From: Balanoglossus misakiensis
Lineage: Eukaryota; Animalia; Hemichordata
Reading direction: 5' to 3'
Length of the DNA stretch: 64,000 nucleotides
Assembly: GCA_040954595.2 (NCBI GenBank)
Contig: CM082579.2
Location: 14,261,834-14,325,833 of the forward strand
Shown in pieces: positions 1 to 64,000 of the stretch (positions are counted from its first letter, which is position 1; every line of letters starts with the position of its first letter). The notes beneath the pieces are model-generated. The model saw only the letters and a program-made list of their open reading frames with translations. It was not told the origin of the DNA and searched no databases. A program made the translations under genes and the position numbers.

Positions 1-826
1 GTCATCATGAATCAGCGGAATTCTTCTGAATAGTACCTGTGATCATTTTTGCGCACCGACGCATTGTACGCGACAGACATGCAGAAAATATTAACATGTA
101 ACTCACAGGCATAGTGTTAAATCTAAACGACTATATGTTAGATAAGCTTTACCTCCCCACCCCATCAAAATTCCAAATTTAGCTTGATGTGACGTTTTCG
201 GGTAGTACCAATTCGGAAACTTTCATGGTTCATTCATTGAACCAAATATTGGATTTGACACACTGTGTCTTGGGTGGGTAAAGCATGGTGAAATGTTGGC
301 AGTAAACTTTAACCAGACAGGTCACATGAAAGGAAGATTTTATCATTTGAGTTCGATGGCATACATGATAAGATATGTCAGTTCTGACACCTTTTTTGCA
401 GACGTAGATGCTGATGTATTTTTTCCATTGGACACAATACTCAAAGTCCAGTCTGTGTTTAAAATGATACCCTGGTCACACACAGTGAGAAATGTCAGCC
501 TTTGACTTAATTATCTAATTTATGCATTGTTAACAATGCACTGTGACATTTACTGCATGTATTTTTCCCCCTGTGGAAACTTACTATGCTTTGAATACAT
601 GTTCCCCAATGGGGTGTTAAAGGATACAGTAGGATCTGTTTCGGTAGCAAATATGACACTGTTTTCAACATATTTGACTGGTGGCAATATGTGGTTTTAC
701 GTTGGTATCCATCATGTAACTCAGATCACCTATATGAAGCTCCATAGTAAATTTCACAGAAGTCGGCTGATCAATTCCAGAAAAGTAGATTTTTTACCAA
801 AAATGTGGAAAAAGACAAAAAAATGC

Positions 827-1205
827 ATAACAAGTAGAAAATTCACACTATTAGCTTAAAACATACAGAAATGTGTGAGGCTAATATAAGGTACTATCAT
901 ACCATTTTTTCAAATCAATATGACCAGGACTTGTCGAGTTTCTGAGTTTTGACCAAATTAAGGTTTTCCCAGCTAATTTGTATATATTTTTGGCAATGAC
1001 AACTTCGTTTGAACAAACTCCCATCTACAGCCTAGCATGCATCTACACACCAAATATTGAGGTTATTGGCGCAACGGTTTTCAAGTTTTTGATGTGTACG
1101 AACATTTATCCATCTATCCGTCCATATGTCCATACATACATACAGACGCAACCAAATCCATAAGGTCCCACTGTATATACCTATACAAATGGGACCAAAT
1201 AAAAC
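827..1205. mobile_element. Putative non-autonomous Helentron/HINE (DINE-1/pearl-like) element, decayed
   Basis: Begins with TAACAAG. Has a (CATC/CATA)n-CAGAC microsatellite at ~1110-1147, then a stem-loop GGTCCCA...TGGGACC (1162-1197) followed by an A-rich tail. This matches the HINE layout. Boundaries are approximate. Confidence 0.4.
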
Positions 1206-1974
1206 ACACAAAAAATAACACTTAACATCTTACAGTGCAGGGCCTTGCTAGTTGATGTGGTACAATTCTATCATATCACTTCACAGCTGGTAGCCAAGGG
1301 CAGTGTTTGCACAGAGGAGCCTCCTGAATGTCTTCGCTCGTTCACACCTCTTCAGTGATAATGTCTGGATTACATTGACATGAAACTGTTTGTTCAGTAG
1401 TGTTTCAACTGCCAGCTACCTGGGTTCATTTTACACCCAAACACTGAAAATATTGCAGCAGTCAATAATATAACCTACACACTGTGTGAAATTCACCATG
1501 TTCTAAAGTAATGTTGATGTCTAATGTGCATTGTGACTTACAGGGCATGCACGGCTAAAGCTTGTCGAAAGTTGACAAAGCAAAAGACCAGACCAGTTGC
1601 CTGTTTTAAAATGTGCTTCATTCCAAGGACCTTGGCGATGAGTCATGAATTGGGAAACGTTCATGAGACCCATTTTTTTTCACTGGACCAGCACATTTAA
1701 TGATATGACCATGAAATTGAACTGTTCCCAGGAGCTACTGAGAGTTGCCTTGTTTCACCCCCAAGTTACTACCTGGGATTTTTACAATGACGACAGTAGT
1801 TCCAAAAAAAACGTTGTACTTTTATGAATAATCGATTAGGGTAGATTTATTCATGGTAGTAAAACTTTTTGGCCTGCAGTTGCCAAACAAAGACAATTAC
1901 AAGTAAGGGACTGGACGTAAACTACCAGGGGGAGCGCAGGGGAATTGACGAAAGCGATGGCCTCAAATTAATGT

Positions 1975-2330
1975 CATAGTCCAGTGGTTAGAGCATCAGA
2001 CCCATAATCAAAGAATCAAGAGTTTGATCCCTGGCATGGTTGTGGTGTTGTGTCCTCTGGCAAGGCAATTTACATCTCCTTGCCTCTCCCTGCCTATAAG
2101 AAAAGGGTAATTTGGTGGATCGGATATTGTAATGTGTATGTATAGGTCTGCTTTGCTGATATAAAAGCTGCACATGTGAGCTGTTGTTTGCTCCCCATGG
2201 AGTGGAATGGAATATTTTAGGTCCAACGACCTAGGTCAAATTACCATGGGAAACACTTCAAAGCAGCACATTGAGATTTATTGCATAATGTGCTATATAA
2301 GTAATAAATATTATATTGATATTATTACAT
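1975..2330 (+). mobile_element. tRNA-derived SINE, decayed
   Basis: A-box-like TAGTCCAGTGG (~1977) and B-box-like GAGTTTGATCCC (~2020). Core GTGTCCTCTGGCAAGGCAATTTAC. 3' tail AAAGCAGCACATTGAG...GTGCTATATAAGT...(ATT)n resembles LINE-derived SINE tails. Confidence 0.6.
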
Positions 2331-2400
2331 AAACAACACTCTTACTTAGCAAAGGAAGTGGTCAGGTGAACTATATTCGCAGAGCTGACCAATTGTTTAA

Positions 2401-2743
2401 AGGGGCAAAGTCTCTCATCGCTGCCTTTTTTCAATTAATTATGTATGATACAAGACGCCATTGATGTTATTCTACATGTGGATATATGGTGAATCAACAT
2501 TCGACCACACACAACTTCCGTCTCGTTTGTACGATATGAGAGTAAAAACTCGCCCAAAATGAATAAATGGTAAAGAACGATTATTCATTTTGGCGAGTTT
2601 TTCACTCTCCTGTCTATAAGTGGGATGGAAGTTGTGTGTGGTTGAACGTTCATTCGCTATATATCCACATGTAGAATAACAAACGGTGTCTCTTATCAAA
2701 TATAATATGGGAAAAAGGGCAGCGAGAGAGAGACTTTGTCCCT
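2401..2743. mobile_element. MITE with ~30-bp TIRs, Kolobok-like (AGGGG end after TTAA)
   Basis: Left end AGGGGCAAAGTCTCTCATCGCTGCCTTTTT matches the reverse complement of the right end, AGGGACAAAGTCTCTCTCTCGCTGCCCTTTTT. TTAA is present at 2397-2400; the right TSD is not preserved. Confidence 0.65.
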
Positions 2744-2851
2744 CACATGGGGATTAAATGCACATGCGTGTGTATTTAAAGTTAACTGTAAATCCCCAGG
2801 TTAATACGTGGCCAAAAGCACTGTAATTTGGCATTTCTAATGATGGTGAGA

Positions 2852-3057
2852 TGTTGTTTGCTCCCCAGGGAGTTGAATGGAATATTTAGGTCCAACATCC
2901 TAGGTCAAATGACCATGGGACAACTTAAAGCACGTTGAGATTTAATGTGCTACATAAGTTATAAATATTATAAAAATATTATTACATAAACAACACTCTT
3001 CCTTAGCAAAGGAAGTGGTCAGGTGAAATATATTCGCAGAGCTGACCAATTCTTTAA
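2852..3057 (+). repeat. Diverged local duplicate of ~2183-2400 (SINE 3' half plus flank)
   Basis: Shared TGTTGTTTGCTCCCC...CCTAGGTCAAAT...ACATAAACAACACTCTT.CTTAGCAAAGGAAGTGGTCAGGTGAA...GAGCTGACCAATT.TTTAA in both copies. Confidence 0.8.
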
Positions 3058-3276
3058 GGAAAATTAAAGTTGGGTAATTTGGATGTATTCATACGAGTGT
3101 TGGTCAATGATAGGAAAGTCCTTTGTGCATTTTCAAAATGAAAACCAAAAATGCGAACAAAACACACTGAATTACGTATGGGATATTGATGTTGCCTAAT
3201 TTGTGTGACTCTACATTTACTTAAACTCTCACAGGGAGACAAATGTCACAGCAAACGGAAAAATGATTATGCTAAG

Positions 3277-5231
3277 CAATACGCCAACCTTTAAAATATT
3301 ACTTTAGAAAGTTTGTATTCATACTTTCTTCAAGTTGTCATAACGCTACCCCGAAATGTGTTTAAGTATTGCCTTTGTATTAATGGGCTAGATTCATGGC
3401 GTTATATGTCATAAATTAAAAAGCCAACCCTTATTGATTTTGATAATATTTATGTCGGAGAATCCACAATGAAAAATATGTATTTCAATTTCATAACTCA
3501 AAATGATTTTCAAATCCATGACCTTATTTTCAACTCCAGTGATCGTACATCCTGAACCTTGTGCCAGTAAATGATTGGCCATTACAGGGTTAATGGGCAC
3601 TCTCCCGTTCTCTTCCTCCGCAGTTTCATTCATGTTCTTGTTTGACGGAAATGGGTGTGACCAGACGCTTGAATGTTTTCATGTGGGTGTCGTTGTTCAT
3701 CGGGATCGGTCTCCTGGTGTGTCTGTACAGGTACGCAAGGAGAAACTGCCCACAAGAAGCTGCGAGTGAAACTATTTAAGGTAGTATGTGCCTCGCGGTC
3801 CGAGATTCAGACAAATGATAGTCCTCAAAACTTTTTCAAGTCTTTGATTTACTAAAGTGTATGGTGAGTCTCTTTGAAAACAACAAAAACATTACTCACC
3901 ATATTGTTATTTTTTTGAAAGTTTAAAATGAAGTTGACAATGTACCAAACAGATTCTATTTATTTCTTCATGACCATGTTCACCCCAAGGTCATATGGAC
4001 CTGCAAGTATATGCCAGAGCCAGAGTCGACATTACCGAAGCCAGAGTTCAAAGCTTGCAGGTCACCCCTTGCCAGCTCATGTCTAGCTAAACTGCCATGG
4101 ATGCCAAGAGATATAGGACTACAGTAACCTGTAGATGGTTTCAGTATGTTTGAAGAAAGTGGTGGCGCACTTTTGGCTACATTTGAAATGGCTATGGTAC
4201 CAGTGGTTGAATTTGCAAAGGTGACCTTTGACCTGGTATCATTAAAGATATTAAAGAACGATTGAACATTCCTTGTTGTCGTAAAATGACATCTGTAATA
4301 ACTTATATTTTATCTGTTTATCTTGAAGTACTATATATTTAAACGCCAATTTTCCATTGCCAATCAATTTTTACAAATAAATTGTAATATGCATGTTGAT
4401 TTTACAAAAACTCCTTACTTCAAAGTGAATTCTGTTACACATCACGTAAATATTTTCCCGACGAATTCTTCAGTTGCTGACTCGGAAATTTCATATATTG
4501 GGCAGAAATTGGATACATTACCGAGCCATTAAAATTACAGTTTTCTATTTTAATTGATCTTCCATAACTTCAAGTACTTTGATTTGACATAAATTAAAAA
4601 CATCATGGTGAATAAATAAAAAATCTTTGATTATCTAATTGTGCATGTTTACCTGGTTTTATTTTAGTATGCTGGGTACTTAATGTCTAATTGCTCGCTG
4701 ATTTCATACTGTTCAAGATGACAATCTAATTTTAGTTTTCAGCTGATAATGGAAATTACTGATTAAAAAAATTGAATTTTGTCATGAATAAACTTGTTGT
4801 TCATGGCAGTTGCTGTATTTTGTTTCATGTGTATTCAATTTTTGCAAGAATACCATTGAGCACAGTTTGATTTGATTAAACACGTTTATCATTTGAAATA
4901 TCTGTTTTTGCGCCCTCTACCATTTGACCAAATGATTCTCTTATTTTTGTGGCCTTTGTCTGTGTATATGAGAATACTATAGTACTCTCGCATCGATGAT
5001 AGTAGAAGTTGAAAACGTCTCTTGCCACGTGGCCTAGAAGAAAGGTGATCTTTAGAGTAAAATAAAACAAACTATCCAGATAGGAAGCTAGAAAAGAAGT
5101 TGAATCGTTGAAATTTTATTTATTTTTATATTGTTAATATCGTTGGTGATGTTGACTGGCCGACAATCTTTGTCACATGAGTCTTTTCAGGCAGATTAAA
5201 ACATTGCCTATTCCAGCAATAATCACAACAG
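3277..5231 (+). repeat. ~1.95-kb dispersed duplicate, copy 1 (copy 2 at 20083-22050)
   Basis: Collinear from CAATACGCCAACC to AATCACAACAG with scattered substitutions and small indels. ORF 3409-3633 is mirrored by 20237-20440. Confidence 0.92.
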
Positions 5232-5445
5232 TCTTACTTTTTCTATCTTTGTAAGCGTTAATCTTTATTGACCTCGCTTGTTGTTTTGTGTTTTTGTGTT
5301 GGTTTTGTTTTTGTTTTGTTTTTTTAGTAGTTTCATAATTTTATTTGTATTTTTAAAATGTTTTCCTGTTTTTTGTTTACTTTTTTATTTTTTTTACTAT
5401 TTGTTGATTGTAATGCTGTATGGGTCTCGACTGTCGGTCCCAACT

Positions 5446-6738
5446 TGTCATATAATTAGGTAGTACTGGAGTCAGTGGAAACCCAGGTGCCCGCATAATT
5501 TCAGGTGTAGTGACACCGTGTATTGTCATGTTAATGAATAGGGCTTCGTTAGCTAAGTTTCGTGTAGTAAGAGAGCACACTTCAATTTAGGTCTTGAAGG
5601 GAGCAACAAGTCGGGTCTCCCTGCTCAGTGAGTAGAAATACTAGGGGAAATATTGCACCATACCTTGCTGTGTCCATGTAATGCTGTAGCGCGCATTAGT
5701 GCTCTCAGGACCACTGTTTCTGCAATTCGAGTGGAAGTAAATTCAGTACTTCTAGAAAGCAGAATTGTGCTTATTCAGTGCAAACCGGTGTGGTCGGGCG
5801 ATTGGCGTGGCTGGCATGGTCGTATGTGGTGTGGCTGGAAATTGCTCCAAGCAGAGTTCTGTGGAACCATCCTATAGACCCGGTATTGCTGAGCATGAAG
5901 TGTGGTGAAGAATTCTCGTGTAAGTAATGTATTTGTTTATTTATTTACTATAACTTAAATTTATATTTTATGGATATTTATGTCAAATTCGACAATTTGT
6001 AAGTAATAGGACGGTCATAGTTAAAGCATAATTTTCCATGATATCACATGTAATCATGACGCTTTAACTAGTCCAAATTTCTGATAATTATTATTGAGAA
6101 ACGTCAGTATTCATTTGTGAACAGTTGCTAAGGTGGACATTTCAGTCAATGTTTGTTGATTTTTCATTCAGCCATTTAACCAAAGACTTGCATCTAACAA
6201 GTCAGTCTTCAGTGTGTTTACTTGACTACTGGAGGACTACAAGTGGTAGAAAACATGGTGTATCACAGATTGTATGTGTAATGTGGATCGTCGCTACATC
6301 GTTCATCTATACAGGACTCCATCCCATATTGTGGTTGAATCATTGTTTACTATGAATGTTATATACAGCTAAGTGACACTTACCATTGTTTAGACAATAT
6401 GCAATAGACAATAAACTATAGTGATATTGTGAATATATTCATTTATGTAATATATTAAGTAACCCATTGTATTGTATGACCAATTGTATCAGCATACCTG
6501 TACTGCTAAATTGGTTAGGACAGAGACATTTGATATTGTGCATATTGTGCTCAAAAATTATATTCCTAGTATTATCTTTATATTATTTAATTGATTTAAA
6601 TTAAATCAACTGTATTATTGTATCCGCACTGGTTTGTGTAGTTTCTCCCCATACCTTATCCACGGATGTTTACTCCTTGGCACTGAGAGCTGCTCAATAT
6701 TTATCCTGGAATCAGAGGGGTGCCCTCCACCTCTGACA
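5446..6738 (+). repeat. 5' LTR (~1,293 bp)
   Basis: TGTCA at 5446 and TGACA ending at 6738, immediately before the PBS. The left edge coincides with where similarity to the uninterrupted motif at 22360-22384 stops. AATAAA at 6410-6415. There is no second LTR to confirm the boundaries. Confidence 0.72.
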
Positions 6739-6740
6739 TT

Positions 6741-6758
6741 TGGGGGCTCGTCCGGGAG
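6741..6758 (+). promoter_or_regulatory. Primer-binding site complementary to the tRNA-Pro 3' end
   Basis: TGGGGGCTCGTCCGGGAG matches the classical tRNA-Pro PBS TGGGGGCTCGTCCGGGAT at 17/18 positions and lies 2 nt after the LTR-terminal CA. Confidence 0.9.
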
Positions 6759-7076
6759 TTTTATCGTTTTGTTGTGCATTTGTTTGTATACTATCATAAA
6801 TTGTTGCCATATAGTGGAGACCATGGTTTTGATAGGTAGAGATTCTGCAAATTGTGAAGACGGTGCTGGGTCTGTAGGCTGGTACTGTTACTGTATGTGC
6901 GCTTGTGGTTTCCTGCTATATAATATGGGCCGTGTTGGTTTGCGTCGTGCGTTTGGCTGTGTTGACTTGTGCTGAATGCCCTGTACTGCTCGGGGTTGTC
7001 AAACTGGGGGTTGTAAGTCGCGATACAGCAAAGCATATATGCAGAAAGAATATCTAAGATAGGGAGAAAATTTGGG

Positions 7077-8848
7077 TTGGAAGGGACTGCTTTAAAAGAT
7101 TATGTTAGAGAGGAACAAATTAGACAGAGGGATCTTAGGGCTACTGAGAGAGAGGAGCAGAGAGAAGATAATAGGCGGCGCGAGGAACATGAGAGAGAGA
7201 TACTGAAAATGCAAATTCACTTACAAGAATTAAAATTGAAAGGGGAAAATACAGAACAGCAGGTTACTGAAAATAATTTGGCCAAAGCGCGGCTCCGAGA
7301 CTACAGGGTTTACGTGAGGATGTTGATGATATGGATGCGTACCTTCAACGTTTTCAGCGCTACGCCACTGCTCAGAAGTGGGAAAAAGATGACTGGGGGT
7401 GAATCTCAGTGCATATTGTTACAAGGTAAGGATGTATCCACATACAACCAAATGCCTGCAGCGTCTGCAAATAATTATGATGAATTGAAACCAGAGTTAT
7501 TGAGGGCTTACCAGTTAAGTGAGGAGAGTTTTCATGACAAGTTCCGTTCGTGTATGCCACATTATGATGAAAGTGCTCAAAAGTTTATGGACCGTATTGG
7601 TGACTATTTGGGCAGATGGGTAGAACTGGCTGGTACTCCAAAGACGTACAATGGGCTTACAGATCTGTTACTTCGAGAGCAGTTTATTGGAGTATGTTCC
7701 AGAGACATGGCAATGTTCATTAGAGAGCGACGGCCAGAGAATGTCCAAGAGATGGTATCTACTGCCTCAAAATACTTAGATGCCCGAGGGTGGTGGAAAC
7801 TGCCAAGTAATGCCAAGAATAATCCAAGGAGCCAGCCGACAGCAAATACCAAGCCTGCTGTATATCCAAATCAAGTAAATAAGTTTAATAACAAAACCGA
7901 TGGTTCCCATGTTTTTAAAGGTACGTGCTTCGTATGTGGTAAAGGTGGTCATATGGCCAAAGATTGTAGAAGTAAGCCAAAGATGCATAAGACGGCGGTA
8001 TTGTTAACTGAAGAAGATAGAAACTATCCACCTAAACAAGAATGTACACATTGGGGCAACCGTCAACAGCCCAGGGGACTAGACACTGGTTATGCATGTA
8101 TGGTGGTAGCAATGGAAATAGATAAAACAGATGCAACACTGAATAAGGAGTTCGTGTTACCATGTGGTCATAAGCTCCCAGTGATGAGTGCTGCTTGTAG
8201 TGCCCATGGAGTGAAGAAGATGCCGGTAATGAAGGGATTGGTCGATGGTAAGCTGGTTAGCGTTTTGCGTGATAGTGGGTGTAGTAGCGTGGTAGTTCGA
8301 AGAAGTCTGGTGTCAAGTAATCAGCTGACTGGTGAGTACAGGACGTGTGTTCTGATAGATGGGACTATTAGAAGAGTACCTGTAGCCTCTATAAAAGTTG
8401 ATACCCCTTACTTTGTTGGTGATGTTACTGCACTGTGCATGATGAACCCTGTGTATGATTTAATACTGGGCAACATTGATGGTGTATCTGACCCTTCGAA
8501 TCCTGATACTACATGGCAGGAACCATTGCCGACATGTAGACTGTGTACAACTGTTGGACAGGTACCAGGTTTAGCAAATGCTGTGGAGACCAGAGCCCAG
8601 AAGATAGCCAACCAAAAACCAATCAGAGAGCTTAAAGTACCTAAAGCTGTTGGTGAAGTGGTGATGCCAGGGAAGCTTCAACAAGCTCAAGAAGAAGACT
8701 CCACTCTTGACAAACTACGTGAGAAGGCAATTTTGGGTGACGAGAAAGTGACTAGGAATGGAGGTAGGTTGAAGTTCATCATGAAAGATGGGATCCTGTA
8801 CAGAGAGTTCAATTCGCCAATGGTCCAATTTGGTGAAAAGCTGTTACA
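7077..8848 (+). pseudogene. gag: Gag-protease (5' part of the gag-pol polyprotein)
   Basis: Coiled-coil N-terminus, SCAN-like LLLREQF...FIRERRPENVQEM, zinc knuckle CFVCGKGGHMAKDC and protease LRDSGCS. The typical gag motif DDMDAYLQRFQRYATAQKW lies in another frame (~7310-7400), implying compensating frameshifts. ORF sequence after 8848 is read-through into the inserted transposon. Confidence 0.88.
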
Positions 8849-8888
8849 CACTGCGGGAAATACTAGAGCTATGTTGGGCAGTATTCCG
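8849..8888 (+). repeat. Left bipartite terminal inverted repeat
   Basis: CACTGC, a 20-nt spacer, then TGGGCAGTATT (8875-8885) followed by CCG. Confidence 0.8.
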
Positions 8889-8932
8889 CGAAGCGCGAGC
8901 TCCCATGTTCACCATAGCAACGCATTGCCAAG

Positions 8933-9583
8933 ATGGCGGCGCCCGTGTTGATCGATGCCGAGAAAGTTATAAAACGCAAATTGCGAGAGGCAAAATCTGT
9001 GCTTAAACGTAAAAAATGCGTGTCGGACAATCTGTATATACACCCACTCTTTGATGAACTTGAGGATGTGACAACAAGGGCCATATTTCGAAACGACAAG
9101 CTGTCAAAGGACAAGATTCGTTGGCGTGACGTCGCCGTATTTCCCATGTTTCAGCGTGATATGACCTACTGGCAGAAGACCTTCTACGCTCGGCTGTCAA
9201 CATCCCCGTCGTTAAGGTCACCATGGCAAAGCAGCTTTACACAACAAATGCCGAGGGAAGTATTTGATGTTTTTCATCAGTTTGCTACTCGGACCGGTTT
9301 TGGTATCGACGAGAAGACCTCCAGGGCTATCATAACCTTGACCTTCACAAGTTCCTCGAAGCTATTGTATGTGATACGGAAAGGTTATTGCTACGAGGGC
9401 GCTATCGGTCAGCATACAGAGAATATCCTAGAGAAGAAAGTCCGTGGAAAGAGGGTAGCTGTTATATGCACACCTGAGAAGCCCTGTGTTGTGAAATATT
9501 TTATCAACAGGGAGACTGTTGCTGTTAGATTCAGCTTTGGTGCCTGGAACAAACATGGAATTCCATTACATCCAGAGAACTGA
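8933..9583 (+). CDS. 216-aa orphan protein carried by the DNA transposon (ORF2), basic N-terminus
   Basis: Uninterrupted ORF with a strong Kozak context (AAGATGG), starting 84 nt inside the left end. NLS-like KRKLREAKSVLKRKK. AATAAA at 9712-9717. No domain recognised. Confidence 0.75.
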   Translation: MAAPVLIDAEKVIKRKLREAKSVLKRKKCVSDNLYIHPLFDELEDVTTRAIFRNDKLSKDKIRWRDVAVFPMFQRDMTYWQKTFYARLSTSPSLRSPWQSSFTQQMPREVFDVFHQFATRTGFGIDEKTSRAIITLTFTSSSKLLYVIRKGYCYEGAIGQHTENILEKKVRGKRVAVICTPEKPCVVKYFINRETVAVRFSFGAWNKHGIPLHPEN

Positions 9584-9711
9584 ACCCTATTGATTTTTCA
9601 CACTGATTCAACCCATCTGACGAACATTTTTTTCCTGATCTGTGGCACATGTTGTTCAGTGTAGATGTATCAGTCTGTCAAGACAGTCCTCTCACAATTG
9701 ACATATATTCA

Positions 9712-9762
9712 AATAAAAAAAGGAAAATTAGAAGACTCAAAAATTCATCACTTGTCTTTATT
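9712..9762. terminator. Convergent polyadenylation signals
   Basis: AATAAA on + at 9712-9717 and AATAAA on - (TTTATT) at 9757-9762, between the two convergent genes. Confidence 0.45.
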
Positions 9763-10435
9763 TATATACATTCAATACAAATGAACAGATAACGTTTACA
9801 AAATTTCCTAAACTGTAAAATTCTTTTTTTCCATCATTATTGTAACATAGATTTTTCATTAGTTTCAGAAAAAAATGTATGTTACCTACAATCAACATTG
9901 ATAAGTCAATCAAAACTGCTCATCTAACAGTTAACCAGGATTTCTGGTCTAAATTTAATTAATATTTACAATTAATTCCATGACAAAATTTATAAATATC
10001 AAGAATTTGATGAGACTTAATTCTTTATTTTTTCACAAATTCATTAAAATTTCGTGCAGGTGCAGAATAAACAACTCCTCAAGAAAAATGTAAAACTTTT
10101 CTATCAAGCTTATGTATGTCATACATTTTAATTTTGCAAAGCACTGCAATCACTATACGATTAAGGGTTTATTCACAATACTTAATAGTGGTAAGATAAG
10201 TTTCAATTTCCCTGTCCCCATACATGCACACATATACAAAATCCCATAAGAAACATATCATCTCCAGTTCAAAAAGTGTGAATTCATGTGATTTGTGATC
10301 TCCATTTTTATTAAATGCAGCTCTCAACTACAGATGAGTCTTTATAATTCTGTAATGTAATTAATACCATAGTTATCCTTTAATTCTAAAGTAGCACACA
10401 GTGACACAATCCACTGTTTCAAATTCAATCATTGT

Positions 10436-12676
10436 TCACAGCATAAGTTTCTTGAGTTTATTTGATATTTTACCAGTGACAGCTGCTTTTTTTATGTCAT
10501 CCATAATTGGGTCAACACATATTTCACAGGCAGTCATTGTTTCATTTTTCAAATTGCCACACATACAGTAGCCTGCATTCTCATAATATCGACTGGGAAT
10601 GTATTTTTCTTTTTCTTTAAGCTCAAATTGACCTACATTTGCCCTTCTATAGTTGTCAGCTTTTGGACTTTTGTTCCTCAGCCAAAAAAGCATCACATAT
10701 TCGTGTCGAAATATGAGGGCCCACCTATTTTGAGGTGTAGAATTTTCACTGAATTCTAGCAGGCGTAGATGCTTTGCCTCTCTGCCTTCCATTGTGTTTA
10801 GGCCTAATCCCAGACTGAATTGCTTATAGATACTAGTGGTGTGTTTTGGGACTACATAACCAATGTGCCACACAGTATTATTGACATTCAGAAACAGGGA
10901 ATGTAGATTAAAGTACCACCGACACTTATGCCTAAGTACAAGCAAATCTCCCTCATTTATGTTGAATCGTGAGAATAACAAAGTGATATCTCTAAGCAAG
11001 ATACTAGTATATGTGTAGAGAGCTAATTGAGCCCGACGCTTTGGACTGTCTGTATCGCTTCTCAATGCTAATACCAATCCCATGAAATGCCAAGCAAGTT
11101 TGCGAGACTCCTCACCAGTGAAGCGATAAACCACATTAATGTTGGCATTTGACTTGACACTATTTTCATTGAAGTATTTTACAATCTTATTATACAACTT
11201 TCCAGCTTTTACTTGATATTTTAGGGCAGACAGGAATTTGTACAGATATGACTCGTTAGGTAGATTCTCAATTTTAACTCCATTTTCACGACCCTTTTCC
11301 GAAGTGTGGGCAACTGCGTCAATCAGTAATCGTTGGAAGTAGTATTGCCATGCATTGTTCTTTAAATGCAATGGCTCAGCCTTGGCACAATCAATAAATC
11401 TACCCAACGGTGGTACAAATTCCTGTCTTGACCTCAGACTGGCTATAAATTGTGTGATTTTGGGTCGCACTGTTTTGGGCTTTCCAGTTTTAATTTTCTT
11501 AGTTGACTTCAACTTTTCAACAGCTTCTGCATCTTTTATTCTTTTCTGATATTTCCATTCATCCCACTTCTGACCTGGGCCAATTTCTGCTCCAATACAA
11601 TCAATATCATTTTTGGAAACGTTAGCAAATGAGCTGAAATACTTTGCTGCATTGCTTAGTTCTCCAGACACACTGGCCAATCCCTTCTGATCAAAGGGTA
11701 AAAGTGACACCTGAAAAGTTACATCAAGACTGCCAACTTTATATTTACGTTTCTCAATACACTCAAGGTCTTTTGACAATGCAATTGCAAATTCAATCAT
11801 TATGGGGTCATCCTCTTTTATGTTTGCCCCTAATAGGAGAAAATTGTGGTCTGGGCTAGCAACACGGTGGGTCACATTCAAGAAACTAACTAGCCATGCA
11901 GTGGCCTGTCCATGTTTGCCAAACGGAGCCCCGTCAGCACCTATACTGATTTGAAATGAGCCCTCCTGTTTACCGAACCAGTTAAGAATATCAGGCTGTG
12001 TTTCCCCCATATTTAAATATAAACTGGCAATCTTAATAAGCAACTCCTCAGGGTTTCTTTTTAAGCCGACTTGTTTGCCTTCAGATGATATAATTGGCTC
12101 AAGATTTCCAATGTCAAGGTTACTTACATACTGTACAACTTTTGTGTATGGGAGCAGTCTTGGTATTCTACAGCCAGAATGAATTTCTAATGCTTTCCTA
12201 GGATGTTTCAAGTTGGAGAACATCTGAAGTTCACTCTGCCTCAGACAGTTATATTTTCGTTTGGATAGTACTCCGCCCTCATACATAGTTCTGACACTCC
12301 TCACCAAATTGTTCTCACTTTTCTCAAATTTACTGATGTATTTATCAAATACTGATGGCATTACTTTTTTACTGATTTGGGGAGAGGTTCTGAAGTATGT
12401 TTTCATTTGGTCAGGAGTGGCAGAATTAACAAGAGTATACCACAAACCATCAAGTGCTGCTTTTGGTGGATGTAGTACATTCGGTTTATTTATACCTTTG
12501 GCTGGGCTTACATCTGTAGTTGCTACATGAATATTTATGGCTGCTGATAAGGTTTCACACCTACGTTCATACTGTTGACGTCGCGACAGCTTCAAAGATT
12601 CACTATTATCTGCACATACTTCAGTGTTCTTGTGGACCCATTTAGAGCGTTTCACATTAACATCATCAACAGGAAT
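10436..12676 (-). CDS. DDE transposase, main exon (746 aa), RAG1-core/Transib/Chapaev-like
   Basis: Motifs in order: LSRRQQYERR, LSKRKYNCLR, SIGADGAPFGK (D codon 11935-11933), LPFDQKGL (D 11692-11690), EPLHLKNN, RFTGEESRKL, WHIGYVVPKH, MEGREAKH (E 10780-10778) and C-terminal CMC-x10-CEIC. A phase-0 acceptor (TTTCAG) precedes 12676. No internal stops. Confidence 0.85.
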   Translation of the reverse strand: MPVDDVNVKRSKWVHKNTEVCADNSESLKLSRRQQYERRCETLSAAINIHVATTDVSPAKGINKPNVLHPPKAALDGLWYTLVNSATPDQMKTYFRTSPQISKKVMPSVFDKYISKFEKSENNLVRSVRTMYEGGVLSKRKYNCLRQSELQMFSNLKHPRKALEIHSGCRIPRLLPYTKVVQYVSNLDIGNLEPIISSEGKQVGLKRNPEELLIKIASLYLNMGETQPDILNWFGKQEGSFQISIGADGAPFGKHGQATAWLVSFLNVTHRVASPDHNFLLLGANIKEDDPIMIEFAIALSKDLECIEKRKYKVGSLDVTFQVSLLPFDQKGLASVSGELSNAAKYFSSFANVSKNDIDCIGAEIGPGQKWDEWKYQKRIKDAEAVEKLKSTKKIKTGKPKTVRPKITQFIASLRSRQEFVPPLGRFIDCAKAEPLHLKNNAWQYYFQRLLIDAVAHTSEKGRENGVKIENLPNESYLYKFLSALKYQVKAGKLYNKIVKYFNENSVKSNANINVVYRFTGEESRKLAWHFMGLVLALRSDTDSPKRRAQLALYTYTSILLRDITLLFSRFNINEGDLLVLRHKCRWYFNLHSLFLNVNNTVWHIGYVVPKHTTSIYKQFSLGLGLNTMEGREAKHLRLLEFSENSTPQNRWALIFRHEYVMLFWLRNKSPKADNYRRANVGQFELKEKEKYIPSRYYENAGYCMCGNLKNETMTACEICVDPIMDDIKKAAVTGKISNKLKKLML

Positions 12677-13054
12677 CTGAAAGATTAAGTGTGTGATAAA
12701 TATATACTAATTAGAATATAATCATTATATATAAAATAAAATCTTCTTACAAGTTAATCATTAATTTAAATGTCCTTGATAAGAAATACACACGTGTAGC
12801 CTGATAAGAAATACACACGTGTAGCCTGTATTTTTCTGACAACTTCTGCAATAAAAATCCTAAAAAATATATATAGTTTGTTGGAAAACCTAGATGTTTT
12901 GCATCAAAGCTGAACCCATTTTGTTATCATTGTTTACACAGGATCATGTGACATGAAGTTCAAAAAGCGAATTTGGGCTAAAATTTGAAGAGGATTTATA
13001 CAAATCTGAGATTTTTAAAATTATGACTAAGTCTATTTATCTGATCTAGCTTAC
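12677..13054 (-). other. Predicted 378-bp phase-0 GT-AG intron of the transposase gene
   Basis: Donor AAG|GTAAGC and acceptor CTTAATCTTTCAG|ATT; the phases match and join ...NNKRK to IPVDDVNVKRSKW... The intron is AT-rich and contains a 25-bp tandem duplication at 12777-12826. Confidence 0.8.
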
Positions 13055-13498
13055 CTTTCTCTTATTATTCTTTGTAGCTAAGATCTCACAAATCTTACTG
13101 TTCTTCTTCTCTAGTCTAGCTAGCTGGGTTGAGGATCTTTTTACTAGTCTCCTAGCTGCACTCAACTTATTCAACTTATCCTGAATTATGCTTTCTTCCT
13201 CATCTCTCTTTCTCTTTCTCTGTCTACACCACTCTCCTAAGTTAAACCTGTGTTTAGTCTGTCCTCTCTTTGTTCTAACTACCAATAGGTTGTTGGCCAC
13301 GCTCCCAGACAAAGATCTAGTCTTCAATTTCTCCTGATATAGTTGTTGCAAACACTTCTCTTCAGCTACCTGTCTCGCTATCTTTTGGTCCTTTGCCCAC
13401 TGGCCTATGTTGAAGTAACTTTTCCCTTTTCTATTCGGCATAACAATAGACAAACTTTTAAGAAGTGCGCTACTCCTGTTGAATAGTTTGCCCCACAT
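13055..13498 (-). CDS. Transposase first coding exon (148 aa, basic, helical)
   Basis: GCCATG start at 13498, just downstream of an acceptor (CCCTTTTCAG, exon from 13514), and ends at a GTAAG donor. The spliced product is 894 aa. Candidate upstream donors at ~13650 and ~14218 suggest non-coding leader exons. Confidence 0.72.
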
Positions 13499-14306
13499 GG
13501 CTCTAAATCTATACCTGAAAAGGGTGAACAAGAGAAATATCTTTACAATAATTATCTATCCGAGGGAAGCAAAAACAAAACACCTGCTCATTATACTTCC
13601 TCCAGAAATTGAGGTCAAAGGTGACATAGAAAGAATGTGGGTAACCTTACCATAACAATCTCGCCCGTTCATTTTTTTCTTATTTCGTTTTCACCCTCGA
13701 ATTTCCAGCGAATTATATCAAGAATATATTTTAGCACAAACTATTGGTTTCTGATTTTTCAGTTACGGTCTTATTTTCTGTCAATTCTATGAACAATATC
13801 ACCATGTCGCTGAAAATTCGAAGCGCCGCCATTACAATCAATGTAACCCGTGCTGCTGCCAAGGAACACACAGGGTCGTATATTTTCGCTTGGTATGATT
13901 TCGTCATATTGCTTGTAGCAGCATTTTAAACATGGAATCCTATGTTTACGTATAAAAGACTAAATTCGTATGGTTTTCAATTTGAAAAAAACAATTCTGT
14001 GAAGCTGAATCGTTGTAATTTTTAGTGTTTGTTTATGGTTGCTTAGGACGGCTTCTGCTATAGCAACGGCCAGGGACTGTCAGCGGGTGATCAAAATGTT
14101 CAAGTTATTTGGCTGATACACATAAATAACACAGCAGAATCGCAACTTTATTTCATATTGTCTCTGACATCTTGCTAATTTTACTAAACAAAACTTGGAA
14201 TAAAGCAATATTACTCACCGAATTATGCTGTGCATCGACAGCTGTGTTCGATCGCGAACGCCATTACTGTGTCTAATTAAATATTCATGAGCTTCATAGG
14301 CTGCCA

Positions 14307-14347
14307 CGGAAATACTGCCCATAGGTGGCGTCGTTCAAGCTGTAGTG
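14307..14347 (-). repeat. Right bipartite terminal inverted repeat
   Basis: Reverse complement reads CACTAC, a 20-nt spacer, then TGGGCAGTATT (AATACTGCCCA at 14311-14321) followed by TCCG. Confidence 0.8.
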
Positions 14348-14351
14348 ACAG

Positions 14352-15977
14352 GTGGTGGTTCCCAGAGTGTATCGTAACCAGGTGATGAGACTAGCCCATG
14401 AATCAGTGCTGGGTGGTCACCACGGAACTCACAAGACCACAGACAAGATCCTCAGCAACTTCGTTTGGCCTGGGCTAACATCAGATGTTTCCCGTTACTG
14501 TCAGTCCTGTGATTCATGTCAACGGACACAACCAAAGGGACGGGTGACCAAGGTACCACTTGGAAGTATGCCACTAATAGATATCCCTTTCCTACGTATT
14601 GCAGTAGACCTGGTTGGCCCTATTCATCCATGCACTGAACGCAAGAATAGGTACATACTTACTGTTGTTGATTATGCTACACGCTATCCGGAGGCTGTTG
14701 CATTGACTAACATTGATACCAAGACTGTTGCAGAGGCGCTCCTGGACATCTACTCAAGAGTGGGGTGTCCACGTGAAATTCTGACAGATCAAGGAACTCA
14801 ATTTACATCAGATGTGATGCGTGAGGTCAGCCGGCTTTTGTCTATAAAGCAGAAGACTACCACCCCATACCACCCAGCATTCAATGGTCTAGTGGAACGG
14901 TTCAATGGTACATTGAAACTCATGCTCAGGAAGATGTGTGAGGAACGTCCAACATATTGGGATCGTTATCTGAATGCTTTACTATTTGCCTACAGAGAAA
15001 CGCCTCAATCGAGCACAGGATTCTCTCCGTTTGAGTTACTTTATGGGAGGAGTGTGCGTGGTCCAATGGCTATCTTGAAAGAACTATGGACTGGAGAGAT
15101 CAGTGAACCAGAAACCAAAACGACTTATCAATACATCCTTGATCTTCAAAAGAAATTAAAGAAGGCATGCGATTTAGCAAGACAAGAACTGAAGATATCA
15201 CAAGGCAAATACAAGTCCTACTACAATAGAAAGGCCAAATGGAGGAAGTTCAACAAAGGTGACGAGGTGTTATTGCTACTACCTACTGACCATAATAAAC
15301 TACTTATGCACTGGAAGGGTCCTTTTCCAGTGGTGGAGAAAGTGAGCAATATGGATTACAAGATTGACTTTGGTCATAGGGTGAAAACATTCCATGCCAA
15401 CCTGTTGAAGAGGTACTATCGAAGAACTGATCAGCTAGATGAAGTATCAGCTGGACTTCTTGAGATTGTGTGTGTATCTGTGATAGATGAGCAGAGTTAT
15501 GAATCTTCAGAAGTACAAGAGAACACAGGGGTTAAAGTAAACGATGACTTACTGCGGGTTCCTGCATTCAAGCAGAAAGAATTTGCTGCAGATGTGAATG
15601 TATGTGACAACTTGTCAGACATACAGGAGCAAGTGGTGAGGAGGTTGCTGATCAATTACAAAGATATGTTAACTGATATTCGTGGTAACACCAACCTGGG
15701 TTTCCATGACATCAAGTTGATGGATCCAACACCAGTATGCAGTAGGCCATACCCCATCCCTCATGCACTCCGTGAAGCAGTGAAAGATGAAGTCAAAACG
15801 ATGATTAAGATGGGAGTAGCTGAACCTTCAGAGAGTCCATATGCTGTTCCACTGGTAATGGTGAAGAAATCTGATGGGTCCAATCGTTGTTGTGTTGACA
15901 TGAGAAAGCTCAATCGCATAACAGTGTTTGATGCAGAGCCTACACCAGACCTGAGTGAGCTTTTTGCTTTTTGCTAA
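14352..15977 (+). pseudogene. pol: Gypsy integrase followed by the N-terminal part of reverse transcriptase
   Basis: HHCC (LAHESVLGGHH...CQSCDSC), DDE (AVDLVGP, LTDQGTQF, GLVERFN) and WKGPF, then RT motifs RPYPIP, SPYAVPLVMVKK and RCCVDMRKLN. Terminated by a 7-bp duplication (TTTTTGC x2 at 15961-15974). Confidence 0.93.
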
Positions 15978-16358
15978 GTTATCCAAGGATCACTATTTCA
16001 CTAAAGTAGATCTCAGCAAAGAATATTGGCAAGTCCCGTTGACTGATAATTCTAAACAATTGACAGCATTTATCACGCATGATGGGCTATACCAATTTAT
16101 CAAATGCCTTTCGGACTTGTAAATAGTGCTGCGACTTTTAGCAGAATTATGAGAAGATTGTTAAGAGATATGAAGAACGTAGACAACTATATCGATCACA
16201 TACTGATCCACACTGCATCATGGGAAGAACATATCAAGACAATTACAGATTTGATGAGCAGACTACGAAAGGCAAAGTTAACAGCGAGACCAACTAAGTG
16301 TTATGTGGGTTATGAGCAGATCGATTTCCTGGGTCATGTGGTTGGTCATGGTGAACTA
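15978..16358 (+). pseudogene. pol: Remainder of reverse transcriptase, frameshifted and truncated
   Basis: Reads KVDLSKEYWQVP...TAFITHDGLYQF, then a frameshift, then MPFGLVNSAATF, YIDH in place of YIDD (16188-16199) and FLGHVVG. Homology ends at ~16358. Confidence 0.9.
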
Positions 16359-16475
16359 GTCCTGTTTCAAAATGACCTACATTACAGGTCCTATGCACAC
16401 GTATTACATGTTCTGATTGGTTTATCCACTTCTCTAAGGTCCACTTGCGGCTCGCTGATTGGAGGGACCTTATGT

Positions 16476-16714
16476 GTTAGGTCTTATTACTATGTATTAT
16501 TCACCAGACCTTGTAGGTTAGGTCTTATTACAATGCATTATTCACTTTACAGCTCCCTGATTGGTTAATGTGTAGGTCTGGTCCTCCAGTGTTCACTGCC
16601 TCATTATGCAGGACCTTGTAGGTTAGGTCTTATTAATATGTATTTATTCACCATACAGCTCCCTGATTGGTTAACGTGTCAGTCTGGTCCCCCCCCAGTG
16701 TTCACTGCCTCATT
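16476..16714. repeat. Short tandem repeat, two ~105-bp units plus a partial unit
   Basis: GACCTTGTAGGTTAGGTCTTATTA...CAGCTCCCTGATTGGTTAA...CCAGTGTTCACTGCCTCATT occurs at ~16508 and ~16612. Confidence 0.75.
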
Positions 16715-18255
16715 GTGAAATGTCCCATGTGCTTCCTGGCTAGCGTTGTGGTAACATATTATTCGGGGTGTACGCAGATCGTTCATTGATTTTCTGAGAA
16801 ATAGCCTAACTGATACTATCTCCAACATAAACCGCACCCTGGAAAGATTAAATGATCTTTTAGGTGGACTTTGAAAATCTGATTAACTCATCTAAGCATT
16901 TTAGCTAAGTTGTATATTTTTTAATTATAATCATACAAAATACTTAAAAAATAAAAACAATGTTCAGTTTTAATACCCACTGATGAGGGGAAACATCAGT
17001 TTCAAATTCTTTTCATGGGAGCGCTTGAGCAGAGTTATGAGTTTTGCTCTGTGAAAGAAAATGGGGGGATTTCAAAATTTTGGCAGTTCGGAAGGGGGAT
17101 TTCAAAATATTTCGGGTTGTGAAAGGGGGGGGGGGCATGTGAAAATTAGCGGTAAAAGATGAATCCCCCCCCCCCCCTCCAGAGGTGTTTGTGAATGCAG
17201 CCTAAGAAAGAAAAAATGTGAAATGGGTCAAATATGGGCCGGACGTGCCCATTCAACTCAATTTACTTTTGTTTGCTTTAAGTAGGAATTGATCACAGCT
17301 ATATTTATTTTGGACACCTGAGCGACAAGAAAACAATCTGATTCTACATTTTAAAAAGCGTCATTGGAAAAGCACTGCAATTTTGTTTCTTGCTTTAAAA
17401 AAGTTTGGGGTGGCATGTAATAATTAAGGTGTGTCTAAATTACTAATTTGGTGCACCTCAAAGCCCTTAGCCAATGTAAATTATATCCTGCATTGTATTC
17501 ATGAAGGATATCCTCCCGCGAGGTCAATGCCATTCAATGTCAAACAGTCTCAACAAAGACCATTGGACACTCATAGCCGTTTTGTATGAAAGTGACTGGA
17601 GTACGAGATGAGTTTCATGACAACAACAAATCATGCTCAGTCTCGCTGCAGGGTCTATAATTTCAATAACGGCTAGACGCTGGACACTATCTTAGGTAAC
17701 ACTTTAGGGTCATAGTGCTGGAACGACATGTTTAAACAGGTCGTTCCGGCACTCTGACCCTTTCGGCCCCAGTCGTTTCAGCCCCCATTTTCCACGACCC
17801 AAGTCGTTACAGCCCGGACAGTAACACCCCAAACATTTCAACACTTATCAGGGAAGACCTTAGCCCAACTATTAAAACTTGGCTTGAACCTACTTAAGTT
17901 CTCCGCATGAAATATGAGCGAGCGTTGTCAGAGGACGACAGCTACGCACACTTTGGGCGTGACCGAATCAAACAGAATTGAATATTCTATATTCGGAAAA
18001 AACACCTTATCTCCGTTTTGCCGTTGACAAACCGATTTCTGTCATGACAGTTACTCCCGGGGACTGTGACAGACCATATACAGACAGTAGAGGCCGCGCG
18101 CTGGGGGTCTACACAAGTCACTACAGCTGATGTAAGCAAGTACAACATGCTTTGCTTGCAGGAATGTTCCATTTTCAATAGAGGGGTGTGTATATTCAGA
18201 GGGAATGTCAGTCGGGGCCCTGGCTGGCAACATGCGGCGTATATATTGACAATCT

Positions 18256-19183
18256 TAGCCGGGAGACCAGGGCGTCGATCTAAAATACAACGCTCGGGGA
18301 CAGTCGAGCAAGTCCTGCTGAGCTGAAAGATAGTAGTCTTGGCAACGATCGAGGTCGCTTAGTAACAAATGGATAACGAGTGATCTATCAAATGTTGACG
18401 GGCGCCAGTGGTTGGATGATATAATTAAAGGCACGTAAGCTGTAACTGGATAAAAAATTAAAGTTTTAAATAATCTCATATATGCTTTTAATTATGTCTA
18501 TTAAATGCTGTTTCATGATAATATATCAAGCTCAACACTTATTTATGACAAAATGGCCAAAAATTAAAGAAAAACGAAAATTCCTGCAATTTTAAAAAAA
18601 GCGCAATATTGCAATGAAAAATGAAAATCTGATGTCTCAGTGGTGTACATTTACTTCCATGAGCTCAAGTGGATGAGATCATGTTTTGTTTATGAAGTTT
18701 CACAACCGGAAATGCAACATTTTCATTGTTTCTTGCATTTTCCCACGGTGGCGGCCATAATCGCTTGCGGCAAAGCTTTATTATTTATCTGGTTAAAACT
18801 TGCATATGCACTCATACTTAGGGTTTATAATGCTTGTGTATTGTTCACTACCTTCATCTGTATGGACTAATGGTAGTGCAGTTTGAAACAAAAATTATGA
18901 AAATTATCCCAAAAGTTACACCTTACGTGCCTTTAACAAAGCTTGGTTATGAATATTCATACACCTTCAAAACCACTCCCACATCCCATCGCGGGAATTT
19001 CACACATGACTCCACCTCTATTTCCTTATTTAGAAGGCGACGATGTCATGTGGTTAACATTGAGTGACCAATTAGCTTACACGCAAGATTTACCACACGT
19101 GTCGTTCTACGAACAGAATTCTGTTCGTAAATAGAGACTGTCCCCGGGCGTTTCTTTTCCCCGACGCCCTGGTCTCCAGGCTA
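18256..19183. mobile_element. Non-autonomous DNA transposon with ~50-bp TIRs and a 9-bp TSD (AcademH- or MULE-type)
   Basis: Left TAGCCGGGAGACCAGGGCGTCG...CGCTCGGGGACAGTC and right GACTGTCCCCGGGCG...CGACGCCCTGGTCTCCAGGCTA. Perfect TSD TGACAATCT at 18247-18255 and 19184-19192. Superfamily is inferred only from TSD length and the TAG..CTA ends. Confidence 0.88.
18429..18932. mobile_element. Non-autonomous Kolobok-like MITE (504 bp), nested in the 9-bp-TSD element
   Basis: TTAA|AGGCACGTAAGCTGTAACT ... AGTTACACCTTACGTGCCT|TTAA: 19-bp TIR with one mismatch, TTAA TSD and purine-purine termini. Confidence 0.88.
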
Positions 19184-19616
19184 TGACAATCTCGCTGATA
19201 GGCGCAGCTGGAATTTATGTTTCTGTGGTATGATTATTGTATTTTATCAATGCACAATCACGATGGGCGAGTTTCAAGCAAGCAATTGGATTCGCTTCAA
19301 TCCCTCACTAAAATCTAGACTGCACCACTGTATAATAACACAATACAGTCTTCTAGCCTCATGGTATAAACAGGAACTCTTGTCTGCTGGACATCCGGGT
19401 ACTTTGGTCTACTGAGTGAACGCGTTACGTATAGAGGTAACGCAAAGTGAAAACCTATTTAAGGCAGCCACAACAATCAGTGTTGACGTACATACAATCT
19501 GACTAAAATCGCAGTTGGTATGACGACAGCATACTAATAATACTGTACCACATAAGTAAAACACGTCGTCGTACCGTACATCTGAATTTATTCAGATTAC
19601 TGCATATTTGCATATA

Positions 19617-19823
19617 CTGTGAAACAAGTTATTTTCGCGAGCAATACATTTTCGCGAGATACGTGAGAGCCAAAATGGTATGAAAATAAGAGGTCGCATA
19701 ATTATTTTTGAAGATAACGATGCAGTGAATGAAATAAGAGAACGCGAAAATTAATACTCGCGAAACAGTAGCCTCTCTCGATATCGTGAAAATTTCAACT
19801 CGCTAAAATAAAGTGTTTTACAG
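19617..19823. mobile_element. Small MITE with TA TSD
   Basis: TA|CTGTGAAACA..TTATTTTCGCGAG at the left and CTCGCTAAAATAAAGTGTTTTACAG|TA at the right, with internal TTTTCGCG/CGCGAAAA motifs. Confidence 0.7.
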
Positions 19824-19850
19824 TAGTTTATGTATGTAAAGTGTTCCTGA

Positions 19851-19978
19851 TGTTAACACAATCTGATTAAAATCAGATGTAGGCCTAGGGAATGGCGACG
19901 TAGTTTTTTGATGCTGCGACAGCATAAAAAACACGTCGCCGTTCCCTACATCTGATTTTAATCAGATTAGCGTTAACA
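19851..19978. repeat. ~128-bp near-perfect palindrome (hairpin-type MITE)
   Basis: TGTTAAC..AATCTGATTAAAATCAGATGTAGG..GGGAATGGCGACGT..TTTTTT.ATGCTG, a 3-nt loop, then the reverse complement. A decayed relative lies at ~19495-19598. Confidence 0.8.
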
Positions 19979-20082
19979 TAACTTTATCAGAATAAGTTAA
20001 CGCCATAACTTTGACAGAATAAGAGTTGCCTCAAACGGCTCTAACCGAATTTCCATTAATAGCAGAACAAACAAGCTGTAAT

Positions 20083-22050
20083 CAATACGCCAACCTTTAA
20101 AATATTACTTTAGAAAGTTTGTATTCATACTTTCTTCAAGTTGTCATAACGCTAACCCGAAATGTGTTTTAGTATTGCCTTTGTATTAATGGGCTAGATT
20201 CATGGCGTTATATGTCATAAATTAAAAAGACAACCCTTATTGTTTTTGATAATATTTATGTCGGAGAATCCACAATGAAAAATATGTATTTTCAATTTCA
20301 TAACTCAAAATAATTTCCAAATCCATGACCTTATTTTCAACTCCAGTGATCGTACATCCTGAACCTTGTTCCAGTAAATGATTGGTCATTACAGGGTTAA
20401 TGGGCACTCTCCCGTTCTCTTCCTCCGCAGTTTCATTCATGTTCTTGTTTGACGGAAATGGGTGTGACCAGACGCTTGAATGTTTTCATGTGGGTTGAGT
20501 TGTTCATCGGGAACGGCCTCCTGGTGTGTCTGTACAGGTACGCAAGGAGAAACTGCCCACAAGAAGCTGCGAGTGAAACTATTTAAGGTAGTATGTGCCT
20601 CGCGGTCCGAGATTCAGACAAATGATAGTCCTCAAAACTTTTTCAAGTAATTGATTTACTAAAGTGTGTGGTGAGTCTCTTTGAAAACAACAACAATATT
20701 ACTCATCATATTGTAATTTTTTGAAACTATAAAATGAAGTTGACAATGCACCAAACAGATTCTATTTATTTCTTCATGACCATGTTCACCCCAAGGTCAT
20801 ATGGACCTGCAAGTATATGCCAGAGCCAGAGACGACATTACCGAAGCCAGAGTTTAAAGCTTACAGGTCACCCCTTGCCAGCTCATGACTAGCTAAACTG
20901 CCATGGATGCTAAGAGATATATGACTACGGTAACCTGTAGATGGTTTCAGTATGTTTGAAGAAAGTGGTGGCGCACTTTTGGCTACATTTGAAATGGCTA
21001 TGGTACCAGTGGTTGAATTTGCAAAGGTGACCTTTGACCTGGCATCTTTAAAGATATTAAAGAACGATTTACCATTCCTTGTTGTCGTAAAATGACATCT
21101 GTAATAACTTATATTTTATCTGTTCATCTTGAAGTACTATATATTTAAACGCCAATTTTCCATTGCCAATCAAGTTTTTACAAATAAATTGTAATATGCA
21201 TGTTGATTTTACAAAAACTCCTTACTTCCAAGTGAATTCTGTTACACATCACGTAACTATTTTCCCCACGAATTCTTCAGTTGCTAACTCGGAAATTTCA
21301 TATATTGGGCAGAAATTGGATACATTACCCAGCCATTAAAATTACAGTTTTCTATTTTAATTGATCGTCCATAACTTCAAGTACTTTGACTTGACATACA
21401 TTAAAAACATCATGGTGAATAAATAAAAATTATTTGATTATCTAATTGTGCATGTTTACATGGTTTTATTTTAGTATGCTGGGTACTTAATGTCTAATGG
21501 CTCGCTGATTTTATACTGTTCAAGATGACAATCTAATTTTAGTTTTCAGCTGATAATTGAAATCAATGATTCAAAAAAATTGAATTTTGACATGAATAAA
21601 CTTCTTGTTCATGGCAGTTGCTGTGTTTTGTTTCATTTGTATTCAATTTTTGCAAGCATACCATTGAGCACAGTTTGATTTGATTAAACATGTTTATCGG
21701 AAAATTTTGTCATTTGAAATATCTGTTTTTGCGCCCTCTACCATTTGACCAAATGATTCTCTTATTTTGGTGGCCTTTGTCTGTGTATATGAGAATACTA
21801 TAGTACTCTCGCATCGATCATAGTAGAAGTTGAAAACGTCTCTTGCCACGTGGCCTGGAAGAAAGGCGATCTTTAGAGTAAAAAAAACAAATTATCCAGA
21901 TAGGAAGCTAGAAAAGAAGTTGAATCGTTGAAATTTTATTTATTTTATATTGTTAATATCGTTGGTGATGTTGACTGGCCGACAATCTTTGTCACACGAG
22001 TCTTTTCAGGCAGATTAAAACATTGCCTATTCCAGCAATAATCACAACAG
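20083..22050 (+). repeat. ~1.97-kb dispersed duplicate, copy 2 (of 3277-5231)
   Basis: Collinear with 3277-5231. Its 3' ~700 bp is copied again at 24645-25340. Confidence 0.92.
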
Positions 22051-25000
22051 GAGTGTGTCACACAGGAGACAGTTGGGATAATAGTCATAATCTACCTTAG
22101 TTTGTTGTCAACAACCAGATGTGGTCGCATTCCGTGCATCCGTGCATATTTTGGAACAACGACTCTATCGAACAGACGTATTTCAAACACCTTGGAGAAA
22201 AACATCGATGACCAGTGGAATTGACTGTCGCTTGAAATCCGATAGGAATACACCTGTTTACGGTGGACGATACCGACACTCCTCTGCTAACTTAATCTGC
22301 TCTGCTAACTATACCTGCTTTGATTAAGTTGCGTCTAAAAATTTCCTTACAATACAATGTGGGTCTCGACTGTCGGTCCCAACTATAGCGACGACAGCCT
22401 CGGTATGTTTCGCCGATAGCAATCCGGAGATGAAATTTGCATACAGCAATATCTTTCAAGACAAATAATTTATGTCCTAAAGGTATTACTTTTAGTGGTC
22501 TGACGGAGACGTTTTCTGCTGTAACATGCAAAACCTGCGGCGGACCTGAGGTCATGTTGCGAACACTGTAGTTTTGTTACGCCCGCCATCCTTCGGACGT
22601 TTACCTCATCGGGGCTTCTTTGGGGAATCAGCCACGTCCGAAGGGTGAGAGTGTAAATTCTCTCCCTCTCCTTCTCCACCCAACATATTCATAGAGTCAG
22701 AGAGAGGTACCCGGCATATCGTAAACTTAACGAGAGGCATAACGAGACTTTCAACAAGTTTTCCGAGTAACACAAATAGTTCTGGTTTATTACTGGTCAC
22801 ACGTAAGAATTACACGACTCTATCCATGCTCGTTGACTCCCGTCACGGATCTCCGGTGATAATAATGTGATATCAAATTTCACCACCTCTTATTAATACG
22901 TTAGTCAAGTATTATGTCATAAAAGGAACACGTCATCTTAATATTTCTTAAACATGAACTTAGCGCGTGATATCTCTATCTCGTTCTGACATGTATCAAT
23001 TACACAATCTTGTTTACTCTGAGTGAAGTACCTATTTTTTTTGATGATTTTCACCGGTTTTTTTTTTCAAAAATCGACGAACCCATGATTTTTTTCAAAA
23101 TCGACGAAATTTTGAGATTTTGCAGTCGAAAATTTGTCATTTTGTTGATTTTCACCCATGTTTTTTTTAAACAATCGACGAACCCATGATTTTTTTTCAA
23201 AATCGACGAACTTTTGAGATTTGGAAAATCGAAAATTTGTCATTTTTTGATGATTTTCACCCATGATTTTTTTACAAAAATCGACGAACCCATGATTTTT
23301 TTCAAAATCGACGAAATTTTGAGGTTTTGCAAAGTCGAAAATGTTTCATTTTTTGATGATTTTCACCATGTTTTTTTTTAAAAATCAACGAACCCATGAT
23401 TTTTTTTCAAAATCGACGAAATTTTGAAATTTTGCAGTCGAAAATTTGTAAATTTTTGATGATTTTCACCCATGTTTTTTTAAAAAATCAACGAACCCAT
23501 GATTTTTTTCAAAATCGACGAAATTTTGAGATTTTGCAAAGTCGAAAATTCACCCATGTTTTTTTTCAAAAATCGACGAACCCATAATTTTTTTCAAAAT
23601 CGACGAAATTTTGAGATTTTGCAAAATCAAAAATTTGTCATTTTTTGATGATTTTCACCATGATTTTTTTCAAAAATCGACCAAATTTTGAGATTTTGCA
23701 GTCGAAAATTTGTAATTTTTTGATGATTTTCACCCATGTTTTTTTTCTTAAATCGACGAACCCATGATTTTTTTCGAAATCGACGAAATTTTGAGATTTT
23801 GCATTCGAAAAATTGTCATTTTTTGATGATTTTCACCCATGATTTTTTTCAAAAATCGACGAACCCATAATTTTTTTCAAAATCGACGAAATTTTGAGAT
23901 TTCGCAAAGTTGAAAATTTGACATTTGTTGATGATTTTCATGAGCTATAGCCCATGATTTTTTTTTCAAAAATCGACGAACCCATGTTTTTTTTTCAAAA
24001 ATCGACGATATTTTGAGATTTCGCAAAGTTGAAAATTTGACATTTGTTGATGATTTTCATGAGGTATAGCCCATGATTTTTTTTTCAAAAATCGACGAAA
24101 TTTTGAGATTTGCAAAGTCGAACATTGGTCATTTTGATGATTTTCACCCATTTTTTTTTTCAAAAATCGACGAACCCATGATTTTTTTTCAAAATCGACG
24201 AAATTTTGAGATTTTGCAAAGTCGAAAATTTGTAATTTTTTGATGATTTTCATCCATGTTTTTTTTCACAATTCAACGAACCCATGATTGTTTTCAAAAT
24301 CGACGAAATTTTAAGATTTTGCAAGAACCCATGATTTTTTTCAAATTCGACGAAATTTTGAGATTTTGCAAAGTCGAAAATTTGTCATTTTTTGATGATT
24401 TTCACCCATGATTTTTTGCAAAAATCGACGAACCCATGATTTTTTTCCAAAATCGACGAAATTTTGAGATTTTGCAAAGTCGAAAATTTGTCATTTTTTG
24501 ATGATTTTCATCCATGTTTTTTTCTCAAAATTCAACGAACCCATGATTTTTTTCAAAATCGACGAAATTTTGAGATTTTGCAAGAACCCATGATTTTTTT
24601 CAAAATCTCAAAATTTCTTCGATTTTGAAAAAAATCATGGGTTCTTTTAATTGATCGTCCATAACTTCAAGTACTTTGACTTGACATACATTAAAAACAT
24701 CATGGTGAATAAATAAAAATTATTTGATTATCTAATTGTGCATGTTTACATGGTTTTATTTTAGTATGCTGGGTACTTAATGTCTAATGGCTCGCTGATT
24801 TTATACTGTTCAAGATGACAATCTAATTTTAGTTTTCAGCTGATAATTGAAATCAATGATTCAAAAAAATTGAATTTTGACATGAATAAACTTCTTGTTC
24901 ATGGCAGTTGCTGTGTTTTGTTTCATTTGTATTCAATTTTTGCAAGCATACCATTGAGCACAGTTTGATTTGATTAAACATGTTTATCGGAAAATTTTGT

Positions 25001-27935
25001 CATTTGAAATATCTGTTTTTGCGCCCTCTACCATTTGACCAAATGATTCTCTTATTTTGGTGGCCTTTGTCTGTGTATATGAGAATACTATAGTACTCTC
25101 GCATCGATCATAGTAGAAGTTGAAAACGTCTCTTGCCACGTGGCCTGGAAGAAAGGCGATCTTTAGAGTAAAAAAAACAAATTATCCAGATAGGAAGCTA
25201 GAAAAGAAGTTGAATCGTTGAAATTTTATTTATTTTATATTGTTAATATCGTTGGTGATGTTGACTGGCCGACAATCTTTGTCACACGAGTCTTTTCAGG
25301 CAGATTAAAACATTGCCTATTCCAGCAATAATCACAACAGGAGTGTGTCACACAGGAGACAGTTGGGATAATAGTCATAATCTACCTTAGTTTGTTGTCA
25401 ACAACCAGATGTGGTCGCATTCCGTGCATCCGTGCATATTTTGGAACAACGACTCTATCGAACAGACGTATTTCAAACACCTTGGAGAAAAACATCGATG
25501 ACCAGTGGAATTGACTGTCGCTTGAAATCCGATAGGAATACACCTGTTTACGGTGGACGATACCGACACTCCTCTGCTAACTTAATCTGCTCTGCTAACT
25601 ATACCTGCTTTGATTAAGTTGCGTCTAAAAATTTCCTTACAATACAATGTGGGTCTCGACTGTCGGTCCCAACTATAGCGACGACAGCCTCGGTATGTTT
25701 CGCCGATAGCAATCCGGAGATGAAATTTGCATACAGCAATATCTTTCAAGACAAATAATTTATGTCCTAAAGGTATTACTTTTAGTGGTCTGACGGAGAC
25801 GTTTTCTGCTGTAACATGCAAAACCTGCGGCGGACCTGAGGTCATGTTGCGAACACTGTAGTTTTGTTACGCCCGCCATCCTTCGGACGTTTACCTCATC
25901 GGGGCTTCTTTGGGGAATCAGCCACGTCCGAAGGGTGAGAGTGTAAATTCTCTCCCTCTCCTTCTCCACCCAACATATTCATAGAGTCAGAGAGAGGTAC
26001 CCGGCATATCGTAAACTTAACGAGAGGCATAACGAGACTTTCAACAAGTTTTCCGAGTAACACAAATAGTTCTGGTTTATTACTGGTCACACGTAAGAAT
26101 TACACGACTCTATCCATGCTCGTTGACTCCCGTCACGGATCTCCGGTGATAATAATGTGATATCAAATTTCACCACCTCTTATTAATACGTTAGTCAAGT
26201 ATTATGTCATAAAAGGAACACGTCATCTTAATATTTCTTAAACATGAACTTAGCGCGTGATATCTCTATCTCGTTCTGACATGTATCAATTACACAATCT
26301 TGTTTACTCTGAGTGAAGTACCTATTTTTTTTGATGATTTTCACCGTTTTTTTTTTTCAAAAATCGACGAACCCATGATTTTTTTCAAAATCGACGAAAT
26401 TTTGAGATTTTGCAGTCGAAAATTTGTCATTTTGTTGATTTTCACCCATGTTTTTTTTAAACAATCGACGAACCCATGATTTTTTTTCAAAATCGACGAA
26501 CTTTTGAGATTTGGAAAATCGAAAATTTGTCATTTTTTGATGATTTTCACCCATGATTTTTTTACAAAAATCGACGAACCCATGATTTTTTTCAAAATCG
26601 ACGAAATTTTGAGGTTTTGCAAAGTCGAAAATGTTTCATTTTTTGATGATTTTCACCATGTTTTTTTTTAAAAATCAACGAACCCATGATTTTTTTTCAA
26701 AATCGACGAAATTTTGAAATTTTGCAGTCGAAAATTTGTAAATTTTTGATGATTTTCACCCATGTTTTTTTAAAAAATCAACGAACCCATGATTTTTTTT
26801 CAAAATCGACGAAATTTTGAGATTTTGCAAAGTCGAAAATTCACCCATGTTTTTTTTCAAAAATCGACGAACCCATAATTTTTTTCAAAATCGACGAAAT
26901 TTTGAGATTTTGCAAAATCAAAAATTTGTCATTTTTTGATGATTTTCACCATGATTTTTTTCAAAAATCGACCAAATTTTGAGATTTTGCAGTCGAAAAT
27001 TTGTAATTTTTTGATGATTTTCACCCATGTTTTTTTTCTTAAATCGACGAACCCATGATTTTTTTCGAAATCGACGAAATTTTGAGATTTTGCATTCGAA
27101 AAATTGTCATTTTTTGATGATTTTCACCCATGATTTTTTTCAAAAATCGACGAACCCATAATTTTTTTCAAAATCGACGAAATTTTGAGATTTCGCAAAG
27201 TTGAAAATTTGACATTTGTTGATGATTTTCATGAGCTATAGCCCATGATTTTTTTTTCAAAAATCGACGAACCCATGTTTTTTTTTCAAAAATCGACGAT
27301 ATTTTGAGATTTCGCAAAGTTGAAAATTTGACATTTGTTGATGATTTTCATGAGGTATAGCCCATGATTTTTTTTTCAAAAATCGACGAAATTTTGAGAT
27401 TTGCAAAGTCGAACATTGGTCATTTTGATGATTTTCACCCATTTTTTTTTTCAAAAATCGACGAACCCATGATTTTTTTTCAAAATCGACGAAATTTTGA
27501 GATTTTGCAAAGTCGAAAATTTGTAATTTTTTGATGATTTTCATCCATGTTTTTTTTCACAATTCAACGAACCCATGATTGTTTTCAAAATCGACGAAAT
27601 TTTAAGATTTTGCAAGAACCCATGATTTTTTTCAAATTCGACGAAATTTTGAGATTTTGCAAAGTCGAAAATTTGTCATTTTTTGATGATTTTCACCCAT
27701 GATTTTTTGCAAAAATCGACGAACCCATGATTTTTTTCCAAAATCGACGAAATTTTGAGATTTTGCAAAGTCGAAAATTTGTCATTTTTTGATGATTTTC
27801 ATCCATGTTTTTTTCTCAAAATTCAACGAACCCATGATTTTTTTCAAAATCGACGAAATTTTGAGATTTTGCAAGAACCCATGATTTTTTTCAAAATCTC
27901 AAAATTTCTTCGATTTTGAAAAAAATCATGGGTTC
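21355..27935 (+). repeat. Tandem duplication, 3,290-bp period (21355-24644 and 24645-27935)
   Basis: Identical ORFs are offset by 3,290 (22097/25387, 22606/25896). The junction GGGTTC|TTTTAATTGATCG is at 24644/24645. Confidence 0.95.
23034..24644 (-). repeat. Satellite block 1 (reverse orientation; 78-bp core plus a ~25-bp sub-repeat)
   Basis: Reverse complement of the main satellite, with frequent AATCGACGAACCCATGATTTTTTTCA inserts. Confidence 0.93.
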
Positions 27936-30900
27936 GTCGATTTTTGAAAAAAAACATGGGAGAAAATCTTCAAAAAATGGGAATTTTGTCGATTTTTGAA
28001 AAAAAAAATCATGGGTGAAAATCATCAAAAAATGACAAATTTTCGACTTTGCAAAATCTCAAAATTTCGTCGATTTTTGAGAAAAATCATGGGTGAAAAT
28101 CATCAAAAAATGACAAATTTTCGACTTTGCAAAATCTCAAAATTTCGTCGATTTTTGAAAAAAAACATGGATGAAAATCATCGAAAAATGACAAATTTTC
28201 GACTGCAAAATCTCAAAATTTCGTCGATTTTTGAGAAAAATCATGGGTGAAAATCATCAAAAAATGACAAATTTTCGACTTTGCAAAATCTCAAAATTTC
28301 GTCGATTTTTGAAAAAAAACATGGATGAAAATCATCGAAAAATGACAAATTTTCGACTGCAAAATCTCAAAATTTCGTCGATTTTTGAGAAAAATCATGG
28401 GTGAAAATCATCAAAAAATGACAAATTTTCGACTTTGCAAAATCTCAAAATTTCGTCGATTTTTGAAAAAAATCATGGATGAAAATCATCGAAAAATGAC
28501 AAATTTTCGACTGCAAAATCTCAAAATTTTGTCGATTTTGAAAAAAAGTATGGGTTCGTCGATTTTTAAAAAAAATCATGGGTGAAAATCATCAAAAAAT
28601 GACAAATTTTCGACTTTGCAAGAACTTCGAGATTTTCGTCGATTTTTGAAAAAAAAAATCGTGGGGGGGGGGGGAATCATAAAAAAATGACAAATTTTCG
28701 ACTTTGCAAAATCTCAATATATCGTCGATTTTGGAAAAAAAAACATGGGTTCGTCGAAAAAAAACATGGGTGAAAATCATCAAAAAATGACAAATTTTCG
28801 ACTTTGCAAAATCTCAAAAGTCCGTCGATTTTGAAAAAAAACATGGGTGAAAATCTTCAAAAAATGACAAATTTTCGACTTTGCAAAAACTCAAAATTTC
28901 GTCGATTTTTGAAAAAAAATGGGTGAAAATCATCAAAAATGACAAAGTTTCGACTTTGCAAAATCTCAAAATTTCATCGATTTCTGAAAAAAATCATAGG
29001 GGAAAATCATCAAAAAATGACAAATTTTCGACTGCAAAATCTTAAAATTTCGTCAATTTTTGAAAAAAAATCATGGGTAAAAATCATCAATAAATGAAAA
29101 ATTTTCGACTTTGCAAAATCTCAAAATTTCGTCGATTTTTGAAAAAAATCATGGGTGAAAATCATCAAAAAATGACAAATTTTCGACTTTGCAAAATTTT
29201 CAAAAATTCGTCGTTTTTTGAAAAAAAATGGGTTATAGCTTATGAAAGTCATCAACAAATGACAAATTTTCGACTGCAAAATCTTAAAATTTCGTCGATT
29301 TTTGAAAAAAAAACATGGATGAAAATCATCAAAAAATGACAAATTTTCGACTGCAAAATCTCAAAATTTTGTCGATTTTGAAAAAAGTATGGGTTCGTCG
29401 ATTTTTAAAAAAAATCATGGGTGAAAATCATCAAAAAATGACAAATTTTCGACTTTGCAAGAACTTCGAGATTTTCGTCGATTTTTGAAAAAAAAAAATC
29501 GTGGGGGGGGGGGGGAAATCATAAAAAAATGACAAATTTTCGACTTTGCAAAATCTCAAAATATCGTCGATTTTGGAAAAAAAAAACATGGGTTCGTCGA
29601 AAAAAAAACATGGGTGAAAATCATCAAAAAATGACAAATTTTCGACTTTGCAAAATCTCAAAAGTCCGTCGATTTTGAAAAAAAACATGGGTGAAAATCT
29701 TCAAAAAATGACAAATTTTCGACTTTGCAAAAACTCAAAATTTCGTCGATTTTTGAAAAAAAATGGGTGAAAATCATCAAAAATGACAAAGTTTCGACTT
29801 TGCAAAATCTCAAAATTTCATCGATTTCTGAAAAAAATCATATGGGAAAATCATCAAAAAATGACAAATTTTCGACTGCACAATCTTAAAATTTCGTCAA
29901 TTTTTGAAAAAAAATCATGGGTAAAAATCATCAATAAATGAAAAATTTTCGACTTTGCAAAATCTCAAAATTTCGTCGATTTTTGAAAAAAATCATGGGT
30001 GAAAATCATCAAAAAATGACAAATTTTCGACTTTGCAAAATTTTCAAAAATTCGTTGATTTTTGAAAAAAAAATGGGTTATAGCTTATGAAAATCATCAA
30101 CAAATGACAAATTTTCGACTTTGCAAAATCTCAAAATTTCGTCGATTTTGAAAAAAATCATGGTTTCGTCGATTTTTGAAAAAAAACATGGGTGAAAATC
30201 TTCAAAAAATGACAAATTTTCGACTTTGCAAAAACTGAAAATTTCGTCGATTTTTGAAAAAAATAATGGGTGAAAATCATCAAAAAAGACAAAGTTTCTA
30301 TCGAACAGACGTATTTCAAACACCTTGGAGAAAAACATCGATGACCAGTGGAATTGACTGTCGCTTGAAATCCGATAGGAATACACCTGTTTACGGTGGA
30401 CGATACCGACACTCCTCTGCTAACTTAATCTGCTCTGCTAACTATACCTGCTTTGATTAAGTTGCGTCTAAAAATTTCCTTACAATACAATGTGGGTCTC
30501 GACTGTCGGTCCCAACTATAGCGACGACAGCCTCGGTATGTTTCGCCGATAGCAATCCGGAGATGAAATTTGCATACAGCAATATCTTTCAAGACAAATA
30601 ATTTATGTCCTAAAGGTATTACTTTTAGTGGTCTGACGGAGACGTTTTCTGCTGTAACATGCAAAACCTGCGGCGGACCTGAGGTCATGTTGCGAACACT
30701 GTAGTTTTGTTACGCCCGCCATCCTTCGGACGTTTACCTCATCGGGGCTTCTTTGGGGAATCAGCCACGTCCGAAGGGTGAGAGTGTAAATTCTCTCCCT
30801 CTCCTTCTCCACCCAACATATTCATAGAGTCAGAGAGAGGTACCCGGCATATCGTAAACTTAACGAGAGGCATAACGAGACTTTCAACAAGTTTTCCGAG

Positions 30901-33900
30901 TAACACAAATAGTTCTGGTTTATTACTGGTCACACGTAAGAATTACACGACTCTATCCATGCTCGTTGACTCCCGTCACGGATCTCCGGTGATAATAATG
31001 TGATATCAAATTTCACCACCTCTTATTAATACGTTAGTCAAGTATTATGTCATAAAAGGAACACGTCATCTTAATATTTCTTAAACATGAACTTAGCGCG
31101 TGATATCTCTATCTCGTTCTGACATGTATCAATTACACAATCTTGTTTACTCTGAGTGAAGTACCTATTTTTTTTGATGATTTTCACCGGTTTTTTTTTT
31201 CAAAAATCGACGAACCCATGATTTTTTTCAAAATCGACGAAATTTTGAGATTTTGCAGTCGAAAATTTGTCATTTTGTTGATTTTCACCCATGTTTTTTT
31301 TAAACAATCGACGAACCCATGATTTTTTTTCAAAATCGACGAACTTTTGAGATTTGGAAAATCGAAAATTTGTCATTTTTTGATGATTTTCACCCATGAT
31401 TTTTTTACAAAAATCGACGAACCCATGATTTTTTTCAAAATCGACGAAATTTTGAGGTTTTGCAAAGTCGAAAATGTTTCATTTTTTGATGATTTTCACC
31501 ATGTTTTTTTTTAAAAATCAACGAACCCATGATTTTTTTTCAAAATCGACGAAATTTTGAAATTTTGCAGTCGAAAATTTGTAAATTTTTGATGATTTTC
31601 ACCCATGTTTTTTTAAAAAATCAACGAACCCATGATTTTTTTCAAAATCGACGAAATTTTGAGATTTTGCAAAGTCGAAAATTCACCCATGTTTTTTTTC
31701 AAAAATCGACGAACCCATAATTTTTTTCAAAATCGACGAAATTTTGAGATTTTGCAAAATCAAAAATTTGTCATTTTTTGATGATTTTCACCATGATTTT
31801 TTTCAAAAATCGACCAAATTTTGAGATTTTGCAGTCGAAAATTTGTAATTTTTTGATGATTTTCACCCATGTTTTTTTTCTTAAATCGACGAACCCATGA
31901 TTTTTTTCGAAATCGACGAAATTTTGAGATTTTGCATTCGAAAAATTGTCATTTTTTGATGATTTTCACCCATGATTTTTTTCAAAAATCGACGAACCCA
32001 TAATTTTTTTCAAAATCGACGAAATTTTGAGATTTCGCAAAGTTGAAAATTTGACATTTGTTGATGATTTTCATGAGCTATAGCCCATGATTTTTTTTTC
32101 AAAAATCGACGAACCCATGTTTTTTTTTCAAAAATCGACGATATTTTGAGATTTCGCAAAGTTGAAAATTTGACATTTGTTGATGATTTTCATGAGGTAT
32201 AGCCCATGATTTTTTTTTCAAAAATCGACGAAATTTTGAGATTTGCAAAGTCGAACATTGGTCATTTTGATGATTTTCACCCATTTTTTTTTTCAAAAAT
32301 CGACGAACCCATGATTTTTTTTCAAAATCGACGAAATTTTGAGATTTTGCAAAGTCGAAAATTTGTAATTTTTTGATGATTTTCATCCATGTTTTTTTTC
32401 ACAATTCAACGAACCCATGATTGTTTTCAAAATCGACGAAATTTTAAGATTTTGCAAGAACCCATGATTTTTTTCAAATTCGACGAAATTTTGAGATTTT
32501 GCAAAGTCGAAAATTTGTCATTTTTTGATGATTTTCACCCATGATTTTTTGCAAAAATCGACGAACCCATGATTTTTTTCCAAAATCGACGAAATTTTGA
32601 GATTTTGCAAAGTCGAAAATTTGTCATTTTTTGATGATTTTCATCCATGTTTTTTTCTCAAAATTCAACGAACCCATGATTTTTTTCAAAATCGACGAAA
32701 TTTTGAGATTTTGCAAGAACCCATGATTTTTTTCAAAATCTCAAAATTTCTTCGATTTTGAAAAAAATCATGGGTTCGTCGATTTTTGAAAAAAAACATG
32801 GGAGAAAATCTTCAAAAAATGGGAATTTTGTCGATTTTTGAAAAAAAAAATCATGGGTGAAAATCATCAAAAAATGACAAATTTTCGACTTTGCAAAATC
32901 TCAAAATTTCGTCGATTTTTGAGAAAAATCATGGGTGAAAATCATCAAAAAATGACAAATTTTCGACTTTGCAAAATCTCAAAATTTCGTCGATTTTTGA
33001 AAAAAATCATGGATGAAAATCATCGAAAAATGACAAATTTTCGACTGCAAAATCTCAAAATTTTGTCGATTTTGAAAAAAAGTATGGGTTCGTCGATTTT
33101 TAAAAAAAATCATGGGTGAAAATCATCAAAAAATGACAAATTTTCGACTTTGCAAGAACTTCGAGATTTTCGTCGATTTTTGAAAAAAAAAATCGTGGGG
33201 GGGGGGAATCATAAAAAAATGACAAATTTTCGACTTTGCAAAATCTCAATATATCGTCGATTTTGGAAAAAAAAACATGGGTTCGTCGAAAAAAAACATG
33301 GGTGAAAATCATCAAAAAATGACAAATTTTCGACTTTGCAAAATCTCAAAAGTCCGTCGATTTTGAAAAAAAACATGGGTGAAAATCTTCAAAAAATGAC
33401 AAATTTTCGACTTTGCAAAAACTCAAAATTTCGTCGATTTTTGAAAAAAAATGGGTGAAAATCATCAAAAATGACAAAGTTTCGACTTTGCAAAATCTCA
33501 AAATTTCATCGATTTCTGAAAAAAATCATAGGGGAAAATCATCAAAAAATGACAAATTTTCGACTGCAAAATCTTAAAATTTCGTCAATTTTTGAAAAAA
33601 AATCATGGGTAAAAATCATCAATAAATGAAAAATTTTCGACTTTGCAAAATCTCAAAATTTCGTCGATTTTTGAAAAAAATCATGGGTGAAAATCATCAA
33701 AAAATGACAAATTTTCGACTTTGCAAAATTTTCAAAAATTCGTCGATTTTTGAAAAAAAAATGGGTTATAGCTTATGAAAGTCATCAACAAATGACAAAT
33801 TTTCGACTGCAAAATCTTAAAATTTCGTCGATTTTTGAAAAAAAAACATGGATGAAAATCATCAAAAAATGACAAATTTTCGACTGCAAAATCTCAAAAT

Positions 33901-34827
33901 TTTGTCGATTTTGAAAAAAGTATGGGTTCGTCGATTTTTAAAAAAAATCATGGGTGAAAATCATCAAAAAATGACAAATTTTCGACTTTGCAAGAACTTC
34001 GAGATTTTCGTCGATTTTTGAAAAAAAAAAATCGTGGGGGGGGGGGAAATCATAAAAAAATGACAAATTTTCGACTTTGCAAAATCTCAAAATATCGTCG
34101 ATTTTGGAAAAAAAAAACATGGGTTCGTCGAAAAAAAAACATGGGTGAAAATCATCAAAAAATGACAAATTTTCGACTTTGCAAAATCTCAAAAGTCCGT
34201 CGATTTTGAAAAAAAACATGGGTGAAAATCTTCAAAAAATGACAAATTTTCGAGTTTGCAAAAACTCAAAATTTCGTCGATTTTTGAAAAAAAATGGGTG
34301 AAAATCATCAAAAATGACAAAGTTTCGACTTTGCAAAATCTCAAAATTTCATCGATTTCTGAAAAAAATCATAGGGGAAAATCATCAAAAAATGACAAAT
34401 TTTCGACTGCACAATCTTAAAATTTCGTCAATTTTTGAAAAAAAATCATGGGTAAAAATCATCAATAAATGAAAAATTTTCGACTTTGCAAAATCTCAAA
34501 ATTTCGTCGATTTTTGAAAAAAATCATGGGTGAAAATCATCAAAAAATGACAAATTTTCGACTTTGCAAAATTTTCAAAAATTCGTTGATTTTTGAAAAA
34601 AAAATGGGTTATAGCTTATGAAAATCATCAACAAATGACAAATTTTCGACTTTGCAAAATCTCAAAATTTCGTCGATTTTGAAAAAAATCATGGTTTCGT
34701 CGATTTTTGAAAAAAAACATGGGTGAAAATCTTCAAAAAATGACAAATTTTCGACTTTGCAAAAACTGAAAATTTCGTCGATTTTTGAAAAAAATAATGG
34801 GTGAAAATCATCAAAAAAGACAAAGTT
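25454..34827 (+). repeat. Second tandem duplication, 4,843-bp offset (25454-30296 and 30297-~34827)
   Basis: ORFs are offset by 4,843 (25582/30425, 25896/30739). The junction AAAGTT|TCTATCGAACAG is at ~30297. The second copy is ~313 bp (about 4 monomers) shorter. Confidence 0.93.
26324..30296. repeat. Satellite block 2 (reverse orientation to ~27895, then forward)
   Basis: Same monomer, with a strand switch at the hairpin 27875-27935 and an internal ~840-bp duplication (marker AAGAACTTCGAG at ~28620 and ~29459). Confidence 0.93.
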
Positions 34828-37800
34828 TTGACTTTGCAAAATCTCAAAATTTCGTCGATTTCTGAAAAAAATCATGGGTAAAATCGTCAAAAAAATGACA
34901 GATTTTCGACAGCAAAATCTTAAAATTTCGTCAATTTTTGAAAAAAAATCATGGGTAAAAATCATCAAAAATGACAAATTTTCGTCTTTGCAAAATCTCA
35001 AATTTTCGTCGATTTTTGAAAAAAAATCATGGTTTAAAATCATCAAAAAATGACAAAATTTTCGACTTTGTAAAATCACAAAATTTCGTCGATTTTGAAA
35101 AAAATCATAGGTTCGTCGATTTTAAAAAAAAAAACATGGGTGAAAATCATCAAAAAATGACAAATTTTGAAAAAAAAACGGGTGAAAATCATCAAAAAAT
35201 GACACATTTTCCTCTGCAAAATCTCGAAATTTCGTCGTTTTTTGAAAAAAAATCATTGGTGAAAATCATCAAAAAATGACAAATTTTCGTCTTTGCAAAA
35301 TCTCAAAATTTCGTCCATTTTTGAAAAAAAATCATGGGTAAAAATCATCGAAAATGACAAATTTTCGTCTTTGCAAAATCTCAAATTTTCGTCGATTTTT
35401 GAAAAAAATCATGGGGGAAAATCATGAAAAAATGACAAATTTTGAAAAAAAAAACTGGTGAAAATCATCAAAAAATGACACATTTACGACTTTGCAAAAT
35501 CTCAAAATTTCGTCGATTTTTGAAAAAAAATCATGGGTGAAAATCATCAAAAAATGACAAATTTTCGTCTTTGCAAAATCTCAAAATTTCGTCCATTTTT
35601 GAAAAAAAATCATGCGTAAAAATCATCAAAAATGACAAATTTTCGTCTTTGCAAAATCTCAAGTTTTCGTCGATTTTTGAAAAAAAATCATGGTTGAAAA
35701 TCATCAAAAAATGACAAAATTTTCGACTTTGTAAAATCACAAAATTTCGACGATTTTTTAAAAAAATCATGGGGGAAAATCATGAAAAAATGCCAAATTT
35801 TCCTCTTTGCAAAATCTCAAAATTTCGTCGATTTTTGAAAAAAAATCATGGGTGAAAATCATCAAAAAATGACAAATTTTCGTCTTTGCAAAATCTCAAA
35901 ATTTCGTCCATTTTTGAAAAAAAATCATGGGTAAAAATCATCAAAAATGACAAATTTTCGTCTTTGCAAAATCTCAAATTTTCGTCGATTTTTGAAAAAA
36001 AATCATGGTTGAAAATCATCAAAAAATGACAAAATTTTCGACTTTGTAAAATCACAAAATTTCGTCGATTTTGAAACAAATCATAGGTTCGTCGATTTTT
36101 TAAAAAAAAACATGGGTGAAAATCATCAAAAAATGACAAATTTTGAAAAAAAACGGGTGAAAATCGTCAAAAAATGACACATTTTCGTCGACTTTGCAAA
36201 ATCTCAAAATTTCGTCGATTTTTGAAAAAAATCACGGGGGAAAATCATGAAAAAAATGACAAATTTTCCTCTTTGCAAAATCTCAAAAGTTCGTCGATTT
36301 TTAAAAAAAGACATGGGTGAAAATCATCAAAAAATAACAAATTTTCGACTTTGCAAAATCTCAAAATTTCGTCCATTTTTGAAAAAAAATCATGGGTAAA
36401 AATCATCAAAAAATGACAAATTTTGAAAAAAAAACGGGTGAAAATCATCAAAAATGATACATTTTTGACTTTGCAAAATCTCAAAATTTCGTCGATTTTT
36501 GAAAAAAAATCATGGGTGAAAATCATCAAAAAATGACAAATTTTCGTCTTTGCAAAATCTCAAAATTTCGTCCATTTCTGAAAAAAAATTATGGGTAAAA
36601 ATCATCAAAAATGACAAATTTTCATCTATGCAAAATCTCAAATTTTCGTCGATTTTTGAAAAAAAATCATGGTTGAAGAATCATCAAAAAATGACAAAAT
36701 TTTCGACTTTGCAAAATCTCAAAATTTCGTCGATTTTTGAAAAAAATCATGGGGGAAAATCATGAAAAAATGACAAATTTTCGTCTTTGCAAAATCTCAA
36801 AATTTCGTCCATTTTTGAAAAAAATCATGGGTGAAAATCATCAAAAAATGACAAATTTTCGACTTTGCAAAATCTCAACATTTCGTCAATTTTTGAAAAA
36901 ATCATGGGTGAAAATCATCAAAAAATGACAAATTTTCGACTTTGCAAAATCTCAAAATTTCGTCGATTTTTGAAAAAAATCATGGGGCAAAATCATGAAA
37001 AAATGACAAATTTTCCTCTCTGCAAAATCTCAAAATTTCGTCGATTTTTGAAAAAAAATCATGGGTGAAAATCATCAAAAAATGACAAATTTTCGTCTTT
37101 GCAAAATCTCAAAATTTCGTCCATTTTTGAAAAAAAATCATGGGTAAAAATCATCAAAAATGACAAATTTTCGTCTTTGCAAAATCTCAAATTTTCGTCG
37201 ATTTTTGAAAAAAAATCATGGTTTAAAATCATCAAAAAATGACAAAATTTTCGACTTTGTAAAATCACAAAATTTCGTCGATTTTGAAAAAAATCATAGG
37301 TTCGTCGATTAAAAAAAAAAAAAACATGGGTGAAAATCATCAAAAAATGACAAATTTTGAAAAAAAAACGGGTGAAAATCATCAAAAAATGACACATTTT
37401 CCTCTGCAAAATCTCGAAATTTCGTCGTTTTTTGAAAAAAAATCATTGGTGAAAATCATCAAAAAATGACAAATTTTCGTCTTTGCAAAATCTCAAAATT
37501 TCGTCCATTTTTGAAAAAAAATCATGGGTAAAAATCATCGAAAATGACAAATTTTCGTCTTTGCAAAATCTCAAATTTTCGTCGATTTTTGAAAAAAATC
37601 ATGGGGGAAAATCATGAAAAAATGACAAATTTTGAAAAAAAAAACTGGTGAAAATCATCAAAAAATGACACATTTACGACTTTGCAAAATCTCAAAATTT
37701 CGTCGATTTTTGAAAAAAAATCATGGGTGAAAATCATCAAAAAATGACAAATTTTCGTCTTTGCAAAATCTCAAAATTTCGTCCATTTTTGAAAAAAAAT

Positions 37801-40800
37801 CATGGGTAAAAATCATCAAAAATGACAAATTTTCGTCTTTGCAAAATCTCAAGTTTTCGTCGATTTTTGAAAAAAAATCATGGTTGAAAATCATCAAAAA
37901 ATGACAAAATTTTCGACTTTGTAAAATCACAAAATTTCGTCGATTTTTTAAAAAAAATCATGGGGGAAAATCATGAAAAAATGCCAAATTTTCCTCTTTG
38001 CAAAATCTCAAAATTTCGTCGATTTTTGAAAAAAAATCATGGGTGAAAATCATCAAAAAATGACAAATTTTCGTCTTTGCAAAATCTCAAAATTTCGTCC
38101 ATTTTTGAAAAAAAATCATGGATAAAAATCATCAAAAATGACAAATTTTCGTCTTTGCAAAATCTCAAATTTTCGTCGATTTTTGAAAAAAAATCATGGT
38201 TGAAAATCATCAAAAAATGACAAAATTTTCGACTTTGTAAAATCACAAAATTTCGTCGATTTTGAAACAAATCATAGGTTCGTCGATTTTTAAAAAAAAA
38301 AACATGGGTGAAAATCATCAAAAAATGACAAATTTTGAAAAAAACCGGGTGAAAATCATCAAAAAATGACACATTTTCGTCGACTTTGCAAAATCTCAAA
38401 ATTTCGTCGATTTTTGAAAAAAATCATGGGGGAAAATCATGAAAAAATGACAAATTTTCCTCTTTGCAAAATCTCAAAATTTCGTCGATTTTTAAAAAAA
38501 GACATGGGTGAAAATCATCAAAAAATAACACATTTTCGACTTTGCAAAATCTCAAAATTTCGTCCATTTTTGAAAAAAAATCATGGGTAAAATTCATCAA
38601 AAAATGACAAATTTTCGTCTTTGCAAAATCTCACAATTTCGTCGATTTTTGAAAAAAATCATGTGTGAAAATCATCAAAAAATGACAAATTTTCGACTTT
38701 GGAAAATCTCAAAATTTCGTCAATTTTTGAAAAAAATCATGGGTGAAAATCATCAAAAAATGACAAATTTTCGTCTTTGCAAAATCTCAACATTTCGTCC
38801 ATTTTTGAAAAAAAATCATTGGTGAAAATCATCAAAAAATGACAAATTTTCGTCTTTGCAAAATCTCAAAATTTCGTCCATTTTTGAAAAAAAATCATGG
38901 GTAAAAATCATCAAAAATGACAAATTTTCGTCTTTGCAAAATCTCAAATTTTCGTCGATTTTTGAAAAAAATCATGGGGAAAATCATGAAAAAATGACAA
39001 ATTTTGAAAAAAAAACTGGTGAAAATCATCAAAAAATGACACATTTACGACTTTGCAAAATCTCAAAATTTCGTCGATTTTTGAAAAAAAATCATGGGTG
39101 AAAATCATCAAAAAATGACAAATTTTCGTCTTTGCAAAATCTCAAAATTTCGTCCATTTTTGAAAAAAAATCATGGGTAAAAATCATCAAAAATGACAAA
39201 TTTTCGTCTTTGCAAAATCTCAAACTTTCGTCCATTTTTAAAAAACAATCATGGGGGAAAATCATCAAAAAATGACAAATTTTCGATTTTGCAAAATCTC
39301 AAAATTTCGTCGATTTTTGAAAAAAAATGGGTGAAAATCATCAAAAAATGACACATTTTCGTCGACTTTGCAAAATCTCAAAATTTCGTCGATTTTTGAA
39401 AAAAAATCATGGGTGAAAATCATCAAAAAATGACAAAATTTTCGACTTTGTAAAATCACAAAATTTCGTCGATTTTTTAAAAAAAATCATGGGGGAAAAT
39501 CATGAAAAAATGCCAAATTTTCCTCTTTGCAAAATCTCAAAATTTCGTCGATTTTTGAAAAAAAATCATGGGTGAAAATCATCAAAAAATGACAAATTTT
39601 CGTCTTTGCAAAATCTCAAAATTTCGTCCATTTTTGAAAAAAAATCATGGATAAAAATCATCAAAAATGACAAATTTTCGTCTTTGCAAAATCTCAAATT
39701 TTCGTCGATTTTTGAAAAAAAATCATGGTTGAAAATCATCAAAAAATGACAAAATTTTCGACTTTGTAAAATCACAAAATTTCGTCGATTTTGAAACAAA
39801 TCATAGGTTCGTCGATTTTTAAAAAAAAAAACATGGGTGAAAATCATCAAAAAATGACAAATTTTGAAAAAAACCGGGTGAAAATCATCAAAAAATGACA
39901 CATTTTCGTCGACTTTGCAAAATCTCAAAATTTCGTCGATTTTTGAAAAAAATCATGGGGGAAAATCATGAAAAAATGACAAATTTTCCTCTTTGCAAAA
40001 TCTCAAAATTTCGTCGATTTTTAAAAAAAGACATGGGTGAAAATCATCAAAAAATAACACATTTTCGACTTTGCAAAATCTCAAAATTTCGTCCATTTTT
40101 GAAAAAAAATCATGGGTAAAATTCATCAAAAAATGACAAATTTTCGTCTTTGCAAAATCTCACAATTTCGTCGATTTTTGAAAAAAATCATGTGTGAAAA
40201 TCATCAAAAAATGACAAATTTTCGACTTTGGAAAATCTCAAAATTTCGTCAATTTTTGAAAAAAATCATGGGTGAAAATCATCAAAAAATGACAAATTTT
40301 CGTCTTTGCAAAATCTCAACATTTCGTCCATTTTTGAAAAAAAATCATTGGTGAAAATCATCAAAAAATGACAAATTTTCGTCTTTGCAAAATCTCAAAA
40401 TTTCGTCCATTTTTGAAAAAAAATCATGGGTAAAAATCATCAAAAATGACAAATTTTCGTCTTTGCAAAATCTCAAATTTTCGTCGATTTTTGAAAAAAA
40501 TCATGGGGAAAATCATGAAAAAATGACAAATTTTGAAAAAAAAACTGGTGAAAATCATCAAAAAATGACAAAATTTTCGACTTTGTAAAATCACAAAATT
40601 TCGTCGATTTTTTAAAAAAAATCATGGGGGAAAATCATGAAAAAATGCCAAATTTTCCTCTTTGCAAAATCTCAAAATTTCGTCGATTTTTGAAAAAAAA
40701 TCATGGGTGAAAATCATCAAAAAATGACAAATTTTCGTCTTTGCAAAATCTCAAAATTTCGTCCATTTTTGAAAAAAAATCATGGGTAAAAATCATCAAA

Positions 40801-43800
40801 AATGACAAATTTTCGTCTTTGCAAAATCTCAAATTTTCGTCGATCTTTGAAAAAAAATCATGGTTGAAAATCATCAAAAAATGACAAAATTTTCGACTTT
40901 GTAAAATCACAAAATTTCGTCGATTTGAAACAAATCATAGGTTCGTCGATTTTTTAAAAAAACATGGGTGAAAATCATCAAAAAATGACAAATTTTGAAA
41001 AAAACCGGGTGAAAATCATCAAAAAATGACACATTGTCGTCGACTTTGCAAAATCTCAAAATTTCGTCGATTTTTGAAAAAAATCATGGGGGAAAATCAT
41101 GAAAAAATGACAAATTTTCCTCTTTGCAAAATCTCAAAATTTCGTCGATTTTTAAAAAAAGACATGGGTGAAAATCATCAAAAAAATAACACATTTTCGA
41201 CTTTGCAAAATCTCAAAATTTCGTCCATTTTTGAAAAAAAATCATGGGTAAAATTCATCAAAAAATGACAAATTTTCGTCTTTGCAAAATCTCACAATTT
41301 CGTCGATTTTTGAAAAAAATCATGTGTGAAAATCATCAAAAAATGACAAATTTTCGACTTTGGAAAATCTCAAAATTTCGTCAATTTTTGAAAAAAAATC
41401 ATGGGTGAAAATCATCAAAAAATGACAAATTTTCGTCTTTGCAAAATCTCAACATTTCGTCCATTTTTGAAAAAAAATCATTGGTGAAAATCATCAAAAA
41501 ATGACAAATTTTCGTCTTTGCAAAATCTCAAAATTTCGTCCATTTTTGAAAAAAAATCATGGGTAAAAATCATCAAAAATGACAAATTTTCGTCTTTGCA
41601 AAATCTCAAATTTTCGTTGATTTTTGAAAAAAATCATGGGGAAAATCATGAAAAAATGACAAATTTGAAAAAAAAACGGTGAAAATCATCAAAAAATGAC
41701 ACATTTACGACTTTGCAAAATCTCAAAATTTCGTCGATTTTTGAAAAAAAATCATGGGTGAAAATCATCAAAAAATGACAAATTTTCCTCTTTGCAAAAT
41801 CTATAAATTTCGTCGATTTTTGAAAAAATTTTCAACTTTGCAAAATCTCAAAATTTCGTCGATTTTTGAAAAAAAATCATGGGGGAAAATCATCAAAAAA
41901 TGACAAATTTTCGACTGCAAAATCTCAAAATTTCGTCGATTTTTGAAATAAATCATTGTTGAAAATTATCAAAAAATGACAAATTTTCCTCTTTACAAAA
42001 TCACAAAATTTCGTCGATTTTTTGAAAAAAGACGGGTGAAAATCATCAAAAAATGACAAATTTTCGTCTTTGCAAAATCTCAAAATTTCGTCCATTTCTG
42101 AAAAAAAATTATGGGTAAAAATCATCAAAAATGACAAATTTTCATCTATGCAAAATCTCAAATTTTCGTCGATTTTTGAAAAAAAATCATGGTTGAAGAA
42201 TCATCAAAAAATGACAAAATTTTCAACTTTGCAAAATCTCAAAATTTCGTCGATTTTTTGAAAAAAATCATGGGGGAAAATCATGAAAAAATGACAAATT
42301 TTCGTCTTTGCAAAATCTCAAAATTTCGTCCATTTTTGAAAAAAATCATGGGTGAAAATCATCAAAAAATGACAAATTTTCGACTTTGCAAAATCTCAAC
42401 ATTTCGTCAATTTTTGAAAAAATCATGGGTGAAAATCATCAAAAAATGACAAATTTCGACTTTGCAAAATCTCAAATTTCGTCGATTTTTGAAAAAAATC
42501 ATGGGGCAAAATCATGAAAAAATGACAAATTTTCCTCTCTGCAAAATCTCAAAAATTTCGTCGATTTTTGAAAAAAAATCATGGGTGAAAATCATCAAAA
42601 AAATGACAAATTTTCGTCTTTGCAAAATCTCAAAATTTCGTCCATTTTTGAAAAAAAATCATGGGTAAAAATCATCAAAAATGACAAATTTTCGTCTTTG
42701 CAAAATCTCAAATTTTCGTCGATTTTTGAAAAAAAATCATGGTTTAAAATCATCAAAAAATGACAAAATTTTCGACTTTGTAAAATCACAAAATTTCGTC
42801 GATTTTGAAAAAAATCATAGGTTCGTCGATTTTAAAAAAAAAACATGGGTGAAAATCATCAAAAAATGACAAATTTTGAAAAAAAAACGGGTGAAAATCA
42901 TCAAAAAATGACACATTTTCCTCTGCAAAATCTCGAAATTTCGTCGTTTTTTGAAAAAAAATCATTGGTGAAAATCATCAAAAAATGACAAATTTTCGTC
43001 TTTGCAAAATCTCAAAATTTCGTCCATTTTTTGAAAAAAAATCATGGGTAAAAATCATCGAAAATGACAAATTTTCGTCTTTGCAAAATCTCAAATTTTC
43101 GTCGATTTTTGAAAAAAATCATGGGGAAAATCATGAAAAAATGACAAATTTTGAAAAAAAAAACTGGTGAAAATCATCAAAAAATGACACATTTACGACT
43201 TTGCAAAATCTCAAAATTTCGTCGATTTTTGAAAAAAAATCATGGGTGAAAATCATCAAAAAATGACAAATTTTCGTCTTTGCAAAATCTCAAAATTTCG
43301 TCCATTTTTGAAAAAAAATCATGCGTAAAAATCATCAAAAATGACAAATTTTCGTCTTTGCAAAATCTCAAGTTTTCGTCGATTTTTTGAAAAAAAATCA
43401 TGGTTGAAAATCATCAAAAAATGACAAAATTTTCGACTTTGTAAAATCACAAAATTTCGACGATTTTTTAAAAAAATCATGGGGGAAAATCATGAAAAAA
43501 TGCCAAATTTTCCTCTTTGCAAAATCTCAAAATTTCGTCGATTTTTGAAAAAAAATCAGGGTGAAAATCATCAAAAAATGACAAATTTTCGTCTTTGCAA
43601 AATCTCAAAATTTCGTCCATTTTTGAAAAAAATCATGGGTAAAAATCATCAAAAATGACAAATTTTCGTCTTTGCAAATCTCAAATTTTCGTCGATTTTT
43701 GAAAAAAAATCATGGTTGAAAATCATCAAAAAATGACAAAATTTTCGACTTTGTAAAATCACAAAATTTCGTCGATTTTGAAACAAATCATAGGTTCGTC

Positions 43801-46800
43801 GATTTTTTAAAAAAAAAACATGGGTGAAAATCATCAAAAAATGACAAATTTTGAAAAAAACCGGGTGAAAATCGTCAAAAAATGACACATTTTCGTCGAC
43901 TTTGCAAAATCTCAAAATTTCGTCGATTTTTGAAAAAAATCACGGGGGAAAATCATGAAAAAAATGACAAATTTTCCTCTTTGCAAAATCTCAAAAGTTC
44001 GTCGATTTTTAAAAAAAGACATGGGTGAAAATCATCAAAAAATAACAAATTTTCGACTTTGCAAAATCTCAAAATTTCGTCCATTTTTGAAAAAAAATCA
44101 TGGGTAAAAATCATCAAAAAATGACAAATTTTGAAAAAAAAACGGGTGAAAATCATCAAAAATGATACATTTTTGACTTTGCAAAATCTCAAAATTTCGT
44201 CGATTTTTGAAAAAAAATCATGGGTGAAAATCATCAAAAAATGACAAATTTTCGTCTTTGCAAAATCTCAAAATTTCGTCCATTTCTGAAAAAAAATTAT
44301 GGGTAAAAATCATCAAAAATGACAAATTTTCATCTATGCAAAATCTCAAATTTTCGTCGATTTTTGAAAAAAAATCATGGTTGAAGAATCATCAAAAAAT
44401 GACAAAATTTTCGACTTTGCAAAATCTCAAAATTTCGTCGATTTTTGAAAAAAATCATGGGGGAAAATCATGAAAAAATGACAAATTTTCGTCTTTGCAA
44501 AATCTCAAAATTTCGTCCATTTTTGAAAAAAATCATGGGTGAAAATCATCAAAAAATGACAAATTTTCGACTTTGCAAAATCTCAACATTTCGTCAATTT
44601 TTGAAAAAATCATGGGTGAAAATCATCAAAAAATGACAAATTTTCGACTTTGCAAAATCTCAAAATTTCGTCGATTTTTGAAAAAAATCATGGGGCAAAA
44701 TCATGAAAAAATGACAAATTTTCCTCTCTGCAAAATCTCAAAATTTCGTCGATTTTTGAAAAAAAATCATGGGTGAAAATCATCAAAAAATGACAAATTT
44801 TCGTCTTTGCAAAATCTCAAATTTCGTCCATTTTTGAAAAAAAATCATGGGTAAAAATCATCAAAAATGACAAATTTTCGTCTTTGCAAAATCTCAAATT
44901 TTCGTCGATTTTTGAAAAAAAATCATGGTTTAAAATCATCAAAAAATGACAAAATTTTTCGACTTTGTAAAATCACAAAAATTTCGTCGATTTTGAAAAA
45001 AATCATAGGTTCGTCGATTAAAAAAAAAAAAACATGGGTGAAAATCATCAAAAAATGACAAATTTTGAAAAAAAAACGGGTGAAAATCATCAAAAAATGA
45101 CACATTTTCTCTGCAAAATCTCGAAATTTCGTCGTTTTTTGAAAAAAAATCATTGGTGAAAATCATCAAAAAATGACAAATTTTCGTCTTTGCAAAATCT
45201 CAAAATTTCGTCCATTTTTGAAAAAAAATCATGGGTAAAAATCATCGAAAATGACAAATTTTCGTCTTTGCAAAATCTCAAATTTTCGTCGATTTTTGAA
45301 AAAAATCATGGGGGAAAATCATGAAAAAATGACAAATTTTGAAAAAAAAAACTGGTGAAAATCATCAAAAAATGACACATTTACGACTTTGCAAAATCTC
45401 AAAATTTCGTCGATTTTTGAAAAAAATCATGGGTGAAAATCATCAAAAAATGACAAATTTTCGTCTTTGCAAAATCTCAAAATTTCGTCCATTTTTGAAA
45501 AAAAATCATGGGTAAAAATCATCAAAAATGACAAATTTTCGTCTTTGCAAAATCTCAAGTTTTCGTCGATTTTTGAAAAAAAATCATGGTTGAAAATCAT
45601 CAAAAAATGACAAAATTTTCGACTTTGTAAAATCACAAAATTTCGTCGATTTTTTAAAAAAAATCATGGGGGAAAATCATGAAAAAATGCCAAATTTTCC
45701 TCTTTGCAAAATCTCAAAATTTCGTCGATTTTTGAAAAAAAATCATGGTTGAAAATCATCAAAAAATGACAAATTTTCGTCTTTGCAAAATCTCAACATT
45801 TCGTCGATTTTGAAACAAATCATAGGTTCGTCGATTTTTTAAAAAAAAAACATGGGTGAAAATCATCAAAAAATGACAAATTTTGAAAAAAACCGGGTGA
45901 AAATCATCAAAAAATGACACATTTTCGTCGACTTTGCAAAATCTCAAAATTTCGTCGATTTTTGAAAAAAATCATGGGGGAAAATCATGAAAAAATGACA
46001 AATTTTCGTCTTTGCAAAATCTCAAAATTTCGTCCATTTCTGAAAAAAAATTATGGGTAAAAATCATCAAAAATGACAAATTTTCATCTATGCAAAATCT
46101 CAAATTTTCGTCGATTTTTTGAAAAAAAAATCATGGTTGAAGAATCATCAAAAAATGACAAAATTTTCGACTTTGCAAAATCTCAAAATTTCGTCGATTT
46201 TTGAAAAAAATCATGGGGGAAAATCATGAAAAAATGACAAATTTTCGTCTTTGCAAAATCTCAAAATTTCGTCCATTTTTGAAAAAAATCATGGGTGAAA
46301 ATCATCAAAAAATGACAAATTTTCGACTTTGCAAAATCTCAACATTTCGTCAATTTTGAAAAAATCATGGGTGAAAATCATCAAAAAATGACAAATTTTC
46401 GACTTTGCAAAATCTCAAAATTTCGTCGATTTTTGAAAAAAATCATGGGGCAAAATCATGAAAAAATGACAAATTTTCCTCTCTGCAAAATCTCAAAATT
46501 TCGTCGATTTTTGAAAAAAAATCATGGGTGAAAATCATCAAAAAATGACAAATTTTCGTCTTTGCAAAATCTCAAAATTTCGTCCATTTTTGAAAAAAAA
46601 TCATGGGTAAAAATCATCAAAAATGACAAATTTTCGTCTTTGCAAAATCTCAAATTTTCGTCGATTTTTGAAAAAAAAATCATGGTTTAAAATCATCAAA
46701 AAATGACAAAATTTTCGACTTTGTAAAATCACAAAATTTCGTCGATTTTGAAAAAATCATAGGTTCGTCGATTTAAAAAAAAAAAACATGGGTGAAAATC

Positions 46801-49800
46801 ATCAAAAAATGACAAATTTTGAAAAAAAAACGGGTGAAAATCATCAAAAAATGACCACATTTTCCTCTGCAAAATCTCGAAATTTCGTCGTTTTTTGAAA
46901 AAAAATCATTGGTGGAAAATCATCAAAAAATGACAAATTTTCGTCTTTGCAAAATCTCAAAATTTCGTCCATTTTTGAAAAAAAATCATGGGTAAAAATC
47001 ATCGAAAATGACAAATTTTCGTCTTTGCAAAATCTCAAATTTTCGTCGATTTTTGAAAAAAATCATGGGGGAAAATCATGAAAAAATGACAAATTTTGAA
47101 AAAAAAAACTGGTGAAAATCATCAAAAAATGACACATTTACGACTTTGCAAAATCTCAAAATTTCGTCGATTTTTGAAAAAAATCATGGGTGAAAATCAT
47201 CAAAAAATGACAAATTTTCGTCTTTGCAAAATCTCAAAATTTCGTCCATTTTTGAAAAAAATCATGGGTAAAAATCATCAAAAATGACAAATTTTCGTCT
47301 TTGCAAAATCTCAAGTTTTCGTCGATTTTTGAAAAAAAATCATGGTTGAAAATCATCAAAAAATGACAAAATTTTCGACTTTGTAAAATCACAAAATTTC
47401 GTCGATTTTTTAAAAAAAATCATGGGGGAAAATCATGAAAAAATGCCAAATTTTCCTCTTTGCAAAATCTCAAAATTTCGTCGATTTTTGAAAAAAAATC
47501 ATGGTTGAAAATCATCAAAAAATGACAAATTTTCGTCTTTGCAAAATCTCAACATTTCGTCGATTTTGAAACAAATCATAGGTTCGTCGATTTTTTAAAA
47601 AAAAAACATGGGTGAAAATCATCAAAAAATGACAAATTTTGAAAAAAACCGGGTGAAAATCATCAAAAATGACACATTTTCGTCGACTTTGCAAAATCTC
47701 AAAATTTCGTCGATTTTTGAAAAAAATCATGGGGGAAAATCATGAAAAAATGACAAATTTTCCTCTTTGCAAAATCTCAAAATTTCGTCGATTTTTAAAA
47801 AAAGACATGGGTGAAAATCATCAAAAAATAACACATTTTCGACTTTGCAAAATCTCAAAATTTCGTCCATTTTTGAAAAAAAATCATGGGTAAAATTCAT
47901 CAAAAATGACAAATTTTCGTCTTTGCAAAATCTCACAATTTCGTCGATTTTTGAAAAAAATCATGTGTGAAAATCATCAAAAAATGACAAATTTTCGACT
48001 TTGGAAAATCTCAAATTTCGTCAATTTTTGAAAAAAATCATGGGTGAAAATCATCAAAAAATGACAAATTTTCGACTTTGCAAAATCTCAACATTTCGTC
48101 AATTTTTGAAAAAATCATGGGTGAAAATCATCAAAAAATGACAAATTTTCGACTTTGCAAAATCTCAAAATTTCGTCGATTTTTGAAAAAAATCATGGGG
48201 CAAAATCATGAAAAAATGACAAATTTTCCTCTCTGCAAAATCTCAAAATTTCGTCGATTTTTGAAAAAAAATCATGGGTGAAAATCATCAAAAAATGACA
48301 AATTTTCGTCTTTGCAAAATCTCAAAATTTCGTCCATTTTTGAAAAAAAATCATGGGTAAAAATCATCAAAAATGACAAATTTTCGTCTTTGCAAAATCT
48401 CAAATTTTCGTCGATTTTTGAAAAAAAATCATGGTTTAAAATCATCAAAAAATGACAAAATTTTCGACTTTGTAAAATCACAAAATTTCGTCGATTTTGA
48501 AAAAAATCATAGGTTCGTCGATTTAAAAAAAAAAAAACATGGGTGAAAATCATCAAAAAATGACAAATTTTGAAAAAAAAACGGGTGAAAATCATCAAAA
48601 AATGACACATTTTCCTCTGCAAAATCTCGAAATTTCGTCGTTTTTTGAAAAAAAATCATTGGTGAAAATCATCAAAAAATGACAAATTTTCGTCTTTGCA
48701 AAATCTCAAAATTTCGTCCATTTTTGAAAAAAAATCATGGGTAAAAATCATCGAAAATGACAAATTTTCGTCTTTGCAAAATCTCAAATTTTCGTCGATT
48801 TTTGAAAAAAATCATGGGGGAAAATCATGAAAAAATGACAAATTTTGAAAAAAAAAACTGGTGAAAATCATCAAAAAATGACACATTTACGACTTTGCAA
48901 AATCTCAAAATTTCGTCGATTTTTGAAAAAAATCATGGGTGAAAATCATCAAAAAATGACAAATTTTCGTCTTTGCAAAATCTCAAAATTTCGTCCATTT
49001 TTGAAAAAAAATCATGGGTAAAAATCATCAAAAATGACAAATTTTCGTCTTTGCAAAATCTCAAGTTTTCGTCGATTTTTGAAAAAAAATCATGGTTGAA
49101 AATCATCAAAAAATGACAAAATTTTCGACTTTGTAAAATCACAAAATTTCGTCGATTTTTAAAAAAAATCATGGGGAAAATCATGAAAAAATGCCAAATT
49201 TTCCTCTTTGCAAAATCTCAAAATTTCGTCGATTTTTGAAAAAAAATCATGGTTGAAAATCATCAAAAAATGACAAATTTTCGTCTTTGCAAAATCTCAA
49301 CATTTCGTCGATTTTGAAACAAATCATAGGTTCGTCGATTTTTTAAAAAAAAACATGGGTGAAAATCATCAAAAAATGACAAATTTTGAAAAAAAACCGG
49401 GTGAAAATCATCAAAAAATGACACATTTTCGTCGACTTTGCAAAATCTCAAAATTTCGTCGATTTTTGAAAAAAATCATGGGGAAAATCATGAAAAAATG
49501 ACAAATTTTCCTCTTTGCAAAATCTCAAAATTTCGTCGATTTTTAAAAAAGACATGGGTGAAAATCATCAAAAAATAACACATTTTCGACTTTGCAAAAT
49601 CTCAAAATTTCGTCCATTTTTGAAAAAAAATCATGGGTAAAATTCATCAAAAAATGACAAATTTTCGTCTTTGCAAAATCTCACAATTTCGTCGATTTTT
49701 GAAAAAAATCATGTGTGAAAATCATCAAAAAATGACAAATTTTCGACTTTGGAAAATCTCAAAATTTCGTCAATTTTTGAAAAAAATCATGGGTGAAAAT

Positions 49801-52800
49801 CATCAAAAAATGACAAATTTTCGTCTTTGCAAAATCTCAACATTTCGTCCATTTTTGAAAAAAAATCATTGGTGAAAATCATCAAAAAATGACAAATTTT
49901 CGTCTTTGCAAAATCTCAAAATTTCGTCCATTTTTGAAAAAAAATCATGGGTAAAAATCATCAAAAATGACAAATTTTCGTCTTTGCAAAATCTCAAATT
50001 TTCGTCGATTTTTGAAAAAAATCATGGGGAAAATCATGAAAAAATGACAAATTTTGAAAAAAAACTGGTGAAAATCATCAAAAAATGACACATTTACGAC
50101 TTTGCAAAATCTCAAAATTTCGTCGATTTTTGAAAAAAAATCATGGGTGAAAATCATCAAAAAATGACAAATTTTCGTCTTTGCAAAATCTCAAAATTTC
50201 GTCCATTTTTGAAAAAAAATCATGGGTAAAAATCATCAAAAATGACAAATTTTCGTCTTTGCAAAATCTCAAACTTTCGTCCATTTTTAAAAAACAATCA
50301 TGGGGGAAAATCATCAAAAAATGACAAATTTTCGACTTTGCAAAATCTCAAAATTTCGTCCATTTTTGAAAAAAAATCATGGGTAAAATTCATCAAAAAA
50401 TGACAAATTTTCGTCTTTGCAAAATCTCACAATTTCGTCGATTTTTGAAAAAAATCATGTGTGAAAATCATCAAAAAATGACAAATTTTCGACTTTGGAA
50501 AATCTCAAAATTTCGTCAATTTTGAAAAAAATCATGGGTGAAAATCATCAAAAAATGACAAATTTTCGTCTTTGCAAAATCTCAACATTTCGTCCATTTT
50601 TGAAAAAAATCATTGGTGAAAATCATCAAAAAATGACAAATTTTCGTCTTTGCAAAATCTCAAAATTTCGTCCATTTTTGAAAAAAAATCATGGGTAAAA
50701 AATCATCAAAAATGACAAATTTTCGTCTTTGCAAAATCTCAAATTTTCGTCGATTTTTGAAAAAATCATGGGGAAAATCATGAAAAAATGACAAATTTTG
50801 AAAAAAAAACTGGTGAAAATCATCAAAAAATGACACATTTACGACTTTGCAAAATCTCAAAATTTCGTCGATTTTTGAAAAAAAATCATGGGTGAAAATC
50901 ATCAAAAAATGACAAATTTTCGTCTTTGCAAAATCTCAAAATTTCGTCCATTTTTGAAAAAAAATCATGGGTAAAAATCATCAAAAATGACAAATTTTCG
51001 TCTTTGCAAAATCTCAAACTTTCGTCCATTTTTAAAAAACAATCATGGGGGAAAATCATCAAAAAATGACAAATTTTCGATTTTGCAAAATCTCAAAATT
51101 TCGTCGATTTTTGAAAAAAAATGGGTGAAAATCATCAAAAAATGACACATTTTCGTCGACTTTGCAAAATCTCAAAATTTCGTCGATTTTTGAAAAAAAA
51201 TCATGGGTGAAAATCATCAAAAAATGACAAAATTTTCGACTTTGTAAAATCACAAAATTTCGTCGATTTTTTAAAAAAAATCATGGGGGAAAATCATGAA
51301 AAAATGCCAAATTTTCCTCTTTGCAAAATCTCAAAATTTCGTCGATTTTTGAAAAAAAATCATGGGTGAAAATCATCAAAAAATGACAAATTTTCGTCTT
51401 TGCAAAATCTCAAAATTTCGTCCATTTTTGAAAAAAAATCATGGGTAAAAATCATCAAAAATGACAAATTTTCGTCTTTGCAAAATCTCAAATTTTCGTC
51501 GATCTTTGAAAAAAAATCATGGTTGAAAATCATCAAAAAATGACAAAATTTTCGACTTTGTAAAATCACAAAATTTCGTCGATTTTGAAACAAATCATAG
51601 GTTCGTCGATTTTTTAAAAAAAAACATGGGTGAAAATCATCAAAAAATGACAAATTTTGAAAAAAACCGGGTGAAAATCATCAAAAAATGACACATTGTC
51701 GTCGACTTTGCAAAATCTCAAAATTTCGTCGATTTTTGAAAAAAATCATGGGGGAAAATCATGAAAAAATGACAAATTTTCCTCTTTGCAAAATCTCAAA
51801 ATTTCGTCGATTTTTAAAAAAAGACATGGGTGAAAATCATCAAAAAATAACACATTTTCGACTTTGCAAAATCTCAAAATTTCGTCCATTTTTGAAAAAA
51901 AATCATGGGTAAAATTCATCAAAAAATGACAAATTTTCGTCTTTGCAAAATCTCACAATTTCGTCGATTTTTGAAAAAAATCATGTGTGAAAATCATCAA
52001 AAAATGACAAATTTTCGACTTTGGAAAATCTCAAAATTTCGTCAATTTTTGAAAAAAATCATGGGTGAAAATCATCAAAAAATGACAAATTTTCGTCTTT
52101 GCAAAATCTCAACATTTCGTCCATTTTTGAAAAAAAATCATTGGTGAAAATCATCAAAAAATGACAAATTTTCGTCTTTGCAAAATCTCAAAATTTCGTC
52201 CATTTTTGAAAAAAAATCATGGGTAAAAATCATCAAAAATGACAAATTTTCGTCTTTGCAAAATCTCAAATTTTCGTTGATTTTTGAAAAAAATCATGGG
52301 GAAAATCATGAAAAAATGACAAATTTTGAAAAAAAAAACTTGTGAAAATCATCAAAAAATGACACATTTACGACTTTGCAAAATCTCAAAATTTCGTCGA
52401 TTTTTGAAAAAAAATCATGGGTGAAAATCATCAAAAAATGACAAATTTTCGTCTTTGCAAAATCTCAAAATTTCGTCCATTTTTGAAAAAAAATCATGGG
52501 TAAAAATCATCAAAAATGACAAATTTTCGTCTTTGCAAAATCTCAAACTTTCGTCCATTTTTAAAAAACAATCATGGGGGAAAATCATCAAAAAATGACA
52601 AATTTTCGATTTTGCAAAATCTCAAAATTTCGTCGATTTTTGAAAAAAAATGGGTGAAAATCATCAAAAAATGACACATTTTCGTCGACTTTGCAAAATC
52701 TCAAAATTTCGTCGATTTTTGAAATAAATCATGGGGGAAAATCATCAAAAAATTACAAATTTTCGACTGCAAAATCTCAAAATTTCGTCGATTTTTGAAA

Positions 52801-55800
52801 AAATCATAGGTTCGTCGATTTTTAAAAAAAAAACATGGGTGAAAATCATCAAAAAATGACACATTTTCCTCTGCAAAATCTCAAAATTTCGTCGTTTTTT
52901 GAAAAAAAATCATTGGTGAAAATCATCAAAAAATGACAAATTTTCGTCTTTGCAAAATCTCAAAATTTCGTCCATTTTTGAAAAAAAATCATGGGTAAAA
53001 ATCATCGAAAATGACAAATTTTCGTCTTTGCAAAATCTCAAATTTTCGTCGATTTTTGAAAAAAATCATGGGGGAAAATCATGAAAAAATGACAAATTTT
53101 GAAAAAAAAAACTGGTGAAAATCATCAAAAAATGACACATTTACGACTTTGCAAAATCTCAAAATTTCGTCGATTTTTGAAAAAAAATCATGGGTGAAAA
53201 TCATCAAAAAATGACAAATTTTCGTCTTTGCAAAATCTCAAAATTTCGTCCATTTTTGAAAAAAAATCATGGGTAAAAATCATCAAAAATGACAAATTTT
53301 CGTCTTTGCAAAATCTCAAGTTTTCGTCGATTTTTGAAAAAAAATCATGGTTGAAAATCATCAAAAAATGACAAAATTTTCGACTTTGTAAAATCACAAA
53401 ATTTCGTCGATTTTTTAAAAAAATCATGGGGGAAAATCATGAAAAAATGCCAAATTTACCTCTTTGCAAAATCTCAAAATTTCGTCGATTTTTGAAAAAA
53501 AATCATGGGTGAAAATCATCAAAAAATGACAAATTTTCGTCTTTGCAAAATCTCAAAATTTCGTCCATTTATGAAAAAAATCATGGGTAAAAATCATCAA
53601 AAATGACAAATTTTCGTCTTTGCAAAATCTCAAAATTTCGTCGATTTTTGAAAAAAAATCATGGTTGAAAATCATCAAAAAATGACAAAATTTTCGACTT
53701 TGTAAAATCACAAAATTTCGTCGATTTTGAAACAAATCATAGGTTCGTCGATTTTTTAAAAAAAAACATGGGTGAAAATCATCAAAAAATGACAAATTTT
53801 GAAAAAAAACGGGTGAAAATCATCAAAAAATGACACATTTTCGTCGACTTTGCAAAATCTCAAAATTTCGTCGATTTTTGAAAAAAATCATGGGGGAAAA
53901 TCATGAAAAAATGACAAATTTTCCTCTTTGCAAAATCTCAAAATTTCGTCGATTTTTAAAAAAAGACATGGGTGAAAATCATCAAAAAATAACACATTTT
54001 CGACTTTGCAAAATCTCAAAATTTCGTCCATTTTTGAAAAAAAATCATGGGTAAAATTCATCAAAAAATGACAAATTTTCGTCTTTGCAAAATCTCACAA
54101 TTTCGTCGATTTTTGAAAAAAATCATGTGTGAAAATCATCAAAAAATGACAAATTTACGACTTTGGAAAATCTCAAAATTTCGTCAATTTTTGAAAAAAT
54201 CATGGGTGAAAATCATCAAAAAATGACAAATTTTCGTCTTTGCAAAATCTCAACATTTCGTCCATTTTTGAAAAAAAATCATTGGTGAAAATCATCAAAA
54301 AATGACAAATTTTCGTCTTTGCAAAATCTCAAAATTTCGTCCATTTTTGAAAAAAAATCATGGGTAAAAATCATCAAAAATGACAAATTTTCGTCTTTGC
54401 AAAATCTCAAATTTTCGTCGATTTTTGAAAAAAATCATGGGGGAAAATCATGAAAAAATGACAAATTTTGAAAAAAAAAACTGGTGAAAATCATCAAAAA
54501 ATGACACATTTACGACTTTGCAAAATCTCAAAATTTCGTCGATTTTTGAAAAAAAATCATGGGTGAAAATCATCAAAAAATGACAAATTTTCGTCTTTGC
54601 AAAATCTCAAAATTTCGTCCATTTTTGAAAAAAAATCATGGGTAAAAATCATCAAAAATGACAAATTTTCGTCTTTGCAAAATCTCAAACTTTCGTCCAT
54701 TTTTAAAAAACAATCATGGGGGAAAATCATCAAAAAGTGACAAATTTTCGATTTTGCAAAATCTCAAAATTTCGTCGATTTTTGAAAAAAAATGGGTGAA
54801 AATCATCAAAAAATGACACATTTTCGTCGACTTTGCAAAATCTCAAAATTTCGTCGATTTTTGAAATAAATCATGGGGGAAAATCATCAAAAAATTACAA
54901 ATTTTCGACTGCAAAATCTCAAAATTTCGTCGATTTTTGAAAAAATCATGGTTGAAAATCATCAAAAAATGACAAAATTTTCGACTTTGTAAAATCACAA
55001 AATTTCGTCGATTTTGAAAAAAAATCATAGGTTCGTCGATTTTTAAAAAAAAAACATGGGTGAAAATCATCAAAAAATGACAAATTTTGAAAAAAAAACG
55101 GGTGAAAATCATCAAAAAATGACACATTTTCCTCTGCAAAATTTCGTCGTTTTTTGAAAAAAAATCATTGGTGAAAATCATCAAAAAATGACAAATTTTC
55201 GTCTTTGCAAAATCTCAAAATTTCGTCCATTTTTGAAAAAAAATCATGGGTAAAAATCATCGAAAATGACAAATTTTCGTCTTTGCAAAATCTCAAATTT
55301 TCGTCGATTTTTGAAAAAAATCATGGGGGAAAATCATGAAAAAATGACAAATTTTGAAAAAAAAACTGGTGAAAATCATCAAAAAATGACACATTTACGA
55401 CTTTGCAAAATCTCAAAATTTCGTCGATTTTTGAAAAAAAATCATGGGTGAAAATCATCAAAAAATGACAAATTTTCGTCTTTGCAAAATCTCAAAATTT
55501 CGTCCATTTTTGAAAAAAAATCATGGGTAAAAATCATCAAAAATGACAAATTTTCGTCTTTGCAAAATCTCAAGTTTTCGTCGATTTTTGAAAAAAAATC
55601 ATGGTTGAAAATCATCAAAAAATGACAAAATTTTCGACTTTGTAAAATCACAAAATTTCGTCGATTTTTTAAAAAAATCATGGGGGAAAATCATGAAAAA
55701 ATGCCAAATTTACCTCTTTGCAAAATCTCAAAATTTCGTCGATTTTTGAAAAAAAATCATGGGTGAAAATCATCAAAAAATGACAAATTTTCGTCTTTGC

Positions 55801-58800
55801 AAAATCTCAAAATTTCGTCCATTTTTGAAAAAAATCATGGGTAAAAATCATCAAAAATGACAAATTTTCGTCTTTGCAAAATCTCAAAATTTCGTCGATT
55901 TTTGAAAAAAAATCATGGTTGAAAATCATCAAAAAATGACAAAATTTTCGACTTTGTAAAATCACAAAATTTCGTCGATTTTGAAACAAATCATAGGTTC
56001 GTCGATTTTTTAAAAAAAAACATGGGTGAAAATCATCAAAAAATGACAAATTTTGAAAAAAAACGGGTGAAAATCATCAAAAAATGACACATTTTCGTCG
56101 ACTTTGCAAAATCTCAAAATTTCGTCGATTTTTGAAAAAAATCATGGGGGAAAATCATGAAAAAATGACAAATTTTCCTCTTTGCAAAATCTCAAAATTT
56201 CGTCGATTTTTAAAAAAAGACATGGGTGAAAATCATCAAAAAATAACACATTTTCGACTTTGCAAAATCTCAAAATTTCGTCCATTTTTGAAAAAAAATC
56301 ATGGGTAAAATTCATCAAAAAATGACAAATTTTCGTCTTTGCAAAATCTCACAATTTCGTCGATTTTTGAAAAAAATCATGTGTGAAAATCATCAAAAAA
56401 TGACAAATTTACGACTTTGGAAAATCTCAAAATTTCGTCAATTTTTGAAAAAATCATGGGTGAAAATCATCAAAAAATGACAAATTTTCGTCTTTGCAAA
56501 ATCTCAACATTTCGTCCATTTTTGAAAAAAAATCATTGGTGAAAATCATCAAAAAATGACAAATTTTCGTCTTTGCAAAATCTCAAAATTTCGTCCATTT
56601 TTGAAAAAAAATCATGGGTAAAAATCATCAAAAATGACAAATTTTCGTCTTTGCAAAATCTCAAATTTTCGTCGATTTTTGAAAAAAATCATGGGGGAAA
56701 ATCATGAAAAAATGACAAATTTTGAAAAAAAAAACTGGTGAAAATCATCAAAAAATGACACATTTACGACTTTGCAAAATCTCAAAATTTCGTCCATTTT
56801 TGAAAAAAAATCATGGGTGAAAATCATCAAAAAATGACAAATTTTCGTCTTTGCAAAATCTCAAAATTTCGTCCATTTTTGAAAAAAAATCATGGGTAAA
56901 AATCATCAAAAATGACAAATTTTCGTCTTTGCAAAATCTCAAACTTTCGTCCATTTTTAAAAAACAATCATGGGGGAAAATCATCAAAAAGTGACAAATT
57001 TTCGATTTTGCAAAATCTCAAAATTTCGTCGATTTTTGAAAAAAAATGGGTGAAAATCATCAAAAAATGACACATTTTGAAAAAAAAAAACGGGTGAAAA
57101 TCATCAAAAAATGACACATTTTCCTCTGCAAAATCTCAAAATTTCGTCGATTTTTGAAAAAAAAATCATGGGTAAAAATCATCAAAAAATGACAAATTTT
57201 GAAAAAAAAACGGGTGAAAATCATCAAAAAATGACACATTTTCGACTTTGCAAAATCTCAAAATTTCGTCAATTTTTGAAAAAAAATCATGGGTGAAAAT
57301 CATCAAAAAATGACAAATTTTCGTCTTTGCAAAATCTCAAAATTTCGTCCATTTCTGAAAAAAAATTATGGGTAAAAATCATCAAAAATGACAAATTTTC
57401 ATCTTTGCAAAATCTCAAATTTTCGTCGATTTTTGAAAAAAAATCATGGTTGAAAATCATCAAAAAATGACAAAATTTTCGACTTTGCAAAATCTCAAAA
57501 TTTGGTCGATTTTTGAAAAAAATCATGGGGGAAAATCATGAAAAAATGACAAATTCTCCTCTTTGCAAAATCTCAAAATTTCGTCGATTTTTGAAAAAAA
57601 ATCATGGGTGAAAATCATCAAAAAATGACAAATTTTCGTCTTTGCAAAATCTCAAAATTTCGTCCATTTTTGAAAAAAATCACTGGTGAAAATCATCAAA
57701 AAATGACAAATTTTCGACTTTGCAAAATCTCAACATTTCGTCAATTTTTGAAAAAAATCATGGGGGAAAATCATGAAAAAATGACAAATTTTCCTCTTTG
57801 CAAAATCTCAAAATTTCGTCGATTTTTGAAAAAAAATCATTGGTGAAAATCATCAAAAAATGACAAATTTTCCTCTTTGCAAAATCTCAAAATTTCGTCG
57901 ATTTTTGAAAAAAAATCATGGTTAAAAATCATCAAAAAATGACAAAATTTTCGACTTTGTAAAATCACAAAATTTCGTCGATTTTGAAAAAAATCATAGG
58001 TTCGTCGATTTTTAAAAAAAAAACATGGGTGAAAATCATCAAAAAATGACAAATTTTGAAAAAAAAACGGGTGAAAATCATCAAAAAATGACACATTTTC
58101 CTCTGCAAAATCTCAAAATTTCGTCGTTTTTTGAAAAAAAATCATTGGTGAAAATCATCAAAAAATGACAAATTTTCGTCTTTGCAAAATCTCAAAATTT
58201 CGTCCATTTTTGAAAAAAAATCATGGGTAAAAATCATCAAAAATGACAAATTTTCGTCTTTGCAAAATCTCAAATTTTCGTCGATTTTTGAAAAAAATCA
58301 TGGGGGAAAATCATGAAAAAATGACAAATTTTCCTATTTGCAAAATCTCAAAATTTCGTCGATTTTTGAAAAAAATCATGGGTGAAAATCATGAAAAAAT
58401 GACAAATTTTCCTCTTTGCAAAATCTCAAAATTTCGTCGTTTTTTGAAAAAAAATCATGGGTGAAAATCATCAAAAAATGACAAATTTTCGTCTTTGCAA
58501 AATCTCAAAATTTCGTCCATTTTAGAAAAAAAATCATGGGTAAAAATCATCGAAAATGACAAATTTTCGTCTTTGCAAAATCTCAAATTTTCGTCGATTT
58601 TTGAAAAAAATCATGGGGGAAAATCATGAAAAAATGACAAATTTTGAAAAAAAAAAATGGTGAAAATCATCAAAAAATGACACATTTACGACTTTGCAAA
58701 ATCTCAAAATTTCGTCGATTTTTGAAAAAAAATCATGGGTGAAAATCATCAAAAAATGTCAAATTTTCGTCTTTGCAAAATCTCAAAATTTCGTCCATTT

Positions 58801-61800
58801 TTGAAAAAAAATCATGGGTAAAAATCATCAAAAATGACAAATTTTCCTCTTTGCAAAATCTCAAAATTTCGTCGATTTTTGAAAAAAAATCATGGGTGAA
58901 AATCATCAAAAAATGACAAATTTTCGTCTTTGCAAAATCTCAAAATTTCGTCGATTTTTGAAAAAAAATCATGGTTAAAAATCATCAAAAAATGACAAAA
59001 TTTTCGACTTTGTAAAATCACAAAATTTCGTCGATTTTGAAAAAAATCATAGGTTCGTCGATTTTTAAAAAAAAAACATGGGTGAAAATCATCAAAAAAT
59101 GACAAATTTTGAAAAAAAAAACGGGTGAAAATCATGAAAAAATGACAAATTTTCCTCTTTGCAAAATCTCAAAATTTCGTCGTTTTTTGAAAAAAAATCA
59201 TTGGTGAAAATCATCAAAAAATGACAAATTTTCGTCTTTGCAAAATCTCAAAATTTCGTCCATTTTTGAAAAAAAATCATGGGTAAAAATCATCAAAAAT
59301 GACAAATTTTCGTCTTTGCAAAATCTCAAATTTTCGTCGATTTTTGAAAAAAATCATGGGGGAAAATCATGAAAAAATGACAAATTTTCCTCTTTGCAAA
59401 ATCTCAAAATTTCGTCGATTTTTGAAAAAAATCATGGGTGAAAATCATGAAAAAATGACAAATTTTCCTCTTTGCAAAATCTCAAAATTTCGTCGTTTTT
59501 TGAAAAAAAATCATGGGTGAAAATCATCAAAAAATGACAAATTTTCGTCTTTGCAAAATCTCAAAATTTCGTCCATTTTAGAAAAAAAATCATGGGTAAA
59601 AATCATCGAAAATGACAAATTTTCGTCTTTGCAAAATCTCAAATTTTCGTCGATTTTTGAAAAAAATCATGGGGGAAAATCATGAAAAAATGACAAGTTT
59701 TGAAAAAAAAAACTGGTGAAAATCATCAAAAAATGACACATTTACGACTTTGCAAAATCTCAAAATTTCGTCGATTTTTGAAAAAAAATCATGGGTGAAA
59801 ATCATCAAAAAATGACAAATTTTCGTCTTTGCAAAATCTCAAAATTTCGTCCATTTTTGAAAAAAAATCATGGGTAAAAATCATCAAAAATGACAAATTT
59901 TCGTCTTTGCAAAATCTCAAATTTTCGTCGATTTTTGAAAAAAAATCATGGTTGAAAATCATCAAAAAATGACAACATTTTCGACTTTGTAAAATCACAA
60001 AATTTCGTCGATTTTTGAAAAAAATCATGGGGGAAAATCATGAAAAAATGACAAATTTTCCTCTTTGCAAAATCTCAAAATTTCGTCCATTTTTGAAAAA
60101 AAATCATGGGTAAAAATCATCAAAAATGACAAATTTTCGTCTTTGCAAAATCTCAAATTTTCGTCGATTTTTGAAAAAAATCATGGGGGAAAATCATGAA
60201 AAAATGACAAATTTTGAAAAAAAAAAACTGGTGAAAATCATCAAAAAATGACACATTTACGACTTTGCAAAATCTCAAAATTTCGTCGATTTTGAAAAAA
60301 AATCATGGGTGAAAATCATCAAAAAATGACAAATTTTCGTCTTTGCAAAATCTCAAAATTTCGTCCATTTTTGAAAAAAAATCATGGGTAAAAATCATCA
60401 AAAATGACAAATTTTCGTCTTTGCAAAATCTCAAATTTTCGTCGATTTTTGAAAAAAAATCATGGTTGAAAATCATCAAAAAATGACAAAATTTTCGACT
60501 TTGTAAAATCACAAAATTTCGTCGATTTTTGAAAAAAATCATGGGGGAAAATCATGAAAAAATGACAAATTTTCCTCTTTGCAAAATCTCAAAATTTCGT
60601 CGATTTTTGAAAAAAAATCATGGGTGAAAATCATCAAAAAATGACAAATTTTCGTCTTTGCAAAATCTCAAAATTTCGTCCATTTTTGAAAAAAAATCAT
60701 GGGTAAAAATCATCAAAAATGACAAATTTTCGTCTTTGCAAAATCTCAAATTTTCGTCGATTTTTGAAAAAAAATCATGGTTGAAAATCATCAAAAAATG
60801 ACAAAATTTTCGACTTTGTAAAATCACAAAATTTCGTCGATTTTTGAAAAAAATCATGGGGGAAAATCATGAAAAAATGACAAATTTTCCTCTTTGCAAA
60901 ATCTCAAAATTTCGTCGATTTTTGAAAAAAAATCATGGGTGAAAATCATCAAAAATGACAAATTTTCGTCTTTGCAAAATCTCAAATTTTCGTCGATTTT
61001 TGAAAAAAAATCATGGTTGAAAATCATCAAAAAATGACAAAATTTTCGACTTTGTAAAATCACAAAATTTCGTCGATTTTGAAAAAAATCATAGGTTCGT
61101 CGATTTTTTAAAAAAAAAACATGGGTGAAAATCATCAAAAAATGACAAATTTTGAAAAAAAAACGGGTGAAAATCATCAAAAAATGACACATTTTCGTCG
61201 ACTTTGCAAAATCTCAAAATTTCGTCGATTTTTGAAAAAAATCATGGGGGAAAATCATGAAAAAATGACAAATTTTCCTCTTTGCAAAATCTCAAAATTT
61301 CGTCGATTTTTAAAAAAAGACATGGGTGAAAATCATCAAAAAATAACCAATTTTCGACTTTGCAAAACCTCAAAATTTCGTCCATTTTTGAAAAAAAATC
61401 ATGGGTAAAAATCATCAAAAAATGACAAATTTTGAAAAAAAAACGGGTGAAAATCATCAAAAAATGACACATTTTCGACTTTGCAAAATCTCAAAATTTC
61501 GTCAATTTTTGAAAAAAAATCATGGGTGAAAATCATCAAAAAATGACAAATTTTCGTCTTTGCAAAATCTCAAAATTTCGTCCATTTCTGAAAAAAAATT
61601 ATGGGTAAAAATCATCAAAAATGACAAATTTTCATCTTTGCAAAATCTCAAATTTTCGTCGATTTTTGAAAAAAAATCATGGTTGAAAATCATCAAAAAA
61701 TGACAAAATTTTCGACTTTGCAAAATCTCAAAATTTGGTCGATTTTTGAAAAAAATCATGGGGGAAAATCATGAAAAAATTACAAATTCTCCTCTTTGCA

Positions 61801-64000
61801 AAATCTCAAAATTTCGTCGATTTTTGAAAAAAAATCATGGGTGAAAATCATCAAAAAATGACAAATTTTCGTCTTTGCAAAATCTCAAAATTTCGTCCAT
61901 TTTTGAAAAAAATCACTGGTGAAAATCATCAAAAAATGACAAATTTTCGACTTTGCAAAATCTCAACATTTCGTCAATTTTTGAAAAAAATCATGGGGGA
62001 AAATCATGAAAAAATGACAAATTTTCCTCTTTGCAAAATCTCAAAATTTCGTCGATTTTTGAAAAAAAATCATTGGTGAAAATCATCAAAAAATGACAAA
62101 TTTTCCTCTTTGCAAAATCTCAAAATTTCGTCGATTTTTGAAAAAAAATCATGGTTAAAAATCATCAAAAAATGACAAAATTTTCGACTTTGTAAAATCA
62201 CAAAATTTCGTCGATTTTGAAAAAAATCATAGGTTCGTCGATTTTTAAAAAAAAAACATGGGTGAAAATCATCAAAAAATGACAAATTTTGAAAAAAAAA
62301 ACGGGTGAAAATCATCAAAAAATTACACATTTTCCTCTGCAAAATCTCAAAATTTCGTCGTTTTTTGAAAAAAAATCATTGGTGAAAATCATCAAAAAAT
62401 GACAAATTTTCGTCTTTGCAAAATCTCAAAATTTCGTCCATTTTTGAAAAAAAATCATGGGTAAAAATCATCAAAAATGACAAATTTTCGTCTTTGCAAA
62501 ATCTCAAATTTTCGTCGATTTTTGAAAAAAATCATGGGGGAAAATCATGAAAAAATGACAAATTTTCCTATTTGCAAAATCTCAAAATTTCGTCGATTTT
62601 TGAAAAAAATCATGGGTGAAAATCATGAAAAAATGACAAATTTTCCTCTTTGCAAAATCTCAAAATTTCGTCGTTTTTTGAAAAAAAATCATGGGTGAAA
62701 ATCATCAAAAAATGACAAATTTTCGTCTTTGCAAAATCTCAAAATTTCGTCCATTTTAGAAAAAAAATCATGGGTAAAAATCATCGAAAATGACAAATTT
62801 TCGTCTTTGCAAAATCTCAAATTTTCGTCGATTTTTGAAAAAAATCATGGGGGAAAATCATGAAAAAATGACAAATTTTGAAAAAAAAAATGGTGAAAAT
62901 CATCAAAAAATGACACATTTACGACTTTGCAAAATCTCAAAATTTCGTCAATTTTTGAAAAAAAATCATGGGTGAAAATCATCAAAAAATGACAAATTTT
63001 CGTCTTTGCAAAATCTCTAAATTTCGTCCATTTCTGAAAAAAAATTATGGGTAAAAATCATCAAAAATGACAAATTTTCATCTTTGCAAAATCTCAAATT
63101 TTCGTCGATTTTTGAAAAAAAAACATGGTTGAAAATCATCAAAAAATGACAAAATTTTCGACTTTGCAAAATCTCAAAATTTGGTCGATTTTTGAAAAAA
63201 ATCATGGGGGAAAATCATGAAAAAATGACAAATTCTCCTCTTTGCAAAATCTCAAAATTTCGTCGATTTTTGAAAAAAAATCATGGGTGAAAATCATCAA
63301 AAAATGACAAATTTTCGTCTTTGCAAAATCTCAAAATTTCGTCCATTTTTGAAAAAAATCACTGGTGAAAATCATCAAATAATGACAAATTTTCTACTTT
63401 GCAAAATCTCAACATTTCGTCAATTTTTGAAAAAAATCATGGGGGAAAATCATGAAAAAATGACAAATTTTCCTCTTTGCAAAATCTCAAAATTTCGTCG
63501 ATTTTTGAAAAAAAATCATTGGAGAAAATCATCAAAAAATGACAAATTTTCCTCTTTGCAAAATCTCAAAATTTCGTCGATTTTTGAAAAAAAAATCATG
63601 GTTAAAAATCATCAAAAAATGACAAAATTTTCGACTTTGTAAAATCACAAAATTTCGTCGATTTTTGAAAAAAATCATGGGGGAAAATCATGAAAAAATG
63701 ACAAATTTTCCTCTTTGCAAAATCTCAAAATTTCGTCGATTTTTGAAAAAAAATCATGGGTGAAAATCATCAAAAATGACAAATTTTCGTCTTTGCAAAA
63801 TCTCAAATTTTCGTCGATTTTTGAAAAAAAATCATGGTTGAAAATCATCAAAAAATGACAAAATTTTCGACTTTGTAAAATCACAAAATTTCGTCGATTT
63901 TGAAAAAAATCATAGGTTCGTCGATTTTTTAAAAAAAAAACATGGGTGAAAATCATCAAAAAATGACAAATTTTGAAAAAAACGGGTGAAAATCATCAAA
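31167..64000. repeat. Main ~78-80-bp satellite array (forward from ~32740, runs off the window) with higher-order repeats
   Basis: Consensus ATCATGGGTGAAAATCATCAAAAAATGACAAATTTTCG(A/T)CTTTGCAAAATCTCAAAATTTCGTC(G/C)ATTTTTGAAAAAAA. The 26-aa periodicity of the ORF translations reflects the 78-bp unit. Confidence 0.98.

Follow-up and report, generated by a model that had tools for sequence, protein, structure and literature searches.

A two-gene DNA transposon occupies positions 8849-14347 of the window, i.e., of the 64,000 nucleotides of Balanoglossus misakiensis DNA that were analysed. The 5,499-bp insert has CAC..GTG ends, and it probably encodes a cut-and-paste transposase of predicted RAG1/Transib fold together with a co-inherited second protein, ORF2, serving as a non-catalytic helper. 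Since a RAG1-core-like enzyme faces a gene unrelated to RAG2 that is kept in relatives, the element is likely a separate instance, apparently not yet described, in which a RAG-type enzyme has retained a partner protein. Its features are as follows.

3273..22050, + strand: LTR retroelement hosting the transposon (outside the element), with ~2-kb terminal repeats
8846..8848: ACA target-site duplication, ORF2 side, read from the sequence
8849..8890, + strand: terminus on the ORF2 side, CACTGCGGG...; the subterminal motif TGGGCAGTATT occupies 8875-8885
8933..9583, + strand: ORF2, 216 aa, basic (pI 9.9), facing the transposase
9584..10435: spacer of 852 bp separating the stop codons of the two genes; both strands carry AATAAA hexamers
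10436..12676, - strand: main transposase exon, 746 codons, RAG1-core fold (predicted)
12677..13054, - strand: predicted GT-AG intron of the transposase, containing a 25-bp tandem duplication (12777-12826)
13055..13498, - strand: predicted first coding exon, 148 codons, basic, helical, without a Chapa/RING cysteine cluster
13499..14305, - strand: presumed transposase promoter and 5' untranslated region
within 13499..14305, - strand: candidate splice donors (14218, 13650) and candidate acceptor (13515), inferred
14306..14347, - strand: transposase-side terminus, CACTACAGC..., with motif TGGGCAGTATT at 14321-14311
14348..14350: ACA target-site duplication, transposase side, read from the sequence

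The insert starts with CACTGCGGG and finishes with CTGTAGTG, and ACA stands directly outside both ends, in agreement with the exact boundaries and duplication given by the sequence-only reading. The host retroelement, which we take to be Gmr1-like, has terminal repeats (3273-5231 and 20079-22050) that are 95.8% identical; its gag carries SCAN and zinc-knuckle, and integrase precedes reverse transcriptase. The retroelement ORFs flanking the transposon (from 7017 and from 14349) share one reading frame, which a clean insertion duplicating 3 bp would produce, and this agrees with the earlier claim that excision restores the pol frame. The 11-bp motif TGGGCAGTATT is present in both ends at an offset of 27-37; an inverted copy of it lies near 8852-8864 within the ORF2-side terminus. 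The inverted repeat of the window copy is eroded to 4 perfect bases (9 of the first 20 positions match), compared with 5-16 perfect bases in 12 two-ended relatives.

Contigs of run X1, which may be the window's own sample, cross both junctions (7798-10002 and 14014-16357). The same run holds a sister family that begins CACTACGGG, with the same offset and a different flank. Neither an empty site nor a second insertion site of the window family was found among the best-supported loose ends listed for the run contigs. The element had been called intact, which is true of the window sequence but not of the run contigs, where 1-bp indels at 10544 and 11617, both within the transposase, give a frameshifted variant. 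Substitutions relative to the window affect 12 codons, nine of them changing the amino acid; all three differences between ORF2 of the window copy and a run contig are amino-acid changing. The window copy is a young insertion, by now in neutral drift. Its eroded ends, the frameshifted variant in the same runs and the failure to find a second insertion site among those loose ends count against the main reading.

The transposase gene is predicted to consist of two exons (13498-13055 and 12676-10436, with a GT donor at 13054 and an AG acceptor at 12677), giving the expected 894-aa product, stop-free inside; both splice and start Met are predictions from sequence. Exon 1 is weakly similar to homologue N-termini (best E 0.018; tblastn E 0.004) and has three scattered cysteines; an N-terminal cysteine cluster was not found in full-length homologues either. 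An upstream bromodomain exon, suggested by the Lineus homologue, was sought in the window and not found.

The catalytic and active-site residues D249, D330, E634 and H438 (numbered as in P0001, with codons at 11935, 11692, 10780 and 11368) are unchanged in 111/111 sequences. The D-x-K..G spacing equals that of SPRAG1L, the LH motif is retained, and a C-terminal cluster reads C705-x-C707...C718-x-x-C721. Neither C(2)C cysteine of the RAG/Transib/CMC zinc site is present: among the 111 sequences position 349 is S in 103 and C in four, and the top residues of position 352 are A (88), G (19) and S (3), with C not among them. H(3-4)H is half kept (H613 in 108/111, H608 in 50/111), and loss of both zinc histidines was rejected on the retention of the second one. 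The earlier reading overlooked the absence of these clade-defining ligands. Losing both cysteines sets the enzyme apart from every described clade member, may affect catalysis, and counts against the main reading.

The transposase has 212 homologues, and the named ones, from a hemichordate, cnidarians and a nemertean, are all annotated 'uncharacterized'. No Pfam domain was detected in 46 proteins scanned (45 of the 120 listed homologues among them) or in the precomputed annotation of the 120 listed homologues; no PDB sequence match was obtained by phmmer or profile, and no relative was found in viral contigs. The single relative in prokaryote genomes is embedded in a satellite array, and it probably represents animal DNA that was misbinned.

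The AlphaFold model of the transposase (pLDDT 91) gave 48 listed Foldseek matches at E<=0.001, all of them RAG1 or HzTransib (best 3.5e-13). VIA comparison gave Z 22.9 with mouse RAG1 461-1005 (463 aligned, rmsd 3.8), 20.4 with HzTransib (425 aligned, 12-14% identity over the structural alignment) and 20.2 with amphioxus RAG1L (BbRAGL); identity of RAG1 and RAG1L to the transposase is 10-12%. Scores with other transposases were lower (P element 11.2, Hermes 5.8). The RAG1-core architecture is predicted to span the dimerisation/DNA-binding domain through the C-terminal domain, and the model bears out the proposed RAG1/Transib type. Since no structures of Chapaev, EnSpm or Mirage transposases were among the fold matches, this similarity does not rank the enzyme closer to RAG than to those families.

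Related loci were chosen by transposase alone. An ORF2 homologue lies tail-to-tail with the transposase in 30 of the 35 loci having at least 1,400 bp downstream, and in all 21 loci that show the ORF2-side terminus. None of the five loci without ORF2 shows the far terminus; four are possibly too short, while L046 extends 4.6 kb downstream, still without ORF2. Spacers vary among relatives from 325 to 3,979 bp. In 13/13 cases the ORF2 start codon has an ATGGCG/ATGGTG context and is 78-132 bp away from the terminus; in the window its start codon lies within AAGATGGCG, 85 bp from the terminus. The ORF2 and transposase trees of 19 elements have 11 of 16 splits in common (random maximum 4 in 10,000), with a Mantel value of 0.56. 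Matching trees are evidence of linkage, not of binding.

Two-ended relatives numbered 12, with L005, L014 and L022 excluded (one end damaged or without flank). Five of them have 3-bp duplications (TAG, ATT, GAT, AGC and ATA; p 1.6e-6) and none has duplications of 4 or 5 bp. L081 is inserted in a 294-bp satellite, the empty units of which have ATA once. The other seven lack a duplication, which speaks against the main reading. Five of these are members of multicopy families with 98-99% identity, in which an assembly may combine the flanks of separate copies (L011 and L013 have the left flank in common, but not the right); this would not account for L003 and L037. In Nematostella four 797-aa transposase copies lie on separate scaffolds. 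In 7/12 two-ended relatives an inverted 98-339-bp copy of ORF2-side sequence occurs upstream of the transposase. The co-occurrence of convergent ORF2 and 3-bp duplications across homologous elements, which had been proposed as a check, argues that ORF2 is not a one-off passenger. The attribution of CACTA-type ends is not supported: CACGC or CACGG is the start of every one of the 12 two-ended relatives, and CACT is found only in the window copy and its sister family. Duplications of 3 bp are known also from Chapaev3 and some Transib-related elements.

ORF2 stands on the plus strand as first described, and the missing kelch or PHD signature is borne out. Its model consists of N-terminal helices and a small alpha/beta domain with one small sheet, finishing in a G-x-W-N-x-x-G-x-P-x-H motif. 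A kelch propeller or PHD was rejected since the model has no propeller and no Cys/His cluster, and none of the RAG2 chains included in the PDB library matched. No clear fold match was obtained (Foldseek PDB best E 0.029); wide VIA gave Z<=7.7, driven by the N-terminal helices, a second look at the alpha/beta domain Z<=4.9, and the viral structure library a best E of 5e-4 at TM 0.17. A word-indexed search using the single protein gave no matches, while 29 were obtained by profile and 75 by full HMMER scan. PF26709 is annotated on 28 of the 29 profile matches; it is absent from the local Pfam library, which gave no hit, and no mention of it was found in the literature. Homologues have a median pI of 9.3; R/K and aromatic columns are conserved among them, and no cluster of acidic or Cys/His residues is conserved that would suggest catalysis. 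Polyadenylation of the two genes may take place at the AATAAA hexamers of the spacer.

ORF2 is under purifying selection. dN/dS is 0.31 for L001/L051 (the pair L005/L048 was left out of the set); in five deeper pairs pS is saturated (0.76-0.88) with pN of 0.29-0.47, and the open frame and C-terminal motif are kept past synonymous saturation in many families. ORF2 also diverges far faster than the transposase (10-82% vs 34-88% identity).

The transposase likely cuts and pastes the element, leaving 3-bp duplications, and the ORF2 protein likely assists transposition without catalysis. It could bind the transposase and/or end or target DNA, with about even odds among such helper roles. By analogy, ORF2 would fill the role of RAG2, EnSpm TnpA or the Harbinger Myb protein, recruited independently. 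Alternatively, a co-inherited ORF2 could have its role apart from the transpososome, as a regulatory or anti-silencing protein that binds RNA or chromatin and protects or tunes expression of the element. This is unlikely, although several observations suit it: its fast divergence, the inverted ORF2-side copies, which could form double-stranded RNA, ESM Atlas features grouped with Argonaute N/L1/PAZ clusters (0.93), and weak Foldseek rows (E 0.03-0.1) for short Argonaute complexes, the RnlA N-repeat domain and the METTL16 RNA-binding KA1 domain. However, the Atlas signal is weak because recognition was flagged low (1431) and shared-feature counts were <170; the best VIA Z of the alpha/beta domain is just 4.9, and a needed partner would explain at least equally well why ORF2 is strictly retained beside the terminus even where transposases are 34% identical. 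It is highly improbable that ORF2 is merely a captured gene that contributes nothing to mobility and is retained by linkage alone. Such cargo would agree with the lack of a fold or family tie to transposition and with the three amino-acid changes of the window copy, but it is strongly disfavoured by co-occurrence, fixed position and orientation, tree congruence and the frame and motif kept across synonymous saturation.

No account of the family was found in the literature searched, in line with the earlier suggestion that it may be undescribed. The Nematostella genome has been annotated in depth by repeat curators, and intact multicopy members occur there. The family could already have an entry in Repbase/Dfam under an existing name that also records its second gene, e.g., among animal EnSpm, Chapaev, Transib or Lanisha groups. 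This is somewhat unlikely. These Nematostella copies, the Pfam accession of ORF2 homologues, the fit of CA..TG ends and 2-5-bp duplications to Kojima's CMCT clade, and the description of Lanisha solely in Repbase Reports speak for it. On the other side, the transposase lacks Pfam matches, its named homologues are all 'uncharacterized', PF26709 is missing from the literature, the family motifs were not found in readable parts of RAG/Transib/CMCT paper supplements, and C(2)C, common to all CMCT lineages (Kojima 2025, PMC12730594), is absent here. It is proposed more tentatively that the relatives form an unnamed superfamily-level RAG-fold branch, old and widespread in marine invertebrates, that works without the zinc site, integrates at a stagger of 3 bp and requires a second subunit of new fold. 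If true, evolution would have arrived independently at a partnership like that of RAG1+RAG2.

Transib manages with one protein while RAG1-type enzymes require two, and the reason is a long-standing puzzle about how V(D)J recombination arose. The same fold and tail-to-tail layout with a different partner offer a directly testable natural comparison, made workable by intact multicopy members in Nematostella, a laboratory animal. Structural work could also draw on the family for a RAG fold that has no zinc site and a 3-bp stagger, and trees of RAG/Transib/Chapaev would gain an outgroup. PF26709, an orphan protein family, could be given a function, and hundreds of cnidarian, nemertean and hemichordate genes now called 'uncharacterized' could be named.

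Among known systems, RAGL/ProtoRAG (Martin 2020, PMC7204232; Tao 2022, PMC9435367) share with the element the RAG1-core fold (Z 20-23, predicted here), D-D-E with the active-site His, CAC-starting ends, two tail-to-tail genes, marine invertebrate hosts and a cysteine-rich C-terminal tail. The partner, however, is a 210-aa alpha/beta protein, whereas that of RAGL is RAG2L, a kelch propeller of six blades that usually carries a PHD; the duplication is 3 bp instead of 5 bp, the ZnC2 cysteines are absent, and the tail motif is C-x-C...C-x-x-C instead of the CTT* Cx2Cx3GHx4C. Identity within the RAG1L clan is about 37%, compared with 10-12% to the element.

Transib shares the fold (HzTransib) and short CAC ends. 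It encodes one protein (PMC4411706), whereas the element has two genes, a longer enzyme without the Transib zinc cysteines, and a 3-bp instead of a 5-bp duplication. The latter criterion weighs less since duplication length is now known to be labile: some Nozomi-related Transib relatives make 3-bp duplications (bioRxiv 10.64898/2026.08.26.747230). With 12-14% identity to HzTransib and no sequence-level match, the element is outside the Transib sequence clan, the mean identity of which is about 34% (Tao 2022, PMC9435367).

The element conforms to the CAC..GTG ends and 3-4-bp duplication of Chapaev/Chapaev3, and the available parts of PMC4079192 and PMC4411706 give Chapaev3 the same ends, 3-bp duplication and LH motif, with no second gene mentioned there. 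However, Chapaev3 duplicates TWA, which none of the six element duplications (ACA, TAG, ATT, GAT, AGC, ATA) fits, and the element has neither the cysteine-rich Chapa domain found at the N-terminus of Chapaev/Chapaev3 nor their C(2)C. The CACT[A/G] termini of EnSpm/CACTA are not a family-wide feature of the relatives, and CACTA transposase Pfam models, which may miss animal members, matched none of the 46 proteins. The CMCT clade, including EnSpm/CACTA, ESTA, Plavaka and Lanisha (Kojima 2025, PMC12730594), resembles the element in CA..TG termini, 2-5-bp duplication, a DDE enzyme similar to RAG1 and, in some members, extra genes. The element differs in its convergent ORF2 of a separate family and in lacking C(2)C, with H(3-4)H half kept; it may be a sister lineage or may have lost the motif secondarily.

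Kolobok lineages (Kojima and Bao 2022, PMC9587614) are a precedent for DDE transposons keeping a lineage-specific second protein (KolX, nucleases, helicase), but their transposase and ends are unrelated, and ORF2 has neither the seven-cysteine ballast fold nor a nuclease motif. Features that define RAGL, Transib, Chapaev3 and EnSpm are thus in each case partly missing from the element.

A 5,499-bp insert (window 8849-14347) bears an ACA triplet on each side and lies in an LTR retroelement, whose ORFs to the left and right of the insert share one reading frame. Both junctions are spanned by contigs of the sequencing run X1. The element termini, CACTGCGGG and CACTACAGC, form a perfect inverted match of 4 bases, and an 11-bp motif is present in both ends at offset 27-37. 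The element contains a transposase of 894 aa, composed of two predicted exons, and a small gene facing it tail-to-tail, ORF2 (216 aa).

3273-22050: host LTR retroelement; gag with SCAN domain and zinc knuckle, integrase preceding reverse transcriptase
8849-14347: element
8933-9583, plus strand: ORF2
10436-12676, minus strand: main exon of the transposase
12777-12826: 25-bp tandem duplication without mismatches, inside the predicted intron; one copy only in the contigs of the runs
21355-27935: 3,291-bp unit including part of the right LTR, duplicated at 99.9%
23000-64000: large AT-rich satellite array (~78 bp), bordered by this duplication and filling the remainder of the window

The host retroelement, presumably Gmr1-like, has unusually long terminal repeats (~2 kb, 95.8% alike), and its reverse transcriptase is in pieces. 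Compared with the window, run contigs show two 1-bp indels within the transposase and 12 changed codons (9 non-synonymous, 3 synonymous), which looks like neutral drift following insertion. Judged by its sequence, the window copy is open-framed.

A divergent contig found in X1 and in a further run, X2, starts with CACTACGGG at an offset identical to that of the window element's terminus and has a different flank; in X1 it additionally matches ORF2 (window 8874-8987 and 9534-9581). It is therefore assigned to a sister family with a common terminus and gene, and at least one such family is, on these contigs, present in the same sample. The divergent contigs, which are of lower depth, match window 8874-8987, 9534-9581 and 11161-11246 (terminus, ORF2 and transposase).

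Metagenome contigs were scanned for relatives; of 452 candidate stretches 258 were confirmed, and the best 80 of the 258 were retained (46 clusters). The relatives begin with CACGC or CACGG, and their termini match perfectly over 5-16 bases, so that the "CACTA-type ends" of the sequence-only reading are incidental. Twelve related loci have both ends and flanks. An exact 3-bp duplication occurs in five of them (TAG, ATT, GAT, AGC, ATA; p 1.6e-6), and a 4- or 5-bp duplication in none of the 12; the other seven show no duplication, five belonging to near-identical multicopy families and two being unexplained. The 3-bp length is settled decisively by locus L081, located inside a 294-bp satellite: empty units carry ATA once, the filled unit has ATA on both sides. 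Four 797-aa transposase copies occur on separate scaffolds in Nematostella. The family is mobile: its ends are defined, the stagger is 3 bp, and the two genes are co-inherited under selection.

The record of L081 (CBDAUV010000034.1) is assigned to an Anaerolineae MAG. This complete two-gene member in the tandem satellite is likely misbinned animal DNA rather than a bacterial occurrence. Loci L004-L009 carry a nested second CACGCCGGG terminus ~845 bp inside the transposase-side end, which resembles the ORF2-side end. Seven of the 12 two-ended relatives have, upstream of the transposase, an inverted copy of ORF2-side sequence (98-339 bp, 88-96% identical). The copied segment differs between families, and the window's element has none. 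These copies may result from template switching between ends or serve hairpin-RNA control.

Inverted ORF2-side copies in related loci
L007: 1401-1507/7542-7649
L013: 806-903/6289-6386
L022: 282-472/3747-3937
L037: 569-746/5100-5280
L081: 4861-5199/12413-12745
also L008, L015, L036

The transposase main exon matched 212 proteins. Among the 120 listed, the closest is from Ptychodera flava (74%), the others show 33-45% identity, and the named ones (Nematostella, Porites, Acropora, Actinostola, Dendronephthya, Lineus) are all "uncharacterized". A Pfam scan of the transposase and homologues (46 proteins) assigned no family, and PDB sequences gave no match to the transposase. A structure model built from 111 sequences (pLDDT 91) retrieved RAG1 (E 3.5e-13) and HzTransib (7.6e-8) in Foldseek, with no further match under 0.8. 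Structural alignment placed residues 119-674 onto mouse RAG1 461-1005 (Z 22.9, 463 residues, rmsd 3.8, 11% identity); Z was 20.4 for HzTransib, 20.2 for amphioxus RAG1L, 11.2 for P element, 7.5 for ISCth4 and 5.8 for Hermes. The transposase is predicted to have RAG1-core architecture.

D249, D330, H438 and E634 (P0001 numbering) are invariant in the 111-sequence alignment. Zinc-site positions were counted from D330, the sea-urchin RAG1L cysteines being +19 and +22 in its alignment. The first cysteine position corresponds to S349 (S in 103/111, C in 4/111), the second to A352 (A in 88, G in 19, S in 3 of 111). Of the two histidines, H613 is conserved in 108/111, and position 608 is H in 50/111 and Y in the window. 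The C-terminus carries a different four-cysteine cluster, which is invariant. Residues 1-44 of the Lineus longissimus homologue P0122 resemble a bromodomain end (PF00439, E 5e-4, below cut-off); this N-terminal piece of the gene model may be a capture or an annotation fusion.

Of the 35 loci whose flank extends over 1,400 bp or more, 30 have an ORF2 homologue downstream of the transposase and in opposite orientation. So do 21/21 loci showing the ORF2-side terminus, which represent ~13 families and not 21 independent cases. None of the five loci without ORF2 shows the far terminus, and a deeper profile recovered no ORF2 there; with spacers ranging over 325-3,979 bp, four of the five may be too short for it. 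In L046, one of these five, similarity to ORF2-bearing kin ends ~200 bp past the transposase. In 13/13 cases the distance from the terminus to the ORF2 start codon is 78-132 bp. Transposase and ORF2 trees of 19 elements have 11 of 16 splits in common (random maximum 4 in 10,000; Mantel rho 0.56), although two supported ORF2 splits contradict the transposase tree. ORF2 dN/dS is 0.31 in the single unsaturated pair; synonymous sites were saturated in five deeper pairs, and one further pair was dropped.

A further 75 ORF2 homologues were found, those named being from Pocillopora damicornis and Tubulanus polymorphus, and PF26709 was assigned to 28/29 ORF2 profile matches. The Tubulanus gene model P0292 (LOC141906646, three isoforms) has tau/MAP tubulin-binding repeats followed by a full ORF2-like domain (residues 459-609), and may be an exonised transposon or an annotation fusion. 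In the ORF2 model (pLDDT 83), long helices at the N-terminus are combined with a small alpha/beta domain; fold searches (Foldseek against PDB, structural alignment, viral library) gave no clear match. ORF2 is a basic protein (median pI 9.3). Its conserved residues include R/K and aromatic ones, and it carries the C-terminal motif G-x-W-N-x-x-G-x-P-x-H; neither an acidic triad nor a Cys/His cluster is present among its conserved columns.

RAG and Transib transposases synapse the ends, nick them, form hairpins and integrate through the D-D-E site. By analogy, a transposase dimer could bring the element ends together; a nick, then a hairpin, would be formed at the ends, and the same D-D-E site would carry out integration. 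The C-terminal cysteine cluster could read DNA inside the element end, as modelled on the tail domain described in PMC7204232. ORF2 would be a putative non-catalytic helper binding the enzyme or DNA. This account as a whole, RAG-type cut-and-paste with ORF2 most likely as helper, is considered probable. Its main rival, in which ORF2 is an anti-silencing or regulatory factor, draws on weak Argonaute-like signals and on the inverted copies of ORF2-side sequence in 7 of 12 relatives, and is regarded as rather unlikely.

Literature searches on RAG, Transib and CMCT transposons (CMCT: the clade of Kojima 2025, PMC12730594) found no description of the family, and none was found in the main text of PMC9435367 or in passages of PMC7204232, PMC12730594, PMC4411706, PMC4079192, PMC9587614, bioRxiv 2021.09.26.461848 and 2026.08.26.747230. 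Its motifs were not found in the accessible supplements of PMC9435367, PMC7204232, PMC12730594 and PMC4411706, a weak test with long sequence entries incomplete. That it is already catalogued in Repbase, Repbase Reports (Chapaev, Chapaev3, Lanisha) or Dfam is a possibility of some weight, though not the expected outcome. This lineage of RAG-fold transposons is real, recurrent and apparently undescribed; it has a conserved partner gene of its own and lacks the zinc site.

Accessory genes per se are common among DDE transposons, and the element is therefore no new category. Duplications of 3 bp are known in Chapaev3 (PMC4079192, PMC4411706) and in some Transib relatives (bioRxiv 2026.08.26.747230). 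The layout matches that of ProtoRAG-type transposons (RAGL), whereas the partner gene, duplication length, zinc site and tail motif differ. From Transib the element differs in gene number and sequence clan; from Chapaev3, in having no TWA target, Chapa domain or C(2)C, the zinc-site cysteine pair; from EnSpm, in the termini of its family. Since it lacks some defining features of each of RAGL, Transib, Chapaev3 and EnSpm, it is assigned to none of these. Its ends and duplication conform to the CMCT rules of PMC12730594, and it breaks the C(2)C rule. The predicted likeness is to RAG/Transib, in both fold and working.

Follow-up and report, generated by a model that had tools for sequence, protein, structure and literature searches.

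A two-gene DNA element of an acorn worm with CAC..GTG ends, 3-bp target duplications and a transposase of predicted RAG1/Transib fold

What does the RAG1-like gene on the minus strand at 10436..13498 of the window (i.e., the whole 64,000-nucleotide stretch of Balanoglossus misakiensis DNA analysed here) belong to, and how close to RAG1 does it stand? Here, we report a two-gene DNA element of 5,499 bp with CAC..GTG termini at window positions 8849-14347 (Table 1). With these ends, a 3-bp duplication and a transposase of predicted RAG1/Transib fold, it is probably a cut-and-paste element, with a partner gene that is likely a helper. The motifs named in the initial annotation are all found in place in the transposase gene, i.e., SLKLSRRQQYERR at protein position 175, GADG at 394, PFDQKGL at 475, YFSSFA at 494, EPLH at 582, FTGEESRKL at 667 and MEGREAKH at 777. 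The two exons do join into the single 894-aa frame that had been proposed, across an intron whose prediction rests on GT-AG, the reading frame and the conserved exon-1 motif. The protein start, on the other hand, is to be revised: the second Met, M20 (13441), agrees better with the homologue starts than the first one and is likely the true start, in which case the protein may be 875 aa long. Exon 1 has no Chapa or RING domain; it holds three scattered Cys and one His, with no Cys-pair motifs.

Table 1. Features of the element and of its two genes (window coordinates)
Feature	Position	Strand	Remark
Target-site duplication, left copy ACA	8846..8848	.	identical triplet at 14348-14350
Target-site duplication, right copy ACA	14348..14350	.	
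ORF2-side imperfect bipartite terminal repeat	8849..8886	+	CACT terminus, then TGGGCAGTATT at positions 27-37
Transposase-side imperfect bipartite terminal repeat	14310..14347	-	CACT terminus; TGGGCAGTATT at 14321-14311, spacing equal to other end
ORF2, 216 aa, pI 9.9	8933..9583	+	ATG 84 nt from element end
Spacer between convergent stop codons	9584..10435	.	AATAAA signals on both strands
Transposase exon 1	13055..13498	-	basic, coiled-coil-like N-terminus; two F-x-[IL]-G-x-W copies, motif also in homologues
Predicted intron, 378 nt, phase 0, GT..AG	12677..13054	-	25-nt tandem duplication at 12777-12826
Transposase exon 2	10436..12676	-	NBD-like helices, RNase H-type DDE core (predicted), Cys4 tail
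D396	11933-11935	-	in GADG
D477	11690-11692	-	in PFDQKGL
E781	10778-10780	-	in MEGREAKH
Degenerate ZnC2, YFSSFA	S496 11633-11635, A499 11624-11626	-	
Degenerate ZnH2, Y755 and H760		-	
Cys4 tail, C852/C854/C865/C868	10517-10567	-	

The 11-mer TGGGCAGTATT is confined to both element ends, with a chance expectation of 0.24, and the ORF2-side repeat also has a GGAAATACT motif in an orientation inverted relative to the distal block. The termini read CACTG/CACTA in the window element and CACGC(C/T)GGG in the relatives. A third CACTACAGCT, at 18119, was dropped as an element end, its partner motif being absent there. Please note that the initial annotation missed three features that are more informative than those it described: the element ends, the duplicated triplet and the conserved partner gene. 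Both reading frames of the window copy are intact, and contigs of the one sample that contains this copy span both element ends with identical flanks, as if it were a domesticated host gene pair and not a mobile element. We find that explanation scarcely credible, considering that ends and duplication are intact and a retroelement is interrupted by the element, that in the other allele the transposase frame is broken by two indels of one base each, and that 9 of the 12 changed codons of that allele are non-synonymous. As a copy of a mobile element, the window copy appears to be under neutral drift. An 8-letter loose end at 8847 (run X2), a possible second insertion site, comes from a single contig and was not counted, nor were two further loose ends of that run, which are mutual reverse complements and linker-like.

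CA..TG termini are found in the window element and in all 14 relatives for which both ends could be placed. Exact 3-bp duplications flank 7 of these 14 relatives and none has one of 4-5 bp (binomial p 2e-9); no 4- or 5-bp repeat is seen at the true ends of the window element or of any of the 14. The 3-bp duplication is absent in the other seven, likely due to collapsed short-read assemblies. Counting the window, the eight triplets are ACA, TTA, TAG, ATT, AAT, AGC, GAT and ATA; only one of the eight is TWA, i.e., the TTA of L009, itself doubtful because its left flank is common to L011 and L013. The satellite around locus L081 provides 22 empty-site copies. Four full-length loci of 797 aa fall within one 90% cluster in Nematostella, suggesting that the family spread recently there. 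The hosts are best read as cnidarians and hemichordates, and probably lancelets. No relatives were found in the viral contigs searched, a scan for which the ORF2 profile was too divergent. The sole match in prokaryote genomes, L081, is part of a 294-bp satellite array and has no long ORF beside it; we interpret it as animal DNA inside a MAG and not as a bacterial copy.

Protein and two profile searches of Pfam and the PDB gave no match to RAG1, Transib or a Pfam transposase model at the sequence level, and the link to RAG1 therefore depends on the predicted fold and on language-model features. The structural model has a pLDDT of 90 and a pTM of 0.87. With it, Foldseek returned RAG1 at E 7e-13, HzTransib at E 2e-7 and P at E 9e-3, and VIA gave Z 22.9 for RAG1 (rmsd 4.0, 468 aligned), 20.3 for HzTransib (rmsd 4.3, 428 aligned) and 20.2 for BbRAG1L (rmsd 4.1, 462 aligned), compared with 11.3 for P, 7.7 for the MULE-like ISCth4 and 5.8 for hAT Hermes. 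RAG1 was top again in a structure search of 48,161 chains; CACTA, Chapaev, Mirage and Plavaka transposases are absent from these lists, so RAG1 may lead by default within the clade. The RAG1/Transib-type fold with a DDE triad proposed initially is thus what the model predicts, with a RAG1/Transib-type insertion, and P, hAT or MULE transposases do not match better. A special kinship to RAG1, in contrast, does not emerge: among language-model neighbours (Atlas), the nearest named one is a DUF1280-bearing, Chapaev-type cluster (0.96; the family is on 16% of its members), level with the Transib-like (0.95) and RAG1 (0.95) clusters, and the nearest clusters of all are unnamed.

D396, D477, H585 and E781 are invariant across 109 aligned sequences (alignment A1, with 12 near-duplicates omitted from the 120 matches listed), and the independent 50%-identity representatives have them in 94/95, 109/111, 102/102 and 67/69 cases, respectively. 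In the model, the first core strand holds D396, D477 directly follows a strand and E781 is part of a helix. We infer a residue-by-residue equivalence of these three acidic residues to D600/D708/E962 of RAG1.

The loss of the ZnC2 cysteines that had been noticed in YFSSFA is family-wide: CxxC after D477 occurs in 0 of the 109 aligned sequences and 0 of the 105 representative segments, and Cys is found at the two former C(2)C positions in 8/118 and 2/117. A few relatives carry the single-Cys remnants YPCSFA and YPSSFC, which mark YFSSFA as a decayed C(2)C. In the H(3-4)H before E, the first His is present in 52/109 and 17/75 (the window protein has Tyr) and the second, H760, in 106/109 and 65/75; since H760 is still kept, the former zinc site may retain some metal or hydrogen-bond role. 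The tail cysteines, whose invariance was to be checked, are near-invariant in the aligned sequences (C852 105/105, C854 104/105, C865 106/106, C868 103/104). CxC-x(5-20)-CxxC is seen in 34 of 52 tails, 16 of them with a spacing of 10, and the tail does differ from CX2CX3GHX4C of RAG1L, as the initial annotation held.

Could the family nevertheless be a divergent RAG1L/Transib member, closer kin to RAG1 than to Chapaev or EnSpm? Both structure searches rank RAG1 above HzTransib, one alignment to RAG1 runs on as far as the NBD region (517-526 residues at rmsd 7.0-7.3), and the convergent two-gene layout is that of RAGL/ProtoRAG, which has a 5-bp target duplication (PMC7204232). Transib is defined by a 5-bp duplication and SxxCxxC (PMC1131882, PMC7204232). 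The 3-bp duplication excludes RAGL and Transib as so defined; moreover, the C2H2 site and the CX2CX3GHX4C tail are absent, the partner is not kelch-PHD, the D-to-E spacing is 304 versus 206-214 in Transib and 253 in RAG1 (PMC1131882), identity in the structural alignments is 8-13%, and the DUF1280 cluster scores as high as RAG1. Membership in RAG1L/Transib is quite improbable.

The second gene, ORF2, is convergent and tail-to-tail with the transposase gene, and starts 84-106 nt from the element end in 13/13 cases. The window ORF2 as sole query has matches at 32 of 80 loci, every one downstream and on the opposite strand; an ORF2 profile is present at 32 of the 34 related loci with enough room (missing at L029 and L071), a profile derived partly from those loci, so that 32/80 is the non-circular count. 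The 36 loci with ORF2 form 18 groups at 90% identity. Distances of the two genes are correlated (Spearman 0.67, Mantel p 0.0002, 21 elements) and their trees have 12 of 18 splits in common, the other six being in conflict, three with support >0.9 in the transposase tree. ORF2 co-descends with the transposase, in the sense of linkage, not contact, and is under purifying selection (dN/dS 0.25-0.36, from three pairs that are not independent, with saturation in six others).

A single-sequence ORF2 query found no relative; the ORF2 alignment as query gave 76 matches, and the relatives bear the precomputed Pfam PF26709. The ORF2 model is a helical hairpin with a small alpha/beta domain, not a kelch propeller, and none of 17 ORF2 members has a kelch or PHD Pfam match. 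Against the PDB, the fold returned nothing at E 0.001 or better; a wide fold search was dominated by the helical hairpin (best Z 8.2), and the alpha/beta part reached at most Z 4.9 (RnlA N-domains, archaeal-virus ORF99/AcrID1). A viral fold row at E 4e-4 was rejected (TM 0.20). With no significant fold match, the role of ORF2 is read only from linkage, charge and selection. All 17 aligned members are basic (pI 9.1-10.3), and in Atlas the features of ORF2 weakly resemble those of Argonaute N/L1/PAZ clusters (0.93, with a low recognition score and 151/256 features), which is a lead only. Both would suit a passenger gene with a selfish regulatory or anti-silencing role, whose product binds DNA or small RNA and protects expression of the element, like VANDAL or TET cargo, and not a transposition helper; cargo genes of such kind are known in DNA transposons (PMC12730594). 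We regard the passenger explanation as doubtful: no Argonaute chain is among the best 50 structural rows, and position, orientation and end distance are fixed and the trees largely congruent, unlike TET cargo genes, which swap between lineages (PMC12730594).

As a working model, a transposase dimer would bind the bipartite ends via NBD-like helices and a zinc-binding Cys4 tail. D396/D477/E781 would probably introduce a nick at the CAC end and leave the flank as a hairpin, by analogy to RAG and Transib, and strand transfer would follow with a stagger of 3 bp in place of 5; the duplication itself is observed. What now holds the former C2H2 zinc site together is likely a Y-F-S-x-F / W..P.H packing free of metal. 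ORF2, with transcription running inward from the opposite end, would be a basic nucleic-acid-binding helper, most probably retained for raising the element's own transposition or expression; that it is a direct transpososome subunit is a more tentative suggestion. We consider it unlikely that the element is an independent rerun of RAG1-RAG2, i.e., that an unrelated small partner was captured in a tail-to-tail layout like that of RAG1-RAG2, the zinc-B region (the RAG2-bound surface) was remodelled by zinc-site loss, and the result was a transpososome that requires both proteins and has a 3-bp stagger. In that case, the RAG1/Transib/Chapaev group would gain a new branch at superfamily level.

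C(2)C is described as common to RAG1 and every CMCT lineage, and a large family that lacks it, apparently mobile, is a natural test of the purpose of the zinc site. The family is also a second instance in which a transposase of (predicted) RAG1 fold is stably accompanied by a convergent partner, so that one can test whether a layout like that of RAG1-RAG2 arises from a general tendency toward two-subunit transpososomes or from a single capture event. A comparison of its target-binding surface with that of RAG/Transib could reveal the determinant of the 3-bp versus 5-bp stagger. Finally, context is supplied for the unnamed family PF26709 and for gene models of corals, anemones and acorn worms that are labelled "uncharacterized" and number in the hundreds.

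Where should the family be filed? The CMCT clade is defined by features including CA..TG termini, and C(2)C is said to be common to all its named lineages (PMC12730594). CAC..GTG ends with 3-bp duplications are a stated filing rule for EnSpm (PMC12730594), and the same rule files elements under Chapaev, Chapaev3 having TWA as target (PMC4079192) and a Chapa zinc-finger N-terminus (PMC4411706). Under such rules, the family could already be catalogued in Repbase (from Nematostella, Acropora or Hydra, as EnSpm, Chapaev3 or "DNA-3"), with only its features unremarked; several full-length copies exist in Nematostella and a Pfam entry, PF26709, exists for the ORF2 relatives. This is a real possibility, although not the one we favour: C(2)C is missing, the duplications are not limited to TWA, the nearest Atlas clusters are unnamed, and neither exon 2 nor 33 homologues match Transposase_21, DUF1280, DUF1258 or Plavaka; a distant EnSpm/CACTA member could evade the Transposase_21 profile. 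The literature searched, Repbase being outside its scope, holds no description of the lineage. RAG1L and Transib, with their 5-bp duplication and C2H2 site, do not accommodate the family, nor does Chapaev3 with its TWA target and C(2)C. The most plausible place of the family is that of a two-gene lineage of its own in the Transib/Chapaev/RAG1 branch of CMCT, set apart from the named families by their descriptions.

Compared with the CMCT clade as a whole, the family agrees in CA..TG termini, a 3-bp duplication (range 2-5) and the predicted fold, and disagrees in C(2)C. EnSpm/CACTA, Plavaka, ESTA and Lanisha share the CA..TG ends and a duplication within the 2-5 bp of the clade, but the family lacks a Transposase_21 or Plavaka match as well as C(2)C. 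Plant CACTA elements make a second protein, TnpA, from the same strand by alternative splicing, unlike ORF2, a separate convergent gene. Chapaev3/Chapaev resemble the family in CAC..GTG ends, 3-bp duplication (Chapaev3), the LH motif and a partial H(4)H; the family differs in having no C(2)C, Chapa domain or DUF1280 match, targets beyond TWA, and a conserved second gene. Transib (HzTransib) has a similar predicted fold (Z 20.3), CAC ends and DDE, but a single gene, 5-bp duplications, SxxCxxC and a D-to-E spacing of 206-214, against two genes, 3 bp and 304 here. RAGL/ProtoRAG/TransibSU share with the family the predicted core fold, DDE, CAC ends, bipartite terminal repeats, convergent genes starting near the ends, a C-terminal Cys-rich tail and marine invertebrate hosts. 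In contrast to RAGL, the family has a 3-bp and not a 5-bp duplication, equal spacing in both ends, no Chapa/RING N-terminus, no ZnC2 cysteines and hence no ZnC2+ZnH2 zinc site, a CxC-x(n)-CxxC tail in place of CX2CX3GHX4C, and a 200-240-aa alpha/beta partner in place of kelch-PHD.

Here, we report that the window carries a transposon with two convergent genes, the transposase and its partner ORF2, inserted into a Gypsy-like LTR retroelement. The insertion splits its host, with the gag/protease domains on the left and the integrase on the right, and the host long terminal repeats are found near 3273 and 20079. The host pieces comprise gag (SCAN-like, zinc knuckle), protease, integrase and a reverse-transcriptase-like part, which the integrase precedes; this retroelement is already disrupted by stops and frameshifts. 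TGGGCAGTATT occupies positions 27-37 of both transposon ends; a scan of the whole window allowing one mismatch gave no further copy.

Features of the transposon, its host and the surrounding window
Feature	Positions	Strand	Remarks
Transposon insertion, 5,499 bp	8849-14347		starts CACTG, ends TAGTG, ACA flanking either side
ORF2, 216 aa	8933-9583	plus	heads toward transposase
Transposase long frame, 756 aa	10436-12706	minus	stop-free; ORF listing
Transposase upstream frame, 169 aa	13046-13555	minus	ORF listing
Transposase exon 1	13055-13498	minus	N-terminal F-x-[IL]-G-x-W motif twice, vs once in homologues checked
Gypsy-like LTR retroelement hosting the transposon	3273-~22380		terminal repeats about 2 kb, 95-98% alike
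Match to transposase-side terminus	18119-18128		ten bases, without distal motif; probably incidental
TR5/YY1-like match	8928-8936		overlaps ORF2 start; exact reverse complement of the 9-nt ProtoRAG TR5/YY1 element (PMC7481187)
Short inverted-repeat (MITE-like) element	2465-2681		summed contig depth very high
AT-rich satellite, very long	~23600-64000		78/79-nt units, higher-order repeats; inverted blocks near 23.6-33 kb

The two minus-strand frames join into 894 codons via a predicted 378-nt GT..AG intron, and all the motifs that the initial annotation had named by eye are found in the joined transposase. Exon 1 gains support from its F-x-[ILV]-G-x-[WYF] motif, with which homologues from Nematostella, Exaiptasia and several loci also open; judged against homologue starts, M20 is the likelier start. 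The stretch is contained in one sample (X1, X2), whose contigs span both element ends with the window's flanks. Its allele has single-base indels in transposase codons 502 and 859, and 9/12 changed codons are non-synonymous, as would be expected of an insertion under neutral drift; both frames of the window allele are still open.

Of 7,995 candidates scored in a homologue search, 247 proteins reached E 0.001 or better, the best from Ptychodera flava (74%) and the others at 34-45%, with named matches from anemones and corals. When 1.84 billion representatives were searched with a profile, 722 matched at 1e-30 or better. Nematostella has four full-length 797-aa loci within one 90% cluster. D396, D477, H585 and E781 are invariant in 109 aligned sequences, in which the four tail cysteines are almost fully conserved; the representatives agree. 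CxxC after D477 is absent from all 109 aligned sequences and all 105 representative segments; YFSSFA in the window is a decayed C(2)C motif, since a few relatives retain a single Cys there (YPCSFA, YPSSFC). Among the ZnH2-like positions, H760 is retained (106/109 and 65/75), and at the first position His occurs in no more than 52/109 and 17/75. In three distant members (P0219, P0225, P0236), two of which are named from Branchiostoma, the catalytic motifs are preserved and a long insertion follows the PLH motif, with C2H2 and/or SAP domains beyond the Cys tail; the SAP-tailed ones are from Branchiostoma.

For the ends, the comparison drew on the best 80 of 242 confirmed metagenome stretches and on L081, a locus in the genome collection. 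Both ends are visible in 14 loci; the termini read CACG(C/G)(C/T)(G/T)G and the repeats are bipartite, a block of some 15 nt at the terminus being followed by another near 29-36. The target duplication is exactly 3 bp in 7/14 (p 2e-9) and a 2-bp match in one; none of the 14 has a 4- or 5-bp duplication. Loci without the 3-bp duplication are probably collapsed multi-copy assemblies, two of which (L017 and L018) have a common left flank and different right flanks, and the 3-bp match of L009 is doubtful for the same reason. The decisive case is L081, a complete 8.5-kb element within a 294-bp satellite array, the units of which show the empty site 22 times. Its contig (positions 1-18043), filed as a bacterial MAG, is most likely animal DNA within a bacterial bin. 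Long internal inverted repeats, in which the ORF2-side region is copied upstream of the transposase, were seen in several relatives (L009, L010, L011, L013, L014; L020, L021, L041, L054; L019); L011/L013 carry a nested pair of left termini with a spacing of 845 nt.

The window's ORF2 matches 32/80 loci (tblastn), always on the opposite strand and downstream of the transposase, and a profile finds it in 32 of the 34 loci where the transposase end is intact and at least 1.5 kb follows; the two loci without it are L029 and L071. Convergent ORF2 is present in 36 loci, which fall into 18 groups when clustered at 90% transposase identity. In all 13 cases the ORF2 ATG is 84-106 nt away from the end of the element, and a YY1-type AANATGGCG is at the ORF2 start in 12/13 elements; the TR5/YY1-like match may be A-rich start context and nothing more. 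The two genes descend together: their protein distances correlate across 21 elements (Spearman 0.67, Mantel p 0.0002), and their trees have 12/18 splits in common, with 6 in conflict. Three ORF2 pairs, related to one another and unsaturated, give dN/dS values of 0.25-0.36, vs 0.13 in one transposase pair; six further ORF2 pairs are saturated, with pN well under pS. Each of the 17 aligned members is basic (pI 9.1-10.3) and none of their acidic residues reaches 90% conservation, which makes an enzyme unlikely. The predicted ORF2 structure (pLDDT 84) combines a helical hairpin with an alpha/beta domain and is not a propeller, and fold searches gave it no significant match; precomputed Pfam PF26709 is on 74/76 ORF2 homologues.

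Sequence searches gave no link of the transposase to RAG1 or Transib and no Pfam transposase family. The exon-2 model (pLDDT 90.3, pTM 0.87) has 49 Foldseek matches at E 0.001 or better, which as listed are RAG1, BbRAG1L and HzTransib, with the P element next at 9e-3. VIA-align Z is 22.9 for RAG1 (rmsd 4.0, 468 aligned), 20.3 for HzTransib and 20.2 for BbRAG1L, followed by P (11.3), ISCth4 (7.7) and Hermes (5.8), and the same leaders emerged across 48,161 chains. RAG1 alignments stop at model residue 680 or earlier and so leave the Cys tail (704-720) structurally unmatched, and the NBD region is reached by one RAG1 entry's alignment, only at rmsd 7. The closest Atlas clusters are two unnamed cnidarian ones (0.98) and a DUF1280-bearing one (0.96), then an arthropod RAG1_RNase_H cluster (0.95) and RAG1 (0.95); DUF1280 is the Chapaev transposase, grouping with RAG1 (PMC3985635). 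Judged by predicted fold and Atlas neighbours, the transposase belongs on the Transib/Chapaev/RAG1 branch, and nothing marks RAG1 as its closest kin.

We propose that a DDE RNase H core, with the conserved triad D396/D477/E781, would drive cut-and-paste, probably by nick-and-hairpin cleavage like RAG, BbeRAG and HzTransib, and that NBD-like helices and the Cys4 tail may recognise the ends, after the BbeRAG1L tail clamp (both PMC10629977). The zinc-B site would be replaced by a metal-free arrangement, and ORF2 is probably a nucleic-acid-binding helper. RAG2 binds a region of zinc-B (PMC9435367), which makes it suggestive that the family has both lost this zinc site and acquired another partner; such a contact by the new partner would be hypothetical.

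The literature searched, which lay outside Repbase Reports and most subscription papers, held no description of such a family; there is perhaps one chance in three that elements with such ends are filed there as EnSpm or Chapaev3. We consider the family a genuine and hitherto unremarked variant within a known clade, its main interest being the lost zinc site and a stable partner other than RAG2. As published, the CMCT clade combines CA..TG ends with duplications of 2-5 bp, and its C(2)C and H(3-4)H motifs are common to all lineages and RAG1 (PMC12730594); the family has such ends and duplication length but lacks C(2)C. RAGL is defined by duplications of 5 bp together with RAG2L and a CX2CX3GHX4C tail (PMC7204232). 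Transib retains SxxCxxC and has a D-to-E spacing of 206-214 (PMC1131882), vs 304 here, and Chapaev3 has a TWA target and C(2)C (PMC4079192) and carries a Chapa domain (PMC4411706). The window element would operate like these elements and, by the published definitions, is a member of none.
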